A stretch of 56,096 bases of DNA from an uncultured bacterium. GTDB taxonomy: Bacteria > Muiribacteriota > Ozemobacteria > Ozemobacterales > Ozemobacteraceae. Under the pieces are notes generated by a model. That model did not search any database and was not told the origin of the DNA. It saw only the letters and a list, made by a program, of their open reading frames with translations. Position numbers and translations under genes: made by a program. Within the stretch, counting starts at the first letter, position 1. Every line of letters starts with the position of its first letter. Location: positions 1-56,096 of the forward strand of contig CAZQYQ010000001.1 in the NCBI GenBank assembly GCA_964597625.1. The letters run 5' to 3'. Positions 1-56,096 of this stretch are shown piece after piece.

Positions 1-167
1 TTCCGACGGTGCTGACGATCGAGTCGGAGTATGACGACAACCCGACGTATCACCAGGTCACCGACACGTTCGACCTCGTCAATCTCGATCTGGCCTGGCA
101 GATTTTACGTCTCAACGCGGCGATGCTCGCAGAATCGGCTTCGGTCGACCGTCTGCCGCGCCGCTGA
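1..167 (+). CDS. 3' end of a CDS cut by the window edge, possibly the C-terminus of an M28-family peptidase
   Basis: Frame 3 is open from the window edge to TGA at 165-167 and reads PTVLTIESEYDDNPTYHQVTDTFDLVNLDLAWQILRLNAAML... The NPxYHxxxDT pattern resembles the C-terminal metal-ligand region of M28 aminopeptidases. Only about 54 aa are visible. Confidence 0.35.
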   Translation, partial: PTVLTIESEYDDNPTYHQVTDTFDLVNLDLAWQILRLNAAMLAESASVDRLPRR

Positions 168-189
168 TCGCCGCATTCATCTCATTCTC

Positions 190-687
190 ATGCCGAAGAA
201 AAATTCAACCCCTGGCCCTCTGAAAAATATATCCCCATCTATTCCTTCCAGCGCCCCCCGCCGGTCTTCCACCGGGAAGAAAAAACCGGCAGTGAGGCCT
301 GTTCCGCCAATCCCCCCCAAAAACAGCCCGGTTTTTTCCGATCAGGATACGACGGTTGAGTCGCTGAAGGATCTTGTTCGCGGCTTCATCAGCGAACGGG
401 AGTGGGCTCCCTATCACACGCCGAAGAATGTCGCCGCCTCCGTCGCGATCGAGGCTGCCGAGCTGCTGGAGCATTTCCAGTGGGAACACCCGACGCCGGC
501 TGAGCTTTCCAAAACCAAGCGTGGCGAAATCGCCGACGAAATGGCCGACGTGCTGGCCTATCTGCTCAGCCTGGCAAATGTGCTGAATATCGATCTGGCG
601 GCGTCTCTGCAGCAGAAGATGGGTAAGAACCGCCGCAAGTATCCCGCTGACCGCTTCCGCGGCAGGTGGGAAAAAGTCAGGTCCTGA
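190..687 (+). CDS. MazG-type nucleoside triphosphate pyrophosphohydrolase
   Basis: The C-terminal ~110 aa (ESLKDLVRGFISEREWAPYHTPKNVAASVAIEAAELLEHFQW...EIADEMADVLAYLLSLANVLNIDL...KMGKNRRKYP) match the small MazG/dCTPase-like all-alpha fold with its EExxE...E/D motifs. I moved the start to ATG 190 because the upstream part of ORF 31-687 overlaps the preceding gene tail. The N-terminal ~50 aa are Pro/Ser-rich. Confidence 0.75.
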   Translation: MPKKNSTPGPLKNISPSIPSSAPRRSSTGKKKPAVRPVPPIPPKNSPVFSDQDTTVESLKDLVRGFISEREWAPYHTPKNVAASVAIEAAELLEHFQWEHPTPAELSKTKRGEIADEMADVLAYLLSLANVLNIDLAASLQQKMGKNRRKYPADRFRGRWEKVRS

Positions 688-697
688 GGCGCAGCGG

Positions 698-1066
698 ATG
701 AAAGAGTTTCTCTGGGCATGGCTTTTCTGGGCAGCGACGATCTTCTGTTCGCTGCTCGCCGTGAGCCTGGGAGCAGCATGGCTGCTCTTTTCGACGGCAC
801 CGAGCCATCCGCACACCTGGGTTTTCGCGGCAGGTTTCGGCTTTGCCTTCGGCTTCATCGGGATCGGCGCGTTCACGGTTTTCGTTTTCGACCGTTTCTC
901 ACGCAAGTTCAGGGCAAAAGAGGAAGTGGAAGGCGAGTTTTTCAGAAAAATAGTTCGTGAAATGCCGTTTCTCTTTTTTGCCCTGCTGTTTTTCTTCGCC
1001 ATGGCCCTGTTCATCGGAGTTTTCCTGCTGATGCTGCCCTACATTAAAACCGCCGTCGGCGGCTGA
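698..1066 (+). CDS. small integral membrane protein, unknown function
   Basis: 122 aa with about 4 hydrophobic helices (WLFWAATIFCSLLAVSLGAAWLLF; VFAAGFGFAFGFIGIGAFTVFVF; FLFFALLFFFAMALFIGVFLLML). It starts 11 nt after the MazG stop. No recognisable family. Confidence 0.5.
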   Translation: MKEFLWAWLFWAATIFCSLLAVSLGAAWLLFSTAPSHPHTWVFAAGFGFAFGFIGIGAFTVFVFDRFSRKFRAKEEVEGEFFRKIVREMPFLFFALLFFFAMALFIGVFLLMLPYIKTAVGG

Positions 1067-1115
1067 GTCGGATACCATGTTCATCCCTATTGCTGAAACC
1101 GCGGAGGAATAAGCG

Positions 1116-2243
1116 ATGCAACGTTCATTCGGATTGCCGCAGGTCATCGCACTTCTGGTCATTTCCGCGCTCATCTGGGCAGGCCTGGGAACCGGCGGGA
1201 ATTCCGTCAAAATCGGCGTCATCGCCCCGCTTACAGGCTCCACGGCGGTTTACGGCCTTTCGATGCGCAATGGGCTCAGGATGGCCACCGAGAGCATCAA
1301 TGCGGCCGGCGGTATCGGTGGCCGGCGCATCGAGCTCCTGTTCATCGATGAGGAAAATGACAAAATCGCCGCCGCCGTCGCCGCGCGCGATCTGATCTAC
1401 CGCCAGGGTGCGGTGATGATCATCGGAGCGGTGAGCTCCGATGCAACGATGAATGTGCAGCGGATCTGTGAACGGGCGCAGGTGCCGATGCTGACATCGG
1501 TCAGCACGAACCCGTTCATCACCCGGGTCGGGTTCCGCTACTCCTTCCGCTGCCTGACGGACGACATCGTACAGGCCTCGGACCTGGCCGGAAATTCCGT
1601 CCGATCGATGAAACTGCGCCGCGTCGCGATTCTTCACGACAGTAACAAATACGGATCGATGGGCGCGCGGGTATATGCAGCCAAAGCAACCGAGCTGGGC
1701 CAGTCGATTCCCGCAAGTGTTGCCTTTGACGGCGGCATGACCAATTTCGCCAGACAACTCGAGAGTCTGAAAGCCTTGAACCCTGACGGGCTGCTGATCT
1801 GGGGTCTCGCGCGCGAGTCAGCCCTCATCGTGCGGCAGGCACGGGAACTGGGGATGCAGATGCCGATCCTGGGCGGTGACGGCATGTCGACCGCCGGGTT
1901 CCTCGATATCGCCGGACCGGCTGCCGAAGGCGCGGTGGTGACGATGCCTTTCAATCCCACCCGCGGCGGCGAGGCGACGAAACGATTCACGGAGCAATAC
2001 CAGCGCGAATTCGGCAGCGAAGCCGACTCGTTCGCGGCACACGGCTACGATGCGCTTCAACTGGCGGCGATGGCGCTGAAAACAGCCGCGGATCGTGGAA
2101 CGCCGCTTCGCGACGCGCTTGCAGCAATCAACACCTATGACGGCATAACCGGCCGCGGCGGATTCGATGCCACCGGAAACGAGACCCGGCCGGTCGAACT
2201 GGCGCTGGTAAAGGCCGGCCGGTTCGTGCCGATGGCGCAGTGA
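1116..2243 (+). CDS. periplasmic substrate-binding protein, Leu/Ile/Val-binding (LivJ/LivK, Peripla_BP_6) family
   Basis: GGAGGA RBS and a signal-like N-terminus. KIGVIAPLTGSTAVYGLSMRNGLRMATESINAAGGIGGRRIELLFIDEEND...AVMIIGAVSSD is the typical type I SBP signature. No ABC permease or ATPase genes are adjacent. Confidence 0.85.
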   Translation: MQRSFGLPQVIALLVISALIWAGLGTGGNSVKIGVIAPLTGSTAVYGLSMRNGLRMATESINAAGGIGGRRIELLFIDEENDKIAAAVAARDLIYRQGAVMIIGAVSSDATMNVQRICERAQVPMLTSVSTNPFITRVGFRYSFRCLTDDIVQASDLAGNSVRSMKLRRVAILHDSNKYGSMGARVYAAKATELGQSIPASVAFDGGMTNFARQLESLKALNPDGLLIWGLARESALIVRQARELGMQMPILGGDGMSTAGFLDIAGPAAEGAVVTMPFNPTRGGEATKRFTEQYQREFGSEADSFAAHGYDALQLAAMALKTAADRGTPLRDALAAINTYDGITGRGGFDATGNETRPVELALVKAGRFVPMAQ

Positions 2244-2259
2244 CGACTGGAGAGGCGCA

Positions 2260-3489
2260 ATGAGTCCAAGACACCCGCTGGCCCGTGACCCGAACGGCTC
2301 AAACATGGCGTTCTGGGCAGGAATGATCCTTGTCGTCACCCTTGCTCTCAGCATGCGATTCAGCCGCCCGTCATCAGGGCCGGTACAGACGGCTCCGGGA
2401 GGCACTCCGATTCCTTCGACCGGCATGACGCCGCCTCCGCTGCCCGCCAATGCGCCGATTCCACGCACCGAAGAGCGCATACCGGCTGTTACGCAGGGCG
2501 ACAGGCCCCCCGTAGTGACCCCCGCTCAGTTCGCCGCGGCCGGCACGCCGGTTCCCCGGACGATTCCGGCCTGGTGGCAGATGGTCGCGCCGCTTCCCGC
2601 GGTACATGCGATCGTCATCGGGCCCGACGGCCTTGTCTGGGCCGCAACCGAGGGCGGACTTGCGCGCGTCGCGGCCGGCCAGGTACGTCTGATGACACCT
2701 GATGACGGCAGTTTTCCGGCGCGGCCGGCGACCGCCCTGGCCCACGACGGCACATCGCTGTGGATCGGCAGTTTCGATGGGCTTCTGAAGAGTCAGGATG
2801 GACGCCGGTTTCAGAGATTCACCGCGGCCGACGGCCTGGCCCACGACATGATCTGGTCCCTGAACTGGGACGGCACGGTTCTGTGGGTCGGCACTCAGAA
2901 CGGGATTTCCTTTCTGGTGCCGAACGGGCGGTTCGAGACAGTCACGAAAAAGATTTCGAACGGCGGGCTTGCCGATCTCTGGATCGGGGCCATCGCAAAA
3001 CTCGGATACTGGGCGCTCTGCGGGAATGATGACGGTCTCAGCGTCTGGGATACGCGCCGCATGGCCGCGAATCCTGCGGCCTGGACGACGATCGACATGT
3101 TTTCGACCAATCTTGCGCACAACTGGATTCTCTCGCTCGCGGTTTCGGCGGCCGGCAACATCTGGGTCGGCACGCCAGGCGGTCTCTGCCGGCTTCGCAC
3201 GCCGCTCGAGCAGGTTTTCGGCGGCACCGTCGCGGACTGGGAAGTCTTCAACCGCTCGCGCGGGCTTCCCGTCGACCGGGTCGATGCGGTCCAGCCGGTC
3301 GGCGATGACGTCTGGGCCGGCTGCACGGGCGGGCTGGTGCGGATCCGCAACGGTTCGGCGAAGGTCGTCACGATGGCGGACGGGCTTCTCGCTTCCGACG
3401 TGAGAAGCCTCGCGCTGGGCTCGGGAACGCTCTGGGTCGGGACATCCGGCGGGCTCCAGGCTCTCTCGCTCGATGCGTTCGACCGCTGA
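2260..3489 (+). CDS. membrane-anchored or secreted beta-propeller protein with two-component-regulator propeller (Reg_prop-like) repeats
   Basis: N-terminal hydrophobic helix (FWAGMILVVTLALSM) and a Pro-rich linker. Repeated xxDGxxLW[IV]G[TS]xxGLxxL blades follow (LWIGSFDGLLKS, LWVGTQNGISFL, IWVGTPGGLCRL, VWAGCTGGLVRI, LWVGTSGGLQAL). Confidence 0.7.
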   Translation: MSPRHPLARDPNGSNMAFWAGMILVVTLALSMRFSRPSSGPVQTAPGGTPIPSTGMTPPPLPANAPIPRTEERIPAVTQGDRPPVVTPAQFAAAGTPVPRTIPAWWQMVAPLPAVHAIVIGPDGLVWAATEGGLARVAAGQVRLMTPDDGSFPARPATALAHDGTSLWIGSFDGLLKSQDGRRFQRFTAADGLAHDMIWSLNWDGTVLWVGTQNGISFLVPNGRFETVTKKISNGGLADLWIGAIAKLGYWALCGNDDGLSVWDTRRMAANPAAWTTIDMFSTNLAHNWILSLAVSAAGNIWVGTPGGLCRLRTPLEQVFGGTVADWEVFNRSRGLPVDRVDAVQPVGDDVWAGCTGGLVRIRNGSAKVVTMADGLLASDVRSLALGSGTLWVGTSGGLQALSLDAFDR

Positions 3490-6307
<2,818 letters not shown>

Positions 6308-6368
6308 TGGTGTTGTATCCTCTTTTGAGATCCTGACTCCATCGGCGTGACATGCCAGGGGGACCGTA

Positions 6369-7355
6369 GTGGCATTAAACGATAAGCTCTTTTTCCCGAA
6401 ATCCATCGTTTGTCCGGTCTGTGAAAAGCCGTTCATGCGGTATGCATTGCGCAAGTCTCAGTTCAGCATATCCAAGCGAGATTTTGATTACAGGCCGATC
6501 TACCTGGGCCAGATCAACCCTCGGCTTTTTTCGATGTGTGTCTGCCCGAACTGCTTCTACGCCGGTGAAGACAAGTATTTCTGCCCGCGCATGACCGATG
6601 ACGATCTGCGCCGCAAAGAGTATTTTCAGAGCCACAAAGCCCAGTGGGAGGCGCAGACCCGGGTCCGGGCGGCCAGTTCGGGGCAGCAGATCTGGAAGGA
6701 TCTTGCCTCTGAAAAGCTGAAGCAGATGTCGCCCGAGGAACTGGCGATTCTGCGGCGCATTTCGCCGCTGCTTCAGAAGTCGGCAGCCAACATCATCGCC
6801 AAAGGAAAGCCCTTCAACGAGCTTCAGAAAGAGTGTGATCTCGACGCCGCCATACGCGCATACGAGCTCGCCGCGATCTGTTACAAGGCACGCCGGGCCA
6901 ACCACCGCATTCTGGGCTACACCTATCTCAATGGTGCGTGGGCAAGCCGCGATGCGGCTGAGCTGACGACCGACGAAGAGAAGAAAAACGATTACACGGC
7001 GTTTGAAAATGCCTATCTGCGCGAAGCGGTGAATTTTCTCACCATCACCAACAAGGCCACCAGCGTGGAAGACCAGTTCATGCCCGATGGCACCCGGATT
7101 GCCAAGGAAAACATCCCCGAATCCCGCATTTTCGAGGTCCTGTATATTCTCGCCGGGGCGCATCGTAAACTTGGCGATATAGAATTGAGCAACAAGTATC
7201 TCGAACAGATCATTTACGGGGCATCGGGGGCTCAGGGCATCATGCTCTGGTTCGTGAACCAGGCCCGCGAAATGCGCCAGTCGAAAGACGTTTCGCAGAC
7301 GGAATCGGATGTTCCCCAGGAAGACGGCGACCCCGGAGAAGACGAGGAAAGCTGA
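6369..7355 (+). CDS. zinc-ribbon plus helical-repeat protein (DUF2225-like)
   Basis: GTG start with an AGGGGGA RBS. CPVCEKPF...CPNCFYAG form a Cys4 ribbon, followed by a helical TPR-like C-terminal half and an acidic tail. The family assignment is from memory of the CPvC...f pattern, so it is tentative. Confidence 0.55.
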   Translation: MALNDKLFFPKSIVCPVCEKPFMRYALRKSQFSISKRDFDYRPIYLGQINPRLFSMCVCPNCFYAGEDKYFCPRMTDDDLRRKEYFQSHKAQWEAQTRVRAASSGQQIWKDLASEKLKQMSPEELAILRRISPLLQKSAANIIAKGKPFNELQKECDLDAAIRAYELAAICYKARRANHRILGYTYLNGAWASRDAAELTTDEEKKNDYTAFENAYLREAVNFLTITNKATSVEDQFMPDGTRIAKENIPESRIFEVLYILAGAHRKLGDIELSNKYLEQIIYGASGAQGIMLWFVNQAREMRQSKDVSQTESDVPQEDGDPGEDEES

Positions 7356-7388
7356 GCGACAGCGCTAGATCGTGCAAGGCACAAACGT

Positions 7389-7424
7389 CTGCGGGTGGTT
7401 CCCAGGGGGAACCACCCGCAGTTT
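7389..7424. terminator. bidirectional rho-independent terminator between convergent genes
   Basis: Perfect inverted repeat ctgcgggtggttccc / gggaaccacccgcag (15 nt arms, 3 nt centre) followed by TTT. It lies between the stop at 7355 (+) and the stop at 7427 (-). Confidence 0.7.
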
Positions 7425-7426
7425 AT

Positions 7427-9421
7427 TCAGCCCGCCTTGATCAGCCCGGCAAGAGCCTGCGGGGTGAGGCCATGCGCCGAAAGCATTTCAGCGAAACTCC
7501 TCGTTGAGCCGGTGAGCCGCGTCGGGCCAAACCGTGCGACGGTGGTTCCGGCGCGGGCCGCCAGCCATTCGGAAGGGCCGCCGGCCGGAAGATGGCTTTC
7601 CATCACGATGGCGCGGCGCGCGGAACGGGCGAGCCGCGCAAGCTCACCATCCGGATCCGAGTGGTCGATGAAGCCGATGACTTCGATTCCGGGGCAAGCC
7701 GGATCAGTCTGAAGCGTAGATGCCGAAAGCGCCATCGCAAGCAGATGCGGATCGGAGCTGAAAAGACGGACAACCGTGAGATCATCACCGTCGCCGGAGC
7801 CGTTGATACACCATCTGCGCCATCGAAGCGGTGCTTCCTCAACAGGGTTGGGAAGCGGTTCTTTGAGAGGGGTGCGGTGCAGGCGCACGTATGCCGGAGT
7901 CGAACGGCGATGGGCGGCGCGGTCGGCTTCGTATCTTGCAAGCAGGATGTGAAGCAGATTTCCGGCATCTTCCGGCGTGATCGGCTCGTACACGTCGAAG
8001 CCGCCGATGGCGCGGATCAGTCCGATGTCGTTCAGCGACTGGTGCGATTTCCCGTCGGTATGATAATCGAGGCCCGCGTAATGGCCGGCGACAATGGCCG
8101 GCAGGCCTTCGGCGGCAATCGCGAACAGCTGATCGAGAGCCCGTTTATGGAAGGATGCGTAGGTGTTCACGACGCCGACGCCACCGCCGAGCGCCAGCCC
8201 GGCGGCAATGGAGGTCATATCCTGCTCGCTTATGCCGACTTCGATGAACCGCTCGGGAAACCGCACGGCGACTTCGGTCAGGCGGCAGGATTTTTCAAGA
8301 TCGGCATCGAGCGCGAACAACATCTTGTGCCGCTCCATCGAGTCGAGAAGTCCGGCAACGAAGCCGTCGGCGGTCGAGCGTGCGGCTGGCAACGGGGAAG
8401 CAGCCGGAAGAGAGGTGAACACCGCCGAGGCCGGCGTCGCCGTGAACCTCCGGCGCCACGATAAAAAAGCAGTAGATATATCAGAATCACCCGTTCGCTC
8501 GACCAGTTCGGATGTCATTGCCAGATACTCCCGCCAGTCGGGAATCCGGCCGTGCCAGACTCCCTGTCGCCGCGCCGTCTGCGGAGTCATACCGGTCAGC
8601 GAGGTTCCATAGCCTTTCACGGTTTCGGCGATCACCACAGCCGGCTGACCGCACACCGTCGCGGCCCGCAGGGTCTGATCGAGCGCCTGAACCGAATGGC
8701 CGTCACACCGGAACACGCGCAGGCCGATTCCCGTCAGAACACCGTTCCAGTCACGTGCATCCTTGATGTCCTCGCAACGGCTGTCGGACTGAAGGGAATT
8801 TCGATCGATGATCGGAATACAGTGCGTCAGGCCCTGCCGCGCATGCGTCAGGAGGGATTCGAACACCTGGCCCTCCTGCAGTTCGCCGTCGCCGAACAGG
8901 ACGAAACAGTGATGGGGAATGCCGGCGCGACGCCGGGCCGCGGAGAGACCGATTCCCTTCGACAACCCCTGTCCGAGCGATCCGCTGTCCGTGTCAACAC
9001 CGGGCACCGTGCGGTCACAATGCGCGGGCAGGCCGCCGGCGGCCTTGTAGGTGAGCAGTTTTTCGACCGGGAACAGGCCGCAGGCAGCCAGGATCGCATA
9101 CTGCGCGATCGCCGCGTGGCCTTTCGAAAGGATCACGAGATCCCGCCGCTCTGCCGGAAGCGTCGCATCGGCGATATGCAGGTGGTACAGCACGGCGAGG
9201 ATTTCCATCGCCGAAAAGCTTGCGCCGAGCCAGCCGTGCCGGGCTGAAAAAAGCCCTGCCAGAGTGTTTATGCGATGAACCGCACAGAGTTTTTCGAGGA
9301 ATCCGTAGCGGCAGTCTCCCGTGCTGTAGCCGAGCGCGTCGAGAAGCCTGCTCAAAAGAAGCCTGTCGACGAGAAAAGGGGTCGGAGTGTCAATGCCGGT
9401 CATCTCGTGCATGTCGTTCAT
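7427..9421 (-). CDS. transketolase-family protein (fused TPP-binding and pyrimidine-binding halves)
   Basis: LSKGHAAIAQYAILAACG, DSGSLGQGLSKGIGLSAA and FVLFGDGELQEGQVFESL mark the TPP-binding N-half. FIEVGISEQDMTSIAAGLALGG marks the Pyr-binding half. 664 aa. Confidence 0.85.
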   Translation of the reverse strand: MNDMHEMTGIDTPTPFLVDRLLLSRLLDALGYSTGDCRYGFLEKLCAVHRINTLAGLFSARHGWLGASFSAMEILAVLYHLHIADATLPAERRDLVILSKGHAAIAQYAILAACGLFPVEKLLTYKAAGGLPAHCDRTVPGVDTDSGSLGQGLSKGIGLSAARRRAGIPHHCFVLFGDGELQEGQVFESLLTHARQGLTHCIPIIDRNSLQSDSRCEDIKDARDWNGVLTGIGLRVFRCDGHSVQALDQTLRAATVCGQPAVVIAETVKGYGTSLTGMTPQTARRQGVWHGRIPDWREYLAMTSELVERTGDSDISTAFLSWRRRFTATPASAVFTSLPAASPLPAARSTADGFVAGLLDSMERHKMLFALDADLEKSCRLTEVAVRFPERFIEVGISEQDMTSIAAGLALGGGVGVVNTYASFHKRALDQLFAIAAEGLPAIVAGHYAGLDYHTDGKSHQSLNDIGLIRAIGGFDVYEPITPEDAGNLLHILLARYEADRAAHRRSTPAYVRLHRTPLKEPLPNPVEEAPLRWRRWCINGSGDGDDLTVVRLFSSDPHLLAMALSASTLQTDPACPGIEVIGFIDHSDPDGELARLARSARRAIVMESHLPAGGPSEWLAARAGTTVARFGPTRLTGSTRSFAEMLSAHGLTPQALAGLIKAG

Positions 9422-9517
9422 TCTTCAAGCATTACCGCACTCCGGCTCCGGAAGCAACCCTCCCACCTGCCGCCGGCGAATGCTCTCCGGAAGCGGAGAC
9501 ACCGAAGCAGGGCACAG

Positions 9518-9546
9518 TTGCAGGGAATGTCCGATGGGGCTATAAT
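9518..9546 (+). promoter_or_regulatory. candidate sigma70-type promoter (TTGCAG-17 nt-TATAAT)
   Basis: ttgcag (9518-9523), an exact 17-nt spacer, then a perfect tataat (9541-9546) in the divergent intergenic region. The A of ATG 9554 lies 8 nt after the -10, where a transcription start is expected. Confidence 0.35.
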
Positions 9547-9553
9547 GCTCCCG

Positions 9554-10324
9554 ATGAATTCCAAAGAAACAATCAGAAGCTCTTCTGCTCATACGACCGC
9601 GATGAACCGCCCCGCCCGGCGGGGCAGCGATTTTTTCCGTCGCGGCCTTGCGCTCGGCATCGTTCTTCCTCTCGTGCTGATCCTGTTCGTGGTCGTCGTC
9701 GTCGGCGGGTCATTCATGCTCGGTTCGAAAGCCCAGACACGGTTCGACAGCCTTCTCGAAGAGGGCCGGCTGGCTATCGAAAAGGATCGCGGAGATCTCG
9801 CGATGACGGCGTTTACGAAGGCGGAAGCGGAGATCAATGTCCATGCCAGAGTGTATCGATACATCCTGGGACTCAGGGGCGCCACCTTCCCGACCGGGGA
9901 AGACGTCGGCGAGCTGATCGTCGGAGCGGCCCTGATTCAGGCATACGATCGGTTTTTCGACCTTCAGAAAGCCCCTGAAATCGTCAAGATCGCCGAAGAG
10001 CGCGCCGGCAGGCTCAACAGCATTGAAGGCGTCGAAATGAAACGGGCGGCCGCCACGGCACGCGAAGTGAACGGGCTCATCGAGCTGATCGAAGCCAAAA
10101 AGTATACGGAAGTGATGAAGGGCATTCTTGCCGTTGAAAAAAATGCCCAGCCGACCGACCAGGACTTTTTCGTCACCGAGGTCCGGCTGCTCATCGCCTG
10201 CGGCAAATCGATGAACGAGCCGGCAATCGTCGATCATGCGCGCGAGATGCTGTTCTTTCTCGCCTACGAGGCCGGCATCAAGAACAAACGTATCGATCAG
10301 CTCTGGGGTTTGCTGGGCCGATGA
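9554..10324 (+). CDS. single-pass membrane protein with helical extracytoplasmic domain, unknown function
   Basis: Same frame as ORF 9275-10324, but the upstream part overlaps the transketolase start and the promoter. TM FFRRGLALGIVLPLVLILFVVVVVGGSF is followed by an alpha-helical, TPR-like ~200 aa. The start could be 9545, 9554 or the later ATG (MNRPARR). Confidence 0.55.
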   Translation: MNSKETIRSSSAHTTAMNRPARRGSDFFRRGLALGIVLPLVLILFVVVVVGGSFMLGSKAQTRFDSLLEEGRLAIEKDRGDLAMTAFTKAEAEINVHARVYRYILGLRGATFPTGEDVGELIVGAALIQAYDRFFDLQKAPEIVKIAEERAGRLNSIEGVEMKRAAATAREVNGLIELIEAKKYTEVMKGILAVEKNAQPTDQDFFVTEVRLLIACGKSMNEPAIVDHAREMLFFLAYEAGIKNKRIDQLWGLLGR

Positions 10325-11136
10325 GCATCCGGTACAATCCGCACCGGATAGCCCGTGAAGCCTGCAGCTGGCCTCAAACACAACCACTCCGGCAGGAATC
10401 TCTCGACCAGGCTGTTCGGCATCGTGCGGCCCGCTGGTGGAGCGGTTCTGATGACTGGACTCCGCTGACGGGGGGGACCCTCTCCGTCGCCCCTGAAACA
10501 GCCGCGGAATACGGATATGATGCCGTGTGCATCGCCTCATTGACCGCGGGGAACGGGGTTCCGGACACGGCGCTTCTGGAATCGGCCTTTCGATGGCTGT
10601 CGCTGGTTCATGACCATTCGACAGACGCGCGGCGTTCCCTCTCCGGCTCCGATGAGAATCCGCTCTGGGATGCCTCGCCCTGGCTCGCTGCGGCGTTCAC
10701 GGCGCGGGACCACCTGGTTCTGCGAGGGCATGCCTATCCGGCGCTGGCTGCGATGCGAAAAGCATGGAAACAGTCGCCACCGGATTCAGCAGCCCCGGCT
10801 TCCGGAATGCGCCTGATCTGGTCACTCCTTTTACCTTTCGCTCCCCTGCTTGCACGGTTTCTTCTCGGGCAGACAGGGGACTGGCCGCCGGCTTCGCTGG
10901 AAACCCTGGCGGAGCCGTTCATGCCGCGCCAGGCCGTGCGCATCGCACTGGAGCAGGGAGGCTGGAACTGGGTCGTCGTGGATGCAGGCCGATTCCAGAC
11001 GGAGCCGGTTCGTGAGCTTGCCGACATCAGATGGATAGCAAACGCTCTCGGGAACCGTTCCTGGACGGTTCGAAACGAGGGGGAAGGATGGAGGGTGTGT
11101 CTGAGCCAACCGCCGGTGACCGCCGTCAATTCCTGA
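10321..11136 (+). CDS. hypothetical Trp-rich soluble protein
   Basis: 271-aa ORF whose ATG overlaps the previous stop (ATGA). Its codon and amino-acid composition is protein-like. No recognisable motif. Confidence 0.5.
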   Translation: MSIRYNPHRIAREACSWPQTQPLRQESLDQAVRHRAARWWSGSDDWTPLTGGTLSVAPETAAEYGYDAVCIASLTAGNGVPDTALLESAFRWLSLVHDHSTDARRSLSGSDENPLWDASPWLAAAFTARDHLVLRGHAYPALAAMRKAWKQSPPDSAAPASGMRLIWSLLLPFAPLLARFLLGQTGDWPPASLETLAEPFMPRQAVRIALEQGGWNWVVVDAGRFQTEPVRELADIRWIANALGNRSWTVRNEGEGWRVCLSQPPVTAVNS

Positions 11137-11507
11137 TCCTGATTCTGAGTTCGCTTCTGATCAATGTCTTCATGGTCTGGTGGACTCCGCGCGCGCTCAG
11201 GCCTTCCGATGCCGTGCCGCTCGGGGAAGTCGTCATCGATACAACCTCCGACTCTCAGGGCAGAATCTGGGGAGAGCCGATTGCGGAACCCGGCAGGCAG
11301 GCCCCTTCGAAAGTGAGCATCAATACCGCTGATCGTGCGGCACTGCTGGCATGCCCCGGTATCGGGCCTGTGACGGCGGATCGCATTCTTGCCGCACGGC
11401 GCGAGGGCGCATTCACGAGCTGGGAGGATTTTCAGCGACGCGTTCCGGGCTTCGGTGCAGCGAAAATGGAGCGGCTCCGCCTCGAAGGCGTGCGGCTCGA
11501 CCCGTGA
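11088..11507 (+). CDS. comEA: ComEA-family helix-hairpin-helix DNA receptor
   Basis: ATG 11088 is preceded by GGGGGAAGG. N-terminal TM (FLILILSSLLINVFMVWW) and a C-terminal HhH module INTADRAALLACPGIGPVTADRILAARREGAFTSWEDFQRRVPGFG. Confidence 0.75.
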   Translation: MEGVSEPTAGDRRQFLILILSSLLINVFMVWWTPRALRPSDAVPLGEVVIDTTSDSQGRIWGEPIAEPGRQAPSKVSINTADRAALLACPGIGPVTADRILAARREGAFTSWEDFQRRVPGFGAAKMERLRLEGVRLDP

Positions 11508-13735
11508 CCGGCATGGGACGCCAGCATCCGAACGATCCCGCCGCGCCGGTTCCGCCGTCTCAGGCTGTTGCCAGAAGCGGTTTCGAGCTGGAAGTCCTGC
11601 CCGCGTTCGTCGCCGGATTCATCATCGGGCTGCAGCTGGCAGGCTTTGTGCCGGCCTGGAGTGCCTGGCTGTTTCTGACCGTCGCGCTTGGCGGCGCGGC
11701 GCTGACGCTCCTGGTGCCGGTCAGAGGTCCTGAAGCCTGGCTGCCGCTCCTCGGCTGCGCGATCGCGTGCGGCGCGTTCGCGGGAACGGCCCGCATGGAA
11801 GTTCCGCCGGATGCTGCCGCCCTTGCGGCATTCAGCGGGGCCTCCGGACGGCTGACCGGCGTCTGTTCGGGTGATTTCAGACCTCTGGCGCGAGGCGGGC
11901 TGGCATTTTCCATCGACGACACGGTTTTCGAAACCGCCTCGCAGGAGATCGCCCTTTCCTGCCGCGTCAGGGTCGAGACGCGCCGCACGGGCATTCTGCC
12001 CGAGCCGGGGCAGCGCTATACGGCAACAGGCACGTTCACGGCGGGCGACGGGAACCGCAGGCCGGCGGGGTTCAGGGCACCGGAGATTGCGGAAGCTTCA
12101 GGCTCGGGCCACATCGGGCCTTCGATCGGGTATCTTCAGCAACAGACCCGTGACGCCATTGCCCGGCTGCTTCCCGACAGGCATCAGGGCTTCATGCAGG
12201 GGCTCCTGCTGGGCGACACGAGCCGGCTGAGCCGCGATGACCGTCGGATGTTCAGAGACACCGGGGTTTCCCACCTGCTCGCGATCTCCGGACAGCATCT
12301 GCTCGTTCTGGCGCTTGTCCTGACGGCCATGCTCCGCTGGAGCGGTATTCCGCCGGTCTCACGTGCGCTGCTCACGATCGCGGTCCTGGTCGGGTATGCG
12401 ATGATGACTTCCGGCCAGCCTTCCGTCTGGCGGGCGGTGGTCATGTATATCGCCGTTACCGTAGCCGCATTCCTGGAAGCCGATCCGGGGCCGGTCAGGC
12501 CGCTGGCGGCCGCGGCTCTCGCGGTCCTCTTCTGGAACCCGGCATGGGTGCACAACGTGGGCTTTCAGTTGAGTTTCCTGGCTGTTCTCGGAATCGTTCT
12601 GGGCAGGCCGCCGCTCGAGTCGCTGTTTCTGCGTTTTCGCCTGCCGAAGCTGCTTGCGAGGTATCTCGCCGTTTCGACGGCAGCAAGTTTTGCGACCATG
12701 CCGCTTGCGGCCTGGCATTTCGGCATGATTCCCCTGGCGGCCTTCATTGTTAATCCGCTTGTGGTCTGGTCGTTCGATTTCATTCTTCCGATCGGCATGC
12801 TCACGGTCATCCTGAGCGGCGTCTGGTTCAAAGCCGCCGTGTTTCTTGCCGCCGGTCTCGCGCTGGCACTGGACGGTTTCATGGCGACGATCGAGCTCGG
12901 CGCGGCATTCCCGATCTTTCTGGTTGATGTCGGAAGCGTTCCGGCAACCATTGTAGCCGGCTTTTACGCATCAATGCTCGGTCTTCTTGCCTGGTGGCAT
13001 CAGGCCAGCGCCGCATCGGCTCCGCTGACGGCGCACCCGCTTCCCAAAGCGGCGCAGCCCGGCCCCGCATCCGGGAAACTCGTTCAGCGGCCATCCTCAC
13101 GGATTGAGATGTACGGGCTGAACCCCCTGACGACCGACAGCCTTCTGGAAGCGATCGATGCCCAGCTGGCGGTTTTCCCGAAGCGGCCCCTGAGGCAGCA
13201 GCGTGGAAAAATCGAGACCGTAACGTTTCCGGTGCAGGGGTTGAGCCCGGAAAGCCAGAATATCTTCTACCGGATCGATGATCTGACGCTCGAAACCCTG
13301 CGCGGACATCCCGACCGGCTGCTCGAAGCCCAGGTCTACTGCATGGCGCTTCTTGGCAACGAGTTGCTTTTCCGGCTGGCGGTACGACTGGAGCCACCCC
13401 CGACCCCTGCCGACATCAAGGTGAAGAAAACGGTAAAAAACCGGTATTTTGCGCTGGCCCTGGCAGCAGAAGCGTTTTTCGACTCGCCTCTCCCCGGGCG
13501 GGCAACGCGCGCAACGCTTGCGATGCTGATTCCAACGTCTTACGAACTCCACAAAACCGGCTGCGAAATGCTTTCCCGATTCACCAGGGTGAGAGATGAA
13601 GACAGCAGGATTGCCCACATGGAATACCGTCAGAAGATTCTCGACTGGTGCCGGGCCCTCATAGAAGCCCTGGCCACCGAGGAAAAGCGAAGAAAGCCCG
13701 GTACCGGCAAGGGAGATCCGTTTGAACCCGTCTGA
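11504..13735 (+). CDS. comEC: ComEC/Rec2 DNA internalisation channel (no metallo-beta-lactamase domain)
   Basis: GTG 11504 overlaps the comEA stop (GTGA); ATG 11513 is an alternative. Polytopic membrane core with the competence-domain signature GVSHLLAISGQHLLVLALVL. The C-terminal ~245 aa are soluble and lack HxHxDH. Confidence 0.8.
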   Translation: MTGMGRQHPNDPAAPVPPSQAVARSGFELEVLPAFVAGFIIGLQLAGFVPAWSAWLFLTVALGGAALTLLVPVRGPEAWLPLLGCAIACGAFAGTARMEVPPDAAALAAFSGASGRLTGVCSGDFRPLARGGLAFSIDDTVFETASQEIALSCRVRVETRRTGILPEPGQRYTATGTFTAGDGNRRPAGFRAPEIAEASGSGHIGPSIGYLQQQTRDAIARLLPDRHQGFMQGLLLGDTSRLSRDDRRMFRDTGVSHLLAISGQHLLVLALVLTAMLRWSGIPPVSRALLTIAVLVGYAMMTSGQPSVWRAVVMYIAVTVAAFLEADPGPVRPLAAAALAVLFWNPAWVHNVGFQLSFLAVLGIVLGRPPLESLFLRFRLPKLLARYLAVSTAASFATMPLAAWHFGMIPLAAFIVNPLVVWSFDFILPIGMLTVILSGVWFKAAVFLAAGLALALDGFMATIELGAAFPIFLVDVGSVPATIVAGFYASMLGLLAWWHQASAASAPLTAHPLPKAAQPGPASGKLVQRPSSRIEMYGLNPLTTDSLLEAIDAQLAVFPKRPLRQQRGKIETVTFPVQGLSPESQNIFYRIDDLTLETLRGHPDRLLEAQVYCMALLGNELLFRLAVRLEPPPTPADIKVKKTVKNRYFALALAAEAFFDSPLPGRATRATLAMLIPTSYELHKTGCEMLSRFTRVRDEDSRIAHMEYRQKILDWCRALIEALATEEKRRKPGTGKGDPFEPV

Positions 13736-13748
13736 GCATCCCTCGGCC

Positions 13749-14543
13749 ATGAGGCGGCTGGCGGCGCACGGCATCATTCCGCTCGCGGTGCTGATCGTCG
13801 TCGTCGCGGTTCCCCAGATGTCAGAATCCAGGCGCCAGGCAGTTGCTGTCGTCATAAGTATCATCGGTTTTGCTCTTCTCTTCCTCAGCGGACGACGGCC
13901 GGAGTCTGGCGATCCTCTGTGGAAAGCCGTCCGGAGTTTTGCCGCCATCGGAACGACGCTGGTGCTGCTGATGCATCTCCCCATCGGAAGTCTGCTCTGC
14001 AAGCCCCTTCTGCTGCCCCACTCCACGGAAAATGCCGATGCGATATTCGTGCTGGCATCGGGAGTCTCGGAAACGGGCGAATACACGTATTCCGGCCTTC
14101 AGCGCATCATGCATGGCGAGGCCCTGTTGCGTGCAGGGCGGGCACCCCGGCTTTTTATCAGCACTGGGGATCCGACCGTTGACAGGCCGATTCCCGAAGC
14201 CGGCTGGGTTGCTTCGTTCACATCGCTTTTACACCTGCCGGGGAACGCGTTCGAAATTCTGACCGGGGACATCACCACGACGCGCACCGAGTCGTTGAAG
14301 GCAGCGCAGATTCTGCTTCCACGCGGAATACGGCGCATTCTTCTCGTGACGAACGGACCGCATATCACCCGCGCCAAAGCGGTGTTTGAAGCCGCGGGCT
14401 TTGAGGTGCTGCCGGCTCCGGTTCAATCGGAGGCAACGATTCGAAACGCGTGCGATTCCGACCTCGGGCTTTTCCGCTATGCGATGCACGAGTGGCTTGG
14501 AATGGCTCTCTACAGGATGCGCGGCGATTTCCAGAAAAAATAG
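13749..14543 (+). CDS. DUF218 (YdcF/SanA/ElyC-like) membrane-anchored protein
   Basis: Two N-terminal TMs, then DAIFVLASGVSETGEYTYSGLQRIMHGEALLRAGRAPRLFISTG and ILLVTNGPHITRAKAVFEAAGFEV, typical of DUF218. I prefer ATG 13749 over the TTG at 13722. Confidence 0.75.
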   Translation: MRRLAAHGIIPLAVLIVVVAVPQMSESRRQAVAVVISIIGFALLFLSGRRPESGDPLWKAVRSFAAIGTTLVLLMHLPIGSLLCKPLLLPHSTENADAIFVLASGVSETGEYTYSGLQRIMHGEALLRAGRAPRLFISTGDPTVDRPIPEAGWVASFTSLLHLPGNAFEILTGDITTTRTESLKAAQILLPRGIRRILLVTNGPHITRAKAVFEAAGFEVLPAPVQSEATIRNACDSDLGLFRYAMHEWLGMALYRMRGDFQKK

Positions 14544-14646
14544 CCACCCCGGTTTGACCTTTTTTTCCCCAACCGGCTTTCTCGTTTGATGTATGGGTGG
14601 ATGCAGGTATTGACGCATCGATTCCACACACACCGAGGAGGCAATC

Positions 14647-15072
14647 ATGGTGGCGTTGAACAAGGTGATTCTGGCAGGCAATCTGACTCGTGATCCGCAG
14701 TCCCGAAACACACGCACCGGGAAAAGCCGGGCCGGTCTCATTGTCGCGGTCGATCGTTTCCGGAGCGGCCAGGACGGGCAGAACAGCCGCGAAACCAGCT
14801 TCATCACCGTCACGACCTGGAATACGACCGCAGAAAACTGCCTCACGTATCTCCGGAAAGGGATGCCGGTGCTGATCGAGGGGCAGCTCAGAGTCTCGCG
14901 GTTCACCGGAAGCGACGGCCAGCAGAAGTTTTATACCGAGGTCGTCGCGGATCACGTGACCTTCCTCTCTCACGGGGGTGAAGCCGCTCATGATGCAGGG
15001 CAGCCCGTGACGCCGGAGGGCCGGAGGGAGGTCCCCGACACTCCGTCTCCGCCGCCGGAATGCTCCTTCTGA
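14647..15072 (+). CDS. ssb: single-stranded DNA-binding protein
   Basis: GAGGAGG RBS. The OB fold reads LNKVILAGNLTRDPQSRNTRTGKSRAGLIVAV...SFITVTTWNTTAENCLTYLRKGMPVLIEGQLRVSRF...YTEVVADHVTFL, followed by a disordered tail ending PPPECSF. Confidence 0.9.
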   Translation: MVALNKVILAGNLTRDPQSRNTRTGKSRAGLIVAVDRFRSGQDGQNSRETSFITVTTWNTTAENCLTYLRKGMPVLIEGQLRVSRFTGSDGQQKFYTEVVADHVTFLSHGGEAAHDAGQPVTPEGRREVPDTPSPPPECSF

Positions 15073-15123
15073 CCATGGTGACCACCGCGGCGCGGGGGTG
15101 TATGATGCTCTCCGGTATATCTG

Positions 15124-18081
15124 ATGAGTATCTCGATGTCGTTCCACCCACTTCCTCGCCGCGGGGCCCTTCCGACGTATCTCCTCGCGGTGATCCTGAC
15201 GACGCTGACACTGCTCTCTATTTATATAGGTTGGTATAATTCAGCCGTTCAGGAATACGAGTCACGGAAGCGCAGACAGTCGGAACGCGCCGGCCAGATT
15301 CTCGATGCCATGTCGCTCAACTGGCGTCTTCGCGACCAGATATCGATTCTCGGTTCAAGACTCTCAGCAAGACTGGAAGATCTGGGCGCAGGCCACGGCG
15401 TCACGCGTCCCTGGGCTTCCATCTCAACCGGTATCTGGCGCGACTTCCCCGGTGCGCGCGTCTGGCTGTTCGAGTATACGGCGTCATCGGCCGGCTCGCT
15501 GCCGCGGGTGATTCATGCGCCGTTCGGGGGCAATATCGGCCGCCAGGCGATGGCACAGGTTTTCAATCATCTGGTGATCCGCCAGGACAACAGGCAGTCA
15601 TCTGATTCTGATGCAAGGCGAATCACCAAGCTCATGCTCTCCCTGTTCGGCGCAGGCATGGAGCCGACACCTCTCGCTCAAAGCCTTCGAGGGATTCCTG
15701 TGCGTATCACAAACGATGCAAACCAGCAGTATCTCATCTGGGATGTCATCACCGACGGAACCCGGCCGCTGGCAGGGTTCATCGCCCTCATTCCGGAAAA
15801 CACCGGCACAAAGCGCATTGCCATGAAGATTTCTGCCGCTGCCGTGCGGGACCACGATGTCAGGCTGAACGGCTTTATCCGATGCCATCCGTCACAAATC
15901 GGGGATCTGCTTCCGTCGGGTGTCCTGCGTTCTCACGCGTTCATCGCCTGGTGCAGGCGCTTCAGGAGTATCCCGTTCCGGGAACGGGAACGGTCCCTGC
16001 CCCCCTGGGGTGAATCGATCGGAACCTATCGCATCTATACAAAATCGATTCTGAACTCCCCACATCTTGCCGCCGTGTTCATGCCCGCGGAAAAGCCGAC
16101 GAAACTTCCCCTGCCGCTGAAAGCCGCGGGCGCTGTCTTGCTGACCGGCTGGGGAATCGTCCTGATACGGGGTCTGCTGTTGAACCAGTGGCCTGCCATT
16201 TCCCTGGCATGGCGGTTTCTGGGTCTGTATGCGCTCGCATGCGCCCTGCCGCTTTCGGTGGCTGTCCAGACCTTTTCAGGATACATCGGGGAAAGGCGTG
16301 AAGCTCTTCTGCAGGGTCTCGAACGGAGATTGTCACATACGCTCGCCACGATTGACCAGAGCAAAGACCAGCTCCAGAGCCGATATCTGGCGGCATTTAC
16401 CCGCATTCCCTCAAATCAGAAATGGCGGGATGCCATCCAGCGGGATGGGGTAAAAGCGCCCGCCCTGGATGAAATGATGATGCGTGAATTCTCGAGCGCA
16501 TCGCCGTCGCTTCCTCTTTCGGCGCTGTTTCTTTTTGACATGGCCGGCAACGAACTGGCGACGTATAGCGCGACTCTCACTCCGGAGCAGATCGACGGCC
16601 TTCATAAATATTTTAGAATATATTTAATCAACACCCTGCGAAAGCGGTATGAAATCACCCATCGAATGCCGCCTCCGGGCAAAAATCCCCTGTCCGATCG
16701 GGATATTGCATTCTGGGAGGCGTTCAATCAGGTTTCCTATACGAACATGATGCAGCTGGCGGAACTGCGCCGCAGTGTCCCGGATTTCATCCGGGCCGGC
16801 AACAGCTGGATGGTCAAGCTTCACGATTTCATCCAGATCGGAAACAGCCAACAGATCGCATTTCTGATCGCCTGGCATGACCGGCTTCTCGACAAGGAAA
16901 TCATTCGAAACGCGATGATCGAGTTCACCCGCATGAATCCCGACGGGGAATTCATGGCTTACAGAAAGGAACGGGACAGACTCATCCCCCTCATGCCTGT
17001 TTCCAGAGCGCAGAGACTCATCCTGGAACAGCCGGCATTCGCGGCAATGAGACGCGGCGGCGCCTATACGGCAAGAACATCCGGGCCTGACGACTGGTTC
17101 ATTCTGGCAAGGCCATCCGGAACCATGCGTGACATCTGGCTTGCAGCAGGCACTCCGATCACGTCCGAGCTGGCGGATTTCGAGGCCCGCCGCAACAGGC
17201 TTCTGATGCTTCTCTGGCTCAGTCTGTCGATGGTCATTCTTCTTGGCGCCGTCACGGCCTATCGTGTCGTTCCTTCGATCGTGTCCGTCAGAAGTGGGTT
17301 GGCAACGATAGCCGCAGGCAACCTCGATGTCACCGTGAAGCTCGACCGGCCCGACGAACTGGGAATACTGACGCAGGCATTCGATGAAATGACCAAGGGC
17401 CTGCGCCAGAGACAGCGGCTTTCAACCCTCGTCTCGGGCGTCGCGCTTCAGGCGATTTCAGGCGGAACGACAGCCGCCCCCCGTCGTGGCCCCGGAGTCG
17501 TTCTCGTGTCAGACATCAGGTCCTTTACGACTCTCTGCGAAAACCAGCCTGCAGCCATGATTACCGGGATGCTGAACAAGCATTTCGAGGTCATGGCCGA
17601 CATCATTCACCTGCACGGCGGACGTGTGGACAGGTTCATCGGCGATGCCATCCAGGCTGTTTTCGAACCCACCGGGCAGGCGGATCCGGGCCTGAATGAA
17701 CGGGCGGTCAAGGCCGGTCTCGATATGCTGATGGGGCTGAAAACCATCAATGCGGAACGACGAAAGACAGGCCTGTTCACCTATCTCATGGGAGTCGGCT
17801 TGAGCAGCGGGAATCTGCTTTTTGGTGGAATCGGCGATCCAGAGCTCCGATTCGAAATCACGATGCTGGGCGATGCCGTCGCGGCCGCCACCGGACTGGA
17901 GTCTCTCGCCAAATTCGCCCCCGGCATACCGCTTGTCATGGCGCCAAACCTGGTCGAGAGCGGGGGGATATTTTCGGATTCGGTTGTTCCGCTCGCCGGA
18001 CATGAGAGTTGCGCGGCTGTTTTCAAAGCAAAGCTCGATCTTGAATCGTTCCTGTCGGCAGACCGAGGGGAGCGAACATGA
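15124..18081 (+). CDS. membrane sensor-HAMP-class III nucleotide cyclase, 'C1-like' half (metal Asp pair present, Asn/Arg absent)
   Basis: Predicted TMs at about aa 17-38, 334-353, 358-384 and 692-714 flank two ~300-aa extracytoplasmic regions. HAMP (ATIAAGNLDVTVKLDRPDELGILTQAFDEMTKGL). Cyclase homology domain VVLVSDIRSFTTL...GGRVDRFIGDAIQAVFE...ITMLGDAVAAATGLE. Confidence 0.85.
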   Translation: MSISMSFHPLPRRGALPTYLLAVILTTLTLLSIYIGWYNSAVQEYESRKRRQSERAGQILDAMSLNWRLRDQISILGSRLSARLEDLGAGHGVTRPWASISTGIWRDFPGARVWLFEYTASSAGSLPRVIHAPFGGNIGRQAMAQVFNHLVIRQDNRQSSDSDARRITKLMLSLFGAGMEPTPLAQSLRGIPVRITNDANQQYLIWDVITDGTRPLAGFIALIPENTGTKRIAMKISAAAVRDHDVRLNGFIRCHPSQIGDLLPSGVLRSHAFIAWCRRFRSIPFRERERSLPPWGESIGTYRIYTKSILNSPHLAAVFMPAEKPTKLPLPLKAAGAVLLTGWGIVLIRGLLLNQWPAISLAWRFLGLYALACALPLSVAVQTFSGYIGERREALLQGLERRLSHTLATIDQSKDQLQSRYLAAFTRIPSNQKWRDAIQRDGVKAPALDEMMMREFSSASPSLPLSALFLFDMAGNELATYSATLTPEQIDGLHKYFRIYLINTLRKRYEITHRMPPPGKNPLSDRDIAFWEAFNQVSYTNMMQLAELRRSVPDFIRAGNSWMVKLHDFIQIGNSQQIAFLIAWHDRLLDKEIIRNAMIEFTRMNPDGEFMAYRKERDRLIPLMPVSRAQRLILEQPAFAAMRRGGAYTARTSGPDDWFILARPSGTMRDIWLAAGTPITSELADFEARRNRLLMLLWLSLSMVILLGAVTAYRVVPSIVSVRSGLATIAAGNLDVTVKLDRPDELGILTQAFDEMTKGLRQRQRLSTLVSGVALQAISGGTTAAPRRGPGVVLVSDIRSFTTLCENQPAAMITGMLNKHFEVMADIIHLHGGRVDRFIGDAIQAVFEPTGQADPGLNERAVKAGLDMLMGLKTINAERRKTGLFTYLMGVGLSSGNLLFGGIGDPELRFEITMLGDAVAAATGLESLAKFAPGIPLVMAPNLVESGGIFSDSVVPLAGHESCAAVFKAKLDLESFLSADRGERT

Positions 18082-21000
18082 AGAACATGCACAAAAGGCA
18101 TCGTCAGAGCACCACGTCCTCCCTGAGCACGTCCCCCGGGGGGAGTGCGGAACATGGCGCCCCGTCGGCGGGCCGGCCGCGTCCATGGCTGTTCTTTCTG
18201 TTTATCGTCGGCTCTGTCATCTTACTTCTGCCGCCGTGGCTGATCCATACAACCCTGTCTGAAACCGCTGATTCGGAGCTTCACAGACGGCAGCAGGCCA
18301 GTTCAGAGCTTCTCGAAACGTCCATGAATCTGGCTCGGTATCAGGATCTGGGCCGGCTGCTCATCGTGGAGCAACTCGAAGAGGAAGCGTTGCGCTTCGC
18401 GGCGCGGGTTTCGAATCAAAGCGATATCTCTCTTGCATCTGAAACGGCCCTGATTGCAACGCGCCTGAAGAAAGGCGGACTCACTCCCACCCTGATCATA
18501 ACCCTCCGGAAATCCGCGGGAAACGCCCGCCCATCGCCAGGCGCAACGGGTGTATGCGGAGCCCATTCCCAGGCCGAGTTTGAATTCCTCCATCAGTTTC
18601 TTGATCTGAACACGCAGGCTCTCACAGGCTCCGTTCCAGCAACCGAGGCCAGGAACATCTCCGAATCCGTCACCCGGTATCTCGGTTCGATTCAGACGCT
18701 CTCCTACTTCAGTCACGAAATGCGCGGAATTGCAGCCCAAATCCAGTTTCGACATGAAGATGCAATCCTTTTCTGGATGCCGCTTCTCAATCCACGAAAA
18801 GCAGCCGGCATTCTCCGGTCACCGGTCACCGCCGATCTGTTCAACCCCGACTCTTCGACTCTTTGCGCGGAAACATGGAAAGAACTGGTTTCAGGCGGCA
18901 TCCTCTTCATCGTGCCCCCGCCGGCTTCCGGGCAAAAAGGCATCAGAACGACAATCCGCCGATACGCCGCACAAGGGATCCGTCTTGCGTTCATTCCGGA
19001 AGATGGACGCGGAATGATAGCACATAACGCATGGTATACATCGCCCTTGAAATCATGTCTCCAGGGCTCACCCCCTCCCTGGAACTGGGTCATCAGGCGG
19101 GGGACCGCTTTTGTCGGAAGACGGTATGAGATCATCGGCGCCCTCCAATTACCCGCAGAGCCTTCAGGCGGAGGAACACGGGCTTTCCTGCTCCGGGCGC
19201 TCTGCTGGGCGGCAGCACTCGCCGGCCTGATCACATGGTTCATTTCCGTTTTTCGTGGAAGAGCCCTCGCAACCGGCCTCGGCAACCAGCTCACCGCAGG
19301 CTTTCTGCTGGCTGCACTGTTTCCGTTGACAACGACATTTCTTATTATCGAGCCGTATGCAACCGAGCGTTACGAGGTGCGGGCACAGGAAATCCGTGCC
19401 GGCCTGCGCAGCACGATCAAGCTGCTCGAGCTGCAAAGCCTCTCCCACAGACCACGCCTGTGGCATGTGATGTCGCAGATGTTCTATGATCCGGCCTTTC
19501 TCGAAGCGGCCCGGCGGGATGCAGCCGGCACCCGGAGTGGAGCGGAACAGGCTCTGCAAAAGCAGCTGCATGACAAGTTCATGTATCTGTATGAAAAGCC
19601 CCTCGACGTCTCGCTGCGCAAGTTGATCATCGCCGGCATGGGAAACTATGTGCGCGACCAGGCGAGACCGGGAGATTCCGGCGGCAGCACAAGCATGCTT
19701 CCGCAGCTTTTGAGCCTGATCGCCAACGAAGCCATTTCAGCCCGGGGCGGAGTCAATTCCTCATTCGCAAAAGAAGCGTTGGCAATGGATAATGAGCGGG
19801 GATCCGCTGCAAAAACCAAGCGGGAAATGCTCTGGGATGTCGGGAGAGAGATGTTTCTTGCCATCCTCGGCCCCGAATCCTTTTTCGATTGGCTGAACGG
19901 CAAGAACGAACCTCTGCTCATCGAAGTCGGCCTCGGCATGGTCATGATCTACGAGATTCTTCTGCCGCAAGGCCCACAGCCTGAATTTCTGCTCACCATC
20001 CTCCTCAAGGCCGAGTTTCACGAGAACAAAGCGATGGCGCGCACGCTTTCCGGAAGATGGCGTGACGGGCCGGTCTTTGTCTTCCAACGGGATTTTCTGG
20101 GTGAGCCGAGTCAGCCGGAATCAGGCGAACGGCATCCGTTCCTGCGTCGTATCGCAAGGCAGATAGATGCCGCGGCAAAGCCATTGAGCCTGCGTCTGAG
20201 CGACGGAAATACCAGCTGGCTGATCGAGGGGGCTCCGGGCGAACATTCGCGCCAGTTCATCTTCACGGCCGTTGCCGACGAGGCCCCGCTGCGCGCTGAA
20301 ACAGAATCCATCAAAAGAAGACTTACGGCAATGCTGCTGATTGCCGCGCTGATTACCCTGCTGATCGCCGCAAGCGCGACGCAGGACGTCGTTTCCCCGA
20401 TCAACCGTCTGATTGAAGGCATTCGCGCCATCAGCGCCGGAACGTATTCCTATCGGGTGGACGTGGACCGCTCGGATGAGCTCGGAGAACTTGCCGGCGC
20501 TTTCAACACGATGGCCGGTGGTCTCGAGGAACGAAATATTCTTAGTCATATGGTTTCTGGTTCAGCGCTGAATGCGACGACATCCCAGGACTACGAAGCG
20601 AAAGCACGCGAAGGACGGCGCCACACGGTGATCGTCTGTTTCGTTTCATTCGTGGGTGCGGAAGCCGAAATGGCCGCCATGACGCCGGAAGAAGCGCTAT
20701 CCTTTCTGAACCGGCAGGTTGTGGCCGCCTGCCGGATTCTGCACTCCGCCGGCGCCGATATCGACAAGCTGCTGGGGCCAAAAATCCTGGCGCTTTTTCC
20801 GCCGGAACTCGGCATGGTCGCGGTGGAAACCGCCCGTGCGCTGCAGACTGCGCACGGTGACGGGCAGCTTGATTTGAGGCCAGCCATCGGCCTGACAAGA
20901 GGGCCTGTCATTTCCGGAATCCTGGGCTCCGGAGATCGCCGCGATCATACGGTGATCGGCGATACGGTGAATCTTGCCGCGCGCGCCGCATCGATTGCCG

Positions 21001-21173
21001 AAAAACTTGAGCCGATCGCGGTGGTTCTCGATGATGCCCTTCGCACGCACATCGGGGATATCGGGGAATTCGAATCGCTCGGAGAAACGTTTGTGAAGGG
21101 CAAAACGAAACCTGTTCGGCTCGTAAGACTTCTCGACCGGCAGGAGAAAAAAGACCCGGGAGGCAGTGCATGA
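18078..21173 (+). CDS. paralogous membrane sensor-HAMP-class III cyclase-homology protein, 'C2-like' half (metal Asp lost; Lys/Thr/Asn/Arg present)
   Basis: ATGA overlap with the upstream cyclase and a GAGGGGAG RBS. Same 4-TM double-sensor layout. HAMP (IEGIRAISAGTYSYRVDVDRSDELGELAGAFNTMAGGL). Cyclase domain VIVCFVSFVGAE...DKLLGPKILALF...HTVIGDTVNLAARAAS...FESLGETFVKGKTKPVRLVRLL. Confidence 0.8.
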   Translation: MKNMHKRHRQSTTSSLSTSPGGSAEHGAPSAGRPRPWLFFLFIVGSVILLLPPWLIHTTLSETADSELHRRQQASSELLETSMNLARYQDLGRLLIVEQLEEEALRFAARVSNQSDISLASETALIATRLKKGGLTPTLIITLRKSAGNARPSPGATGVCGAHSQAEFEFLHQFLDLNTQALTGSVPATEARNISESVTRYLGSIQTLSYFSHEMRGIAAQIQFRHEDAILFWMPLLNPRKAAGILRSPVTADLFNPDSSTLCAETWKELVSGGILFIVPPPASGQKGIRTTIRRYAAQGIRLAFIPEDGRGMIAHNAWYTSPLKSCLQGSPPPWNWVIRRGTAFVGRRYEIIGALQLPAEPSGGGTRAFLLRALCWAAALAGLITWFISVFRGRALATGLGNQLTAGFLLAALFPLTTTFLIIEPYATERYEVRAQEIRAGLRSTIKLLELQSLSHRPRLWHVMSQMFYDPAFLEAARRDAAGTRSGAEQALQKQLHDKFMYLYEKPLDVSLRKLIIAGMGNYVRDQARPGDSGGSTSMLPQLLSLIANEAISARGGVNSSFAKEALAMDNERGSAAKTKREMLWDVGREMFLAILGPESFFDWLNGKNEPLLIEVGLGMVMIYEILLPQGPQPEFLLTILLKAEFHENKAMARTLSGRWRDGPVFVFQRDFLGEPSQPESGERHPFLRRIARQIDAAAKPLSLRLSDGNTSWLIEGAPGEHSRQFIFTAVADEAPLRAETESIKRRLTAMLLIAALITLLIAASATQDVVSPINRLIEGIRAISAGTYSYRVDVDRSDELGELAGAFNTMAGGLEERNILSHMVSGSALNATTSQDYEAKAREGRRHTVIVCFVSFVGAEAEMAAMTPEEALSFLNRQVVAACRILHSAGADIDKLLGPKILALFPPELGMVAVETARALQTAHGDGQLDLRPAIGLTRGPVISGILGSGDRRDHTVIGDTVNLAARAASIAEKLEPIAVVLDDALRTHIGDIGEFESLGETFVKGKTKPVRLVRLLDRQEKKDPGGSA

Positions 21174-22279
21174 CAACACCGCAACGGAGTATTCCGCCGT
21201 GTCTTCCACCGGCACGCCCCATCCCGCCAAAACAGCTTTTTCAACGCCTCGAAGACCTGGGATACAAAGGGCAGGATGATGCCCGGCGGGCTCTCTGCCT
21301 GGCCGCATACAGACATCTGCGGAGGTTCGAGCTGCTTTCCCACCGGTCATGCCGCCCGGAGGAGCTGCCGCCCAAGGCGAATCTTCTGCTGATGGGCCCC
21401 ACCGGGTGTGGAAAGACATTTCTCGTGGAACAGCTGTTCGGAAAACTGCTGATGCTGCCAACGGTTCTGATCGACATCACCGGCTTTTCTGAAACGGGCT
21501 ATGTCGGTGATTCGGTCAGGACAGTTCTGACGCGCATGCTCCTGGCGGCAAAAGACCGGCCTGAACTCGCCAGGCACGGAGTTGTCTGCCTCGACGAGTT
21601 CGACAAGCTGGCCGGTTCACATTCCAACATCCGTTTCGACGGCGCCGGCACCACGAAGGACGTCACCGGGTATGGAGTCCAGAAAGAGCTGCTGAAAATG
21701 ATCGAGGGCTGCACGATGGATGTTCCGCTCGGCTTCACTGAATCGATTTATACCGAGCGCACGGAACTGGACACGCGGGAAATCCTCTTCGTCGCCAGCG
21801 GGGCATTTTCAGGTTTCAAGGGCGCCGCCCGCTTCACGTCCGAAGGCTCCGAATCCATCGGATTCAATCGGACCCCTTTCCGGAAAGAGGCGATAGCCTA
21901 CCGGCTGGCCGAAGAGGAGTCGGAAAACATCGCCGCATTCCAGCAATACGGGTTTCTGCCCGAACTGATCGGAAGATTCGGCCGGATCGTCGCCATGCCG
22001 TCGCTCGACCGTGACACCCTGCGCAGAATCCTGACCGAGTCGCTGCTCCCACGATATAAGCACGAGTTCGCGCTTGAAGGGATCAAGCTGGAAATCGACG
22101 ATGCCGTTCTCGAAAAAATTATATCTGACGCAATAAAACGGCAGATCGGTGCGCGCGGCCTCGGCAGTCGGCTGACTTCCATTCTCGAACAGGCGGCCTT
22201 TTCCGGTTTCGGAGGGGAGAGCGGAACGATATCCGTGACGATGCAGAAAGGCCGGCCAACGGCGATTCATCAGCCGTGA
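21170..22279 (+). CDS. ClpX-family AAA+ unfoldase paralog lacking the N-terminal zinc-binding domain
   Basis: ATGA overlap with the upstream gene. Walker A LLLMGPTGCGKT, pore-1 loop ETGYVGDSV, Walker B VVCLDEFDKL, an IGF-type loop (SESIGFNRTP) and sensor-2 GARGLGS. There is no CxxC...CxxC ribbon at the N-terminus. 369 aa. Confidence 0.85.
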   Translation: MTTPQRSIPPCLPPARPIPPKQLFQRLEDLGYKGQDDARRALCLAAYRHLRRFELLSHRSCRPEELPPKANLLLMGPTGCGKTFLVEQLFGKLLMLPTVLIDITGFSETGYVGDSVRTVLTRMLLAAKDRPELARHGVVCLDEFDKLAGSHSNIRFDGAGTTKDVTGYGVQKELLKMIEGCTMDVPLGFTESIYTERTELDTREILFVASGAFSGFKGAARFTSEGSESIGFNRTPFRKEAIAYRLAEEESENIAAFQQYGFLPELIGRFGRIVAMPSLDRDTLRRILTESLLPRYKHEFALEGIKLEIDDAVLEKIISDAIKRQIGARGLGSRLTSILEQAAFSGFGGESGTISVTMQKGRPTAIHQP

Positions 22280-22385
22280 CATGTCGGGGCCGGCTGATCG
22301 AATCATGGACAAATGGGTAATCCCGTGTATATTGTACAGAAGATAGTAGATGAGAGATCACATTTCGTGATTCAAGTGAGGATCA

Positions 22386-23675
22386 ATGCGGCCACTTCCG
22401 CTGATTAGCGGCAATCCGGCCCTGGTGGCTGAAGTCGAGCGGCTGATGCCCGCATCGGGCAGCCAGGGATTTCGTCTGGCTGTCGTCTCCGACTCCCAGA
22501 CCGCCCGTGAGTTCCTGACGCTCGAGATGCCCGAACTTGTTCTGCTCGATTTTTCCCGCCCGGAACTCAAGCCGTTCGACCTCCTGGATTTCATTCTCAG
22601 CGATCCCTGGCTTGCGCCAGGCGGAATCATCGCGTTCCATGATAACGACCAGGAAATCCGGCAGCTGGAATCGATCCGCGAGGCGAACTTCATCGTCATC
22701 GTCCACGAGCGCAACCTCGAGGATTACCTGCCACGCATCATGAGCATCATTCATCGCAACCGGCGGATTCTCTTCCAGCACAGCCTCGGCGGAGGACTCA
22801 TCACGAACATTTCGGGCTCGTTCAAACTTGAGAATCACATTATCGAGGCCCGCTGCTACGCGAACCTGCTGTGTAATTTTCTTTTCTCGGGCGGGCGCAT
22901 CGATCTCGAAGGGAAAAGCAATCTCTGCTTTGCCCTGTTTGAACTGCTTGTAAATGCGATCGAACACGGCAACTGCGGGATCTCGTTCGAAGAGAAGAAC
23001 AACTGGCTGGAACAGGGTGGCTCGATGATCGATCTGATCGATCGGCGCAGTAAAGAACCCGGCATCTCCTCGAGGCGGGTCACGTTTGAATACAATATCT
23101 GCCAGGCCGGCTCGCGATTCCTGATCTCCGATGAAGGCTCAGGCTTCAACTGGAAACAGTTTCTTGACCGCGGCACAGATGAAGCCCAGTTCAGACTGCA
23201 CGGCCGGGGCATTCTCCTGGCAAGCCGTTTTACGCAGAACATGAACTATACCGAGTCCGGCACCTCGGTCACCTTCGGAATAAGCCACACGACAAATGCC
23301 GCGCCGCTGCCGCCCGCTCTGTTCACCAACATCGAACCGCTGCACGTCTCTCAGGGGGAATTACTGTTTCGAGAGGGTGATCCCAGCACCTACTTGTATT
23401 ACATCGTGAAGGGCCGCTACGACGTGATGATGAATGGGTATCTCGTATCGACGCTTTCGCCCGATGACATGTTTCTCGGCGAGATGTCGTTTCTGCTCGG
23501 GAAAAACCGTTCGGCATCGATCAAAGCTCAGACCGACGGGGCGCTGATCCGCATTTCAAAAAAAGAGTTCATCGAAGCCGTGAGACGCCGCCCGCATTAT
23601 GCCCTGCTGCTCTCCCGGCTTCTTGCTCAGCGGCTGCAGAGATCCAATATCCGGAATACGGTATCACGAACCTGA
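22386..23675 (+). CDS. three-domain signalling protein: receiver-like N-domain, GHKL (RsbW/SpoIIAB-type) ATPase-like domain, C-terminal cyclic-nucleotide-binding domain
   Basis: GAGGA RBS. REC-like ...FRLAVVSDSQTAREFLTLEMPELVLLDFS... The GHKL N-box is FELLVNAIEHGN, with G-boxes SDEGSGF and HGRGILLASRF. The cNMP domain GELLFREGDPSTYLYYIVKGRY...FLGEMSFLLGKNRSASIKA carries a GE...R[ST]A phosphate-binding cassette. The 3' end overlaps the convergent gene by 12 nt. Confidence 0.8.
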   Translation: MRPLPLISGNPALVAEVERLMPASGSQGFRLAVVSDSQTAREFLTLEMPELVLLDFSRPELKPFDLLDFILSDPWLAPGGIIAFHDNDQEIRQLESIREANFIVIVHERNLEDYLPRIMSIIHRNRRILFQHSLGGGLITNISGSFKLENHIIEARCYANLLCNFLFSGGRIDLEGKSNLCFALFELLVNAIEHGNCGISFEEKNNWLEQGGSMIDLIDRRSKEPGISSRRVTFEYNICQAGSRFLISDEGSGFNWKQFLDRGTDEAQFRLHGRGILLASRFTQNMNYTESGTSVTFGISHTTNAAPLPPALFTNIEPLHVSQGELLFREGDPSTYLYYIVKGRYDVMMNGYLVSTLSPDDMFLGEMSFLLGKNRSASIKAQTDGALIRISKKEFIEAVRRRPHYALLLSRLLAQRLQRSNIRNTVSRT

Positions 23676-24467
23676 GTGGTTCTTCTTCAATTCGAATTTC
23701 AGCATGACAGGGTCTGAAGCGGTATCCGGAATGAAGTCCGTCACTTCCCTCCCGGCGCGGTCGAGTGAGGCTTTTTCGCGGATGAGAAGCTGCTTTTTCA
23801 ACAGGTTCATCACATCCTTGGCCTCGTGCTCGGTGCATGCGGCGCCGAATGCCGCCAGCCGCGAAGCCCAGGGGGCATCGCGCACAAAGCGTTCGCCGGA
23901 AGCCAGCAGCATCAGAATTGCCGCCGCAGGCCTTGCGAGAGGCGATGATCTGACGGCTTTCTCAGGATGCAGACCATACCAGATCAGTCTGACGGCCGCT
24001 TCAGGAAACAGATGCAGCATCCGCCGGACTCGGGCGCCGAACGTCAGCCGGACCTCCTTGAGATGAGTCTCGGGATCTTCTTCCGCACTGCTCGCCCGCA
24101 AACGGGCGAGAAACACCCAGCCTGCAATCAGCGCATCGCCCAGCAGCAGCATCCAGATGATGAACGGCATGGCTGGTCTGAGACCGAGCAGCGCCGGAAT
24201 GACCCAGGCACCGGCGTCGGTACGGTCAAGAAATCCGAACAGAAGTCCGATTTCGATCACGCAATCGATCACCAGGTAACCGAGCATCGAGACGAGAGCA
24301 AGCACCAGAAGATGGCCCAGGACGATCCCGATGCCGAGGAGGAGCATGACCCGGCACTCTTTCAGATCCGGCGGGCGCCCTGTTTCGAAGACGTCCCGAT
24401 CGAGATAGCGCGCAAGCGCATCGAGACGATCACGCTTCAGAATCGGATCATCCTGCCATCCGGCCAC
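23664..24467 (-). CDS. hypothetical polytopic membrane protein
   Basis: Sits immediately downstream of the M20 peptidase gene. I prefer GTG 24467, 8 nt after GGGAGG, over the TTG at 24473. It has 4-5 hydrophobic helices (VMLLLGIGIVLGHLLVLALVSMLGYLVI..., PFIIWMLLLGDALIAGWVFLA). No family recognised. Confidence 0.5.
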   Translation of the reverse strand: MAGWQDDPILKRDRLDALARYLDRDVFETGRPPDLKECRVMLLLGIGIVLGHLLVLALVSMLGYLVIDCVIEIGLLFGFLDRTDAGAWVIPALLGLRPAMPFIIWMLLLGDALIAGWVFLARLRASSAEEDPETHLKEVRLTFGARVRRMLHLFPEAAVRLIWYGLHPEKAVRSSPLARPAAAILMLLASGERFVRDAPWASRLAAFGAACTEHEAKDVMNLLKKQLLIREKASLDRAGREVTDFIPDTASDPVMLKFELKKNHSGS

Positions 24468-24482
24468 AAACAATACCTCCCG

Positions 24483-25805
24483 TTATTTCATGAACGGCAG
24501 AAGGCTGTAAACGGCGAGAGCATCACCGAGATCAACCTCTGAAACCCATTCATCGACGATGTGGCATGCATCTTCGCGACCGGGGCCGTAGCCAAGAGTG
24601 GGTATCTCCTCTTCCCCTGCGCTGAGAACCCCGTCGGTCGAGAATGGCCAGATCTTGTCGATCGGAACCGTGCCCCGGATGGCTTCGGCCGCGGTTCTCA
24701 GAAGAGCGACGAACGGATGGCTCTGCGCTGTTTCCCAGGCGGGATGCATCGATGGCCAGTCGGCAATTTTCCCGGTATAGGACGGCCCGCGATACACGAT
24801 CCGCTCGATCTCGATATCCGGCCAGCCGGGCCGCTGCTTCAACCGGGAGACGATCGACTCGAAATTCTCGCCGGCCGCGAGTCTGACCGTGACATCCGCC
24901 ACGGCCCCCTCGGGAACGCTGCTCGTCGTGAAAGGCTCCGTGCGAAACGTCGTGACGACAAGGGTAGACCGACCCAGAACCCTCTCCGGGTCAGGACCGA
25001 CGCGGGTGAACTCTTCACGATCCAGAGCTCCGACTTCGATCGCCGCCTGAGCCAGTTTGTAAGCCGCATTGTCACCGACTTCCGGAACCGAGGTATGAGC
25101 GCGACGGCCACGGGCGCGCATGACGAACTGCAATTTTCCGCGCTGGCCACGGGCGATTTCAAGCCGTGAAGGCTCGCCGAGCAGGACACGGTCCGGACGG
25201 ATGTGGAGATCCCGGATGATCTCAGCAAGCGCAAGGCCTTCCGCGCCTTCTTCCTCCGTCACGAAGCAGCCAATGACGGCTTGTTCGAGAGGGAACTCAG
25301 AGGAAAGCCGTTTCCCCAGGGCAAGCGAAACGGCCATGGCGGTCAGCGCGCCTTTCATATCGCACGTTCCACGGCCATACAGCCGCCCGTCGCGGCGCGT
25401 CAGCCCGAACGGCGGAACGGACCAGGCCGCCGCATCTCCGGCCTCGACGACATCCATATGCGCATCATACGCCAGGATCGGCAGCCCCGCGCTCTTCACG
25501 GCTGAAACGGCACGTTTGATCGCGTCGAGCCTCGCCCCGTCGCCGATCCCGCGCATATCGGGGCTGTGTCCGGCCGGCGCCAGCAGCGCCAGGATGCCGC
25601 CACGCGGCAACCGGCACGCAGGAATGCCGCGCTCATCGAAATACGAAAGCAGCAGATCGGCCTGCGCCCTCTCATGACCGGTATACGACTCGATCGCGAT
25701 CGAATCGCCCAGCAGCTTCAGGCACTCCGGAAACAGCCTCGCCGCTTCCTCCCGAACCGCCGCCGCAACCTCAGACCGCACGGATGACGAAGATGTTCCG
25801 TTCAT
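24483..25805 (-). CDS. M20-family metallopeptidase (ArgE/DapE/acetylornithine deacetylase-like)
   Basis: AYDAHMDVVEAG, GRGTCDMKGALTAM and CFVTEEEGAEGL are the M20 metal-ligand and catalytic motifs. GGAGAA RBS. 440 aa. Confidence 0.85.
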   Translation of the reverse strand: MNGTSSSSVRSEVAAAVREEAARLFPECLKLLGDSIAIESYTGHERAQADLLLSYFDERGIPACRLPRGGILALLAPAGHSPDMRGIGDGARLDAIKRAVSAVKSAGLPILAYDAHMDVVEAGDAAAWSVPPFGLTRRDGRLYGRGTCDMKGALTAMAVSLALGKRLSSEFPLEQAVIGCFVTEEEGAEGLALAEIIRDLHIRPDRVLLGEPSRLEIARGQRGKLQFVMRARGRRAHTSVPEVGDNAAYKLAQAAIEVGALDREEFTRVGPDPERVLGRSTLVVTTFRTEPFTTSSVPEGAVADVTVRLAAGENFESIVSRLKQRPGWPDIEIERIVYRGPSYTGKIADWPSMHPAWETAQSHPFVALLRTAAEAIRGTVPIDKIWPFSTDGVLSAGEEEIPTLGYGPGREDACHIVDEWVSEVDLGDALAVYSLLPFMK

Positions 25806-25969
25806 TATATATATTCTCCGTTATTAATACTTGTTCCCGTTCGTGAAGTTGTCAGGCCACTTCACGTATTCATACGCATACGCCTACATAAAAAATATCA
25901 GACGAAATTTGAAATCTGCCTGGATCCTGTCTCACGGGGGGCATCCGCATTCGTTCACGGTTCACCTTC

Positions 25970-26863
25970 TTACCGGTCTGTATGGCAGCGTCGGCAGACG
26001 TTTTTATCGCTGTGGCAGGCGGCGCACCTGTCGGGGTTCGTCTGGGCCGACAGGCCGTGGCGGCGTGAGACCCAGGCCAGGGTGTGATCCCGCGGGCGGC
26101 GGCTGTGGCAGGCCACACAGCTCGACTGCTCGTGGCACATGCGGCATCGCCAGGGGTCGTCGCGGTAGGCGATGCCGTGCTTCTTTTCGTAGTTGCGCAC
26201 GTGATCGGCCGGCCAGGGAGTCGGATTGTGGCACATCGTGCAGTTCTTCTTCGCATGGAGTCCTTCGTGACATTCAAGGCAGGATGTCATGGTGGTCTGG
26301 CACTGCGAACCGTCCAGGGTATCCCAGTTTTCGGCAAGCGGGTGACACGCCAGGCAGTCATGTTCGGCATGGGCCGCATGAGAGAAGTTCACGCCGTTTC
26401 CGGAGCGCTTGCGTTCCCGCTCGGTTCGTGCGGGTTTTCCCAGATGACACAGGCCGCAATCGCTTTTCTCGCGGGCCGCAAAGTGGCATTTGAGGCAGAC
26501 CTTCTCGGGCGGGCGGCCGAAGCTCCGCGGATCATCGGCAGCCGGGATGACGGCGGGAGCCGATGCGGGCATCGGAGGCGGCGATCCTGGAACGATCCGC
26601 GACGGCCGCAGCGGCGCGAAGCCGGACGGCACATCATCCGGAAGCGCAGCCCCTTCGGCGATCCGGTGGCATCTCTCGCACCTGATCCGCTGTTCGCTGT
26701 GCGTCTTGTGAGAGAACCTGAGGCTTGCCTTCACAAGAGGCGTTTCAGAAGCGGCTGAAACGACGGATGCGCCCGGCCACGCGGCAATCAGCGGCACGAG
26801 CAGCAGCATCGCCAGCCACAGGCCGGCAACGGCCGTTCCGAGAGATTCGCGATACCGGTTCAT
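25970..26863 (-). CDS. secreted decahaem c-type cytochrome (c3/c7-like repeats)
   Basis: Ten CxxCH motifs in about 300 aa: CERCH, CLKCH, CGLCH, CLACH, CLECH, CTMCH, CRMCH, CVACH, CAACH, CRRCH. It also has c7-like FSHKTH and FSHAAH distal-His motifs and a signal peptide (AVAGLWLAMLLLVPLIAAWPGASVVSAA). I prefer ATG 26863 over the TTG at 26875. Confidence 0.85.
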   Translation of the reverse strand: MNRYRESLGTAVAGLWLAMLLLVPLIAAWPGASVVSAASETPLVKASLRFSHKTHSEQRIRCERCHRIAEGAALPDDVPSGFAPLRPSRIVPGSPPPMPASAPAVIPAADDPRSFGRPPEKVCLKCHFAAREKSDCGLCHLGKPARTERERKRSGNGVNFSHAAHAEHDCLACHPLAENWDTLDGSQCQTTMTSCLECHEGLHAKKNCTMCHNPTPWPADHVRNYEKKHGIAYRDDPWRCRMCHEQSSCVACHSRRPRDHTLAWVSRRHGLSAQTNPDRCAACHSDKNVCRRCHTDR

Positions 26864-26996
26864 ATACCCCGACAAGATACGCTATTTATCATTCCGGTAC
26901 AAGCCAGGTCCATGCAGGCGTCAGAACACAAAGCGCCAGCGCAGGCTGGGAGGCATGAATGTGCCCAGATGGCGCAGGCCTGGTGAAGCCGGCAGG

Positions 26997-28472
26997 TCAG
27001 AAAATGATCTGGGTCTCGAGGAACGGAGTGTTGTTTTCGTCGAACTGGCCGATGGGGCCGAGCGCATCCGTCGATCTGCCGTTCACGTGGACGCCGCCAA
27101 CGAATTTGAGGAAGTCGCCGCGCTGGAGTGACATCTGCGGCGTGAGCACGTATTCGCCGGTCGTCAGGTTGCCAACACCGTTGAATTCGATGAAAAACGT
27201 TTCGCTCTTGAAGCCTTTTTTCAACTGCAGGGTCGTCATGACCTCCGTCGGGTTCAGCTGATACGGCGTTTTCGTTCGCATGTTCGATATGTGCGAGACG
27301 ATGCCCTGCACGTTGAGATACAGGTTGTTCCGGTAGGTTTTGTCGGTGCCGAGTAGCAGGCCGAACAGGTTGCTCTGGAACCGCGGCCCGACCCGGCCGT
27401 CCTGGTAGGAGGCGAAGGTTTTCGTCGGCGACCAGGCCATCTCATACCGCATCAGAAAGTCCTTGCCGAGGGTTACGTTGCCGTCGACCGCGAACGTCTC
27501 GTCGATCGGGTATTCCCAGCGCAGCGAGCCACGCGGAGTCAGGTCGATCACCGGCAGCCGCTCTTTCAGCCATAGATAATGGTATCTTATCTCATATTTT
27601 TTAAATGCGCTGTTGAAGCCAAGGTGATACTGTTCGCGCACGCGGGTGTCGTCTTCACGCACCATCGGCGTTCCCAAAAGCGTCATGCGGGCAACCTCTT
27701 TCTGGAACGCCGTCGCCCAGCGGCCGTAGATGTTCGGCAGTTCGCTCGCCTGAAAGACCGGCATGTAGTGAAGATCCCAGCTCATGCGCTTGTTTATATA
27801 GTATGTTGTTTTTATTGCCGGGACTTCTTTTTTATCGCGGTTGTAGTCATTGGCCAGTCCATTATGGAAACGGCGCGAATTGATCTTGTCAATGAACGAG
27901 ACCTTGTCGCCGCTGCCGAGCGTATCGACCAGCAGGCCGGTTTTGAAATCGAAGTTGCCGGCCTTGAACTTGTAGTAGCTTTCGCCGAGATACGAACTCC
28001 ACGACTTGTTGTCCTCTTCCTGGTAGTAGAGACCGTTGATGCTGATCAGCGACTTCTGGCCCTTCGCGCCTTCCTGTTCGAGATTGATTCTGAGCTGGTC
28101 ATAGGAAGAGAACTGGTTGTATTTCCAGCTGTGCCAGCCGCTGACGGCAGGACGCTTCACGGGCTTTTCCTCGGGCTTCTCTTCGGGCTGGGCCGCGCCG
28201 ACCGGGGCCGTGGCCGTCGCCTCGTCGCCCTTCTCGATCATGATGCGCGGCATCTGAAACACTTCGCGGCCGCCGGGCACCGTCGATGCCCATTCCGCGC
28301 CCGAAGCTGCCCCGGCGGATGCTCTCTCAAAACAGATCAGGGACGGCAGAACCGAGAGAATAAACGCGCAGGCCACCACCACAAGCCGATCTTTCCACCC
28401 GCGACGACTCGTTTTCTCGATGAGATGACGGCTGCAACGCAGTGCGCCGGCTCCAGGAATGGTTGACACCAA
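26997..28472 (-). CDS. putative outer-membrane beta-barrel protein
   Basis: Signal-like N-terminus (RLVVVACAFILSVLPSLICFERASA), a Pro/Glu/Lys linker (QPEEKPEEKPVKRP), an amphipathic body rich in Tyr/Gly/Asn/Asp, and a C-terminal ...LETQIIF (terminal Phe typical of barrel OMPs). The start is TTG or GTG and uncertain. No family recognised. Confidence 0.6.
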   Translation of the reverse strand: MVSTIPGAGALRCSRHLIEKTSRRGWKDRLVVVACAFILSVLPSLICFERASAGAASGAEWASTVPGGREVFQMPRIMIEKGDEATATAPVGAAQPEEKPEEKPVKRPAVSGWHSWKYNQFSSYDQLRINLEQEGAKGQKSLISINGLYYQEEDNKSWSSYLGESYYKFKAGNFDFKTGLLVDTLGSGDKVSFIDKINSRRFHNGLANDYNRDKKEVPAIKTTYYINKRMSWDLHYMPVFQASELPNIYGRWATAFQKEVARMTLLGTPMVREDDTRVREQYHLGFNSAFKKYEIRYHYLWLKERLPVIDLTPRGSLRWEYPIDETFAVDGNVTLGKDFLMRYEMAWSPTKTFASYQDGRVGPRFQSNLFGLLLGTDKTYRNNLYLNVQGIVSHISNMRTKTPYQLNPTEVMTTLQLKKGFKSETFFIEFNGVGNLTTGEYVLTPQMSLQRGDFLKFVGGVHVNGRSTDALGPIGQFDENNTPFLETQIIF

Positions 28473-28714
28473 GAGCGTGGTCTGCCTCCGAAGGATTTGT
28501 CTCTCCTCTCATCGGCATTTTCGTTCTCCCGCCGAAATTTGTAAGATCGCCGGCCCTGAGGAACGATATGAACCTGCACGGCACACCCCGGGGAACAGGC
28601 GGATTTCTTCACATGTTTTCCCCTGTTTTGCCAAGATCGCCCAATGAGCTGTCACTGCCAGATCCGGAGGTTTCCGATCCGCTGTCCAGAGACACGGCAA
28701 AGGAGTATCAGAGT

Positions 28715-28951
28715 ATGAAAAAGGCGTTTCTTTTCCTGACGGTTTTGATGTGTCTTTCCGCATCCTCCCTTGTTGCGGTGAATCCCGCCATTGAAAAGCA
28801 CAAGATCGTGGTCTTTTGTGAAAATCTCCATCCTGAAATGACTCAGCCAGAATGCCTGCAGACCCGCAGGCTTTCTTCTGGCAAACATAAAAGAAAAACC
28901 GCCCGATCATGCCAGTCTTTCTTCGGCAGGATCGGGCGGGAGGTTGTCTGA
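28715..28951 (+). CDS. possible small secreted protein (weak call)
   Basis: AGGAG lies 10 nt upstream of ATG 28715, with a signal-like MKKAFLFLTVLMCLSASSLVA. The 3' third runs through the terminator hairpin of the opposing gene and looks non-protein-like. Confidence 0.3.
   Translation: MKKAFLFLTVLMCLSASSLVAVNPAIEKHKIVVFCENLHPEMTQPECLQTRRLSSGKHKRKTARSCQSFFGRIGREVV
28891..28939 (-). terminator. rho-independent terminator of the LolA-like gene
   Basis: ccgcccgatc (28899-28908) pairs with gatcgggcgg (28930-28939), with an inner tgcc/ggca extension. On the minus strand the hairpin is followed by a TTTTT run (28894-28898), about 20 nt after the stop at 28961. Confidence 0.6.
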
Positions 28952-28960
28952 GAAGCCGGA

Positions 28961-29740
28961 TCAGCTCTTTTTCATGTTGCGTTCGCTGAAGGTCTCGGCG
29001 TCGAGCTGCACGTCATACTGGATGGCATTCACCTTGAGCAGGGTCGATGCGTTTTTGCGCAGATCCTTCATCTCGACCAGCCTGGGAGTCCAGATGTCCT
29101 GGATCTTTTCAAGGGCGGTCGCGTTCATTTCCTTGATCGCTTTCGCCGGGTCTTTCTTGTCATACATCACCGACTTCAGAATCACCATTTTGTCCTTCGA
29201 AACATACATGGATACGTTGGCATAGCTGGTCTTGCCGTCTTTTTTGACGGTATCGATCACCCAGACCGCTTCTTCGCCAAGCTTTTCCTCACGCAGATTC
29301 GAGCAGGTGTAGTCGGAGGCATGAATGTCATCCATGTCTTCGTAGGTAAAGTCGCTCGACACGAAAGCCATGCCGTAATCGTCGGAAACAATGCGCCTGA
29401 TATTTTTCATCGCCGAAAGATAGATACGCTTCTCGCGCTGGCGGTTCTTCTCGTTGACCAGATACGTCGTATCCTTGATGTCGGCCGGGGAGAGGAAGTG
29501 AATGAAGTTGTCCTTGTTGTCGTTGTCCGTCTTCTGCCGATAGATGTCCATTTTCCTGGTGCGTTTGCCTCCGTCAGCTGCGATGAGCACCATGTCGGTA
29601 TCGGCCTTCGAGGTTTTTCCGACATACCGGTCCTCGACCCCCTGCAGAACCTCGTCGGCCGAGATTGCCCACAGGGTCTGCCCGAAGCAGAAAACCGCCG
29701 CAACAAGTATTCCAATACCAATACCAATAGAACGTTTCAT
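28961..29740 (-). CDS. outer-membrane lipoprotein-sorting (LolA-like) protein
   Basis: ATG 29740 is preceded by AGGAG, with signal peptide MKRSIGIGIGILVAAVFCFGQTLWA. The body (VLQGVEDRYVGKTSKADTDMVLIAADGGKRTRKMDIYRQK...FTYEDM...WTPRLVEMKDL) matches what I recall of the LolA_like 'outer membrane lipoprotein-sorting protein' family. Confidence 0.7.
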   Translation of the reverse strand: MKRSIGIGIGILVAAVFCFGQTLWAISADEVLQGVEDRYVGKTSKADTDMVLIAADGGKRTRKMDIYRQKTDNDNKDNFIHFLSPADIKDTTYLVNEKNRQREKRIYLSAMKNIRRIVSDDYGMAFVSSDFTYEDMDDIHASDYTCSNLREEKLGEEAVWVIDTVKKDGKTSYANVSMYVSKDKMVILKSVMYDKKDPAKAIKEMNATALEKIQDIWTPRLVEMKDLRKNASTLLKVNAIQYDVQLDAETFSERNMKKS

Positions 29741-29936
29741 ACCCGCTCCTTTCACGCTTCGCCCAACCGGCATGTCTCGAGCCGACACCGGGCCGATACC
29801 AAGAACGTAACATCTTCACCTGCGGATTGCCCCGCTGATATCCACATTCTATCAAAATCGGGGGTGCGGATGAAGTCCGCAGTTGAGGTGCAGAGAAAAA
29901 CCGGCTAAAATGGGGCAAAATGGAGGATCAGATCAG

Positions 29937-30665
29937 ATGCAGATGCCGATGAATGACGAGAAACTCAGCAACCTTCTTCCGCGAACGGTGAAGATCGATC
30001 TCGACACGCCTCTTGAAACGGCCTGGAATGTGCTGGCAGGGTTTTCGGGAATCGGATGTTTCTTTATCCTCCAGATCGGATTTCTCGGCGGCAAGCATTC
30101 GCCGCCTGACCCTTCGTTTTTGAAGTTTCTTCCCTACGCAATCGGCGCGGTCGTTGTGTTCCTGCTTCTGAGGCGGCTGACCGACAATTACTATCTCGTC
30201 GACAGGCAGCGGAAGGCGATTTTCTATCATTTCGAGTGCGCCGTGATTCGTTCGGTCACCCAGTTCATGAAATTTTCCGATATCGATGCCGTCGTCGTGA
30301 ACGGCTCTGTACACCACTCGAAACACTCCCGATGGTTCGAGTATCAAATTCAGCTTGTCGACAGAAACGGCAAAACCCATGATTTCAGCGACTCGCTGAA
30401 GGCAGACAACCTGGGACTGCTGAACAGCCGGGCCGAAACGATCTCAAAAATCATCGAGTGCAGACTGTTTCCCGGAAAATCCGAGCACATTCACACCATT
30501 GCTGCCGCCGGAGGCTCACAGATTTTCATTTTCACCTCGCATTCACCGTTGAACGCAGGTGCGGCGGACATCTCGAACATACAGATCTCCTGGAAACTGG
30601 CCGTCCTCGTGCTCACCGCCGTGCTGGCCTTTTTCGGCTTCATAGCCTGGGAGACCTTGAAATAG
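29937..30665 (+). CDS. hypothetical membrane protein
   Basis: GGAGG lies 10 nt upstream of ATG 29937. Two N-terminal TMs (VLAGFSGIGCFFILQIGFL; YAIGAVVVFLLL) and one C-terminal TM (LAVLVLTAVLAFFGFIAW). No family recognised. Confidence 0.5.
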   Translation: MQMPMNDEKLSNLLPRTVKIDLDTPLETAWNVLAGFSGIGCFFILQIGFLGGKHSPPDPSFLKFLPYAIGAVVVFLLLRRLTDNYYLVDRQRKAIFYHFECAVIRSVTQFMKFSDIDAVVVNGSVHHSKHSRWFEYQIQLVDRNGKTHDFSDSLKADNLGLLNSRAETISKIIECRLFPGKSEHIHTIAAAGGSQIFIFTSHSPLNAGAADISNIQISWKLAVLVLTAVLAFFGFIAWETLK

Positions 30666-30925
30666 CAGTCTCCACGGGTGAGTTATCGGAAGGATCACCT
30701 GCCAGGGATCAACGGGAAAAAGCACGGTTCGGCGGAGTCACGGTTGTTCGCGACGGCATGTGCGGCTTCACGCGCGCCGGACTGACCGGTTTCTTCGATC
30801 TTTCCGGGAATAAGGTCTGGCAGCGGTCATGAAAGGCCGCTGATCAAGAAGATCAGAGCAGATGCAGATTTCATCGGATGATATCTCGGCGGTGATGATT
30901 CGCCGACGGGGCAGCCGTGGCGGTA

Positions 30926-32899
30926 TTATTTGGCACCATATAGATCAAGACTGGCGAGGACATATTTTGCCTCGCTCCAGGTGAGCGGCAATGCGCTCAG
31001 CCAGAGGTGGCGCTCTTCATCGAACTGTTCGCCCAGAAGGAGCGAGCCGGTTTCGAAGGCGTAATCCGTCACGGTGCGATGCAGCTTCCGGGCCCGTTCG
31101 AGGTCGCCTGAACGGGCGTAATGGATCGCCAGCCAGTCGGTGGTGACCGGCCAGGGCTTTCCGCCGTAATAGGGGTCGTTCTGGTAGCGGCGGATTCCGC
31201 CCAGCGGCGTCGCGAGGGCCGCGCTGACTCGTTCCGCCGTCATAGCAAGCCGCTTGTCGCCGTATGAAAGAACGTCGAAGGGAAAACCCAGGCACAGATT
31301 GGCGGCTTCCAGCGTCGTGTCGGCCTCACCGGATTCAACATTCCGGCCCCGCACGAATGCCCCCGATTTCTGCGACCAGAGTTGCTCCCGGATGGCCTGG
31401 CGCACGGTTTCGGCCGCGTTCATGAAGCGGACTTTCGAGTCATTCTCGCCGACCAGCCCGGCAATCTCGGCCGCGGCCTTCAACCCGGCGAAAACGGCAC
31501 CGTTGGTGAAGGTCCAGGTCTTGTCGGTATCGAGTTCCCACAGGTCGCGGCAAGGCCCGACCAGACCGCCCGGGGTCATGTTCCGCAGCAGGAAGCCAGC
31601 AGCCTTCTCGACGGCCGGCCATTTTGCCTTGAGCCAGTCGAGATCACGTACACGGACGTAATACTCGTAGACGATCCAGATCGCCATGCCGACCTGGTCA
31701 TGCTCGTTCTTGCGGTCGCCGAAATCCCAGAGGTGGCGGCTGCCGTCCATGAAAAAGTTGACCGCCCAGCCGCCATTTCCCTTCTGCTGCGCCAGAATGA
31801 AATCGATGAACCGCCCAGCCTCTTCCGGGAAGCCGGCTTCGAGATACGCAAGCGAAATGAACGATCCGTCGCGCGGCCAGGTCAGGCAATAGACCGGCGA
31901 AAGCAGGGTCGGCGCGGCGATAATGGCACCGTTGTCCGCCGTATTCTGTTTCAGAGTGATCAGCGCGCGACGATACACGCGCCGGGTGCGCTCGTCGGCA
32001 CCGACCAGCTCTTTTGCCTTTCCAAGCCAGCCGTTCCAGAAGCCGGCCTCGGAAGTGAGAATCTCATTCCATAGACGGGATTTGGCGAGGTGGAACGATT
32101 TCCAGCTCTCATCGAGACTTCTGCCCGCGCTGATGAAGTAGTTGATCGCAAGCCTTTCGCCGGGTTTGAGTCCGCGGAATGTGTGGCCGAGAGCCCCGTT
32201 TACGCCCATATCCAGCATGCCGCGCTCATGCATGTGGCCGCGAAGTCTGCCGTCTTCCGCATCGAGACGGGCATCGTGATTGGTGATCCAGGTGCTGCCG
32301 ACCTTGCCGATCTGCCACTGGTCGGCCGGAATATCAGAACCGATCGTGAAATGCACATCCTTTCCGCCATGCAGAATGGTCCGGCTCTTCTGATCGAACC
32401 GCACGACATCGCCGGTTCCGAGGTAATTGACGGTGAAATGTTCGTAGAAGAAGACGCGCAGATCATCGACCCGTTCCTTCGAGTTGTTCGTGATCTCAAG
32501 ATGCCGAACGAGCGTGTCGCTGTCACGCAGGGCGACATCGGAGGTGACAATCGAAAGCTTCCCGTCAGCCGTACAGAACTCGCTCGTGACAATTCCCGTA
32601 TCGTCGGGCATCGACTGGCCAACCAGCCTGAGATCATGAAGCCAGCTCAGCCGGCCGTTCATATAGATGCCATTATAGGCATCCCAGAGATGGTCGCGCG
32701 CGTAGAGCGGATAGAAAAACTCGACCAGCGCTCCGGCCTTCGCACCCCGGCCATAATCACGCGAAACGACGGCGAGGAAGTTGCCGTTGGATGTCTGAGA
32801 AAAATTCGGACAATCGCCCAGCACCCGCGAAATGAGTTCCGCATTGAGGTTCTGGACCGAAAAGACGATGAACGCGAGCACCAGCAGCATCTTCTTCAT
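30926..32899 (-). CDS. secreted glycoside hydrolase family 15 (glucoamylase/glucodextranase-like)
   Basis: Signal peptide MKKMLLVLAFIVFSVQNLNA, an N-terminal beta-sandwich region and an (alpha/alpha)6 catalytic part with NGAIIAAPT...YCLTWPRDGSFISLAY and ...WSEAKYVLA. Confidence 0.85.
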   Translation of the reverse strand: MKKMLLVLAFIVFSVQNLNAELISRVLGDCPNFSQTSNGNFLAVVSRDYGRGAKAGALVEFFYPLYARDHLWDAYNGIYMNGRLSWLHDLRLVGQSMPDDTGIVTSEFCTADGKLSIVTSDVALRDSDTLVRHLEITNNSKERVDDLRVFFYEHFTVNYLGTGDVVRFDQKSRTILHGGKDVHFTIGSDIPADQWQIGKVGSTWITNHDARLDAEDGRLRGHMHERGMLDMGVNGALGHTFRGLKPGERLAINYFISAGRSLDESWKSFHLAKSRLWNEILTSEAGFWNGWLGKAKELVGADERTRRVYRRALITLKQNTADNGAIIAAPTLLSPVYCLTWPRDGSFISLAYLEAGFPEEAGRFIDFILAQQKGNGGWAVNFFMDGSRHLWDFGDRKNEHDQVGMAIWIVYEYYVRVRDLDWLKAKWPAVEKAAGFLLRNMTPGGLVGPCRDLWELDTDKTWTFTNGAVFAGLKAAAEIAGLVGENDSKVRFMNAAETVRQAIREQLWSQKSGAFVRGRNVESGEADTTLEAANLCLGFPFDVLSYGDKRLAMTAERVSAALATPLGGIRRYQNDPYYGGKPWPVTTDWLAIHYARSGDLERARKLHRTVTDYAFETGSLLLGEQFDEERHLWLSALPLTWSEAKYVLASLDLYGAK

Positions 32900-33150
32900 T
32901 TCCCTGCTCCAAGCCATCTCATTTTTATCGGGATAATCTTTTCATTATATTCATAAAATCGCAAAGCGGCAAAAATGGCCATCGACAATGTCGTGGCATT
33001 TCCGTTACTATCTGCTGCTTCGGCAGACAGCATGGCGAGGGAACCGATATCGGCATGCGCAGAATGGAACATGACGGCATCATTTATAGAATGCAATATT
33101 GTTAAATCACCCGTTTCAGACGGCTGGCGGCAGGGAAGGAATTTCCCCGC

Positions 33151-34509
33151 ATGATCCGTTCCGGCTGGATTCGCGGCAACACCACGAGGGAGCTGTGGCA
33201 GCTCGCCTGGCCCCTGGCCTTGCAGGCAGTCTCGTTTGCGCTTCTGTCGATGATCGACCGGCTCATGGTCGGTCAACTGGCCGAGGCGGCCATTGCCGCG
33301 GTCGGGGTCGGGGGGCAGATCCTGTTCTTTACGCAGACGCTGGCCGGTGCCGTCGCATCGGCGGCGGCGATTCTCGCCGCGCAGGTGCGGGGCGCCAAAG
33401 ACGCCTCCGGCATGGCAGCGCTTTCCGGATCATCCCTTATCCTCATGGGCCTGATCGGCATCGCCGGAAGCGCGGTTCTGATGATCTTCGCCGAGTCGGC
33501 CTGTCTCTGGCTGACGAATGGAAACCAGGCGATCGCGGTGCCGGCTGCCGGCTTCCTGCGGATCATTGCACCGACCTTTCCGTTCATCCTCATCATGTTC
33601 GCCGTCACCGGCATCATGCGGGCTCTCGGTGATACACGAACGCCGGTCGTCACGTCGGTAGCGGCCGTTCTCGTGAATACCTCCCTGAATGCGCTGCTGA
33701 TCAACGGATATGCGGGGCTGCCAAGGCTCGGCATCACCGGGGCCGCTCTCGCGACCGCCGTCGCTCACATGATTGGAACATGGCTTGCGCTGCGGGCCTA
33801 CGGGAAGATGACCTTCCTGGAACATCGTTTCGGGCTTCGGGACCTGCGCGCTGCCCGGTTCTCCACGACGCGGCTCCTGGTCAGCCTGGCTGCGCCGATC
33901 GCCCTCGACGGCCTCTTCTGGCAGGCAGCCGCCCTTGCCTACACGCGCATTGTCGGCATGGTGGGCGGCGATGCGCTGGCCGCTTATTTCATGTATCAGA
34001 GCGTGCGCGGACTCGGCTACATTCCGCTCGGGGCTCTGGGAGCCGCCGCTTCCATCGTCGTCGGCAGGCACCTGGGCGCCGGCCACACCAGGCGGGCTAA
34101 AATGGCCGTCGGCCGCGCGAACGTCCTTGCCATAGCCTCATCCATGGGAATGGGCGGACTGGCAATCATTGCCGCCGGTCCGTATCTGGGGATGTTTTCG
34201 GTAAAGCCCGCGGTGGCTTCGGATGCGATGCAGCTCATCAGGTGGTTCTCCCTCGTGCTTCCCTTCGAAGCGGCGATCGTCGTTTTGTCCGGCACTCTGC
34301 GGGCAGGCGGAGATGCGCTGCGCGTGAGCCTCATGACGCTTTCGACCTTCTGGCTCGTGGGAATTCCCCTCGGGTGGCTGCTGGGGGTGAAACTCGGCAT
34401 GGGGCTCATCGGCTGCTTCATCGGCATGTCCGCGGAGTCGGTGGTGAAGGCGCTGCTGTTTCAGCTCAGATACCGCTCGGGCGCCTGGGCAAGAAAACTA
34501 ACCGACTGA
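33151..34509 (+). CDS. MATE-family efflux transporter
   Basis: 12-TM protein with the N-terminal MATE signature TRELWQLAWPLALQAVSFALLSMIDRLMVGQL and an internal duplication. 452 aa. Confidence 0.9.
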   Translation: MIRSGWIRGNTTRELWQLAWPLALQAVSFALLSMIDRLMVGQLAEAAIAAVGVGGQILFFTQTLAGAVASAAAILAAQVRGAKDASGMAALSGSSLILMGLIGIAGSAVLMIFAESACLWLTNGNQAIAVPAAGFLRIIAPTFPFILIMFAVTGIMRALGDTRTPVVTSVAAVLVNTSLNALLINGYAGLPRLGITGAALATAVAHMIGTWLALRAYGKMTFLEHRFGLRDLRAARFSTTRLLVSLAAPIALDGLFWQAAALAYTRIVGMVGGDALAAYFMYQSVRGLGYIPLGALGAAASIVVGRHLGAGHTRRAKMAVGRANVLAIASSMGMGGLAIIAAGPYLGMFSVKPAVASDAMQLIRWFSLVLPFEAAIVVLSGTLRAGGDALRVSLMTLSTFWLVGIPLGWLLGVKLGMGLIGCFIGMSAESVVKALLFQLRYRSGAWARKLTD

Positions 34510-34545
34510 ACGGACACCAAACGGCTTCGGCAGCTCCGATCACGT

Positions 34546-34585
34546 GCATGGCGGCTTTTCATCCCGCCCATGCATCCTCGTTTCT
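34546..34585. terminator. possible terminator hairpin between convergent genes
   Basis: gcatggcgg (34546-34554) pairs with ccgcccatgc (34564-34573) with one bulge, followed by T-rich tcgtttctctttt. It lies between the MATE stop (34509) and the CYTH stop (34589). Confidence 0.35.
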
Positions 34586-34588
34586 CTT

Positions 34589-35062
34589 TTATCCCTTTCC
34601 CCATCTGGAGAAAGGGTTCCTGGTCAGGCTGGAATTGAAATATTTCGGATCGCCGGTCACTTCCTGACCGATCCATTCGGGAAGATCGACCACCTGCTTT
34701 TCATCGCTCAGTTCGACTTCCGCCACGATGAGCCCCTGATTGTCGCCACCAAATTCATCGATCTCCCAGGTCACCGGCCCTGCGGCGATCCTGTAGCGGT
34801 TCTTTTCGATGAGAGGTTTCTCGCAGAGGCTGCTCAGCATCTCGTTTGCCTCGGCAGCGGGAATCCCGTATTCATACTCGGCCCGGGCCGCTCCGACCGT
34901 GACGCCTTTGATGGTCAGAAAGCCTTCATCCCCGATGATGCGTATCCGGATGGTACATTCCCTGGCAATCGACAGATACCCCTGTCGATACGGAACACCC
35001 CTGGCCAGTTTGCGCCAGGCTTCGCCCTTGATCAAAAATTTGCGTTCGATTTCTTTTGCCAT
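34589..35062 (-). CDS. CYTH-domain protein (CyaB / thiamine-triphosphatase fold; triphosphate tunnel metalloenzyme)
   Basis: ATG 35062 is preceded by GAAGGAGA. N-terminal EIERKFLI (ExExK motif), then ...IRIRI...LTIKG...EYEY...WEIDEF...GLIVAEVEL, characteristic of CYTH. Confidence 0.85.
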   Translation of the reverse strand: MAKEIERKFLIKGEAWRKLARGVPYRQGYLSIARECTIRIRIIGDEGFLTIKGVTVGAARAEYEYGIPAAEANEMLSSLCEKPLIEKNRYRIAAGPVTWEIDEFGGDNQGLIVAEVELSDEKQVVDLPEWIGQEVTGDPKYFNSSLTRNPFSRWGKG

Positions 35063-35148
35063 GATCCTGTCTCCTTCGGCCCAGGAGAGTGTCTCTTCGA
35101 ACTCGCTCTCACGCATGTCATCACATGGAACGAAGCGGCTGAGCCGGG

Positions 35149-36396
35149 TTAAAACCCTGTCGCTTCGGCCAATCCGATTTTCTGCATGACGGCTTTCATC
35201 TGATACAGCTTTTTGGACGCATACCAGTCGCCCTTCTGTACGAGTTTGAAGGCCAGCATTTCGCGCACATGGGCCATCAGCGGTATGAGTGCGGGAAGCT
35301 CCGTCCCGTCGAATTCTGCGATGCGCGCAATCAGCTTGTCGAACGTCTCATATCGGTTTTCGTCGAATTCCCGCTGGAGGCGGTTCATGACGAACTTCTC
35401 CCGGCTGGCGATCCGCCCGGCGGCAACCGGATCATCGGGCCGGTCCTTCAGCCGGCGCCATTCCCGGCAGATCCGCCTCAGGCAGATTTCCATCGGGGCT
35501 TCCACCGTGAGCCTGTATGATATATTATGAGCTATTGATTTTGATATGCGGCTGCCGACAAAAGCACCAACCACGCTGCCGGCACCGGGAGCGATGACCG
35601 AACCGACCGCAGCGCCGAGTGTCGCGCCGATCAGTCCACCGGTCTGGTCGATGCCTGCCCGGAGAATGGCGACGCAGCAGAAATCGGCGAAGCTCCCGTT
35701 CTGGACCGCTTCGCGCGCGAGATCCCGGATCCGGTCCGAATCGTGCTGCACGGCATTGGCGACCAGTTCCGCGCCTGTCGTCGAAAGGGACTCCTTGGAA
35801 AAGGAGGTGAGTGTTTTGGTCACGGCTTTTGCAGCAAGACGGGTATCGAACTTCGTCACGAAGGTGAGAATCGTTTCACCCGCCTTCTGGAACGCGAGTC
35901 CGCCGGCAATGTCGATGAACTCCTTCGACAGATCATAGACAAGCCGGTCGAGAAACACGACGACATCGCCCTGAAACCGGAAACCAAGGTTTCCCTCACG
36001 ACGCTGCATCGCAAACAGGGTCAGATCCCAGGCAATATCCGAGTCGCTGGTAAAGGAGCGGTCGGCCAGATCGTCAGCGAACGGCAGCTTTCCGCTGAAT
36101 GTTGCCGCCCCGTCGAACGTGACAAATAACCGTCGAAGACTGCGATCATAGAAGCCCTGTCCGATGTTGAGCCTGACATGCGTTCCGGCATTCAGATGCC
36201 CCGCAAAGGCCTCGATACGGTTCTGCAGGATGACGGCCGTTTTTACAAGGAGTTCATCCGCTTTCCCGGGGAGGCGCGCCATGAAGGCCGTGTCACTGGA
36301 TTTCCCGGCGGAAGCCGCCTGAAGGGGCATGAACCCGGCGAGGCCCAGAAGGATGGGCAGGAGACTCAGCACAAACAACCGCCGCAAGAGATTCAT
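35149..36396 (-). CDS. hypothetical secreted or membrane-associated protein with a glycine-zipper segment
   Basis: Signal peptide MNLLRRLFVLSLLPILLGLAGFMPLQAASA and a Gly-zipper GGLIGATLGAAVGSVIAPGAGSVVGAFVG. No family recognised. Confidence 0.55.
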   Translation of the reverse strand: MNLLRRLFVLSLLPILLGLAGFMPLQAASAGKSSDTAFMARLPGKADELLVKTAVILQNRIEAFAGHLNAGTHVRLNIGQGFYDRSLRRLFVTFDGAATFSGKLPFADDLADRSFTSDSDIAWDLTLFAMQRREGNLGFRFQGDVVVFLDRLVYDLSKEFIDIAGGLAFQKAGETILTFVTKFDTRLAAKAVTKTLTSFSKESLSTTGAELVANAVQHDSDRIRDLAREAVQNGSFADFCCVAILRAGIDQTGGLIGATLGAAVGSVIAPGAGSVVGAFVGSRISKSIAHNISYRLTVEAPMEICLRRICREWRRLKDRPDDPVAAGRIASREKFVMNRLQREFDENRYETFDKLIARIAEFDGTELPALIPLMAHVREMLAFKLVQKGDWYASKKLYQMKAVMQKIGLAEATGF

Positions 36397-36436
36397 CTCG
36401 CAATCCCCTCTTCCTGAATGATCTTCTCATTCTAGC

Positions 36437-36684
36437 ATGTCAGATCACCCAACACGTCTCGTCGATCGCAAACTCCTGACCGAAGAGAACGGCATTCGGA
36501 ACGTGACGGGTGTCCGGCACGATGCAGGGCTTGTTTCGTGCCCGATCTGTTTTATCTGATGGAATACGGCGCGCTGAAACTGAGCCTCACCGGAGGCGAA
36601 CACGGCACCATCACCGGCGTCCGCCTCACTTCCCAGGGAATCGACCTCTATGAACAGCTGATTCCCCACAAATACGACTTCTGA
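36437..36684 (+). pseudogene. possible frameshifted small ORF (two ~41-codon halves in adjacent frames)
   Basis: ATG 36437 opens MSDHPTRLVDRKLLTEENGIRNVTGVRHDAGLVSCPICFI*. The next frame continues (V)PDLFYLMEYGALKLSLTGGEHGTITGVRLTSQGIDLYEQLIPHKYDF* to TGA 36682-36684. Joined by a 1-nt shift, this would give an ~85-aa protein. No homology recognised. Confidence 0.2.
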
Positions 36685-36705
36685 TCTTCTCCGACCAGGG
36701 AACCG

Positions 36706-37812
36706 TCAGGGTTTCAGCCGGTAGATGTGAAAACTTTCGTAGATAAATGAGCGGTCGATCTCGAACAGCCGCTTCGCAAGCTCGGGTTCGGCGATCAGGC
36801 GTTCGGCATTGGCGGCATCAAGCTGCCTGGGCCGTGCGAGCGTGTAGCGCCAGCAGAGACGGGCGCCTGGACGGCTGAGTTCGAGCATTTCACGAATGAC
36901 GCCGTTGAAGAAGTCGTGTTCCATCCACTCGAAGATGTTCGACATCTGCAGGGCGTCGAAGCTCGCCGGGCCGTATTTTTTCAGCACGTCGCCGCAGGTG
37001 CCCTGATAGATCTCGAGCCGGCCGATATTCGCTTTCATCTTCGGCCAGTTCGATTCGAGCAGATAGGGTGACATCGCCTGGCGGGACCAGTGGCCGCCCA
37101 GCAGCATCAGCGCCATGAAATAGTTGTCAGGATTATAAAAATCGGTCATGCCCTTGTCGATCTTGCGGGTCAGATTGCCTGCCAGATCAGGGTCTTCGAC
37201 CATCGCGAACGAGTGTGCGCCCTTGACGAGGCTGAGCACGAACTTGTTCAGCAGAATGCTGTTCAGAAACCGCCAGCGGCGCCGTTTCATGCCGAGATAC
37301 GCGGACTTCTGCGCGGCAAGATCGGGGCATGTGAACAAGGCTTCCATTTTTGAAAAATCGTAGAGCCAGCCGAGGATCTTCCGGTACAGGTCAAAAAACG
37401 CCTCGACCTTGCCGCACCAGAAAGCGCCTTTTTCGATCAGATGGGGATTTTCATCCCAGAATCCGGCCGCAGAGGCGGGAAGCAGGCTGCGGATCTTCCG
37501 GTAGAGGTCAAGCCGCTGCGGGCCGCTCAGCCGCGGGGCTTTGCCGTAGAACGGCACGCCGATCACTTCGAGGAAATCCTCGTAGTCGAGCCCGATGATC
37601 GCCGCGCGCTTCAATTCGAGCATCGCCAGCTGGGCCGGGTTCAGATCGATCGAGACGACCCGTGACGGATCTTCCAGCAGCAGGCAGAGGGAGTTGCAGC
37701 CCCCCGACGTGATCGAAAGAACGGACTGGCCGGGTTTGACCTGCAGCGCCTGCCGGTTCAGCTCCGGATCTTCCCATACGTTACTGTAGACAACCGCAGG
37801 TTTGTTTCCCAT
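36706..37812 (-). CDS. DUF3419 / BtaA-like SAM-dependent 3-amino-3-carboxypropyl transferase family protein
   Basis: VVYSNVWEDPELNRQALQVKPGQSVLSITSGGCNSLCLLLEDPSRVVSIDLNPAQLAMLELKRAAI matches the N-terminal signature of the BtaA/DUF3419 family, including SAM motif I. AAAGGA RBS. Confidence 0.75.
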   Translation of the reverse strand: MGNKPAVVYSNVWEDPELNRQALQVKPGQSVLSITSGGCNSLCLLLEDPSRVVSIDLNPAQLAMLELKRAAIIGLDYEDFLEVIGVPFYGKAPRLSGPQRLDLYRKIRSLLPASAAGFWDENPHLIEKGAFWCGKVEAFFDLYRKILGWLYDFSKMEALFTCPDLAAQKSAYLGMKRRRWRFLNSILLNKFVLSLVKGAHSFAMVEDPDLAGNLTRKIDKGMTDFYNPDNYFMALMLLGGHWSRQAMSPYLLESNWPKMKANIGRLEIYQGTCGDVLKKYGPASFDALQMSNIFEWMEHDFFNGVIREMLELSRPGARLCWRYTLARPRQLDAANAERLIAEPELAKRLFEIDRSFIYESFHIYRLKP

Positions 37813-37854
37813 CGATGCAATATCCTTTCATATCTATCACGACAATCCGCTTCA

Positions 37855-40179
37855 TCAGGCGTTCTGGCGTCCACGGTCGAGGTGGGTGCGGAACATGCAG
37901 ATCAGCGCCGGCATGATCGTGATTTCGCACAGCATGCCGAAGACGATCGTCAGGGCCAGGAGACCGCCGAAGAGAATGACCGACTTGATGCTGGCGAACA
38001 CAAGCGCCGAAAAGCCCAGGGAATAAATGATCGACGTCGATATGACCGCCGGCCCCGCTTCGATGAGACAGTCGCTGATCGACTCGACCGGATCGAGGTG
38101 CCGCCTCGAAGGCTCATAGAACAGGAACAGCTCGTGAATCGTATCGTCGACGGCGATTCCCAGCGCGATGGATGCGATGGTGACAGTCGCGATATCCAGC
38201 TTGATTCCCAGCCAGCCCATCATTCCCATTGTCATGATGACCGGAAACACGTTGGGAATGATCCCGAGCCAGATGGCATCGAACCGTCTCAGCAGCAGGG
38301 CCATCGCGAGAAAGATGAAGAACAGGGCTGTTCCAAAGCTCGAAAGCTGACTGCTTGTAATATAGTTGATGATACGTGCATACAGCGGAACATAGCCGCC
38401 GAACTTGATCGTCACACCGGTGCCGTCATAAATCCGCCTGAGCAGCTCGTCCGCCTTTCCCTCGAAATCACGCAACTGCGAGGCACTGACCATCGGAAGC
38501 CTGACCGTCAGGCGGGCTTCGCTGTAGTTGGGGACGTCCGTCATGTGTACAAGATCATTGTCCGGATCGGATTCATACAGCATGAGCAGCTGACTGACCG
38601 CGTTGAACGAATCAGGAACGCGATACGAGGAGGTCGCTCCATCGCTCATGACCTGATTCAGTTTGCGCAGCACATCGAGGATCGAAGCGGCGCGCTGGAC
38701 CTGGGGAATCGCTTCCAACTCATCATGAGCCCGACGGAGTCTGTTCAGAAATTCCGGATCCTTGATGCCGTCAGTCTTCCCGGTCAGCAGGCGGATTTCC
38801 AGCGGCAGATAGTTGCCGTAATCCCGTTCAACCGCATCGCTGTCAATCCGCACCGGATTCGACGCATGGAGAAACCCCATCGAGTAGGTATCGACCTTGA
38901 GATGCGCGATACCGACGAATCCGAAGACGGTCGCCAGGACCAGAAGCCCCATGACCAGCTTGTAATGCTTCGGCATCAGGCGCACCCACGAATCGACGAC
39001 GCCTGCAAACGGCCGCCGCAACTCCATCCCATGACTCGGCTGAAGTTTTCCCAGGATAAACGCCGCGGATATCATCGCGAACAGATACTCGAACATGCAG
39101 GCGGTGCCCGCGAAGAAGCCGAACCCTTTCAGTACCGCCATCGGGCTCGTGATGATCGACCAGAAGCCGAGCGCATTCGTGATCGAGGTGAACAGGCACG
39201 GGGAAAGGCACTCGATGAAAACCTGTTCGAGCCCTTTTTCCCGATCCTCCGCAATTTTGTCGAGATTATAGCAATAGTTATTGTATACATAGGCGACGTC
39301 CGAGATCGCCAGGATGATCATCAGCGTCGGCAGCACGATCGTCACCATATTGAAGTTCTGACGGAAAAGCCCGTAAAACCCAACGAACCAGCCACCACCC
39401 AGGAGCATCACAACCACGACGATTCCCAGGAAGGGTTTCGACCGGTACAGGAGGAATATCACCAACGCGATGACAATGCTGGATATCAGCGAGAACAAAA
39501 ACCCGTCGCGAATGCTGAGCCGGTTGAGTTCATCGTACATGACGCCCATCCCGGCGAGTCTGTAGGAAAAGCCCTGCAGTTTTTCACGGACCGCCGCGAT
39601 CATCTGCGGCCGCCGGACGTCCATGTCGGGAGTCGCGACCGGCTCTATCAGGAGGACCGCGAATCGCTGCGCCAGGTCGGTGAGCAGTTTTTTCTTGAGC
39701 GGGTCACTCAGGAATTTTTCACGTATATGTTCAGCATCTGAAGCCGTTTTGACATCGGCCGTGATCAGATCCTCGACGATCAGGGTGTCGCTGCCCTGCA
39801 GCCCGATGTAGGGGGCAACGCCAATGCTGAGAACACGCCTGAAGTTCGCTTCATCAGCCTCGATGGCCTTCGACGTGATCCAGAGGGACTGAAGTTTATC
39901 GGGGTCGAAGATCCTGCCGGGTCCACCGCAATCAATCAGCGCCAGAATGATCTCATCGTTGCCGTACTGCTTCTTGAATTCGCGATACCCGGTCAGGGTC
40001 GGATCCTCCTCGAGGAACCACGACTCGAGACTGTTATCGATGCGAATCTGCGTTGCGAAAGGCAGCCCGGCGAGAACGAACAGAACCGAAAGGATGAACA
40101 GGATGTTTCGGTGCCGCACCAGCAGCCGCGCGCAAGCCGAAAAGAAGGGGGACGGCTTGTGAGAAACGTCTTCACTCAT
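37855..40179 (-). CDS. RND-superfamily exporter of the MMPL/HpnN type
   Basis: 774 aa with a 2 x (1 TM + large soluble loop + 5 TM) layout. MMPL-like GIAVDDTIH motif. The ATG overlaps the upstream stop (ATGA). Confidence 0.85.
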   Translation of the reverse strand: MSEDVSHKPSPFFSACARLLVRHRNILFILSVLFVLAGLPFATQIRIDNSLESWFLEEDPTLTGYREFKKQYGNDEIILALIDCGGPGRIFDPDKLQSLWITSKAIEADEANFRRVLSIGVAPYIGLQGSDTLIVEDLITADVKTASDAEHIREKFLSDPLKKKLLTDLAQRFAVLLIEPVATPDMDVRRPQMIAAVREKLQGFSYRLAGMGVMYDELNRLSIRDGFLFSLISSIVIALVIFLLYRSKPFLGIVVVVMLLGGGWFVGFYGLFRQNFNMVTIVLPTLMIILAISDVAYVYNNYCYNLDKIAEDREKGLEQVFIECLSPCLFTSITNALGFWSIITSPMAVLKGFGFFAGTACMFEYLFAMISAAFILGKLQPSHGMELRRPFAGVVDSWVRLMPKHYKLVMGLLVLATVFGFVGIAHLKVDTYSMGFLHASNPVRIDSDAVERDYGNYLPLEIRLLTGKTDGIKDPEFLNRLRRAHDELEAIPQVQRAASILDVLRKLNQVMSDGATSSYRVPDSFNAVSQLLMLYESDPDNDLVHMTDVPNYSEARLTVRLPMVSASQLRDFEGKADELLRRIYDGTGVTIKFGGYVPLYARIINYITSSQLSSFGTALFFIFLAMALLLRRFDAIWLGIIPNVFPVIMTMGMMGWLGIKLDIATVTIASIALGIAVDDTIHELFLFYEPSRRHLDPVESISDCLIEAGPAVISTSIIYSLGFSALVFASIKSVILFGGLLALTIVFGMLCEITIMPALICMFRTHLDRGRQNA

Positions 40180-42998
40180 GAGGCTGCTCCGGCGATACCA
40201 TCACTTCCGTCGGCTCGTTCAAGAATGCGGACGATTCCCGTCGTTCCATCCATCTCGACCAGATCGCCGGTCTTCACGCGCTTCGTTATGCCGGTTATCC
40301 CGACGATCGCGGGCAGACCGAGCTCCCGCGCCACGATCACCGAGTGCGAAAGCATGCTTCCGCGCTCGATAAGAAGTCCGGCTGCCGTCGCGAACAGCGG
40401 CACCCAGCCGGGATCGGTGCGTGCAGCGACAAGGATCTCTCCATTGAGCTGCATGTCATCGTTCGGGTTGAGAATGACCTTGACCCGCTTTCTGACGACA
40501 CCGGAACAGCCGCCGATCCCCTGGAGCAGGTTCGGATCATCACTCTGCTGCATCTTCAGAACGCTTTTGTTCAGGTCGTTCGTGTAGACGATGCCCGTCG
40601 TCTCGATGCGGTCGGGCAGCTCATCCATCGCCCTGTATGCGTCGAATTCGGCTTTACGCACGGCAGCCAGTTCCCGCAGTCTCTGGCTGATGGCCGTGCC
40701 GACGACATACGACAGGAGTTCATCCTTATGCAGATAAAACACATCTTCGTGATGGTCGATGATGCCGCGTTCGGCAAGCCGACGGCCGATGCCGACATAG
40801 ATCCGGCGGGCCAGGCCGTACATTTTCGTGCGGGCGAACCGCTGGTATTCCCGCACCGCGACAGCCTTCTTCGCATACTCGGTCACGAACTGCATGATCG
40901 GCAGCTTGGGAAAGAAGCCCCAGAGTTTCTGATCGCGGAGGGCATCCGCGACGCGTTTCTCGGCCTCCTCGCGTTTCCTCGCCTCCTGCCGGCCCGTGTC
41001 GTCTTCGGCCGGGAGCGCGCCTGCGGCGTAGTTTTTCAGCATGCTGAACAAAAACTCGGGTTTTTCGTTGAGTGACGGCTCCTCGAGCTTGAGCTCATTC
41101 ATCGTGCGAAAGCCGAATTCATCGAGATACGCAGAGATCTGCGCCGCGAGCTCGCGTTCTTCCGCCGGCGCTTCGGCTCCATTCGCTCCCTTCCCCGTCC
41201 GCCGGATGAACCGTGTTTTGAGCGCTGCGGCATCGAGCGTCTGGAACAGCCCGGCAAGGTCGGCATGCGATTTGATGAACCGCGCCATTTTCTGCATGGA
41301 CCGCATTGGAAGGGTACTTTCAACATTTCCCTGGCCCGCGACGAGATCATTCTGCAGCGAATGTTCGGCATTCGGAAGCCAGGCTCCGATCAGCGATTTC
41401 AGCACGCCGTAAAAAATCATCGCCATGAAGTCGTTGATGATCGGCGCTTTCCAGTTCCGCAAAACCGTGTTTTCGAGCTCGTTGTAGATATCGACGAGCC
41501 TGTGAGCCGGCTGATGGTCGAAATCGAAATCCTTGTATTTATTATACATTTTTGTATATATATCCATGAATTTCTTCACTTCGGCATCGATGGTCCAGAA
41601 TTTCCAGGCGAGATTGACGCCGACCCAGGCCATGCGGGGCAGTTCGATCAGCCATCGTCGGAAAAACCCCGACTGTTTCCGGTCCTCATGGGACTCGGTC
41701 GCGAACTCGAACGTCGCCTTCACTCCCATCATCCCTTCCATGAACCGGGAGTTGAAGGAGTAGCCGGGCAGGACGGAAACGAGGCGATACCAGTTTTTCA
41801 GGTTATAATATATTCTACCGTTTAAAAAACCCAGCATATTGCCGAAATTGAAATCGTATTTCCGGATGGTCTCTTCGGGAACGCCGAGCACCTGGCAGAA
41901 TTGCACATAGACGTTGTGATACGCATGAAGGGCGAACGAGAAGGTCAGCGGCGTCGTCACGCCCGAGTAGCTCTCGACGATGTTCGAGTTGTCCCAGAGC
42001 GTGACGTATGACCGTTCTGACGGCCAGGGTTGTTCGACAGTCGTGACCGGCCGGGCCTGGAGAATCTTGATGCGCCCGTCACGGGCGATCGTCCATTCGA
42101 TGTCCTGCGGCACGCCGCCATATTCGCGCTCGATCCGGTGGCAGGCCGCGGCAATCGCCCAGACCTGCTTTTCATCGAGACACGGCTTCCCAGCTTCTTC
42201 AACCGGAATCGGCTCTTCGATGGTCCCGTATCCCTGGGCGCGATCGAATACCACGCGTTCATCCTTGTGAGCGATCTCGCTCGAATCGATCGGGTATCCG
42301 TCTTTCTTGAGGACAACGAACCGGTCGGCATCCACCCCGCCCGAAACGAGTCCCTCGCCAAGACCCCAGACGGCATTGATCAGGATTTCGTCTTCATACT
42401 TCGTCTGCGGGTTCACCGTGAACGTGACGCCGGACGCGATACCGTCGATCATCTCCTGAACCACGACCGCCATCGCAATGCCATGCTGCGCGATTTTCCG
42501 CATGAACCGATAGGAAACGGCGCGATCGGAATACATCGATGCCCAGCAGCTCACCACCGACAGGGCGATTTCGCTCTCGGTGCGACAGAACAGATAGGTG
42601 TCGAGCATGCCGGCATACGAAAACTCTTTCGAATCCTCACCAAGCGCGCTCGATCTGACCGCCACGAACGCGCCGTCCCCGATCTTCCCGCGAAGCGCCC
42701 CATACATTTCGTCAGCGATATTACTCGGAAGCGGGTGCGAAACGATGCAGTCGCGGACGATTTTCGAGGTCTCCGCGACGCGCATCGGCGATGACCCGTC
42801 GAGCATTTTTACGGCTGCATCGAACTCTTCGCGAAATCCGGCGATGAACGCATCGAAGCAGCGGCTCGAGACGATGACGAACGGCGGCACCTCCGCTCCG
42901 GATGCGACGAGCCGGAGCAGATTCGCTCCCTTGCCGCCCGCAATTTGAGCGGCTTCAGCCGCCGACATCGAGTTCGGGGTGATGATGCGGTCAGACAT
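40176..42998 (-). CDS. PEP-utilising-enzyme family phosphotransferase: PPDK_N ATP-grasp, ~500-aa unique central region, phosphohistidine swivel domain; no PEP/pyruvate TIM barrel
   Basis: AAGGAG RBS. N-terminal GGKGANLLRL...QDIEWTIARDGRIKILQARPVT (ATP-grasp). C-terminal ILVAARTDPGWVPLFATAAGLLIERGSMLSHSVIVARELGLPAIVG (mobile His domain). 940 aa. Confidence 0.85.
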   Translation of the reverse strand: MSDRIITPNSMSAAEAAQIAGGKGANLLRLVASGAEVPPFVIVSSRCFDAFIAGFREEFDAAVKMLDGSSPMRVAETSKIVRDCIVSHPLPSNIADEMYGALRGKIGDGAFVAVRSSALGEDSKEFSYAGMLDTYLFCRTESEIALSVVSCWASMYSDRAVSYRFMRKIAQHGIAMAVVVQEMIDGIASGVTFTVNPQTKYEDEILINAVWGLGEGLVSGGVDADRFVVLKKDGYPIDSSEIAHKDERVVFDRAQGYGTIEEPIPVEEAGKPCLDEKQVWAIAAACHRIEREYGGVPQDIEWTIARDGRIKILQARPVTTVEQPWPSERSYVTLWDNSNIVESYSGVTTPLTFSFALHAYHNVYVQFCQVLGVPEETIRKYDFNFGNMLGFLNGRIYYNLKNWYRLVSVLPGYSFNSRFMEGMMGVKATFEFATESHEDRKQSGFFRRWLIELPRMAWVGVNLAWKFWTIDAEVKKFMDIYTKMYNKYKDFDFDHQPAHRLVDIYNELENTVLRNWKAPIINDFMAMIFYGVLKSLIGAWLPNAEHSLQNDLVAGQGNVESTLPMRSMQKMARFIKSHADLAGLFQTLDAAALKTRFIRRTGKGANGAEAPAEERELAAQISAYLDEFGFRTMNELKLEEPSLNEKPEFLFSMLKNYAAGALPAEDDTGRQEARKREEAEKRVADALRDQKLWGFFPKLPIMQFVTEYAKKAVAVREYQRFARTKMYGLARRIYVGIGRRLAERGIIDHHEDVFYLHKDELLSYVVGTAISQRLRELAAVRKAEFDAYRAMDELPDRIETTGIVYTNDLNKSVLKMQQSDDPNLLQGIGGCSGVVRKRVKVILNPNDDMQLNGEILVAARTDPGWVPLFATAAGLLIERGSMLSHSVIVARELGLPAIVGITGITKRVKTGDLVEMDGTTGIVRILERADGSDGIAGAAS

Positions 42999-43010
42999 CG
43001 CAAAGTCTCC

Positions 43011-43397
43011 TTATTTGTTCAGCACACAGAATCCGGCGTTGAGATAGGTCGCAAAACTCACCCAGACCAGATAGGGAACCAGCAGCAGGGCAGAAACCGG
43101 ATGGTTCCGCCGGAAATGAGCAATAATGCCGATCAGCGTCACGACAAGGAACAGAATGTCAGCCAGGGCCGCCACGGGCGACTGGCGACCGAAAAACAGC
43201 GGTGTCCAGGCCAGGTTTGAAGTAACGTGCGCGGCAATCAGCGCATTGATCCGCGCAGGCACGCGCCCACGCTCCGCGCGATAAAACAGGAACAGCGATG
43301 CCGCAATCATGAGATACAGGATGGTCCAGACCGGGCCGAATATCCAGCCTGGCGGGGTCAGTGGTGGCCGCTTCAGTGTCTCATACCAGGCGTTCAT
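43011..43397 (-). CDS. tspO: TspO/MBR-family protein, short form lacking the first TM helix
   Basis: It begins directly at the conserved loop WYETLKRPPLTPPGWIFGPVWTILYLMIAA, followed by about 4 TMs. At 128 aa it is shorter than the ~150-160 aa usual for TspO. Confidence 0.75.
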   Translation of the reverse strand: MNAWYETLKRPPLTPPGWIFGPVWTILYLMIAASLFLFYRAERGRVPARINALIAAHVTSNLAWTPLFFGRQSPVAALADILFLVVTLIGIIAHFRRNHPVSALLLVPYLVWVSFATYLNAGFCVLNK

Positions 43398-43421
43398 CCC
43401 GGCTCGGGTTCCTTTCGTTTT

Positions 43422-44360
43422 CTACATCCCCAGGACATAGCAGGCATTCCAGACCCGATATGCGCCCGCAACGATGGCAACGTGGTATCCGAGCAGGTAA
43501 AAGGTCACCACGCCGCGGTACAGCTTCGCCACGGCCGCCGTCGGCCGTATCGCGTACATGGCCCCGGCAAGAACGACAACAGCGACCAGCGAGCCGGCAG
43601 CCCCGATCAGCATTTCGGGCCAGATCGGGAAAATTGATGCGCAGGCTATCCAAAGCAGGAAATAGCCGATCAGCATGTTCGCGACCAGCAGGGCGACGGC
43701 GCCGGCGGGCCCCAGGCGGAGCGAATAGGAATCAACGCCCGCGCGCTCCTCTTCCCTGCCGAATGTCTTGCGGCCGAACTCGAACACGTTGAACACGAAC
43801 CAGTTGCCGAGCGCGAATGTCGCAAATCCCGAACCGACGGCCACGAATTGATTCCCGGTTGCCATCGAGCAGGAAAGAAAGCCGAGCATCGTTGCCGAGA
43901 ACGTGTGCGTGATCGCATACAACTCCATCTTCGGCCGCATCCAGTCGCCGACGAAGAACTCCATGCGCATCAGCAGGGTGAAACACAGCACCATCACCAT
44001 CGTCGAGAATGACGCCCAACCCATATTGGCCGCTATAGCAAGTTCGGTCAGGATGACGAACAGCGTCGCCGTGCCGAATTCGCCAAGGCTGATCAAACCT
44101 CGCGCAAGCGGCCGGTTCGGGTTGTGTTCGCGGTCGTAGGCCTCGTCCTTCACTTCATCGAACATCCGCATGTGAAGAAACACGAGCCACACGACCACAA
44201 AGCCTGCCGCAAGACGCACCGGGCTGAAGGCATATCCGCCGCCCGGCGGTCTGCCCATCATCACATTTGCCGCGTAAAAAGCAGCGACGGTCAGCGTAAT
44301 GCCGATCGGTTCGTGCCGCTCGCGCAGGAACTGCCACCAGCGAAGAATCAATGCCTTCAT
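43422..44360 (-). CDS. UbiA-superfamily prenyltransferase-like membrane protein
   Basis: 8-9 TMs. The first Asp-rich motif is FDEVKDEAYDREHNPNRPLARG. A second loop motif, EEERAGVDSYSLRLG, resembles DxxxD...G..s. The ATG overlaps the ligase stop (ATGA). Confidence 0.65.
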   Translation of the reverse strand: MKALILRWWQFLRERHEPIGITLTVAAFYAANVMMGRPPGGGYAFSPVRLAAGFVVVWLVFLHMRMFDEVKDEAYDREHNPNRPLARGLISLGEFGTATLFVILTELAIAANMGWASFSTMVMVLCFTLLMRMEFFVGDWMRPKMELYAITHTFSATMLGFLSCSMATGNQFVAVGSGFATFALGNWFVFNVFEFGRKTFGREEERAGVDSYSLRLGPAGAVALLVANMLIGYFLLWIACASIFPIWPEMLIGAAGSLVAVVVLAGAMYAIRPTAAVAKLYRGVVTFYLLGYHVAIVAGAYRVWNACYVLGM

Positions 44361-46135
44361 TTTCTTGCCTGTCCCGGCGCCGCATCCTTCAGGAGAGCGT
44401 CACGCAGAACGCCGTATTCGACCTTGCTGTGATGCCGCGGATCCATGGGGATATTGTCGACCGTTCCAGCATGATCGAACGGCACGGCGGCTTTATCCAG
44501 CTCTGTTGCCAGTTCCGCAAGAATCCGGTCCTTGTTCGGATCGTTCAGGTCATGAAGCTGCACCAGCGCCCAGGCTTTCTCGCCAAGTTTCTCGTCAGGC
44601 ATGCCGATGAAGGCAGCCTGTTTGACCGCCGGGTGGCGCTTGAGCAGCATCTCGACCTTGACCGGGAACAGCATCTGCTCGCCCCGCAGGATCGCATTGT
44701 GAACGCGGCCGACCAGCCAGACGTTGTTCTGAGCATCGAGCCTGGCCAGATCGCCGGTGCGGTGCCAGACTTTGCCGTTCGACTCGATGACTTTCGTTTT
44801 GGCGATGGCATCAGGGTCGTTGTAATAGGATTTGCAGACATGCAGCCCCGCAACGACGAGTTCGCCGACCTCGCCCTTTTTGACTTCGAGAGGCGTCCAG
44901 TCGTCGTTCGCAAGGGAGATGTTCGTTTTTTTGATTTTAATGAACCTGTATTCGAGCCCATGCGCGAAATGGCCGACATTCACCCCGTCTGTTCCGGCTT
45001 CGCCATGCCGCGGATGCAGAATATCAGTCGCCTCGATGTGGGCGATCGGTTCAACCTCGGTTGAGCCATACAGCACCCAGATCTCCGATTGTGGCACGGC
45101 CTTTTTCATGAGTGCCAGCGTTTCGTTACTGATCGGGGCGCCGCCCGTGATGATGCGGCGAAGGCTGGGCATCTGAATATTTCTCGCGGCGCAGAACTCG
45201 GAAATGCCCACCATCATCGAGGGTGACAGGGTTGCGCAGGTGATTTTGCAGCTCAGCATCTGGCTGACGAGCATCAACGGATCGCGTTCAGTCGGTCTGC
45301 CGATATCCGAAATCGGAATGATGGTGGTTACACCGGCAGCGAGGTTGTTGAGCGAAAAGATCGGGAATGCCGGCAGATCGTAATCCTTTTCGGTATACGG
45401 CAGGCACTCATCAAGCGCGTAATGCTGCGATGCGAGAAACTGGTGCGTGCGGTTGGCCCCCTTCGGAACGCCGGAGCTTCCGGTGGTGAAGGTGATCAGC
45501 GCCGTTTCTTCCCCTCCCACCGCGACGATCTCTGGAAGCGGACTGCATGTCTGAAACTCTTCGACGCTTCCCGTATAGGCTCCCGTGTGGGGGCCACATA
45601 CTATTTTAATAGGTATTTTTGCCAGTTCAGGCTCGTCGGCGCAATACTGGAACGCCTGTTCAAAGCTGATGAACGCGCTCGCACCGGCGATCTTCGCGCT
45701 GATGCCCAGCTGGGACCTGCGCGCCCAGGAGTCGAGGAAAACCACGCTGGCTCCGAGCATCTGGACCGCAGCCATGGTCTGATACAGACGCAGCGACATC
45801 GGCAGAAAGATGATGACGCGGTCGCCATGCCTGATACCGATTTCCCTCAACCCGCTCGCCGTTCGGCGGATCAGGTCATTAAAAACGTCGAACGTGACCT
45901 GCTGATGCGCGACATCGGTGACAATCTGATCGTTCCAGACAGGCAGCTTTGACGGATCTGCCCATCGGAAGGCGATTCCCCGGGGTTTGTTGTTCCTATG
46001 ACGCTCGATGAGGGAAACCACGTTGTTGCGCGCATCGATCCCGTCAAAGAAACCGATCGATCTGTTCTGATGCTTTTCGCATTCCGACATTCTGCCTCTC
46101 TCCCTCCATGCTGGCGCCATAAAACGCATACTCAC
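44357..46135 (-). CDS. adenylate-forming enzyme (AMP-dependent synthetase/ligase superfamily)
   Basis: ITFTTGSSGVPKGANRTH (AMP-binding core motif), VLYGSTEVEPIA and WHRTGDLARLD. The start may be ATG 46090 (MSECEK...) rather than 46135. Confidence 0.85.
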   Translation of the reverse strand: MSMRFMAPAWRERGRMSECEKHQNRSIGFFDGIDARNNVVSLIERHRNNKPRGIAFRWADPSKLPVWNDQIVTDVAHQQVTFDVFNDLIRRTASGLREIGIRHGDRVIIFLPMSLRLYQTMAAVQMLGASVVFLDSWARRSQLGISAKIAGASAFISFEQAFQYCADEPELAKIPIKIVCGPHTGAYTGSVEEFQTCSPLPEIVAVGGEETALITFTTGSSGVPKGANRTHQFLASQHYALDECLPYTEKDYDLPAFPIFSLNNLAAGVTTIIPISDIGRPTERDPLMLVSQMLSCKITCATLSPSMMVGISEFCAARNIQMPSLRRIITGGAPISNETLALMKKAVPQSEIWVLYGSTEVEPIAHIEATDILHPRHGEAGTDGVNVGHFAHGLEYRFIKIKKTNISLANDDWTPLEVKKGEVGELVVAGLHVCKSYYNDPDAIAKTKVIESNGKVWHRTGDLARLDAQNNVWLVGRVHNAILRGEQMLFPVKVEMLLKRHPAVKQAAFIGMPDEKLGEKAWALVQLHDLNDPNKDRILAELATELDKAAVPFDHAGTVDNIPMDPRHHSKVEYGVLRDALLKDAAPGQARK

Positions 46136-46231
46136 CTCACCACCCTATCACGGAGGATCTGAGGAAACAATGTCATTGCATCGTGATATCATCGCGGAAA
46201 GAGGCGTTATGGAACTTCACTTTTCGAGGAA

Positions 46232-46633
46232 TTGCGCATGATACGGAACGTTCATTTTATCCTCTATGTCGCTGACCAGGAACGCTCGACCGCGTTTTAC
46301 CGCCGGATTCTCGGCATCGAACCACGTTTGAACGTCCCCGGCATGACGGAATATGACCTTCCCGGGGGCGCGGTGCTCGGCCTCATGCCCGAGCGTGGCA
46401 TCAAACGTCTGCTGGGCGCCGCCCTGCCTGATCCGGCCTGGGCGAATGGCGCTCCGCGCGCGGAGGTGTATCTGATCGTCGACAACCCTGTTGAAGCCCA
46501 TCAGAAAGCGATCGCCATGGGTGCGGTCGAGGTCAGCCCGCCGCTCGAACGGGACTGGGGCCATCTGGCTGCCTACAGCCTCGATCCGGATGGTCACGTC
46601 CTCGTTTTTGCCTGCCCTGCCGGCGGAAAATGA
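46232..46633 (+). CDS. VOC (glyoxalase/bleomycin-resistance/dioxygenase) family protein
   Basis: 133 aa. [25 protein letters not shown]...[20 protein letters not shown]...[18 protein letters not shown] is a typical paired beta-alpha-beta-beta-beta module. Confidence 0.8.
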
Positions 46634-48678
46634 CGGCAGTCACAAAAAACCCGATAAGGATTTTCATGAGTGAGAGCAGCAGGAAAGAAGTGCATCCCGT
46701 TTTCAAGCCGTTCGAGTCTGTTTCCGGCTCCAGCATGCCGCGCAACAAGATCGTTTCGGCTGCCGAAGCCGTTTCGATCATTCGCGACGGCGACACGGTC
46801 GCAACCGGCGGTTTTGTCGGCATCGGGTTTGCGGAGGAGCTTGCCCTGGCTCTTGAAGCCAGGTTCCTCGAAACCTCCCATCCGGGAAATCTGACGCTGG
46901 TCTACGCGGCCGGCCAGGGCGATGGGAAAGACCGCGGCCTCAACCGGCTCGGCCACGAAGGGCTGTTGAAAAGAGTCGTGGGCGGCCACTGGGGACTTGT
47001 CCCGAAACTTCAGAAACTGGCGCTTGAAAATAAAATTGAAGCGTACAACCTGCCGCAGGGCGTCATTTCCCACATGTACCGGGATATCGCGGCCCACAAG
47101 CCCCGCACGATCACTTCCGTCGGTCTCGGCACGTTCGTCGATCCACGCATCGACGGAGGGAAAATCAACTCGGGCACGACCGAACAACTGGTCGAGCTGG
47201 TCCAGTTCGACGGCCGGGAGTATCTCGCATACAAGACGTTTCCGATCAATGTCGCGCTGCTGCGGGGCACCTCCGCCGACGCGGAAGGGAACGTTACCAT
47301 GGAGCGGGAGGCCCTGACGCTGGAAGCGGTATCCCTGGCGACGGCCGCAAAAAATTCAGGCGGCTTCGTCCTCGTGCAGGTGGAGCGGATTGTCGAACGG
47401 TCCAGCCTGAACCCGCGCCTGGTCAAGATCCCCGGAATCCTCGTCGACTGCATCGTCGTGGCGCGTCCCGAACATCACTGGCAGACGTTCTCAACGCCCT
47501 ATAACCCGGCTTTTTCCGGTGAAATCCGTGTTCCGGCCGGGTCCCTGCCTCCCATGCCGCCGGGTGATCGCAGGATTATCGCCCGCCGAGCGGCGTTCGA
47601 ACTCGAGCCGAACAGCGTGGTCAATCTTGGAATCGGCATGCCCGAGGGGGTCGCCTCGATCGCCAACGAGGAAAAGATCATCGAGTATCTCACTCTCACG
47701 GCCGAACCTGGCGTCATCGGCGGCATTCCGGCGTCAGGTCTGGACTTCGGGGCCGGAACGAATACATCATCCATTATAGATCAGCCCTACCAATTCGACT
47801 TTTACGACGGAGGCGGACTCGACACGGCCTTTCTCGGACTTGCCCAGACGGATCGGGAAGGCAATCTCAATGTCAGTAAATTCGGCCCCCGGCTCGCCGG
47901 CGCCGGCGGGTTCATCAATATCAGTCAGAATACAAAAAAAGTCGTTTTTGTCGGCACCTTCACCGCGGGAAAGCTCGAACTGGAGATCACGGATGGCAGG
48001 CTGCGCATTCTCAGCGAAGGGAAGACAAAGAAGTTTCTCCAGCACGTCGAGCACGTCACATTCAGCGGGAAACACGCCGTTGCGCGGCAGCAGCCGGTTC
48101 TGTATGTCACCGAGCGCGCCGTGTTCCGCCTGACGGCGGATGGCATGGAGCTCGTCGAGATCGCCCCGGGCATCGATCTTGAGCGCGATATTCTCGCGCA
48201 GATGGAATTCCAGCCGGTCATCAGGCACGCTCCCCGCCTCATGGATGCGCGCATCTTCAGCGATGGCCCGATGGGATTGCGGGAACTGCTGCTCGCGGTG
48301 CCCCTGTCGGCACGTCTGACCCTGAACCTGCATCTCGGCATCCTGTTCGTGAACTTCGAAGGATACAATATCTCGTCAGAAATACAGATCCGGCAGATCG
48401 AGGAAGCCGTTTCCGGTCTGATCAAACCGCTCGGGAAGAACGTCGGCGCCATCGTGAATTACGATCACTTCACGATTTTACCCGATCTCGTCGATTCCTA
48501 CACGACGATGGTCGAACGGCTTGTCAGGACGTATTACAGCGGCGTCACACGCTTCACGACCAGCGCATTCCTGCGCGTGAAACTTGGCGAGGCGCTGAGC
48601 GATCGCGGCGTTTCCCCCTATATCTACGAAAGCCGCGAAGAAGCCGAGCGTGCACTCACGCATATCAAGGGCTCCTGA
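46630..48678 (+). CDS. family I acyl-CoA:carboxylate CoA-transferase (YdiF/Pct-like, fused alpha/beta) with a ~145-aa C-terminal extension
   Basis: ATGA overlap with the VOC gene. [32 protein letters not shown] marks the N-half, and [14 protein letters not shown] holds the catalytic Glu region. The body is colinear with ~530-aa propionate/acetate CoA-transferases, followed by extra C-terminal sequence. Confidence 0.85.
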
Positions 48679-48707
48679 GCCCGGCCATAAAAAGCCGCAG
48701 AAACAGC

Positions 48708-48745
48708 AATCCGGCCCGCGGAAACGATCCGCGGGCCGGATTTAT
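48708..48745. terminator. strong bidirectional rho-independent terminator
   Basis: Perfect 15-bp stem aatccggcccgcgga (48708-48722) / tccgcgggccggatt (48728-48742) with loop aacga. It is flanked by A-rich sequence upstream and T-rich sequence downstream, between convergent stops at 48678 and 48767. Confidence 0.75.
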
Positions 48746-48766
48746 ATCTACTCCAATATTATTTCA

Positions 48767-49312
48767 TCACGGCATGCTGGCAACCGGGAAAAAGCCCTCG
48801 GGAGTATCAGCATTGCCCGTTTTCGTGGTCGAGGGGTGAATCGGCAGAGAGCGTTCAATGACGATCGGGGGCGAACCCGGCATGCTGATGCGCATCCTGA
48901 CCGTCTTGTTTTTCGCCGCTCCGCTGTCGAGCTCCAGGGCATCACATCGGGCCGGTGTTCCGGACCAGAACCGGAACGTCTCCGTGCCGTCCTTTGAGCC
49001 CCGCTCGACCTCGCCTCGGCCAGGATAGGTATCGTAGGTTATCGTTCCCTCGGGGCGAAGGATGATCAGCGACATTTCGCCGCCGAGATGATAATCGGTC
49101 CGCCACTGCAGACAACCGGCAAGATCTTTCTCGAGCCGGTTGCCGAGCGACAGAAAAAGGGTCTGCACATGGGACTGCTCAGCCCCTGTTTTGCTCTGAC
49201 GGCCGAGTTTCGAAAAGATGCCCATCACCAGAGCCATCAGAATCGCCGCACCGAAGAGATAGGCCATGATCTCCACCATGCTGAAGCCCCGTCTCCCGGC
49301 AACCCCTTCCAT
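48767..49312 (-). CDS. prepilin-type N-terminal methylation-domain protein (pseudopilin-like)
   Basis: With ATG 49312 the leader is MEGVAGRRG|FSMVEIMAYLFGAAILMALVMGIF (cleavage-type G|F, Glu+5, hydrophobic helix). The longer ORF to 49432 would overlap the upstream gene. Confidence 0.6.
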   Translation of the reverse strand: MEGVAGRRGFSMVEIMAYLFGAAILMALVMGIFSKLGRQSKTGAEQSHVQTLFLSLGNRLEKDLAGCLQWRTDYHLGGEMSLIILRPEGTITYDTYPGRGEVERGSKDGTETFRFWSGTPARCDALELDSGAAKNKTVRMRISMPGSPPIVIERSLPIHPSTTKTGNADTPEGFFPVASMP

Positions 49313-49415
49313 ACGCGTACCATCCCTGGCTAAAAGAGGGCCGGCCGGGCGCGGAACCCGCACCGAGGCATCCTGTGAAACATCGGGAAGCCCAAGTCCA
49401 TCGTTCGCTGCCATC

Positions 49416-49880
49416 TCAGTTCGGCGGAGCATACGTGAATCCCTTGATGGTCATTTTCCGCTTCGGTGCGCCTGCCGGGGCTCCCGGCATTCTGAACTGC
49501 GTTTCAACATCGATCAGCCGGTATCGGGGATCAGCCCCTGCATTCACATTCACAACCATGTGATAGGTAACGCTTCCGACTTTTCTATCGCCGTCCCACC
49601 GCTGAAATACCTTCGTGAATGTGGCATTCGACGAGTTTGCGATCTCGTCGTATCTCATCGACTGAAAGTCGGCAAGGCAGGAAAGCAGCTGCGCGTTCGC
49701 GACAACCGAGTCACGCGCGGCGATCGACACGCGCCGGGCACTGATGAAATGTTTGACAAGCGGCATCAGAAGAACCGCCAGCACAATCATTGCCACGACG
49801 AGTTCCACAAGAGTAAAGCCATGCCTCGATGAGATTTTCCCGCATTGACGCTTCATTTCATCTTTTTCCGGATCATTCAT
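49416..49880 (-). CDS. prepilin-type N-terminal methylation-domain protein (pseudopilin-like)
   Basis: ...SSRHG|FTLVELVVAMIVLAVLLMPL carries the canonical class III signal peptide motif with Glu+5. 154 aa. Confidence 0.7.
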   Translation of the reverse strand: MNDPEKDEMKRQCGKISSRHGFTLVELVVAMIVLAVLLMPLVKHFISARRVSIAARDSVVANAQLLSCLADFQSMRYDEIANSSNATFTKVFQRWDGDRKVGSVTYHMVVNVNAGADPRYRLIDVETQFRMPGAPAGAPKRKMTIKGFTYAPPN

Positions 49881-49893
49881 AAAATACGCCAGA

Positions 49894-50619
49894 CTATTCA
49901 GATACTTTCACCACATCCACGCGTCTGTTTTTTGCCTGCTGTTCTTCGGAGTCCCCTTCATTGCCCCGCTGCCCCATGCCCGCGTAATCGATACGGGTAG
50001 ACAGGATTCCGTGATCGACAAGCCAGCTTTTCACGGCATAGGCGCGCTGAACCGAAAGTTCGTAATTGTAATCGACCGCCCCCCGGTAATCCGTGAACCC
50101 CTCGATACGGATTTTCAGGGTCGGCCGGCTTTTCATCATCGATACTATTGTATTCAGCGCAGGAATCGATGAAGACTTGATGACAGCCATGTCGTAGTCG
50201 AACAGGATCCCGTCGACGGAGACCTTCCCGCTCGCATCCAGATCAGCACCGAACGCTTCTCCGGCCACCCCGTCGATGGTGACATCGAAGCCGTCTTCCT
50301 TGTATTCAGCGACGGATTGGGATTTCAGCTGAATCGGCGTCCTGCCGGTGGGCGGCGCGACAACCGTCGTATTCCCGGCCCCGGGAGTTCCTGTGATAGC
50401 ACTTACGCGCGGATCGCCCGCGGCAGGCATCGCCTGGGTCGCAACGGCAGACCGGGCGGGGACCACCTGCATCTCGACCTCGTTCCCCTGCTGACCGAAA
50501 ATGACGCCGTATCTTGCCGCCTGATCTGCAGCCCCAAGCGGCATCGCACAGATGATGACCGCCAGCAAGAGAAGGATGCCCTTCTCACGGAGCTTTTGAA
50601 TATCAATCAATATTTTCAT
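49894..50619 (-). CDS. OmpA-domain (peptidoglycan-binding) protein, paralog B
   Basis: ATG 50619 is preceded by GAGAGG, with a signal peptide (ILLLLAVIICAMPLGA). C-terminal OmpA_C-like KIRIEGFTDYRGAVDYNYELSVQRAYAVKSWLVDHG...NRRVDVV. Confidence 0.8.
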   Translation of the reverse strand: MKILIDIQKLREKGILLLLAVIICAMPLGAADQAARYGVIFGQQGNEVEMQVVPARSAVATQAMPAAGDPRVSAITGTPGAGNTTVVAPPTGRTPIQLKSQSVAEYKEDGFDVTIDGVAGEAFGADLDASGKVSVDGILFDYDMAVIKSSSIPALNTIVSMMKSRPTLKIRIEGFTDYRGAVDYNYELSVQRAYAVKSWLVDHGILSTRIDYAGMGQRGNEGDSEEQQAKNRRVDVVKVSE

Positions 50620-50737
50620 ATGCAACCTCTCTTTTTCCTTGTTTCCAGGAACAGGAACGAGCCACGCATGCGGCACGTTGACCACCGCCCCCGGGGATCG
50701 GGCTCCCTCCACGGGGCACCCCGGCCGATCGGAGCGG

Positions 50738-51505
50738 TCATGGAGTCAGCTTGACGATATCGACGCGTCTGTTCTTCGCCCGCTGTTCCTCTGAATCCCC
50801 ATCCGCGCCACGAGTCCCCTTTCCGGCGCTGGTGATGCGCAGAGTCGACACGCCCTGATCCACCAGCCATTTTTTCACGGCATACGCACGGCTTTCCGAT
50901 GCGGCCTGGCCGCCGTCCGGGGACTGGCCCAGCGCCTGATACTGCTTCACGCCGGTATAGTCGACGAAGCCTTCGATGGAGATCCTGAGCGCCGGCTGAC
51001 TCTTCATCATCTTCAGAATGGTGTTCAGAGTCTTTATTGTGGCGGAGTCCGCGAGGTCCACCTCCCGGGCATCCTGATCGAACAGAATCGCCAGCGACAA
51101 TCTGCCGGTTGTGTTCAGATCGTTTTCGAGAGATTCACCGGCAATGTCGTCGATGCTGACCTCGAACCCATCTTCCTTGTAATCGGCTACAGACTGTGAC
51201 TTCAATTGTACAGGAGTCTCCCCCGTTTTCGGTGGAACGACCGCGGTCGGGTTGGCTGCGGGTGCACCGACGATCGACGACACGGCAGGGTCGCCGGGAA
51301 CGGGCATGGCATGGGTGGCAACTCTCGAACGGGCCGGAACGACCTGCATTTCGACCTCGTTTCCCTGCTGGCCGAAAGTGACGCCATAATGCGGTGCCGG
51401 ATCGGCAGCTTCGAGGCTCGCCACGCCTGCGGAACACCCCGCCAACAAAGCAGAAAGCAACATCCATGAAAGCTTCACCCGATATGAATGTTTCATGTTC
51501 TTCAA
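50738..51505 (-). CDS. OmpA-domain lipoprotein, paralog A
   Basis: Lipobox LLAGC in MLLSALLAGCSAG. The N-terminal module is nearly identical to paralog B (YGVTFGQQGNEVEMQVVPARS...QLKSQSVADYKEDGFEV). The C-terminal OmpA-like domain carries an insertion (RISIEGFVDYTGVKQYQALGQSPDGGQAASESRAYAVKKWL...NRRVDIV). Confidence 0.8.
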   Translation of the reverse strand: MKNMKHSYRVKLSWMLLSALLAGCSAGVASLEAADPAPHYGVTFGQQGNEVEMQVVPARSRVATHAMPVPGDPAVSSIVGAPAANPTAVVPPKTGETPVQLKSQSVADYKEDGFEVSIDDIAGESLENDLNTTGRLSLAILFDQDAREVDLADSATIKTLNTILKMMKSQPALRISIEGFVDYTGVKQYQALGQSPDGGQAASESRAYAVKKWLVDQGVSTLRITSAGKGTRGADGDSEEQRAKNRRVDIVKLTP

Positions 51506-51572
51506 CCTCCTGGCGTGCTCCGCCCGGGGAATTCGCGCCCCCCGACCGGGTGGTTCGAGTCCATGGCCCCGC

Positions 51573-51989
51573 TCAGGGTGCCAGTTCCTTCACGACAAAC
51601 AACACTTTTGCATTCTCGCGAAGAGGCTTTCCAAAATTGTACACTTTTGTTTTGCCTTCCGCGAGGCGCTCGATGACCTCACCTCTCAGGGTATAGCTGA
51701 TCTGCGACAATCCTCCGGATGTCATGACCTCCATGATGCATCCGTCCGGTGTCGGTTCGATCCGGCGAGCCATGCGTGTGTCGGCATGAAACACATCCAT
51801 GAACATAGCAGCCGACATATAATAGGCGGCAATATCCTGTTCGCTTGCAGAAAGTCGTCCCTGCTGCCGCCAGATGTAGAAATAAGCACCGGAAACCACG
51901 GTGAGAATAAAGATCACGACGACGAGTTCGATCATCGTGAATCCCCGTGCCGTGCCGGAAGCGCGCTTATTTGCCAGGTTCGACGACAT
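51573..51989 (-). CDS. prepilin-type N-terminal methylation-domain protein (pseudopilin-like)
   Basis: ...GTARG|FTMIELVVVIFILTVVSGAYFY (G|F, Glu+5). 138 aa. Overlaps the upstream gene by 23 nt. Confidence 0.75.
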   Translation of the reverse strand: MSSNLANKRASGTARGFTMIELVVVIFILTVVSGAYFYIWRQQGRLSASEQDIAAYYMSAAMFMDVFHADTRMARRIEPTPDGCIMEVMTSGGLSQISYTLRGEVIERLAEGKTKVYNFGKPLRENAKVLFVVKELAP

Positions 51990-54108
51990 ACTCCTCCTCT
52001 TCGGAGACCCGGTATCGGTAGAGGGAACCGGCGCTCAGAGCCGATGCGGCCGCATACGGGTCGAATCTCGGATCCCAGCTTATCTGCTTCTGCTGGGCGT
52101 TCAGTATGCTTCCCAGATCGATTTCGCCGGCGGCGACCCCGCCTTTGACCGTGAGCGCATTGCGGGACAGGAATTTGCCCCGCAGACAGATCAGCTGGGC
52201 TTCGATCGGCTCGCTTGTATCAACCGTTATATTTCCCGTGCAGACCAGCGTCAAAGGCTCCGCCGAGCGGATGCCGGCACGGATATCGATATTTCCGCCG
52301 ACGATCAGAACACCGCCCGACGTGACATTCCATTTCCGGTCGATGTGCAGGTCTTCACGCCCCAGATACACGATCCCGGATATCGGAAGATTCCCCGCCT
52401 GATCGAGGTGACGATCGAGATATCCCTTGGGCGAAGGATACATGGCGGTAATCTTGGGACCGAACTCCTTGACGCCTTCGATCCCCGCAAGTTTTCCTTC
52501 ATAGACCGGCTTTCCCGGGAGACCGAAAGCGCCTTCCGCTTTCAGCAGACCGGCCGCTCCGCCATTCCAGAGATCGAGGTTGGTCACGACATCTGCCGGA
52601 GGATCGGAATAGGCTTTGGAAACAGGATTCTGTACCGACCCGGTTTCGCGGTCGGGAATCGCCAGGTAATTCAACCCCTCGATAAAAGGTTCAGATACAC
52701 ATGCTGTTTGAGAGTTGCGCCATTTATCCCAGCCGGCGGTGAGCCCCGCCGCATCGGCAGTCATATTCCATACTTGTGCATATAATGTGAAGTCATCGAC
52801 ATAACTCCGCGGGGTGGTCGGAGGACTGAGAAACACCTGCTTATACTTCGCCACATCGGGAAACCCGGGAACGCCGACTTCCTTGAAGGTTTTGGAGGTT
52901 CCCGAGATATTGATCGTGCAGTCCACGGAACGCACCCTGAGATACTGTCTGAGAACCGGCCCGAATAATAGCGTCGGCGAAAAGTCACCGTTCACCCCGA
53001 AAGGCCTGATGATACTGACTTTCGGCAATGCCGAAAGGAGATACCGGACGCTCAGAAAATCTGCGGCCACGACGACGGCACCGCCCTTGCTGATCGTGTA
53101 ATCACGCTTGATCCCCTGGAATTTTTCGTTGACCTGCGTCACGGAAGTGCCGCCCCCCTGAGGCGGAGTATTGACGGCAGCCAGGAGTGCGTCATTGCTG
53201 TAGGCACCGAACCGGAGCATCGAGCGATCGTCGTAATCGGTATCCTGGGCCGAACCCGCCATATTCAGCGTCCAGGGGCTGGAGTCGGAGTTGAGAAACA
53301 CCCATCCGGACGTTTTCGACAGTTCATTCAGATCCGGGACTGCGCCGATATCGAGCGCGGGCGTCACCACATTGAAGCCGCCACCCGCTCCCCGATTGTT
53401 CAGAACCAGCGGAACCCCGTTCGTAAACCCGGTGCCGTTCGTCGTCCGATCAAGCGGATTCACGACGGTATCCGCCGCCGTTTTCTTTCGGATGAAGCAG
53501 GTGAATTTTCCGATGACCGGATGCACGGCAAGAAACACTTTCACGCCTCTGCTCATGCGCACCTTGCGATGGGCGTTGCCCACCTCGGCAATGGCTTCAA
53601 TATCAATGCGCCCCATCTTTTCGACCGGGTCATCTTTGAAGCCCGGCGCTCCGGCAGCAAGAGTACGCCACTGGGAAAGTCTGACCCGAAGCGTGAGATC
53701 ACCACCCAACTGGGTGATGTACTGTTTCAGCTCGTCACACGGCTCGACATCCCCCTCGTAATCGGCACCGGAGCTTCCGAACATGGTGTCGTAAAACTCA
53801 CGGCGCACAAACGGGGGTGACGCGGTATACGAGCCGCTCGCCAGCGCCGCGACAGCCCAGCCGGCACCGGCTTCGGCCAGTCCGAGCGCTCTGCTGGAAT
53901 CGACAAAGTAGGTCGCGCTATGAACCTGTCCGCGCGTCATGAAACTGAGAGCCGCGAACAGCAGGCCGACCACGAGAGCGATGGCAATGATGGCGGGCAG
54001 CAGAAAACCCCGCCGCGAGCCGCGAGGCGTTTCTGACCCGGATCGTTTCGTTGTATCCTTCGTCACACCCGATACTGCTTTGTATATTCTCTGAGTCACG
54101 GTAGGCAA
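51967..54108 (-). CDS. large GspK/PilX-like minor-pseudopilin-type protein (N-terminal anchor without Glu+5), otherwise unknown
   Basis: ...SRRG|FLLPAIIAIALVVGLLFAALSFM resembles PilX_N/GspK anchors, with Ala at +5. The ~650-aa soluble region has no motif I recognise. The start is uncertain: TTG 54108, GTG 54099 or GTG 54066. Confidence 0.55.
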   Translation of the reverse strand: MPTVTQRIYKAVSGVTKDTTKRSGSETPRGSRRGFLLPAIIAIALVVGLLFAALSFMTRGQVHSATYFVDSSRALGLAEAGAGWAVAALASGSYTASPPFVRREFYDTMFGSSGADYEGDVEPCDELKQYITQLGGDLTLRVRLSQWRTLAAGAPGFKDDPVEKMGRIDIEAIAEVGNAHRKVRMSRGVKVFLAVHPVIGKFTCFIRKKTAADTVVNPLDRTTNGTGFTNGVPLVLNNRGAGGGFNVVTPALDIGAVPDLNELSKTSGWVFLNSDSSPWTLNMAGSAQDTDYDDRSMLRFGAYSNDALLAAVNTPPQGGGTSVTQVNEKFQGIKRDYTISKGGAVVVAADFLSVRYLLSALPKVSIIRPFGVNGDFSPTLLFGPVLRQYLRVRSVDCTINISGTSKTFKEVGVPGFPDVAKYKQVFLSPPTTPRSYVDDFTLYAQVWNMTADAAGLTAGWDKWRNSQTACVSEPFIEGLNYLAIPDRETGSVQNPVSKAYSDPPADVVTNLDLWNGGAAGLLKAEGAFGLPGKPVYEGKLAGIEGVKEFGPKITAMYPSPKGYLDRHLDQAGNLPISGIVYLGREDLHIDRKWNVTSGGVLIVGGNIDIRAGIRSAEPLTLVCTGNITVDTSEPIEAQLICLRGKFLSRNALTVKGGVAAGEIDLGSILNAQQKQISWDPRFDPYAAASALSAGSLYRYRVSEEEEYVVEPGK

Positions 54109-54179
54109 GAAAGAGACCGACTTGTGAGAAGCCGGCCTCTTTCTATACTACCATGAGAGAAACAGGAAGTTTTCGATAA

Positions 54180-55262
54180 TTATTTTCCCCCGAACCCATC
54201 ACCACCGTCGCCGGTCATTGTGTCAGGCTTCTGCTGCACCGCATCGGGGCGGTTTTCAAAGGGATTCTTCGGAGCCGGGTTACTGTTCTTCCCGGCCTCG
54301 GGCTTCGGCTGAACGGCCGGAACCGTTGACTGAGGCTGTTTGGCGGGCTCAGCTACCGGTTTCGGCTCTTCCCTGGCGGGAATGACCTTCTCAATGTTCC
54401 CTGCGGCGAGGGCAAGCCTCTGGCCGACCTTCCACTCGAACTCGCGCATGTCGGGATGCTCAGGCTGCACGACGACATTTCCCTCGATCAGATGGACTGA
54501 TCCGTTGCCACCCTGAAGTTCGAAACCGATCACCGTTCCTCTGACGCCGAGCACGGCACCGGGAACGCGCACCGCGAAGCCGCGCTTCCCGCGTTTGAAC
54601 GAGGCCGTGAAAGCCGCATCCTTCGTTTCGAACCCGTCGGGGCGGCTCTGAACGATACCCCGGCCCGTCACATCGATGGTTCCGCCGCTGTCATAGGCCA
54701 GCCGCATCGCGGACGAAGCCGTTGCCAGCTCAACCCGCGAACCGGCCGGAACGTTCGTCACTTCCTGCGTGACCGGCTTTTGCGAACCATCAGGCAGGGT
54801 GACGGTTCCACCCTGGCCGGAAACGGCCGCCCAGGCCTCGGTCGTCGCAGCGGGAGCGGGGACAACGGGCCGAGTCGCGGCCGGAGTCGCGGCCGGAGCG
54901 GCGGCGGTCGTCTGCAGCGCGGGAGCCGCGGGAATCGTCCTGCTGCCGCCTTGAACAAAGACGACCGCGAGGATCAGCACGAGACAAACAGCGGCCGCCG
55001 GGAGAAGAAATCGCTGCCATGCCGGAGCAGCCTGCACACTTGTCGTATCACCCGTTTTGTTCTGCACGTTTTCAAAGACCTCCTTTATTTCGGTGTCCGA
55101 ACCATGGATTCCAAGTATTTCGCCTCTGAAGCCTTCGAGCGACTTCAGTTGCCTCCCACACTCAGCACACCCTTCGGCATGCCGGCGCATCTCATCCGGC
55201 AGCCGTCCGAGCGAGACGCACTCGGCTTCGGCAATCCAGTCATTCAGCCGGTTGCAGTTCAT
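54180..55262 (-). CDS. anti-sigma factor: zf-HC2 N-domain, TM, FecR-like domain, Pro-rich tail
   Basis: ATG 55262 is preceded by AAAGGAG. MRRHAEGCAECGRQL is the Hx3Cx2C motif and FLLPAAAVCLVLILAVVFV is the TM. FecR-like GFAVRVPGAVLGVRGTVIGFELQGGNGSVHLIEGNVVV. Overlaps the sigma gene by 23 nt. Confidence 0.8.
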   Translation of the reverse strand: MNCNRLNDWIAEAECVSLGRLPDEMRRHAEGCAECGRQLKSLEGFRGEILGIHGSDTEIKEVFENVQNKTGDTTSVQAAPAWQRFLLPAAAVCLVLILAVVFVQGGSRTIPAAPALQTTAAAPAATPAATRPVVPAPAATTEAWAAVSGQGGTVTLPDGSQKPVTQEVTNVPAGSRVELATASSAMRLAYDSGGTIDVTGRGIVQSRPDGFETKDAAFTASFKRGKRGFAVRVPGAVLGVRGTVIGFELQGGNGSVHLIEGNVVVQPEHPDMREFEWKVGQRLALAAGNIEKVIPAREEPKPVAEPAKQPQSTVPAVQPKPEAGKNSNPAPKNPFENRPDAVQQKPDTMTGDGGDGFGGK

Positions 55263-55809
55263 TGCTCGCTCCTTTCTCACGAAGTTTCGTCAGCCCCCGG
55301 GAAACGATCTGTCTCAGATTTTCTTCCCGGAGCCCCGTAATGGAAGCTATTTCAGCGTAGGTCATCTCCTCGACGACCCGAAGAACGATGATTTCCCGCT
55401 GTTCCTCGGAGAGCCCCGCAAGCTGCGCCAGGAACGATGAGCCCCCTTCCCGGACTGGCGGTGCCGGAGCCTTTGCAGCAGCGGAAAGGGCCGCCGGGCT
55501 GCCTGTCGTTTTGACGGTGCGCCGTTTCACCCTGTCCGCGGCGAGATTCCGGACGATGGTAAACAGCCAGCCGCGAAAACGCCCCTGCATCTTGTATTGC
55601 ACGGCACCGCGATAGACCCGCACAAATGCTTCCTGAATCAGATCCCGTGCGTCTTCGCGATTCCCGCACAGCAGGAAGGCATACCGGAGGGCCGCATTGT
55701 AATGCCGGGCGAAAAGGTCTCTGAACGCACGCTGATCGGAGCGCTGAATCTGCGCCATCAGCGAGTCATCGGTAATCTGGGCCATCGGCGGCCTGGGATC
55801 GGCGGACAT
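55240..55809 (-). CDS. ECF (group IV) sigma-70 family RNA polymerase sigma factor
   Basis: Region 2 reads AFRDLFARHYNAALRYAFLLCGNREDARDLIQEAFVRVYR...FRGWLFTIVRNLAADRVKRR. Region 4 reads LSEEQREIIVLRVVEEMTYAEIASITGLREENLRQIVSRGLTKLRE. Confidence 0.85.
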   Translation of the reverse strand: MSADPRPPMAQITDDSLMAQIQRSDQRAFRDLFARHYNAALRYAFLLCGNREDARDLIQEAFVRVYRGAVQYKMQGRFRGWLFTIVRNLAADRVKRRTVKTTGSPAALSAAAKAPAPPVREGGSSFLAQLAGLSEEQREIIVLRVVEEMTYAEIASITGLREENLRQIVSRGLTKLREKGASNELQPAE

Positions 55810-55874
55810 CGTTCTCGTTTCCTGAAAAGGTTCTATTAGGTACAACGACGGGGCGAGGCGATTCGTGACACCCG

Positions 55875-56096
55875 TCAGGCAAAGTTCTCAGTGATCCGGT
55901 CAGCGACAAAAGCCGCATGGGTCCATACGAGCGCATGACCACCGCCGGCGATCTCAACGGCATGAACTCCTGGAATCGCCGTCTTTACCGCTTCAGCGCT
56001 CGATCTTCCCGCAATCGCATCTTCCGTTCCGGTGATCATCAGGACAGGACATCTCAGGGCGGAAACGCCGGAGACAACCTGCTTGCAGGTCGCCAC
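55875..56096 (-). CDS. alpha/beta-hydrolase fold protein, C-terminal part (5' end outside the window)
   Basis: ...CPVLMITGTEDAIAG...IAGGGHALVWTHAAFVADRI... matches the C-terminal strand and catalytic-His region of alpha/beta hydrolases. The frame is open to the window edge. Confidence 0.6.
   Translation of the reverse strand: MATCKQVVSGVSALRCPVLMITGTEDAIAGRSSAEAVKTAIPGVHAVEIAGGGHALVWTHAAFVADRITENFA

Follow-up and report, generated by a model that had tools for sequence, protein, structure and literature searches.

Does a pair of adjacent receptor genes with reciprocally degenerate cyclase domains encode two separate proteins, or the two halves of one enzyme? The question arises from a locus in an uncultured member of the Ozemobacteraceae, within the Riflebacteria, analysed within a window of 56,096 nucleotides, by which we mean the whole stretch of DNA examined. 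A sequence-only reading of the locus had predicted an obligate heterodimer with a single active site, and the features on which that prediction bears are as follows.

15124..18081, + strand: ORF1, putative A-type (C1-like) receptor cyclase subunit, 985 aa (ORF list, translation, Pfam)
15235..17199, + strand: ORF1 sensor, a TM2-TM3 hairpin (aa 333-385) set between outside regions 1 (aa 38-332) and 2 (aa 386-692) (hydropathy scan)
17263..17418, + strand: ORF1 HAMP domain, ~aa 714-765 (Pfam PF00672, 35.1 bits, aa 721-762)
17485..17958, + strand: ORF1 cyclase domain, C1-like (solved-cyclase alignments, orthologue columns, codon check)
18078..18081, + strand: ATGA shared by the ORF1 stop and the ORF2 start (direct sequence reading)
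18078..21173, + strand: ORF2, putative B-type (C2-like) receptor cyclase subunit, 1031 aa (ORF list, translation, Pfam)
18252..20321, + strand: ORF2 sensor, a TM hairpin (aa 374-425) set between outside regions 1 (aa 59-373) and 2 (aa 426-748) (hydropathy scan)
20388..20531, + strand: ORF2 HAMP domain, aa 771-818 (Pfam PF00672, 52.2 bits)
20622..21131, + strand: ORF2 cyclase domain, C2-like (bPAC/OaPAC alignments with single sequence and family profile, orthologue columns, codon check)

Architecture and catalytic residues of the two receptors

The coordinates first given for both genes agreed exactly with the ORF list and translations, and the ATGA overlap between them is present in the sequence; the ORF2 stop and the start of the following gene share 4 bp in the same manner (ATGA, 21170-21173). 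The topology proposed for both proteins (four TM segments, two large outside regions, HAMP and a cyclase domain) was matched by Pfam and by a hydropathy scan, which places the TM segments at ~aa 15-37, 333-353, 361-383 and 693-713 in ORF1 and ~aa 38-58, 374-392, 406-424 and 749-767 in ORF2. The Pfam Guanylate_cyc model scores 36.7 bits in ORF1 and 27.5 bits in ORF2 (gathering cut-off 21.9), the latter match spanning the C-terminal half of the domain only. BLASTP similarity between the two proteins begins at the last TM helix (28% identity, E 3e-17); the sensors ahead of it can be recognised as homologous only by profile comparison (hhalign, probability 99.2%, over 734 columns). No Pfam family matched the sensor region of ORF1 or of 15 diverse relatives; its AF2 model (pLDDT 59) gave weak Foldseek matches (E of at least 3.5e-3), consistently to double-Cache ligand-binding domains.

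Catalytic residues were mapped with phmmer against the solved cyclases OaPAC (5x4t), bPAC (5mbg) and Cya2 (2w01), and a second time through a PDB search using a profile built from 11 ORF2 orthologues. ORF1 keeps both metal-binding Asp residues, D797 (17512-17514) and D841 (17644-17646), and has R837, T913, A920 and G924 at the Lys, Thr, Asn and Arg positions, so that of these four only the Thr is kept. ORF2 has S857 and P901 at the metal Asp positions and keeps K897 (20766-20768), T958 (20949-20951), N965 (20970-20972) and R969 (20982-20984). The residues and numbering originally proposed for both proteins were reproduced exactly, with all codons checked, and alignment to profiles and solved structures uncovered no hidden canonical residues: the reciprocal degeneracy holds. 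The two cyclase domains had also been described as aligning without gaps, and this has to be corrected, as there is a 4-residue indel before strand 1 and ORF2 is ~14 residues shorter mid-domain.

Two determinants lie beyond the residues listed at the outset, the phosphate loop and the lysine of the terminal VKGK. The loop is F801-T802 in ORF1, with A861-E862 at the same place in ORF2; the lysine is K1009 (21102-21104) in ORF2, and ORF1 has none. The nearest solved relatives of the domains are bPAC, OaPAC, CyaB and Cya2, with Cya2 (2w01) ranking first in the PDB when ORF1 is searched as a single sequence, and both catalytic domains are, as judged from their alignments, class IIIb-like (Lys/Thr).

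Constraint on the two domains is asymmetric. The N-terminal half of the ORF1 cyclase domain, which bears the Asp residues, is the most conserved part of that protein (87% mean identity) and its C-terminal tail the least (48%); in ORF2 it is the C-terminal half, bearing Asn and Arg, that is most conserved (85%).

Orthologous pairs and fused relatives

Full-length orthologues of ORF1 (n=8, 58-66% identity) were all found in Ozemobacteraceae, and those of ORF2 (n=10, 58-75% identity) in Ozemobacteraceae or Riflebacteria; uncultured metagenome-assembled genomes are the sole sources of family members. The survey of relatives bore out both the conserved adjacency and the complementary substitutions: the genes are neighbours, with a 4-bp overlap and the complementary residue pattern, in 9/9 distinct Ozemobacteraceae loci. 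The overlap reads ATGA in eight of these and GTGA in one, and a GGAGG-like stretch lies a few bases upstream in most. Some drift was seen in the pseudo-site, where T913 of ORF1 may be T, S or V, G924 may be G or A, and P901 of ORF2 may be P or Q. A distant Riflebacteria genome (L011) also has an adjacent pair, the A-type gene first and the B-type gene after a 108-bp spacer, with the same residue split and with the sensor type in agreement with the A or B type in each gene.

The ORF1 sensor-region profile is what defines the family, and an exhaustive search of 1.84 billion proteins with it returned 125 representative clusters. Fifty-nine of these representatives are proteins of ~1700-2400 aa with two cyclase domains, the ORF1-like half first and the ORF2-like half second; Pfam found two HAMP and two cyclase stretches in each of four fused representatives inspected. 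The N-terminal halves match the ORF1-sensor HMM (58/58), and the C-terminal halves match the ORF2-sensor HMM (49/58) and never the ORF1-sensor HMM; the B-type partner in L011 likewise matches the former and not the latter. The first domain is C1-like in 59/59, having both Asp residues and the FT loop in every case and Asn/Arg or the terminal KGK in none (0/59 for each). The second is C2-like in 58/59: the first Asp is missing in 58/59, and Lys (59/59), Thr (58/59), Asn (59/59), Arg (59/59) and KGK (57/59) are kept. An alignment of 50 fused sequences, whose columns average 24% identity, has exactly one composite site among its invariant residues. The second Asp position of domain 2 is acidic in many fused relatives, so that elsewhere in the family the second site may not be entirely inactive; in this window the position is P901. 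An AF2 model of one fused relative (pLDDT 81) had the full-length mammalian cyclases AC5, AC9 and AC8 as its best PDB matches over ~1200 columns, at low global TM-scores of 0.3-0.4.

The reciprocal pattern thus exceeds chance, recurring in 9/9 orthologous pairs, one distant pair and 59 fused relatives. Fusion of an ORF1-like and an ORF2-like half in fixed order is classical evidence that two products act together, and the fusions strongly support an ORF1:ORF2 heterodimer, which would hold one composite, probably ATP-specific, site.

Two readings in which no composite site forms have to be weighed against this. Both proteins could be dead pseudo-cyclases, whose domains only dimerise or bind nucleotide within a receptor complex and make no cyclic nucleotide. 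The full residue set is present in neither chain; in ORF2 the Pfam match covers half of the domain, and for most orthologues the precomputed Pfam annotation lacks it. However, a dead domain has no reason to retain exactly the residues that complete one site, and these are invariant or nearly so (D/D/FT in the A-type, K/T/N/R/KGK in the B-type) over nine pairs and 59 fusions at ~24% column identity; the catalytic halves are, moreover, the most conserved part of each protein, and we regard this reading as very unlikely. That ORF1 forms a homodimer which is a real, if weak or unconventional, enzyme, with ORF2 as a regulatory partner tuning or inhibiting it, also appears quite improbable. ORF1 does retain both metal Asp residues (D797 and D841) and the FT loop, and with Thr 913 in the base-recognising place and R837, which never varies, in that of Lys, a low level of homodimer chemistry is conceivable. 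Yet T913 varies (T/S/V), Asn, Arg and the terminal Lys are missing in 9/9 ORF1 orthologues, 59/59 first domains and 35/36 single A-type representatives, and a mere regulator would not need the invariant K/T/N/R of ORF2. Class III enzymes such as Rv1625c lose nearly all activity once the transition-state Asn/Arg and the terminal Lys are lost. Complementary class III point mutants regain activity only as heterodimers (PMC4821796, PMC9552081).

A proposed composite active site and its product

We consider it probable, from the sequence comparisons above, that ORF1 and ORF2 each supply a subunit of a single receptor adenylyl cyclase in the membrane, with one active site. The overlapping genes would lead to both chains being made together; the chains would then associate in parallel, with contacts along the TM helices and in a HAMP bundle to which both contribute, and the cyclase domains would dimerise in the usual head-to-tail manner of class III. 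To the site ORF1 would contribute the metal-binding D797 and D841 and the phosphate loop F801-T802, and ORF2 K897/T958 for base recognition, N965/R969 for the transition state, and the terminal K1009. The two chains lack opposite halves of the catalytic residues, so exactly one competent site is predicted per dimer; the symmetry-related pocket (S857/P901 of ORF2 with R837/T913/A920/G924 of ORF1) would bind no metal and be a dead or regulatory pseudo-site. With four non-identical outside regions, two per chain, two different sensor halves would control one catalytic centre. If this is correct, an arrangement known from animal enzymes occurs here in a bacterium; a full-text literature search found no natural bacterial precedent.

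Judged by the Lys/Thr pair, the substrate would be ATP and the product cAMP. A genuine heterodimer making cGMP or another cyclic mononucleotide is unlikely in our judgement: the Cya2 match of ORF1 is to a guanylyl cyclase, the cNMP-binding domain encoded downstream gives no clue to its ligand, and there are weak generic matches to Pycsar cyclase models, but base recognition falls to Lys897 and Thr958 of ORF2, a pair shared with bPAC, OaPAC and CyaC, ATP-specific class IIIb enzymes that are also its nearest solved relatives, and the fused second domains (n=59) have an invariant Lys and a near-invariant Thr.

Two genes follow the predicted cyclase.

21170..22279, + strand: ClpX-like AAA+ ATPase lacking the N-terminal zinc-binding domain (NCBIfam, Pfam)
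22386..23675, + strand: candidate product receptor with a receiver-like N-terminus, HATPase_c_2 and a cNMP-binding domain (Pfam)

The first falls short of the NCBIfam ClpX cut-off (228.8 bits against 359), matching over profile positions 62-381 only, and has Pfam AAA_2 and ClpB_D2-small. Its place after ORF2 is confined to the window and the closest relative (L004/L005); locus comparison found none at the same position in L001, L002, L003 or L006; whether it is an operon partner of ORF1 and ORF2 is uncertain. The second combines cNMP_binding (60.7 bits), with an unbroken phosphate-binding cassette (GEMSF...RSA), and HATPase_c_2 (35.8 bits), the kinase fold of RsbW/SpoIIAB type. Its 429-aa orthologue lies downstream of the pair in 6/6 distinct Ozemobacteraceae loci, counting loci with gene tables seen downstream of the pair and taking L004/L005 as one, and no such protein was found downstream of the distant pair in L011. 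This protein is a possible reader of the product, on the strength of synteny in one family, and the cAMP would most likely be read by it.

A cyclase beside a cNMP-binding effector would also describe a Pycsar-like anti-phage module, and PADLOC models do match, PycC in the cyclase domains (43.7 and 30.8 bits) and effector models in the cNMP domain of the downstream protein (54.5 bits). These matches, however, reach no further than the cyclase and cNMP domains, which are generic; what accompanies the cNMP domain in the downstream protein is a kinase-like HATPase_c_2 rather than a TIR or membrane effector, the cyclases are ~1000-aa periplasm-sensing HAMP receptors, and core-genome synteny (ComEC, DUF218, SSB ... 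M20 peptidase) surrounds the locus in all Ozemobacteraceae loci with neighbouring genes seen. We see hardly any chance of such a module here.

Comparison with known heterodimeric cyclases

Among bacterial enzymes, HAMP-linked class III cyclases of the Rv1625c/Cya kind share the layout of TM anchor, transducer and class III domain with the proposed ORF1:ORF2 receptor, but the natural enzymes have all six residues and two equivalent sites. Reviews describe bacterial class III cyclases as homodimerising (PMC9552081, PMC4821796). Engineered D300A and R376A mutants of Rv1625c regain activity only as heterodimers (PMC4821796), which is the logic proposed for ORF1 and ORF2, natural and fixed in this family.

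Soluble guanylyl cyclase alpha/beta is a eukaryotic obligate heterodimer of two gene products; the concept is reviewed in PMC8815786. As proposed for ORF1 and ORF2, two separately encoded paralogous chains carry complementary residues and form one site and a pseudo-site, but the enzyme is soluble, regulated by haem/NO and GTP-specific, and is without HAMP or periplasmic sensors. In chytrids, NeoR and RGC1 or RGC2 are membrane sensor-cyclases from clustered separate genes that work only as heterodimers, with one catalytic and one putative regulatory site and the metal-binding Asp given by one partner (PMC12264004, PMC8815786). These are eukaryotic, have rhodopsin sensors and use GTP; RGC1 and RGC2 retain all catalytic residues, so heterodimerisation there is not forced by reciprocal loss (PMC8815786), whereas in the window both partners are degenerate. 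The soluble cyclase sAC (ADCY10) is class IIIb with a Thr at the base position, and has C1 and C2 in a single chain with a regulatory pseudo-site that binds bicarbonate (PMC11006738). It lacks receptor or HAMP modules and is not spread over two genes.

The likeness to mammalian C1/C2 drawn in the sequence-only reading stands for the enzyme logic and fails for membership. In AC1-9, as proposed here, the Asp pair comes from one domain and Lys, Asp/Thr, Asn and Arg from the other, giving one site and a pseudo-site, and C1 precedes C2 as in the fused relatives, with a membrane module of its own ahead of each catalytic domain. The halves in the window, however, are separate polypeptides, each with four TM segments, two large outside regions and HAMP, unrelated to the 6-TM bundles of the animal enzymes; the domains are class IIIb-like rather than class IIIa, and there is no G-protein or forskolin context. 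These differences make parallel evolution the most likely source of the resemblance. For the single-chain form, a Chloroflexus enzyme with tandem domains, reportedly described by Kobayashi et al. in 2004, would be a bacterial precedent.

Catalytic residues of the adjacent cyclases

Neither of the two adjacent membrane cyclases carries a full set of catalytic residues. The genes and the outside sensor regions they encode are placed as follows:

15124-18081, + strand: ORF1, 985 aa
15235-17199: outside sensor regions of ORF1, with no Pfam or NCBIfam model
18078-21173, + strand: ORF2, 1031 aa
18252-20321: outside sensor regions of ORF2, with no Pfam or NCBIfam model

The ORF2 start shares an ATGA with the ORF1 stop, as can be read in the sequence. 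A hydropathy scan recovered the layout that a sequence-only reading had described, with four TM segments per protein, two outward regions of ~300 aa each and a HAMP domain after the last TM; the HAMP domain scored above the curated Pfam threshold in both proteins. The Pfam model Guanylate_cyc (PF00211) matched ORF1 at 36.7 bits and ORF2 at 27.5 bits, both above the gathering cut-off of 21.9, the match in ORF2 being confined to the C-terminal half of the cyclase domain. Solved structures matched the cyclase domain of ORF1 across its whole length (Cya2, 2w01; E 4e-20), with OaPAC giving a second alignment (E 1.7e-19), and the ORF2 family profile matched bPAC (5mbg; E 2.6e-19) at profile positions 811-976. 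BLASTP aligns ORF1 with ORF2 solely over the stretch that begins at the last TM helix and takes in the cyclase domain (28% identity, E 3e-17). The proposed paralogy was borne out by profile-profile comparison, where the two orthologue families align over 734 columns with 99.2% probability; ORF1 and ORF2 are thus old paralogues along most of their length.

To map the catalytic residues, the cytosolic part of each protein was aligned with class III cyclases of solved structure. ORF1 has an intact metal-binding Asp pair (SD797I and FIGD841) and the Phe-Thr of the phosphate loop (F801-T802). At its base site Arg837 stands where Lys is expected and Thr913 is retained; in the GDxVNxAAR motif Asn has become Ala920 and Arg has become Gly924, and the Lys of the terminal VKGK is missing. 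Aligned to bPAC and OaPAC, ORF2 presents Lys897, the full motif HT958VIGDTVN965LAAR969 and the terminal Lys (K1009), with Ala-Glu in place of the phosphate-loop Phe-Thr and Pro901 at the second Asp position. Around the first Asp position of ORF2 the single-sequence alignment is weaker, and 11 ORF2 orthologues were therefore combined into a profile for a PDB search. The profile, aligned to bPAC over the whole domain, placed Ser857 at the first Asp position, with Ser invariant there and Pro or Gln opposite the second Asp. The strand around Ser857 contains no Asp, and a Gly at +3 matches the conserved Gly of DIxGFT.

All residue numbers of the sequence-only reading proved correct on a codon check, and the reciprocal degeneracy it had described was upheld by the solved-structure alignments: ORF1 lacks the Lys (Arg instead), Asn and Arg, and ORF2 lacks both Asp. 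ORF1 thereby has the character of a C1-type domain, with Asp pair and phosphate loop kept and the transition-state Asn/Arg gone, and ORF2 that of a C2-type domain, with Lys, Thr, Asn, Arg and terminal Lys kept and the metal Asp gone. K897 and T958 of ORF2 align with the Lys and Thr of bPAC and OaPAC, as in class IIIb. Because of this Lys/Thr pair, ATP is the likely substrate of a predicted ORF1:ORF2 enzyme, and we give low weight to another nucleotide in this role.

Class III active sites sit at the dimer interface, where one chain provides the Asp pair and phosphate loop and the other provides the Lys, Asp/Thr, Asn, Arg and terminal Lys (PMC9552081, PMC8815786). An ORF1 homodimer would then be without transition-state stabilisation and an ORF2 homodimer without metal binding; ORF1:ORF2 alone would yield one full active site. 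That the ORF1 homodimer is nevertheless the active form, with ORF2 as its modulator, would agree with the retained Asp pair and phosphate loop of ORF1 but not with its missing Asn and Arg, and this reading carries low weight. A canonical homodimeric bacterial class III cyclase was rejected, as no single chain, here or among the orthologues, has all six residues.

Orthologous pairs and fused relatives

Word-indexed searches of 5.8 billion proteins returned eight full-length ORF1 orthologues (58-66% identity) and ten ORF2 orthologues (58-75%), every named one from Ozemobacteraceae; a GTDB scan with one genome per species matched four genomes, all Ozemobacteraceae or Riflebacteria. Names on identical and orthologous proteins point to the uncultured Candidatus Ozemobacteraceae (Riflebacteria) as the source lineage. 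The sequence-only reading had linked its proposal to neighbouring pairs and conserved complementary substitutions in relatives, and both were found: an ORF2-type gene directly follows the ORF1-type gene in 9/9 distinct loci, and all nine pairs have the complementary pattern. Start and stop overlap in each of these loci (ATGA, once GTGA), with a GGAGG-like stretch just upstream of the overlap in most.

Constraint on the two proteins is asymmetric and runs in the expected direction. Conservation in ORF1 peaks in the N-terminal half of the cyclase domain, where the Asp pair lies (mean identity 87%, with 72% of columns invariant), and is lowest in the C-terminal tail (48% and 5%). The most conserved part of ORF2 is the half bearing Asn and Arg (85% mean identity, 65% invariant columns), and its terminal strands with VKGK remain conserved (72% and 49%). 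Some positions predicted to line the dead pocket drift among orthologues, with T, S or V at ORF1 913, G or A at ORF1 924 and P or Q at ORF2 901. The possibility that ORF1 and ORF2 are dead pseudo-enzymes would suit the incomplete site of each chain taken singly; set beside the conservation of the two complementary halves, we give it low weight.

More distant relatives were sought with a profile built from the ORF1 sensor region (aa 40-694), HAMP and cyclase excluded, in an exhaustive search of 1.84 billion representative proteins. The profile matched 125 clusters, 63 of them at E < 1e-30, and about half of the 125 are proteins of ~1700-2400 aa. Pfam found two HAMP and two cyclase stretches in each of four long proteins, and a separate family HMM recognised two cyclase domains in 59. 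For residue counts, all cyclase domains of the family were aligned to the latter HMM. In the first domain of the fused proteins the metal Asp pair and the FT loop are complete in 59/59, and neither the Asn/Arg pair nor the terminal KGK occurs in any of the 59. In the second domain the first Asp is missing in 58/59, and Lys (59/59), Thr (58/59), Asn (59/59), Arg (59/59) and KGK (57/59) are kept; in 17 second domains an Asp directly precedes the conserved Phe, off the canonical position. The second Asp position is often Asp or Glu in these domains, so that the pseudo-site, the symmetry-related second pocket of the proposed heterodimer, may have degenerated less far in certain relatives than it has in the window.

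In the fused proteins, the ORF1-sensor HMM matched the N-terminal sensor in 58/58 cases; the C-terminal sensor matched the ORF2-sensor HMM in 49/58 and neither HMM in the rest, and the reverse match was never seen. The fused proteins therefore consist of an ORF1-like and an ORF2-like protein end to end, in the gene order of the window. An alignment of 50 of them has a mean column identity of 24%, and among its few invariant residues is one composite site, made up of Asp, the Arg-x-Phe-Thr loop and Gly-Asp in the first domain and Lys, IGDxVNxxAR and KGK in the second. Among single proteins, 36 representatives match the cyclase domain almost completely, and these are of the ORF1 kind (A-type): both Asp are present in 36/36 and the Asn/Arg pair is missing in 35. 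Their lengths vary, and several are probably fragments. Every named family member, whether fused or single, derives from a MAG of Riflebacteria or Ozemobacteraceae. In a rough neighbour-joining tree of A-type units the split and fused forms are interleaved, and the order of fusion versus fission is not readable from it; ORF1 of the window falls in a clade of mostly split forms, with fused clades neighbouring and one fused member inside.

One distant pair was inspected, in a distant Riflebacteria locus (L011). There P0058, an A-type single protein and the sole family protein returned by a word-indexed search with a 15-sequence alignment, is followed after 108 bp by a 1004-aa gene of the ORF2 kind (B-type). 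In the B-type protein Gly occupies the site of the first Asp, and Lys, Thr, Asn, Arg and VKGK are all present. Of the two sensor HMMs, each partner is recognised solely by its own.

By far the best explanation of these sequences is a predicted heterodimer of ORF1 and ORF2: the reciprocal residue pattern has stayed fixed over deep divergence, and two indirect pointers to association are the overlap of the genes (9/9 loci) and the 59 fused homologues, which carry both halves collinear with ORF1 plus ORF2 and in the order of the genes.

The fused architecture, (4 TM + two outside regions + HAMP + cyclase) x 2, comprises at least 59 clusters at 50% identity and was seen here in Riflebacteria alone. 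Its proteins, of roughly 1700-2400 aa, fall among those matched by the ORF1-sensor profile (P0057-P0180; e.g. MBF0498831.1, MFZ2956276.1, NLI77705.1, NLI77505.1 and HEY9070976.1), and the accession numbers suggest several fused paralogues per genome. We found no publication on this fused ~1700-2400-aa Riflebacteria cyclase family. ORF2 begins with a Ser/Gly/Pro/Arg-rich extension of ~35 aa before TM1 (aa 1-37, window 18078-18188), which is shared with the 75%-identical orthologue P0040, is absent from the other orthologues and is similar to the linker that fused forms would be expected to have between their halves.

Comparison with known class III cyclases

Functionally, ORF1 and ORF2 would share the C1/C2 division of the animal membrane cyclases, and the same design occurs in soluble guanylyl cyclase alpha/beta and in the chytrid NeoR/RGC heterodimers (PMC12264004, PMC8815786). 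Membership in the mammalian-type membrane adenylyl cyclases (class IIIa, two 6-TM bundles) was rejected. Where the mammalian enzymes have 6-TM bundles, each half of the ORF1/ORF2 pair has 4 TM, two large outside regions and a HAMP domain; and whereas the mammalian enzymes have the class IIIa Lys/Asp, ORF2 has Thr at the base position, with class IIIb-like domains. The membrane modules are unrelated to those of the animal family.

An AF2 model of the fused relative P0122 (aa 745-1925, first cyclase domain to C-terminus; 50-sequence alignment) reached a mean pLDDT of 81 and a pTM of 0.59. Its best PDB matches were full-length mammalian AC5, AC9 and AC8 (E down to 3.3e-14), and the ~1200 aligned columns indicate a match collinear from C1 to C2; single-domain matches to OaPAC, CyaB, Cya2 and CyaC came next. 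Differences in the membrane and outside parts keep the global TM-scores against AC5, AC9 and AC8 low (0.3-0.4).

Reviews describe bacterial class III cyclases as monomers homodimerising into two equivalent sites, and trace the pseudo-heterodimeric design to an early eukaryotic event of duplication and fusion (PMC9552081, PMC4821796); in bacteria, the complementation logic has been demonstrated with engineered Rv1625c mutants alone (PMC4821796). In open-access full texts we found no natural bacterial heterodimeric class III cyclase, which is not proof of absence, and no account of cyclases from Riflebacteria. A single-chain bacterial precedent may exist in an sAC-like Chloroflexus enzyme that reportedly has tandem domains. 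A Chloroflexus enzyme responds to bicarbonate (PMC11006738).

On balance we lean towards viewing these proteins as lineage-specific Riflebacteria receptor cyclases in which a eukaryote-style C1/C2 split arose independently on a class IIIb scaffold, with split and fused states both surviving. The two states would be the two-gene obligate heterodimer of the window and a ~2000-aa single chain with 8 TM and four sensor regions. Bacteria would then have reached the C1/C2 design on their own, and these proteins, as the first obligate heterodimers described among natural bacterial class III cyclases, would provide a bacterial model for duplication, reciprocal degeneration and fusion towards pseudo-heterodimeric cyclases. 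Their particular value would lie in having split and fused stages side by side in one phylum; with both stages coexisting, the evolutionary path could be tested by comparing living relatives. Two different periplasmic sensor halves would feed one catalytic centre via a heteromeric HAMP bundle, offering a bacterial model of how two non-identical receptor halves steer one active site through such a mixed bundle; this bears on whether and how the two dissimilar membrane domains of animal cyclases act as receptors. A naturally split, mutually dependent cyclase pair could also work as a two-input (AND-type) cAMP generator.

Sensor regions and gene neighbourhood

The sensor region represents an undescribed family, so far confined to one uncultured phylum: we could not identify a Pfam match for it in ORF1, ORF2 or 15 diverse relatives, nor an NCBIfam match for the sensor regions of the window. 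The AF2 model of ORF1 aa 40-694 was weak (pLDDT 59); its Foldseek matches were weak but consistently to double-Cache ligand-binding domains, with the dCache domains of Mlp37, Mlp24, KinD and Tlp3 at the top (E of 3.5e-3 or above, TM ~0.3), and a double-Cache identity is a lead only. The modelling suggests that the outside regions may be built of a stalk helix and PAS/Cache-like modules. A well-predicted fused relative has long helices alternating with five-strand sheets, as in the sensor model.

The genes around the pair, and their counterparts in orthologous Ozemobacteraceae loci (L001-L006, of which L004/L005 represent the closest relative of the window and are counted once), are:

11351-15072, + strand: upstream block of a ComEA-like HHH_3 gene, ComEC, DUF218 and SSB; matching parts in L001-L003 and L006
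21170-22279, + strand: ClpX-like AAA+ ATPase, 369 aa; start overlaps the ORF2 stop as ATGA
22386-23675, + strand: 429-aa cNMP-binding protein; also L001 16024-17313, L002 17127-18416, L003 13722-15011, L004 5731-7020 and L006 13045-14334
23664-24473, - strand: 269-aa ORF, filling the 808-bp gap from the cNMP gene to the M20 peptidase gene
L001 17310-18575, L002 18413-19678, L003 15008-16273 and L006 14331-15596: tandem-HD gene, following the cNMP gene with a 4-bp overlap

The 429-aa protein lies downstream of the pair in all six distinct Ozemobacteraceae loci with gene tables extending past it. Its N-terminus is receiver-like, and it also carries a kinase-like HATPase_c_2 domain of RsbW/SpoIIAB type and a cNMP-binding domain with an intact phosphate-binding cassette (Glu/Arg). 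The protein is the likely candidate reader of the cyclase product, and its domain combination is unusual. The upstream block directly precedes the pair in all Ozemobacteraceae loci whose upstream genes were seen, the end of SSB lying 51 bp from the ORF1 start. A Pycsar-like defence module, in which a compact pyrimidine cyclase, an adjacent cNMP-binding TIR or membrane effector and a defence context would be expected, fits poorly with a kinase-like cNMP-binding protein and core-genome synteny; matches to the Pycsar anti-phage system were to generic domains only, and this candidate was rejected, leaving the reading with low weight.

The first HD domain of the tandem-HD protein is degenerate and the second is a canonical HD-GYP (FHHERLDGSGYPF; HHERLDGSGYP motif). 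The window and its closest relative are without this gene, and tblastn found no remnant of it in the window; instead, a ClpX-like ATPase is inserted between ORF2 and the cNMP gene in the window and L004/L005 only, being absent from L001, L002, L003 and L006. The HD-GYP and ClpX-like operon variants appear mutually exclusive. The ATPase matches the ClpX profile at positions 62-381 only, and therefore is without the N-terminal zinc-binding domain; it retains GYVG and an IGF-like loop. At L011 these neighbours are missing beside the distant pair, which makes the link of the cyclases to these genes specific to the family.

A promoter and terminator scan gave weak promoter-like sites at 15078-15106 and 22306-22333 and was otherwise uninformative. 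The 269-aa ORF has several hydrophobic stretches and no Pfam match; the corresponding gap between the cNMP and M20 peptidase genes is only 27 bp in L004, marking this ORF as an insertion specific to the genome of the window.

What the first reader, a model, noticed from the sequence alone, without database searches (positions are those of the whole stretch)
15124..23675. Cyclase pair, ClpX-like unfoldase and cNMP-binding effector form one co-directional module: candidate second-messenger-gated unfolding/proteolysis system
**Linkage.** Four consecutive plus-strand genes are tightly linked. Cyclase 1 to cyclase 2 and cyclase 2 to the ClpX-like gene both use ATGA overlaps (18078-18081 and 21170-21173). 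A 106-nt gap then precedes a protein that ends in an intact cNMP-binding domain.

**Roles.** The locus therefore encodes a signal generator (a double-sensor heterodimeric cyclase), a likely cyclic-nucleotide receptor, and an AAA+ unfoldase that keeps the ClpP-docking-type IGF loop but lacks the substrate/adaptor zinc domain.

**Novelty.** I do not know of a described system in which a ClpX paralog is translationally coupled to nucleotide cyclases. The functional link between cNMP and control of unfolding or degradation is inference from gene order only.
Basis: inference. Interest (0 to 1): 0.75.

Follow-up and report, generated by a model that had tools for sequence, protein, structure and literature searches.

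The report
Split adenylate cyclase, cAMP-binding anti-sigma, passenger ClpX
The four genes are real, but comparison with relatives supports only a two-subunit membrane adenylate cyclase, perhaps signalling to a cyclic-nucleotide-binding anti-sigma-type regulator, and the ClpX-like unfoldase looks like an older neighbour of the locus, not a shown part of the pathway.

Summary
**Observation: confirmed.** The four + strand ORFs, both ATGA overlaps and the 106-nt gap are exactly as described.

**The parts**
- **Cyclases:** cyc1 and cyc2 have complementary half active sites. Distant relatives fuse both halves into one ~2000-aa protein. An obligate heterodimeric class III adenylate cyclase is well supported.
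- **ClpX-like gene:** it keeps Walker A/B, pore-1 GYVG and an IGF-type loop. It lacks the zinc domain and the RKH loop. It belongs to a large multi-phylum paralog family that resembles M. xanthus ClpX3.
- **Fourth protein:** a receiver-like domain, an RsbW/LvrC-type anti-sigma (Bergerat) domain and an intact cNMP-binding domain.

**Interpretation: not supported for ClpX.** The window is from a Candidatus Ozemobacteraceae MAG. Five related lineages have cyc1-cyc2-p4 plus an HD-domain gene and no ClpX-like gene. One has cyc1-cyc2-ClpX-like and no p4. Riflebacteria MAG L010 has ComEC-DUF218-SSB-ClpX-like and no cyclases. Twenty-three more distant family loci have neither cyclase nor p4 nearby. 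A promoter-like site precedes p4 whatever gene lies upstream.

**Best reading:** a lineage-specific cAMP cassette (heterodimeric cyclase, possibly feeding the cNMP-binding anti-sigma protein) sits in an old syntenic string that already held the ClpX paralog. The cyclase-p4 link is itself unproven outside this family.

The parts
15124..18081 (+). cyc1: 985-aa membrane cyclase subunit. It has four predicted TM segments, two extracytoplasmic regions of about 300 aa, HAMP (aa 721-762, nt 17284-17409) and a class III cyclase domain (aa 793-930, nt 17500-17913). It keeps both metal-binding Asp (VSDIRSFT, FIGDA) but lacks the transition-state Asn/Arg (GDAVAAATG). It is therefore the C1-like half.
18078..21173 (+). 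cyc2: 1031-aa membrane cyclase subunit with the same topology. HAMP is at aa 771-818 (nt 20388-20531) and the cyclase domain at about aa 848-1015 (nt about 20619-21122). It lacks both metal Asp (FVSFVG, LGPK). It keeps the substrate Lys (DKLLG), the Thr at -7 from Asn, and Asn/Arg (GDTVNLAARA). It is therefore the C2-like half, with residues of the ATP-specific (Lys/Thr) type.
21170..22279 (+). ClpX-like AAA+ unfoldase paralog (369 aa). Motifs kept: Walker A GPTGCGKT (nt 21395-21418), pore-1 GYVG (nt 21497-21508) and the IGF loop (nt 21857-21865). It has no zinc-binding domain and no RKH loop, and carries a 5-residue insertion in the pore-2 region. Its start overlaps the cyc2 stop (ATGA).
   Evidence: dN/dS against L001 is 0.07.
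22306..22333 (+). Promoter-like site TGGACA-16-TATATT in the 106-nt gap between the ClpX-like gene and p4. It is the best sigma-70-type match in 14.4-24.6 kb. In the same gap, a TATAGT-like -10 about 35-40 nt upstream of the p4 ATG (GATAGT in the window, near 22346-22351) aligns in all six aligned loci. It is there whether the upstream gene is ClpX-like, cyc2 or an M48 peptidase.
22386..23675 (+). p4: a 429-aa three-domain regulator. It has a receiver-like (beta-alpha)5 domain (aa 1-124, nt 22386-22757). It has an RsbW/SpoIIAB/LvrC-type Bergerat domain (Pfam HATPase_c_2, aa 175-297, nt 22908-23276) with N, G1 and G2 boxes. It has a cNMP-binding domain (aa 320-401, nt 23343-23588) with the phosphate-binding cassette GEMSFLLGKNRSAS.
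15078..15106 (+). Weak promoter-like site (GTGACC-17-TATGAT, 9 of 12) in the 51-nt gap between SSB and cyc1.
   Evidence: This is a consensus match only.
23664..24473 (-). orf269: a predicted 3-TM protein on the opposite strand, inside an 807-bp stretch found only in this window. It is not part of the module. It fills the slot where relatives carry a tandem HD_5 (HD-GYP-like) gene or nothing.

Best explanation
The region is a cyclic-AMP signalling cassette specific to the Ozemobacteraceae. It sits inside an older conserved gene string, ComEC-DUF218-SSB-...-ClpX-like.

**Proposed pathway**
- cyc1 and cyc2 form an obligate heterodimeric membrane adenylate cyclase with a single catalytic site. 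cyc1 supplies the two metal-binding Asp. cyc2 supplies the Lys/Thr that select the base and the Asn/Arg that stabilise the transition state. This step is inferred from residues and from a natural fusion.
- Each subunit contributes two extracytoplasmic sensor regions and a HAMP transducer.
- The cAMP made is most plausibly read by p4. Its cNMP-binding domain would control an RsbW/LvrC-like anti-sigma or serine-kinase domain, so the output would be release of a sigma factor or partner switching, that is, transcription. This step is inferred from domain architecture, structure similarity and adjacency in six lineages.
- In five related lineages a tandem HD-domain protein follows p4 and could end a signal.

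**The ClpX-like gene**
- It is a ClpX3-type paralog without the zinc domain or RKH loop. It probably docks on ClpP through its conserved IGF-type loop.
- It belongs to the ancestral backbone of the locus. It is next to the cyclases by descent, and no functional tie to cNMP has been shown.
For: **Heterodimer**
- The complementary residues are conserved in all aligned orthologs, down to 28-33% identity.
- They map onto solved cyclases.
- In L099 and L100 the two halves are one ORF of about 2000 aa. In L100 Pfam finds two HAMP and two cyclase stretches.

**p4**
- Pfam finds HATPase_c_2 and cNMP_binding.
- The AlphaFold model has pLDDT 81 and an N-terminal (beta-alpha)5 fold.
- The best PDB match is LvrC, a Rec + Bergerat anti-sigma protein, at E = 3.8e-14. 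CRP, HCN and SthK cNMP domains follow (PMC13269768).
- G365, E366 and A377 of the phosphate-binding cassette are invariant, and R375 nearly so, across 44 homologs.

**Locus comparison**
- cyc1-cyc2-p4-HD with no ClpX-like gene: L090, L091, L096, L097 (with an M48 peptidase gene between cyc2 and p4) and L104.
- cyc1-cyc2-ClpX-like-p4: only the window and L001.
- cyc1-cyc2-ClpX-like with no p4: L003.
- ComEC-DUF218-SSB-ClpX-like with no cyclases: L010. L006 also pairs SSB with the ClpX-like gene and has no cyclases.

**ClpX-like family**
- Twenty-three more distant loci (45-52% identity, many phyla) show no cyclase or p4 within 10 kb.
- In the Dadabacteria/Thermodesulfobacteriota group the gene overlaps a MiaB/RimO-like gene by 4 bp. 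An overlap is therefore not a sign of shared function for this family.

**Transcription**
- A promoter-like element upstream of p4 is conserved whatever gene precedes it.

**Literature**
- M. xanthus ClpX3 has the same anatomy: no N-terminal domain, no RKH, an isolated gene, and a heat phenotype (PMC11423568).
Against: **For a ClpX-like link after all**
- The 4-bp overlap of cyc2 and the ClpX-like gene is kept in two lineages whose cyc2 proteins are only about 30% identical (window and L003). That could reflect selection for co-expression.

**Against the cyclase-p4 link**
- It rests only on adjacency within one bacterial family, where the whole neighbourhood (ComEC to the M20 peptidase) is syntenic.
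- Distant p4 relatives have no cyclase nearby (L093, L102, L103).
- The distant fused cyclases have no p4 nearby.

**Other gaps**
- No sigma factor, STAS or PP2C gene is present in the 56-kb window.
- The receiver-like domain lacks several canonical receiver residues.
- Nothing here is experimental.
Confidence: 0.6

Rival explanations
1. All four genes form one functional module. cNMP from the cyclase pair is sensed by p4, which gates substrate delivery to, or is itself processed by, the ClpX-like unfoldase, possibly with ClpP.
For: - The cyc1/cyc2 and cyc2/ClpX-like junctions are ATGA overlaps with SD-like sequences.
- The cyc2/ClpX-like overlap also occurs in the deeply diverged L003.
- All four genes are under purifying selection.
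- From general knowledge: anti-sigma factors are classical Clp substrates, and second-messenger-gated ClpXP delivery is known in Caulobacter (PopA with c-di-GMP).
Against: - Five cyclase + p4 lineages have no ClpX-like gene at the locus.
- L010 and L006 keep the ClpX-like gene in the same backbone with no cyclases or p4.
- Twenty-three distant ClpX-like loci lack both.
- The p4 family's main clades (Chitinivibrionales, Fibrobacter) differ from the main ClpX-like clades (Myxococcota, Dadabacteria, Planctomycetota) in the named hits.
- p4 appears to have its own promoter.
- No ClpP gene is in the window.
Confidence: 0.12
2. The ClpX-like protein is coupled to the cyclases only. For example, it could handle turnover, quality control or subunit balance of the two large membrane cyclase subunits. 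p4 would play no part.
For: - The cyc2/ClpX-like translational overlap is kept in the window, L001 and L003, even though L003 lacks p4.
- The ClpX-like gene is the most constrained of the four genes compared (cyc2, ClpX-like, p4, M20; dN/dS 0.07).
Against: - The cyclase pair persists without a neighbouring ClpX-like gene in five lineages.
- The ClpX-like gene persists without the cyclases in L010 and L006.
- The family as a whole sits in unrelated housekeeping contexts.
Confidence: 0.08
3. None of the neighbours are functionally linked apart from cyc1 and cyc2. p4 responds to cNMP from other cyclases or to other inputs, and the whole arrangement is family-level synteny.
For: - The entire stretch from ComEC to the M20 peptidase is syntenic across the family.
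- p4 relatives in other phyla and the fused cyclases are not adjacent to each other.
- A p4 paralog in the same family sits next to a HAMP-PP2C phosphatase instead.
Against: - p4 directly follows the cyclase pair in six of seven cyclase-bearing lineages, even though the junction is otherwise variable (ClpX-like, M48 or nothing).
- A cNMP receptor beside a cNMP generator is the simplest pairing.
Confidence: 0.15
4. The locus is a Pycsar-like anti-phage system, with a cyclase plus an effector that carries a cNMP-binding domain.
For: PADLOC gives weak matches of the cyclase domains to PycC (E = 4.5e-12 and 3.9e-8). It matches the p4 cNMP domain to the PycTIR effector models (E about 1e-15).
Against: - The matches cover only the generic cyclase and cNMP domains.
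- There is no TIR or membrane-disrupting effector domain.
- The cyclases are roughly 1000-aa HAMP-linked membrane sensors with Lys/Thr residues of the ATP type.
- The neighbourhood is housekeeping (LigA, transketolase, ComEC, SSB, PPDK-like).
- It is stably syntenic, not a variable defence island.
Confidence: 0.02

Closest known systems
Canonical bacterial ClpX (E. coli, M. tuberculosis; NCBIfam TIGR00382 / NF003745)
   Same: - The AAA+ large and small domains are the same (PDB ClpX hits E = 3e-51 to 1e-46).
- Walker A/B and pore-1 GYVG are present.
- An IGF-type ClpP-docking loop is conserved as [ILVM]-G-[FLY] across the family.
   Different: - There is no N-terminal C4 zinc-binding domain.
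- The RKH loop is replaced (LGFTESIY).
- The pore-2 region has a 5-residue insertion.
- Scores fall below the ClpX equivalog cut-offs (228.8 against 359; 193.1 against 370.75).
- Identity to canonical ClpX genes is about 33-38%, against 45-67% within its own family.
Myxococcus xanthus ClpX3 (MXAN_2743), PMC11423568
   Same: As described in the paper, it lacks the N-terminal domain and the RKH motif. It is an isolated, non-essential gene that coexists with a canonical clpP-clpX operon. Myxococcota proteins are among the closest family members here.
   Different: I could not compare the sequences directly. ClpX3 is not reported next to cyclases. Its only known phenotype is heat sensitivity.
Mammalian membrane adenylyl cyclase C1/C2 pseudo-heterodimer and soluble guanylyl cyclase alpha/beta (general knowledge); homodimeric M. 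tuberculosis Rv1625c/Cya (PMC9433096)
   Same: It is a class III catalytic fold with a single composite active site. One half gives the metal Asp residues. The other gives the base-specifying and transition-state residues.
   Different: - The two halves are separate bacterial genes, fused only in distant relatives (L099, L100).
- Each half has a 4-TM topology with two large extracytoplasmic regions plus HAMP, not 6 TM.
- My literature searches found no described natural bacterial heterodimer of this kind. That is absence from a limited library, not proof.
LvrC of Leptospira (PDB 9qih; PMC13269768) and RsbW/SpoIIAB anti-sigma serine kinases
   Same: - It has a receiver-type N-terminal domain followed by a Bergerat-fold anti-sigma domain (Foldseek E = 3.8e-14).
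- The N, G1 and G2 ATP-binding boxes are present.
   Different: - p4 adds a C-terminal cNMP-binding domain.
- Its receiver domain lacks several canonical residues. The acidic pair and the conserved Lys are not evident, though an Asp at the beta3 end (D55) is present.
- No sigma, STAS or PP2C partner is nearby.
Second-messenger-gated proteolysis: Caulobacter PopA/c-di-GMP with ClpXP, and cA4-activated CalpL Lon protease cleaving an anti-sigma factor (general knowledge; PopA context in PMC8020655)
   Different: No evidence here ties the ClpX-like protein to p4 or to cNMP. The architectures are unrelated.

Membership tests
Canonical ClpX | Score above the curated equivalog cut-off | tested here: not met
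   NF003745 scores 228.8 bits against a cut-off of 359. TIGR00382 scores 193.1 against 370.75.
Canonical ClpX | N-terminal C4 zinc-binding domain | tested here: not met
   Only about 19 residues precede the AAA+ module, with a single Cys. The alignment starts at model position 62-69.
Canonical ClpX | Pore-1 GYVG and IGF-type ClpP-docking loop | tested here: met
   GYVG is at aa 110-113. SIGF at aa 229-232 aligns with LGF of the ClpX in 8yd0. The Gly is invariant and the motif [ILVM]-G-[FLY] is kept in 14 family members.
Canonical ClpX | RKH loop | tested here: not met
   The region aligned to the RKH position of the ClpX in 8yd0 reads LGFTESIY. Assignment of the loop position is from general knowledge of E. 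coli ClpX.
Canonical ClpX | Functional partnership with ClpP | not testable with these tools
The rest of the genome was not available.
ClpX3-type paralog lacking ZBD and RKH (M. xanthus MXAN_2743) | No N-terminal domain, no RKH, and a gene not linked to clpP | tested here: met
   compared with the description in PMC11423568.
ClpX3-type paralog lacking ZBD and RKH (M. xanthus MXAN_2743) | Direct sequence relationship to MXAN_2743 | not tested
Myxococcota members of the family are at about 50-52% identity.
Heterodimeric class III nucleotidyl cyclase (C1/C2-like) | Both proteins carry a class III cyclase domain | tested here: met
   PF00211 scores 36.7 and 27.5 bits against a cut-off of 21.9. PDB adenylate cyclase hits have E = 4e-20 and 5.5e-13.
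Heterodimeric class III nucleotidyl cyclase (C1/C2-like) | Catalytic residues split between the two chains | tested here: met
   - cyc1 has both metal Asp, with Asn replaced by Ala and Arg by Gly.
- cyc2 has the first Asp replaced by Ser and the GD motif by GP, and keeps Lys, Thr, Asn and Arg.
- The pattern is conserved in 4-5 orthologs down to 28-33% identity.
Heterodimeric class III nucleotidyl cyclase (C1/C2-like) | Physical heterodimer with activity only when combined | not testable with these tools
   Indirect support: the two genes are always adjacent with a 4-bp overlap (23-nt gap in L003). In L099 and L100 they are fused into one ORF.
RsbW/SpoIIAB/LvrC-type anti-sigma (Bergerat fold) | HATPase_c_2 domain with ATP-binding N, G1 and G2 boxes | tested here: met
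   PF13581 scores 35.8 bits against a cut-off of 27.4. The motifs ELLVNAIEHGN, DEGSGF and HGRGI are present. E186, N190, H194, D249, G251, G253, G273 and G275 are invariant in 44 homologs.
RsbW/SpoIIAB/LvrC-type anti-sigma (Bergerat fold) | Rec + Bergerat architecture like LvrC | tested here: met
   Foldseek's top hit is 9qih at E = 3.8e-14 over 311 columns. TM-scores are low (0.36 and 0.51) because the relative domain orientation differs. The model has (beta-alpha)5 in residues 2-124.
RsbW/SpoIIAB/LvrC-type anti-sigma (Bergerat fold) | Cognate sigma factor, STAS protein or PP2C phosphatase encoded nearby | tested here: not met
   None was found among the window's genes. A paralog in L101 does sit beside a HAMP-SpoIIE phosphatase.
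Cyclic-nucleotide-binding (CRP/PKA-R type) domain | Beta-barrel with a phosphate-binding cassette (G-E ... R-[ST]-A) | tested here: met
   PF00027 scores 60.7 bits. The cassette reads GEMSFLLGKNRSAS. Structural matches to cAMP-bound CRP, SthK and HCN have rmsd about 2 A. Ligand binding itself cannot be tested here.
Pycsar anti-phage system | Dedicated pyrimidine cyclase, a cNMP-activated toxic effector (TIR or TM), and a defence-island context | tested here: not met
   Only generic domain-level PADLOC matches were found. There is no effector domain. The residues are of the ATP type. The context is housekeeping and syntenic.
Single operon of four genes | Co-transcription across all junctions | not testable with these tools
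   The overlaps favour coupling of cyc1, cyc2 and the ClpX-like gene. The best promoter-like site lies in the gap before p4 and is conserved in relatives.

The most novel reading that the evidence does not exclude
The ClpX3-type unfoldase really is wired into the pathway in the window's lineage. cAMP made by the split cyclase binds p4. The cAMP-bound (or cAMP-free) anti-sigma protein, or its sigma partner, is then recognised and unfolded or degraded by the ZBD-less, RKH-less ClpX paralog with ClpP. That would be a cyclic-nucleotide-gated proteolytic switch on a sigma/anti-sigma pair. In sister lineages an HD-domain gene, present exactly where the ClpX-like gene is absent, would provide another way to reset the signal.
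Probability: 0.1. Interest if true: 0.75.

Novelty: new variant of a known kind. Interest (0 to 1): 0.35.

Why it matters
**If the best reading holds, two points are worth a specialist's attention.**
- **A natural bacterial split cyclase.** This is a two-gene class III adenylate cyclase with complementary half-sites, and distant relatives carry a single-chain fused form. It mirrors the C1/C2 design of mammalian membrane cyclases. It could serve as a simple model for how two different sensor halves control one catalytic site.
- **An uncharacterised regulator family.** Proteins of about 428 aa combining a receiver-like domain, an RsbW/LvrC-type anti-sigma domain and a cNMP-binding domain occur in Riflebacteria, Fibrobacterota, Planctomycetota and Margulisiibacteriota. 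They would link cAMP directly to sigma-factor control.

**What does not hold up.** The headline idea of cNMP-gated unfolding by a ClpX paralog is not supported by gene-neighbourhood evidence. It should not be carried forward without experiments.

Tried and rejected
- **Second copy in the window.** I checked three minus-strand ORFs (40176-42998, 37855-40179, 36706-37812) whose sizes resemble the module. They are a PPDK-like enzyme, an MMPL transporter and DUF3419. Rejected.
- **Defence system.** PADLOC gives only generic cyclase and cNMP matches. Rejected.
- **Remnant of the HD gene.** tblastn of the L090/L091 HD protein against the window gave nothing better than E = 0.5. The 807-bp stretch holding orf269 has no homolog in any fetched locus.
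- **Gene calling.** My first greedy longest-ORF caller picked wrong frames in GC-rich loci. I replaced it with a self-trained codon-usage caller.
- **RNA elements.** Rfam and tRNA scans of the whole window found nothing.
- **Literature.** Searches for a described ClpX-cyclase link and for natural bacterial heterodimeric class III cyclases found none. One candidate survey paper had no relevant passage in the held text.
- **Metagenome scan.** A scan with the cyc2 sensor region returned only 6 loci. The protein search returned 11 proteins. The cyclase pair is therefore rare, and the comparative sample is small: about 7 cyclase-bearing lineages plus L010/L006, which keep the ClpX-like gene without cyclases.
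- **Not possible here.** I could not check whether lineages lacking the ClpX-like gene at this locus keep one elsewhere. I could not check whether these genomes also carry a canonical clpP-clpX.

Full report
**1. Observation**

The four ORFs exist as stated: 15124-18081, 18078-21173, 21170-22279 and 22386-23675, all on the + strand. Both junctions read ATGA, and each has an SD-like GGGGAG or GGGAGG a few bases upstream. The last gap is 106 nt.

Pfam assigns the following:
- HAMP + Guanylate_cyc to both large proteins.
- AAA_2 + ClpB_D2-small to the 369-aa protein.
- HATPase_c_2 + cNMP_binding to the 429-aa protein.

Co-direction and 4-bp overlaps are weak evidence in this genome. By my codon-usage gene calls, 5 of 31 co-directional junctions in the window are 4-bp overlaps. 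All seven genes from ComEC (11351) to p4 are on the + strand.

**2. The organism and its setting**

The 429-aa protein is identical to a database protein from a 56,096-bp contig. NCBI names that protein's source as a Candidatus Ozemobacteraceae MAG. The closest genome hits to the ClpX-like protein are Candidatus Riflebacteria MAGs.

The window is ordinary chromosome. It encodes LigA, transketolase, ComEC, SSB, a PPDK-like enzyme, an MMPL transporter, a MatE transporter and OmpA-like proteins. It has no tRNA or Rfam element. It has no ClpP, sigma factor, STAS or PP2C gene.

**3. The cyclase pair**

Each protein has four predicted TM segments that bracket two regions of about 300 aa. These are followed by HAMP and the catalytic domain. 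The "double sensor" description is therefore reasonable.

The catalytic residues are split between the two chains:
- cyc1 keeps both metal-binding Asp (VSDIRSFT, FIGDA). It has Ala and Gly where the transition-state Asn and Arg should be (GDAVAAATG).
- cyc2 has Ser and Pro in place of the two Asp (FVSFVG, LGPK). It keeps the substrate Lys, a Thr seven residues before the Asn, and the Asn/Arg pair (DHTVIGDTVNLAARA).

These assignments come from alignments to solved cyclases. The pattern is conserved in every aligned ortholog, including L003 at 28-33% identity. Lys/Thr is the pairing of ATP-specific bacterial cyclases such as bPAC, which carries the same residues in the alignment.

Two distant relatives (L099, L100; about 23-28% identity) encode both halves in a single ORF of about 2000 aa. 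In L100 Pfam finds two HAMP and two cyclase stretches. That is a Rosetta-stone argument for a physical heterodimer.

The family is rare. The protein search found 11 proteins and the JGI metagenome scan found 6 loci.

**4. The ClpX-like protein**

It matches solved ClpX structures at E = 3e-51 to 1e-46 from about residue 20 onward. It scores below both NCBIfam ClpX cut-offs.

Features present:
- Walker A GPTGCGKT.
- Walker B DEFD.
- Pore-1 GYVG.
- SIGF aligned with the LGF docking loop.

Features absent or altered:
- The zinc-binding domain is missing.
- The RKH loop is missing (LGFTESIY in its place).
- The pore-2 region carries a 5-residue insertion.

The protein belongs to a large family of about 370-400-aa proteins at 45-67% identity. 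Members occur in Planctomycetota, Myxococcota, Armatimonadota, Dadabacteria, Thermodesulfobacteriota and others. Canonical ClpX genes are only 33-38% identical. The [ILVM]-G-[FLY] loop is conserved across the family, and a few members carry N-terminal Cys pairs.

M. xanthus ClpX3 is described with the same anatomy: no N-terminal domain, no RKH, an isolated and deletable gene, and a heat phenotype (PMC11423568). I could not align the two sequences directly.

Compared with L001, the gene is under strong purifying selection (dN/dS 0.07).

**5. The fourth protein (p4)**

An AlphaFold model built from 44 homologs has pLDDT 81. It shows three parts:
- An N-terminal (beta-alpha)5 receiver-like fold.
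- A Bergerat-fold domain.
- A cNMP-binding beta-barrel with a C-terminal helix.

The best PDB match is LvrC of Leptospira (9qih, E = 3.8e-14). cAMP-bound CRP, SthK and HCN domains follow. The authors describe LvrC as a Rec domain joined to an RsbW/SpoIIAB-like anti-sigma domain (PMC13269768).

p4 has the N, G1 and G2 ATP-binding boxes and an intact phosphate-binding cassette. Most of these residues are invariant in the family, and R375 is nearly so.

Full-length homologs at 45-51% identity are common in Chitinivibrionales, Chitinispirillaceae, Fibrobacter, Planctomycetes and Margulisiibacteriota.

p4 is therefore best read as a cNMP-regulated anti-sigma or serine-kinase protein. Its expected output is transcription, not proteolysis.

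**6.

The loci were fetched through the ClpX-like protein, p4 and cyc2. They were tabulated by tblastn.

| Loci | Gene order |
|---|---|
| Window, L001/L002 | SSB-cyc1-cyc2-ClpX-like-p4-M20 |
| L090, L091/L092, L096, L104 | SSB-cyc1-cyc2-p4-HD(421 aa, tandem HD_5); M20 follows where the contig extends (not in L104) |
| L097 | cyc1-cyc2-M48 peptidase-p4-HD-M20 |
| L003/4/5 | ComEC-DUF218-SSB-cyc1-cyc2-ClpX-like, then an opposite-strand hydrolase and IS66; no p4 |
| L010 (Riflebacteria MAG) | ComEC-DUF218-SSB-ClpX-like; no cyclases |
| L006 | SSB-cytochrome c-ClpX-like; no cyclases |
| L007 | glycosyltransferase-ClpX-like-156-aa ORF |

Trees of cyc1, cyc2 and p4 give three sister clades: (window, L001), (L090, L097) and (L091, L096). 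L003 is the outgroup. L104 was not included in the trees.

The simplest history has four parts:
- The ClpX-like gene is an old member of the ComEC-DUF218-SSB string.
- The cyclase pair lies between SSB and the ClpX-like gene in some lineages.
- The ClpX-like gene was lost from, or moved away from, the locus in most cyclase-bearing lineages.
- p4 stayed.

None of the 23 more distant ClpX-like loci (L011-L033) has a cyclase or p4 within 10 kb. In the Dadabacteria/Thermodesulfobacteriota group the gene overlaps a MiaB/RimO-like methylthiotransferase by 4 bp.

**7. Transcription signals**

The best sigma-70-like match in 14.4-24.6 kb is in the gap between the ClpX-like gene and p4 (22306-22333, 10 of 12). 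A TATAGT-like -10 about 35-40 nt before the p4 ATG aligns in L090, L091, L096, L097, L001 and the window. It is there whether the upstream gene is cyc2, M48 or ClpX-like. These are consensus matches, not proof. They do argue that p4 can be transcribed on its own.

**8. What remains uncertain**

- **The cyclase-p4 link.** It rests only on adjacency within one bacterial family whose whole neighbourhood is syntenic. Distant p4 relatives (L093, L102, L103) have no cyclase next door, and the fused cyclases have no p4 next door. A p4 paralog in the same family sits beside a HAMP-PP2C phosphatase and an NHL protein. That fits partner-switching biology.
- **A possible ClpX-like link.** The cyc2/ClpX-like overlap persists in two lineages whose cyc2 proteins share only about 30% identity. 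This is the one observation that keeps a functional link alive.

**9. Verdict**

The anatomy is confirmed. Comparative evidence does not support including the ClpX paralog in a single second-messenger-gated unfolding system.

The locus is a new variant of ordinary cyclic-nucleotide signalling. It is of moderate interest for the split (and elsewhere fused) cyclase and for the uncharacterised Rec-anti-sigma-cNMP protein family.

Noticed in passing
L100:5918-11932 (+) and L099:1371-7130 (+, cut by the contig end): Distant relatives (about 23-28% identity) carry the cyc1-like and cyc2-like halves as one ORF of about 2000 aa. In L100 Pfam finds two HAMP and two cyclase stretches. This is a bacterial single-chain counterpart of the split pair. 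The neighbours of L100 are ATP-citrate lyase genes and a methyltransferase, with no ClpX-like gene or p4.
   Followed up: partly
window 23676-24482 (orf269 at 23664-24473, - strand): This 807-bp stretch is absent from the close relative L001 (ClpX-like protein 93% identical), which has a 27-bp gap there. It encodes a 269-aa protein with 3 predicted TM segments and coding-like codon usage. It has no Pfam match and no homolog in any fetched locus. Its 3' end overlaps the p4 stop by 12 bp in convergent orientation.
   Followed up: partly
L090:11287-12552, L091:9957-11222, L096:13344-14609, L097:14472-15737, L104:12331-13596: In the lineages that lack the ClpX-like gene at the locus, a 421-aa protein with two HD_5 (HD-GYP-like) domains follows p4, sometimes with a 4-bp overlap. 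It is absent from the window, L001 and L003. In this small sample the ClpX-like and HD genes are mutually exclusive at the locus.
   Followed up: partly
L097:12140-13048 (+): An M48-family peptidase gene sits between cyc2 and p4. The cyc2/p4 junction is therefore a variable slot holding the ClpX-like gene, M48 or nothing.
   Followed up: no
L018-L031 (e.g. L022:9944-11068 and 11065-12390): In MAGs labelled Dadabacteria, Thermodesulfobacteriota, bacterium HR37 and Spirochaetia, the ClpX-like gene overlaps a downstream MiaB/RimO-like methylthiotransferase (UPF0004 + Radical_SAM + TRAM) by 4 bp. The Pfam check covered two loci (L018, L022). ORFs of the same size and position occur in about ten others. 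An aspartate/ornithine carbamoyltransferase lies upstream in L022, with same-sized ORFs in several others.
   Followed up: partly
L101:2846-8284; L102:5872-8407: A p4 paralog in another Ozemobacteraceae MAG follows a 959-aa HAMP-SpoIIE (PP2C) membrane phosphatase and a 425-aa NHL-repeat protein. An NHL-repeat protein is also next to the p4-like gene in a Planctomycetes MAG. This hints at a partner-switching module.
   Followed up: no
L016:9833-11107 and protein P0014: Some members of the otherwise ZBD-less ClpX-like family have N-terminal extensions with Cys pairs (CSFC...CNKC; CEAC). These could be a variant zinc ribbon, or the ORF starts may be over-extended.
   Followed up: no
window 34589-35116 (- strand): A 175-aa CYTH-domain protein. 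It belongs to the triphosphate tunnel metalloenzyme / class IV cyclase superfamily and lies elsewhere in the window.
   Followed up: no
window 36706-46135 (- strand): A co-directional run of genes: an AMP-binding enzyme, a UbiA-family prenyltransferase (below the Pfam cut-off), a 128-aa ORF, a 940-aa PPDK_N + PEP-utilizer protein, an MMPL/Patched-like transporter and DUF3419. Two of the junctions are 4-bp overlaps. It may be a lipid or secondary-metabolite cluster.
   Followed up: no

Follow-up and report, generated by a model that had tools for sequence, protein, structure and literature searches.

A six-gene Ozemobacteraceae locus compared with a multi-phylum gene cluster possibly devoted to an unusual envelope lipid

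The locus and its closest described relatives

Archaeal DGGGP synthase (6M31, 7BPU) catalyses ether formation on a lipid alcohol phosphate within the membrane. In the phytol salvage of plants and cyanobacteria (phytol kinase VTE5, phytyl-phosphate kinase VTE6 and UbiA-type transferases), phosphates are added one at a time to a free lipid alcohol before a UbiA-superfamily enzyme acts, and the route from phytyl-phosphate through phytyl-diphosphate to a UbiA-type transferase is established. The conversion of phytol to phytyl-phosphate by phytol kinase is an established precedent (PMC4737080), as is the chemistry of the rifampin phosphotransferase (RPH) family, ATP + ROH -> RO-P + AMP + Pi via a swivelling histidine (PMC4844700). 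Relatives of DGGGP synthase, of RPH, of BtaA (the SAM:diacylglycerol 3-amino-3-carboxypropyl transferase of the btaAB betaine-lipid operon), of the HpnN and MmpL exporters and of LolA-like carriers are encoded in the window analysed here, a stretch of 56,096 nucleotides from an uncultured member of the Ozemobacteraceae (Table 1).

The first-pass annotation had listed six minus-strand genes, and the listing of open reading frames matched all of their coordinates exactly. The claimed ATGA overlaps were read directly in the sequence, one joining the stop of the ligase gene to the start of the UbiA-like gene and the other the stop of the RPH-like gene to the start of the MMPL gene; with the remaining gaps of 24, 12 and 42 nt derived from the ORF coordinates, the predicted operon-like packing was borne out. 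All six family assignments held in Pfam scans. The ligase start was revised from 46135 to ATG 46090, which is probably the true start because GGAGGG precedes it, the public gene call is 577 aa long, and the alignment to orthologues starts at residue 16. The divergent intergenic region separating the cluster from a plus-strand glyoxalase/CoA-transferase pair is presumed to hold the promoter; a sigma-70 consensus scan of this region detected nothing significant, with counts equal to those of shuffled sequence, and promoter and terminator scans performed no better than on shuffled sequence.

Table 1. Features of the locus, with window coordinates
Feature	Coordinates	Strand	Basis
DUF3419, SAM-dependent BtaA-related enzyme	36706..37812	-	Pfam DUF3419 214 bits, full length
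RND-superfamily MMPL / HAE3-type transporter	37855..40179	-	Pfam MMPL, Patched, Sterol-sensing
RPH-like ATP-dependent dikinase	40176..42998	-	PPDK_N 265 bits, PEP-utilizers 81 bits
Short TspO, 128 aa	43011..43397	-	Pfam TspO_MBR 135 bits
Divergent UbiA-superfamily integral membrane transferase	43422..44360	-	Sub-threshold Pfam, family profile, fold
ANL-superfamily adenylate-forming ligase (A2)	44357..46135	-	Pfam AMP-binding, AMP-binding_C
Putative promoter region, divergent intergenic	46136..46231	.	Sequence and gene calls
LolA_like periplasmic lipid-carrier homologue	28961..29788	-	Pfam LolA_like 149 bits

Distribution and gene content across phyla

Five genes, those for ligase A2, the UbiA-like enzyme, the RPH-like dikinase, the MMPL transporter and the DUF3419 protein, recur around the UbiA-like gene in at least ten phyla. 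Synteny was found in Riflebacteria, Wallbacteria, Omnitrophota, Planctomycetota, Nitrospirota, Latescibacterota, Verrucomicrobia, Armatimonadetes, Myxococcales, a Nomurabacteria (CPR) genome, Bacillota MAGs and cultured Bdellovibrio. Counts were made in 37 species-representative loci in which the UbiA-like gene is flanked by at least 6 kb upstream and at least 8 kb downstream; of these, 33 carried the RPH-like gene, 28 DUF3419, 26 a formyltransferase, 21 ligase A2, 10 MMPL and 3 TspO. These data show a recurrent association of A2 and the UbiA-like enzyme with the RPH-like dikinase, DUF3419 and an exporter, and protein P0230, in which an A2 ligase (43% identity over 545 aa) is fused to a UbiA-like domain, shows that A2 and the UbiA-like enzyme can form a single polypeptide.

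TspO, which had been counted as a pathway member, does not share this conservation. It was found only in loci L001 and L011-L015, those of the closest Ozemobacteraceae relatives, and in other lineages the gap between the UbiA-like and RPH-like genes is filled by a weak GAF-like protein or a xanthine/uracil permease. The TspO_MBR match begins at profile position 21 and the alignment with Rhodobacter TspO spans residues 29-145 of the latter, so that transmembrane helix 1 is missing. TspO is a lineage-specific passenger insert outside the conserved cluster.

Presented in the first-pass annotation as a compact six-gene unit, the locus is a reduced version of the cluster: most relatives add an N-formyltransferase, alpha/beta-hydrolases, a module that reduces an acid to an alcohol, and an extra lipid kinase, and no such formyltransferase, hydrolase, reduction module or second kinase was found in the 56 kb window. 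The reduction module consists of a fatty-acid ligase (A1) with an HMG-CoA-reductase-like enzyme or else of an NAD_binding_4 (SDR) reductase with an acyl-ACP-reductase/PigE-N-like protein. In some relatives the HMG-CoA-reductase-like domain is fused to A1; over 120 protein clusters join it to an APH/EcKL kinase, and P0335 is an adenylation/carrier/reductase/kinase megafusion. The extra kinase is of three unrelated types, namely DAGK_cat, APH/EcKL and a phytol/dolichol-kinase-like membrane protein; the last assignment is based on conserved motifs and JGI automatic names, the protein giving no match in Pfam, NCBIfam or PDB searches. The exporter is either MMPL or a MacB-type ABC system, with a LolA_like gene accompanying both. 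Reduction module, exporter and extra kinase are thus each swapped between lineages, non-homologous replacements that preserve the same logic. No carrier-protein gene was found in the loci. Full-text literature searches returned no published description of the gene cluster, in agreement with the earlier remark that the combination was not recognised as a described pathway.

Protein families and alternative readings

Ligase A2 scored 136 bits on Pfam AMP-binding and 34 bits on AMP-binding_C, and TGSSGVPKG, YGSTE and TGD motifs and the C-terminal Lys are readable in it. In other phyla the ligase encoded immediately 5' of the UbiA-like gene shared 45-62% identity with it, whereas identity to A1, the ligase that adjoins the HMG-CoA-reductase-like gene or is fused to it, was just 21-24%. 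The closest NCBIfam model was PRK09274 ("fatty acid CoA ligase family"), matched at 349 bits where the cut-off is 478. As the closest solved structure is a 4-coumarate-CoA ligase, the substrate may be an aromatic acid; MenE models were also matched.

The UbiA-like protein scored 30.5 bits on Pfam UbiA, slightly under the gathering score of 34.2. It is nevertheless placed in this family because the family profile matched DGGGP synthase 6M31 (E = 7e-9) and because Foldseek of the AlphaFold model (pLDDT 89.7) returned DGGGP synthase (6M31/7BPU) at the top, followed by the UbiA structures 4TQ4 and 4OD4. DGGGP synthase is the nearest solved relative by both profile and fold (TM-score 0.62-0.68), but identity is only about 15%. 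The family, with 643 representatives at E <= 1e-30 in a search of 1.84 billion proteins, carries an invariant FDExKDxxxD...RPLxxG; the first acidic motif and the RPLxxG after it align with those of DGGGP synthase, whereas D-E-xx-D-xxx-D faces N-D-xx-D-xxx-D of 6M31, and an N..FN.FEF.RK..EE block occupies the place of the second DxxxD. No partner GGGP synthase or GGPP synthase recurs near the UbiA-like genes, which are linked instead to an ANL ligase and an RPH-like dikinase, neither of them used in archaeal lipid synthesis. Across 82 loci, gene families other than those of the cluster each recur in 12 at most, and a prenyl-diphosphate synthase is therefore not a regular member. As this partner and the second DxxxD are both lacking, the prenyl transfer proposed in the first-pass annotation was not borne out and is regarded as putative. 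The missing second Asp-rich motif also suggests that the reaction may differ from prenyl/alkyl transfer, and the chain transferred may be the cluster's own phosphorylated alcohol rather than a prenyl group.

The strongest alternative, though an unlikely one, is a prenylated aromatic of quinone- or tocopherol-like type, for which A2 would activate an aromatic acid, the UbiA-like enzyme would prenylate it, the RPH-like dikinase would phosphorylate a phenolic hydroxyl, DUF3419 would methylate and MMPL would export. The menaquinone pathway likewise brings an ANL ligase and an alpha/beta-hydrolase together with UbiA-type and SAM enzymes, and the 4-coumarate-CoA ligase and MenE matches of A2, as well as the JGI name of the UbiA-like homologues ("4-hydroxybenzoate polyprenyltransferase"), are in line with such a product. 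Several characterised RPH-family kinases also take aromatic hydroxyls, as with zearalenone (PMC11768653) and hydroxyphenylethanones (PMC12167813). However, 4-hydroxybenzoate octaprenyltransferase, the sole aromatic-acid prenyltransferase detected by the UbiA-like profile, was reached only at E about 1, far from the value for DGGGP synthase; the partner genes are of lipid type (FadD-like ligase, fatty-acyl reductase types, DAG-kinase-like lipid kinase, LolA_like carrier); and neither aromatic-ring nor prenyl-diphosphate synthesis was represented by any recurrent gene.

The DUF3419 protein contains a readable SAM-binding-type motif, SITSGGCN, and matches the Pfam family, which includes canonical BtaA, over its full length. 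Yet its identity to plasmid btaA genes with a btaB-type methyltransferase behind them is only 25-27%, it falls in a clade distinct from canonical BtaA, and no BtaB partner lies beside it, unlike in canonical btaA/btaB pairs. The earlier BtaA-like label is thus upheld for the family and not for canonical BtaA, and at this distance aminocarboxypropyl transfer serves only as an analogy. An ordinary betaine-lipid (DGTS/DGHS-type) locus, with DUF3419 acting as BtaA on diacylglycerol among unrelated lipid-housekeeping genes, is very unlikely on the same grounds, and also because the linkage to UbiA-like, RPH-like and ligase genes across phyla would be superfluous for betaine lipids.

The RPH-like protein consists of an ATP-grasp domain, a central substrate domain and a swivelling-His domain, carries a precomputed Rph_4th annotation, and contains the catalytic His motif GSMLSHSVIVARELGLP. 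This three-part architecture and the catalytic His are shared with rifampin phosphotransferase, PigC/RedH/HapC, and the zearalenone and hydroxyphenylethanone kinases, while the PEP/pyruvate-binding C-terminal domain of true PEP synthase is absent. The top NCBIfam model was NF004881 (866.9 bits, cut-off 883), which carries the generic name "phosphoenolpyruvate synthase" and whose cut-off is exceeded by the Bdellovibrionota orthologues. The protein belongs with NF004881, its scores on the equivalogs RedH/PigC (365-398 bits, cut-offs 1300-1350) and RIF_Ptrans_rph (343 bits, cut-off 999) being far under threshold, and the context of its gene is biosynthetic, as opposed to resistance for RPH or pigment synthesis for PigC/RedH.

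A prodiginine- or tambjamine-like metabolite, with the RPH-like protein as an ATP-dependent condensing enzyme of PigC/TamQ type and a fatty aldehyde or amine coming from the ligase and reductase, appears highly improbable. The PigC/RedH scores, about equal to that on the rifampin-phosphotransferase model, the match of a ~710-aa Bdellovibrionota protein to the PigE N-terminal domain (150 bits), and the amine implied by the formyltransferase would agree with it, but besides the shortfall against the family cut-offs, bipyrrole-synthesis, PKS, NRPS and carrier-protein genes were present in no locus, and occurrence in a genome-reduced CPR bacterium and across the Riflebacteria, together with the LolA_like carrier, suits an envelope component better than a pigment. 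Resistance or detoxification, with the kinase inactivating a rifamycin-like or other hydrophobic xenobiotic, the MMPL pump removing it and the other genes as bystanders, is scarcely credible: Listeria rifampin phosphotransferase (5FBS/5HV1) is the closest solved structure and the dikinase gene overlaps an RND transporter gene, but the equivalog score is low, the dikinase is tied to biosynthetic enzymes across phyla, and MMPL is missing in most versions. Chance adjacency of six unrelated genes is effectively refuted by the gene order kept in at least ten phyla, the translational coupling and the gene fusions.

Export and proposed pathway

The MMPL protein has about 10 hydrophobic segments and shares the RND/MMPL fold, with sterol-sensing-domain-like halves, with HpnN and MmpL exporters. 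The HpnN-type identity suggested earlier was nevertheless not supported, as HAE3 fitted best (132 bits), HpnN gave 56 bits against a cut-off of 752, and no HpnN or MmpL (actII) equivalog came near its cut-off. Its gene adjoins those for the RPH-like and DUF3419 proteins in Riflebacteria, Wallbacteria, Latescibacterota and locus L093, and is replaced in Bdellovibrionota by ABC_tran and FtsX/MacB genes, which a LolA_like gene accompanies. In other Riflebacteria a LolA_like gene lies directly 3' of DUF3419, and its product is 52-63% identical to that of the LolA_like gene about 7 kb from the cluster in the window, which is probably a displaced cluster partner.

The preferred reading remains assembly and export of a lipid, for which every step was modelled from family membership and gene context. 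First, a long-chain acid would be activated and reduced to a primary alcohol by A1 and the HMG-CoA-reductase-like enzyme, or by the SDR and acyl-ACP-reductase-like proteins; as the reduction genes are absent from the window, the alcohol would have to be supplied from another part of the genome. Second, the RPH-like dikinase would use ATP, via a phospho-histidine, to phosphorylate the lipid alcohol or its monophosphate, joined elsewhere by the phytol-kinase-like, DAG-kinase-like or APH/EcKL-type kinase, giving a phosphate or diphosphate ester. Third, the UbiA-like enzyme with A2 would join two hydrophobic parts in the membrane using the phosphorylated lipid, in the simplest form by ether formation as in DGGGP synthase. 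Fourth, DUF3419 would decorate the product using SAM, by aminocarboxypropyl transfer on the BtaA analogy or by methyl transfer, and where a formyltransferase is present an amine would be N-formylated. As the window has no reductase module, formyltransferase or second kinase, this model is transferred from relatives.

Stepwise phosphorylation of a lipid alcohol ahead of a UbiA-superfamily enzyme would parallel phytol salvage, and some cluster versions hold a membrane protein with phytol/dolichol-kinase-like motifs. The window has no such gene, the constant kinase is an RPH-type dikinase and not VTE6, and the alcohol apparently derives from an activated acid through an HMG-CoA-reductase-like or fatty-acyl-reductase-type enzyme. 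Counting against the model, a saturated alkyl (di)phosphate is a weak electrophile for UbiA-type chemistry.

The idea of a lipid synthesis and export locus is strongly backed by cross-phylum synteny and the ligase-UbiA fusion, while the head-group and prenyl details first attached to it are not. In the last step, the MMPL transporter and the LolA-like carrier would bring the lipid to the outer membrane. Overall, the chances are judged about even that this locus represents the form taken in Ozemobacteraceae (Candidatus Riflebacteria) by a cluster that is conserved across many phyla and that assembles and exports an unusual envelope lipid.

Gene layout of the cluster and its surroundings

The positions of the six minus-strand genes reported in the first-pass annotation were reproduced exactly by ORF listing (see the table), and every family assigned there was upheld by Pfam profile search, the UbiA-like protein falling below threshold and being secured by other means. 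Both ATGA overlaps were read in the sequence, and the coordinates give the 24-, 12- and 42-nt gaps described for the other junctions. The operon-like packing claimed earlier was borne out by the common strand, the overlapping or short junctions and a gene order conserved in relatives, features by which the six genes are predicted to form a single operon. For ligase A2, encoded immediately 5′ of the UbiA-like gene, ATG 46090 is the probable start, not 46135, as GGAGGG lies ahead of this ATG, the public gene call is 577 aa, and orthologues align from residue 16. Promoter and terminator consensus scanning of 35000-46800 gave the same counts as shuffled sequence, and Rfam and tRNA scans of the entire window found nothing. 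The nearest relatives of the window proteins were from Candidatus Riflebacteria/Ozemobacteraceae MAGs, and the same DNA is present on a JGI metagenome contig.

Coordinates of the cluster genes and of other features in the window
Feature	Position	Strand	Remark
Cyclic-nucleotide block	15124-23675	plus	two consecutive HAMP + adenylate/guanylate-cyclase proteins of about 1000 aa
LolA_like gene	28961-29788	minus	about 7 kb downstream of the cluster
415-aa protein	35149-36396	minus	signal-peptide-like N-terminus, weak glycine-zipper match
DUF3419 protein	36706-37812	minus	
MMPL protein	37855-40179	minus	
Antisense ORF, 619 aa	37882-39741	plus	opposite the MMPL gene
RPH-like protein	40176-42998	minus	
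TspO	43011-43397	minus	
UbiA-like protein	43422-44360	minus	
Ligase A2	44357-46135	minus	
Glyoxalase-fold gene and 682-aa FadX-like CoA-transferase	46232-48678	plus	glyoxalase gene overlaps the CoA-transferase start
Prepilin-type N-terminal-methylation-motif protein, then two OmpA-domain proteins	49416-51505	minus	downstream of the CoA-transferase

The glyoxalase/CoA-transferase pair is transcribed divergently from the cluster, and a link to acyl-CoA supply for the cluster is possible. A minus-strand glyoxalase ORF (46217-46597) was dropped, the real gene being on the plus strand at 46232-46633. On the other flank, the gene for the 415-aa protein lies 309 nt downstream of the DUF3419 gene; this protein is conserved in only one of the loci compared (L013, 69% identity) and probably stands outside the cluster. 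The antisense ORF most likely reflects the G+C richness of the coding strand and is not a gene. The LolA_like product showed 52-63% identity to LolA_like proteins encoded directly after DUF3419 in other Riflebacteria, and its separated position, with the secreted 415-aa protein, a CYTH protein, a MatE transporter and a GH15 glycosidase in between, suggests local rearrangement. Farther away, the two cyclase genes precede those for a ClpB-like AAA_2 ATPase and an HATPase_c_2 + cNMP-binding protein, in what looks like a compact cyclic-nucleotide signalling block, and the prepilin-type and OmpA genes appear unrelated to the cluster. In the Pfam scan of most non-overlapping ORFs of at least 200 aa over the 56 kb, we found no formyltransferase, thioester reductase, second kinase or A1 (a different ligase, which accompanies an HMG-CoA-reductase-like gene elsewhere), and formyltransferase or reductase genes in the window itself were ruled out on this basis.

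Family assignment of the encoded proteins

The UbiA-like protein scored 30.5 bits against Pfam UbiA, below the gathering score of 34.2, and single-sequence PDB searches returned no useful match. It was nevertheless assigned to the UbiA superfamily, as a profile from an 18-homologue alignment matched archaeal DGGGP synthase (DGGGPS, PDB 6M31; E = 7e-9), and the AlphaFold model (pLDDT 89.7, pTM 0.90) retrieved DGGGPS as the top Foldseek match, followed by the Archaeoglobus and Aeropyrum UbiA homologues (AfUbiA, ApUbiA). The first acidic motif of the family, invariant D68-E-x-x-D72-x-x-x-D76 ... R83-P-L-x-x-G88, aligns column for column with N-D-xx-D-xxx-D ... RPLPSG of 6M31; by alignment, D-E-xx-D-xxx-D is a conservative variant of NDxxDxxxD. 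The second conserved block reads N186 ... F190-N191-x-F-E194-F-x-R197-K198 ... E204-E205, and the second Asp-rich motif (DxxxD) is absent from the family alignment, so the reaction may differ from classical prenyl transfer. The earlier designation as a UbiA-like prenyltransferase thus stands for superfamily and first motif, and is weakened as to prenyl transfer by the missing second DxxxD. Searching 1.84 billion cluster representatives at E ≤ 1e-30 yielded 643 for the family, whose members are automatically named "4-hydroxybenzoate polyprenyltransferase" or "manganese transporter permease".

The window ligase contains Pfam AMP-binding and AMP-binding_C domains, and all core ANL motifs were readable (P-loop-like TGSSGxPKG, YGxTE, TGD and the C-terminal catalytic Lys). 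It is an A2 orthologue, with 45-62% identity to the ligase directly 5′ of the UbiA-like gene elsewhere; assignment to A1, which is fused or adjacent to the HMG-CoA-reductase-like gene, was ruled out at 21-24% identity. The best NCBIfam model was PRK09274, "fatty acid CoA ligase family" (349 bits, cut-off 478), and no FDxS-type Asp for an alpha-amino group was seen in the A2 sequence. The best PDB match was 4-coumarate-CoA ligase, and an aromatic acid may be the A2 substrate. The strongest rival to a membrane-lipid route is the synthesis of a prenylated aromatic; a prenyl-diphosphate synthase did not recur in the cluster loci upon unsupervised ORF clustering (82 loci).

The DUF3419 protein matched its Pfam family over the full length (214 bits) and carries the SAM-binding motif SITSGGCN, in agreement with the SAM-enzyme part of the earlier label "BtaA-like SAM enzyme"; single-sequence PDB searches gave no useful match. 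The likeness to BtaA is more distant. Canonical btaA genes in the Rhizobium and Chondrinema plasmid pairs have a btaB-type methyltransferase directly downstream, whereas the window gene has no BtaB-type N-methyltransferase partner beside it; identity to canonical btaA products is 25-27%, and cluster-type DUF3419 proteins fell into clades separate from those canonical sequences in a neighbour-joining tree. Canonical betaine-lipid synthesis, which the shared domain would favour, is contradicted by these three observations.

The RPH-like protein (RPH, rifampin phosphotransferase) has PPDK_N, Rph_4th and PEP-utilizers domains, that is, the ATP-grasp, substrate and swivelling-His architecture, with the SH motif of the catalytic His present in GSMLSHSVIVARELGLP. 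The RPH family converts ATP and an alcohol (ROH) to the phosphate ester (RO-P), AMP and Pi via a phospho-histidine (PMC4844700), and substrates of its relatives include prodiginine precursors, zearalenone and hydroxyphenylethanones (PMC13534948, PMC11768653, PMC12167813). The automatic name is "phosphoenolpyruvate synthase", but the protein consists of just PPDK_N and the mobile His domain, without the C-terminal PEP/pyruvate-binding domain of PEP synthase, and scored 300 bits against the PEP_synth equivalog TIGR01418 (cut-off 740). Against NCBIfam NF004881 it scored 867 bits (cut-off 883) and a Bdellovibrionota orthologue 1093; on profile scores it is a member of NF004881, not of the RPH, PigC/RedH or PEP-synthase equivalogs. 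A prodiginine-like product is contradicted by scores far under the PigC/RedH prodiginine ligase cut-offs (365 and 398 bits vs 1300 and 1350), and by the lack of pig-type, PKS, NRPS or carrier genes in any compared locus. A resistance module is contradicted likewise: the best PDB relatives are the Listeria rifampin phosphotransferase structures 5FBS/5HV1, but scores against the rifampin phosphotransferase equivalogs were below cut-off (NF041857, 343 vs 999 bits; NF000283, 250 vs 1700).

The MMPL protein generated Pfam MMPL, Patched and Sterol-sensing matches and has RND topology with two halves and about 10 hydrophobic segments. The first-pass annotation called it an MMPL/RND exporter and referred to lipid export by MMPL/HpnN-type RND proteins; the RND/MMPL part holds, whereas the protein is HAE3-like (best NCBIfam match, 132 bits, cut-off 352) and scored below the cut-offs of the HpnN (56 vs 752 bits) and actII/MmpL (69 vs 875 bits) models. 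TspO matched Pfam TspO_MBR with 135 bits. Despite this strong family match it is not a full-length five-helix TspO: the protein is 128 aa long, its match spans only profile positions 21-143 and Rhodobacter TspO residues 29-145, and transmembrane helix 1 is therefore missing.

Distribution and variation of the cluster

We surveyed the neighbourhoods of homologues, with precomputed Pfam annotation, using the divergent UbiA-like protein as marker. A GTDB scan with one genome per species yielded 174 relatives, from which 80 loci were kept. ORF calling with BLASTP against reference proteins and unsupervised clustering of all ORFs gave concordant gene sets, in which the UbiA-like and RPH-like proteins, two kinds of ANL ligase, DUF3419, Formyl_trans_N, MMPL, LolA_like and a membrane protein of about 457 aa recurred; the clustering found no further family in more than 12 of 82 loci, and a search with four seed sequences found no carrier protein (ACP/PCP) in any locus. 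Among the 37 species-representative loci with enough flanking DNA, 33 contained the RPH-like gene, 28 DUF3419, 26 the formyltransferase, 21 A2, 10 MMPL and three TspO. Nearly all recovered Riflebacteria representatives carry the cluster, which was also found in Wallbacteria, Omnitrophota, Planctomycetota, Nitrospirota, Latescibacterota, Verrucomicrobia, Armatimonadetes, Myxococcales, one Nomurabacteria (CPR) genome, Bacillota MAGs, cultured Bdellovibrio bacteriovorus (loci L063 and L069) and other Bdellovibrio species. Synteny across genomes had been proposed earlier as a check, and the gene set, TspO excepted, recurs in many phyla; chance adjacency of the six genes is contradicted.

The earlier placing of TspO in the pathway was not sustained. 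TspO occurs in the cluster only in the five closest relatives among the compared loci (ORF calling and BLASTP), the short form (72-82% identity) being kept only in the closest Ozemobacteraceae, and elsewhere a weak GAF-like protein (Wallbacteria) or a xanthine/uracil permease (another Ozemobacteraceae genome) is encoded between the UbiA-like and RPH-like genes. We treat TspO as a lineage-specific insert.

Other versions of the cluster carry a reduction module. In Riflebacteria, Wallbacteria, Omnitrophota and others it consists of the FadD-like ligase A1 and a class-I-type HMG-CoA-reductase homologue, often fused to A1; versions in Bdellovibrionota and the CPR genome have an NAD_binding_4 ("male sterility") reductase, accompanied in Bdellovibrionota by a protein of about 710 aa with an acyl-ACP-reductase/PigE-N-terminal-like domain. 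The two modules are non-homologous, and both are predicted to take an activated acid to an aldehyde or alcohol. A canonical mevalonate-pathway role of the HMG-CoA-reductase-like gene was judged unlikely because the protein scored 364 bits against an equivalog cut-off of 442, is fused to fatty-acid-type ligases or kinases, and no other mevalonate genes recur. Alignment to a human HMG-CoA-reductase sequence suggests that the catalytic residues are kept with Ser684 replaced by Glu, a lead rather than evidence.

The RPH-like dikinase is near-constant, and lineages add one of three unrelated kinases. The first is a DAGK_cat lipid kinase. The second, an APH/EcKL kinase, shares one polypeptide with the HMG-CoA-reductase-like domain (e.g., in locus L093); this fusion was found in more than 120 protein clusters, some of them from cultured Vibrio nigripulchritudo, Paenibacillus and Pseudobacteriovorax. 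The third is the polytopic membrane protein of about 457 aa, which generated no Pfam, NCBIfam or PDB match; its conserved RK.VH..G, D..A...G..YG, K[ST].EGS and G.DN motifs are typical of phytol/dolichol kinases, and "phytol kinase" or "dolichol kinase" is the automatic JGI name of its relatives, pointing to a putative kinase of that type. The family occurs at L006 4983-6356, L059 6900-8279, L010 14282-15067 (minus strand), L079 3550-4200 and 11 other loci; the kinase-typical motifs lie in the N-terminal 215 or so residues, and the long form has about 240 more residues of helices. A 238-aa six-helix protein in L002 was ruled out as phytol-kinase-like by HMM search.

Fusion proteins connect several of these activities. 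P0335 (L096 6767-11263) is a 1498-aa fusion of AMP-binding, carrier (PP-binding), HMG-CoA-reductase-like and APH/EcKL kinase domains, similar in layout to carboxylic-acid reductase but differing in the HMG-CoA-reductase-type reductase and the attached kinase. Such reductase-kinase fusions suggest that the alcohol produced by the reductase is phosphorylated. P0230 unites A2 and the UbiA-like enzyme in one polypeptide, and its neighbours are a reductase-kinase fusion, MMPL, DUF3419, a split RPH-like gene, a formyltransferase and an alpha/beta-hydrolase. Export is assigned to MMPL in some lineages and to a MacB-type ABC system in Bdellovibrionota, with LolA_like alongside both. The formyltransferase keeps the N-x-H/LLPxxRG/Asp signature and is nearest to Fmt, sugar N-formyltransferases and ArnA, a kinship that implies an amine somewhere in the product. 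An apparent RPH-formyltransferase fusion in L076 was dropped as an out-of-frame upstream ORF extension only.

At L095 (V. nigripulchritudo, about 4378-13005), a distinct lipid-type cluster surrounds the HMG-CoA-reductase-like + EcKL/APH fusion, with genes for inositol-1-phosphate synthase, a CDP-alcohol phosphatidyltransferase, a FAD_binding_4 protein, a START-like protein, a sulfotransferase, a DegT aminotransferase and a CarS-like (CDP-archaeol-synthase-like) protein. This looks like a second undescribed use of the acid-alcohol-phosphate module.

A predicted membrane-lipid route and its meaning

In the route that we propose, a long-chain acid would be activated and reduced to the alcohol by the HMG-CoA-reductase-like or fatty-acyl-reductase-type enzyme, a step lying outside the window. 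Conversion of the alcohol to a phosphate or diphosphate ester would fall to the RPH-like dikinase, joined in many lineages by a second kinase, and within the membrane the A2/UbiA-like pair would then couple the phosphorylated lipid to another hydrophobic part, most simply by ether formation as in DGGGP synthase. DUF3419 would add a SAM-derived group, the formyltransferase, where present, would formylate an amine, and MMPL with the LolA-like protein would carry the product outward. In plants, phytyl phosphate is converted to phytyl diphosphate, the substrate of a UbiA-type transferase. The proposed logic of the cluster, stepwise phosphorylation and then a UbiA-type transferase, is parallel to this phytol route, the first step of which, phytol to phytyl phosphate, is catalysed by phytol kinase (PMC4737080).

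Saturated alkyl diphosphates suit UbiA-type ionisation poorly, and this is a weak point of the model; with its altered second motif and obligatory ligase, the UbiA-like enzyme may catalyse a different reaction, such as use of an acyl-adenylate. It is conceivable, though less likely than not, that the cluster encodes a previously unknown bacterial membrane-lipid route whose reactions would be new to both the UbiA and the RPH families. On that reading, a glycerol-independent lipid of ether or diol type would be made for the outer membrane, its head group SAM-derived and sometimes N-formylated, and the UbiA-like family would be a new superfamily branch acting as a unit with an adenylating ligase. 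Full-text literature searches combining the family names with the taxa found no description of the gene combination, consistent with the earlier statement that it is not a described pathway. The enzyme families, and lipid synthesis/export operons as a kind, are already known, in contrast to the combination and the implied route.

If the model is right, an HMG-CoA-reductase paralogue would reduce acyl-CoA to the alcohol, an RPH-type dikinase would phosphorylate lipids in biosynthesis, and a branch of UbiA would be coupled to an adenylating enzyme, in each case a new role for a well-known family. The analysis also flags systematic misannotation of the dikinase and the UbiA-like protein. As the cluster is present in cultured, genetically tractable B. 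bacteriovorus, the question is directly testable. The finding, if true, would define a new class of envelope lipid for several little-known phyla, common to Riflebacteria, Omnitrophota, Planctomycetota, CPR bacteria and Bdellovibrio; in predatory Bdellovibrionota, Omnitrophota and CPR bacteria, envelope lipids are relevant to predation, symbiosis and the scavenging of lipids.
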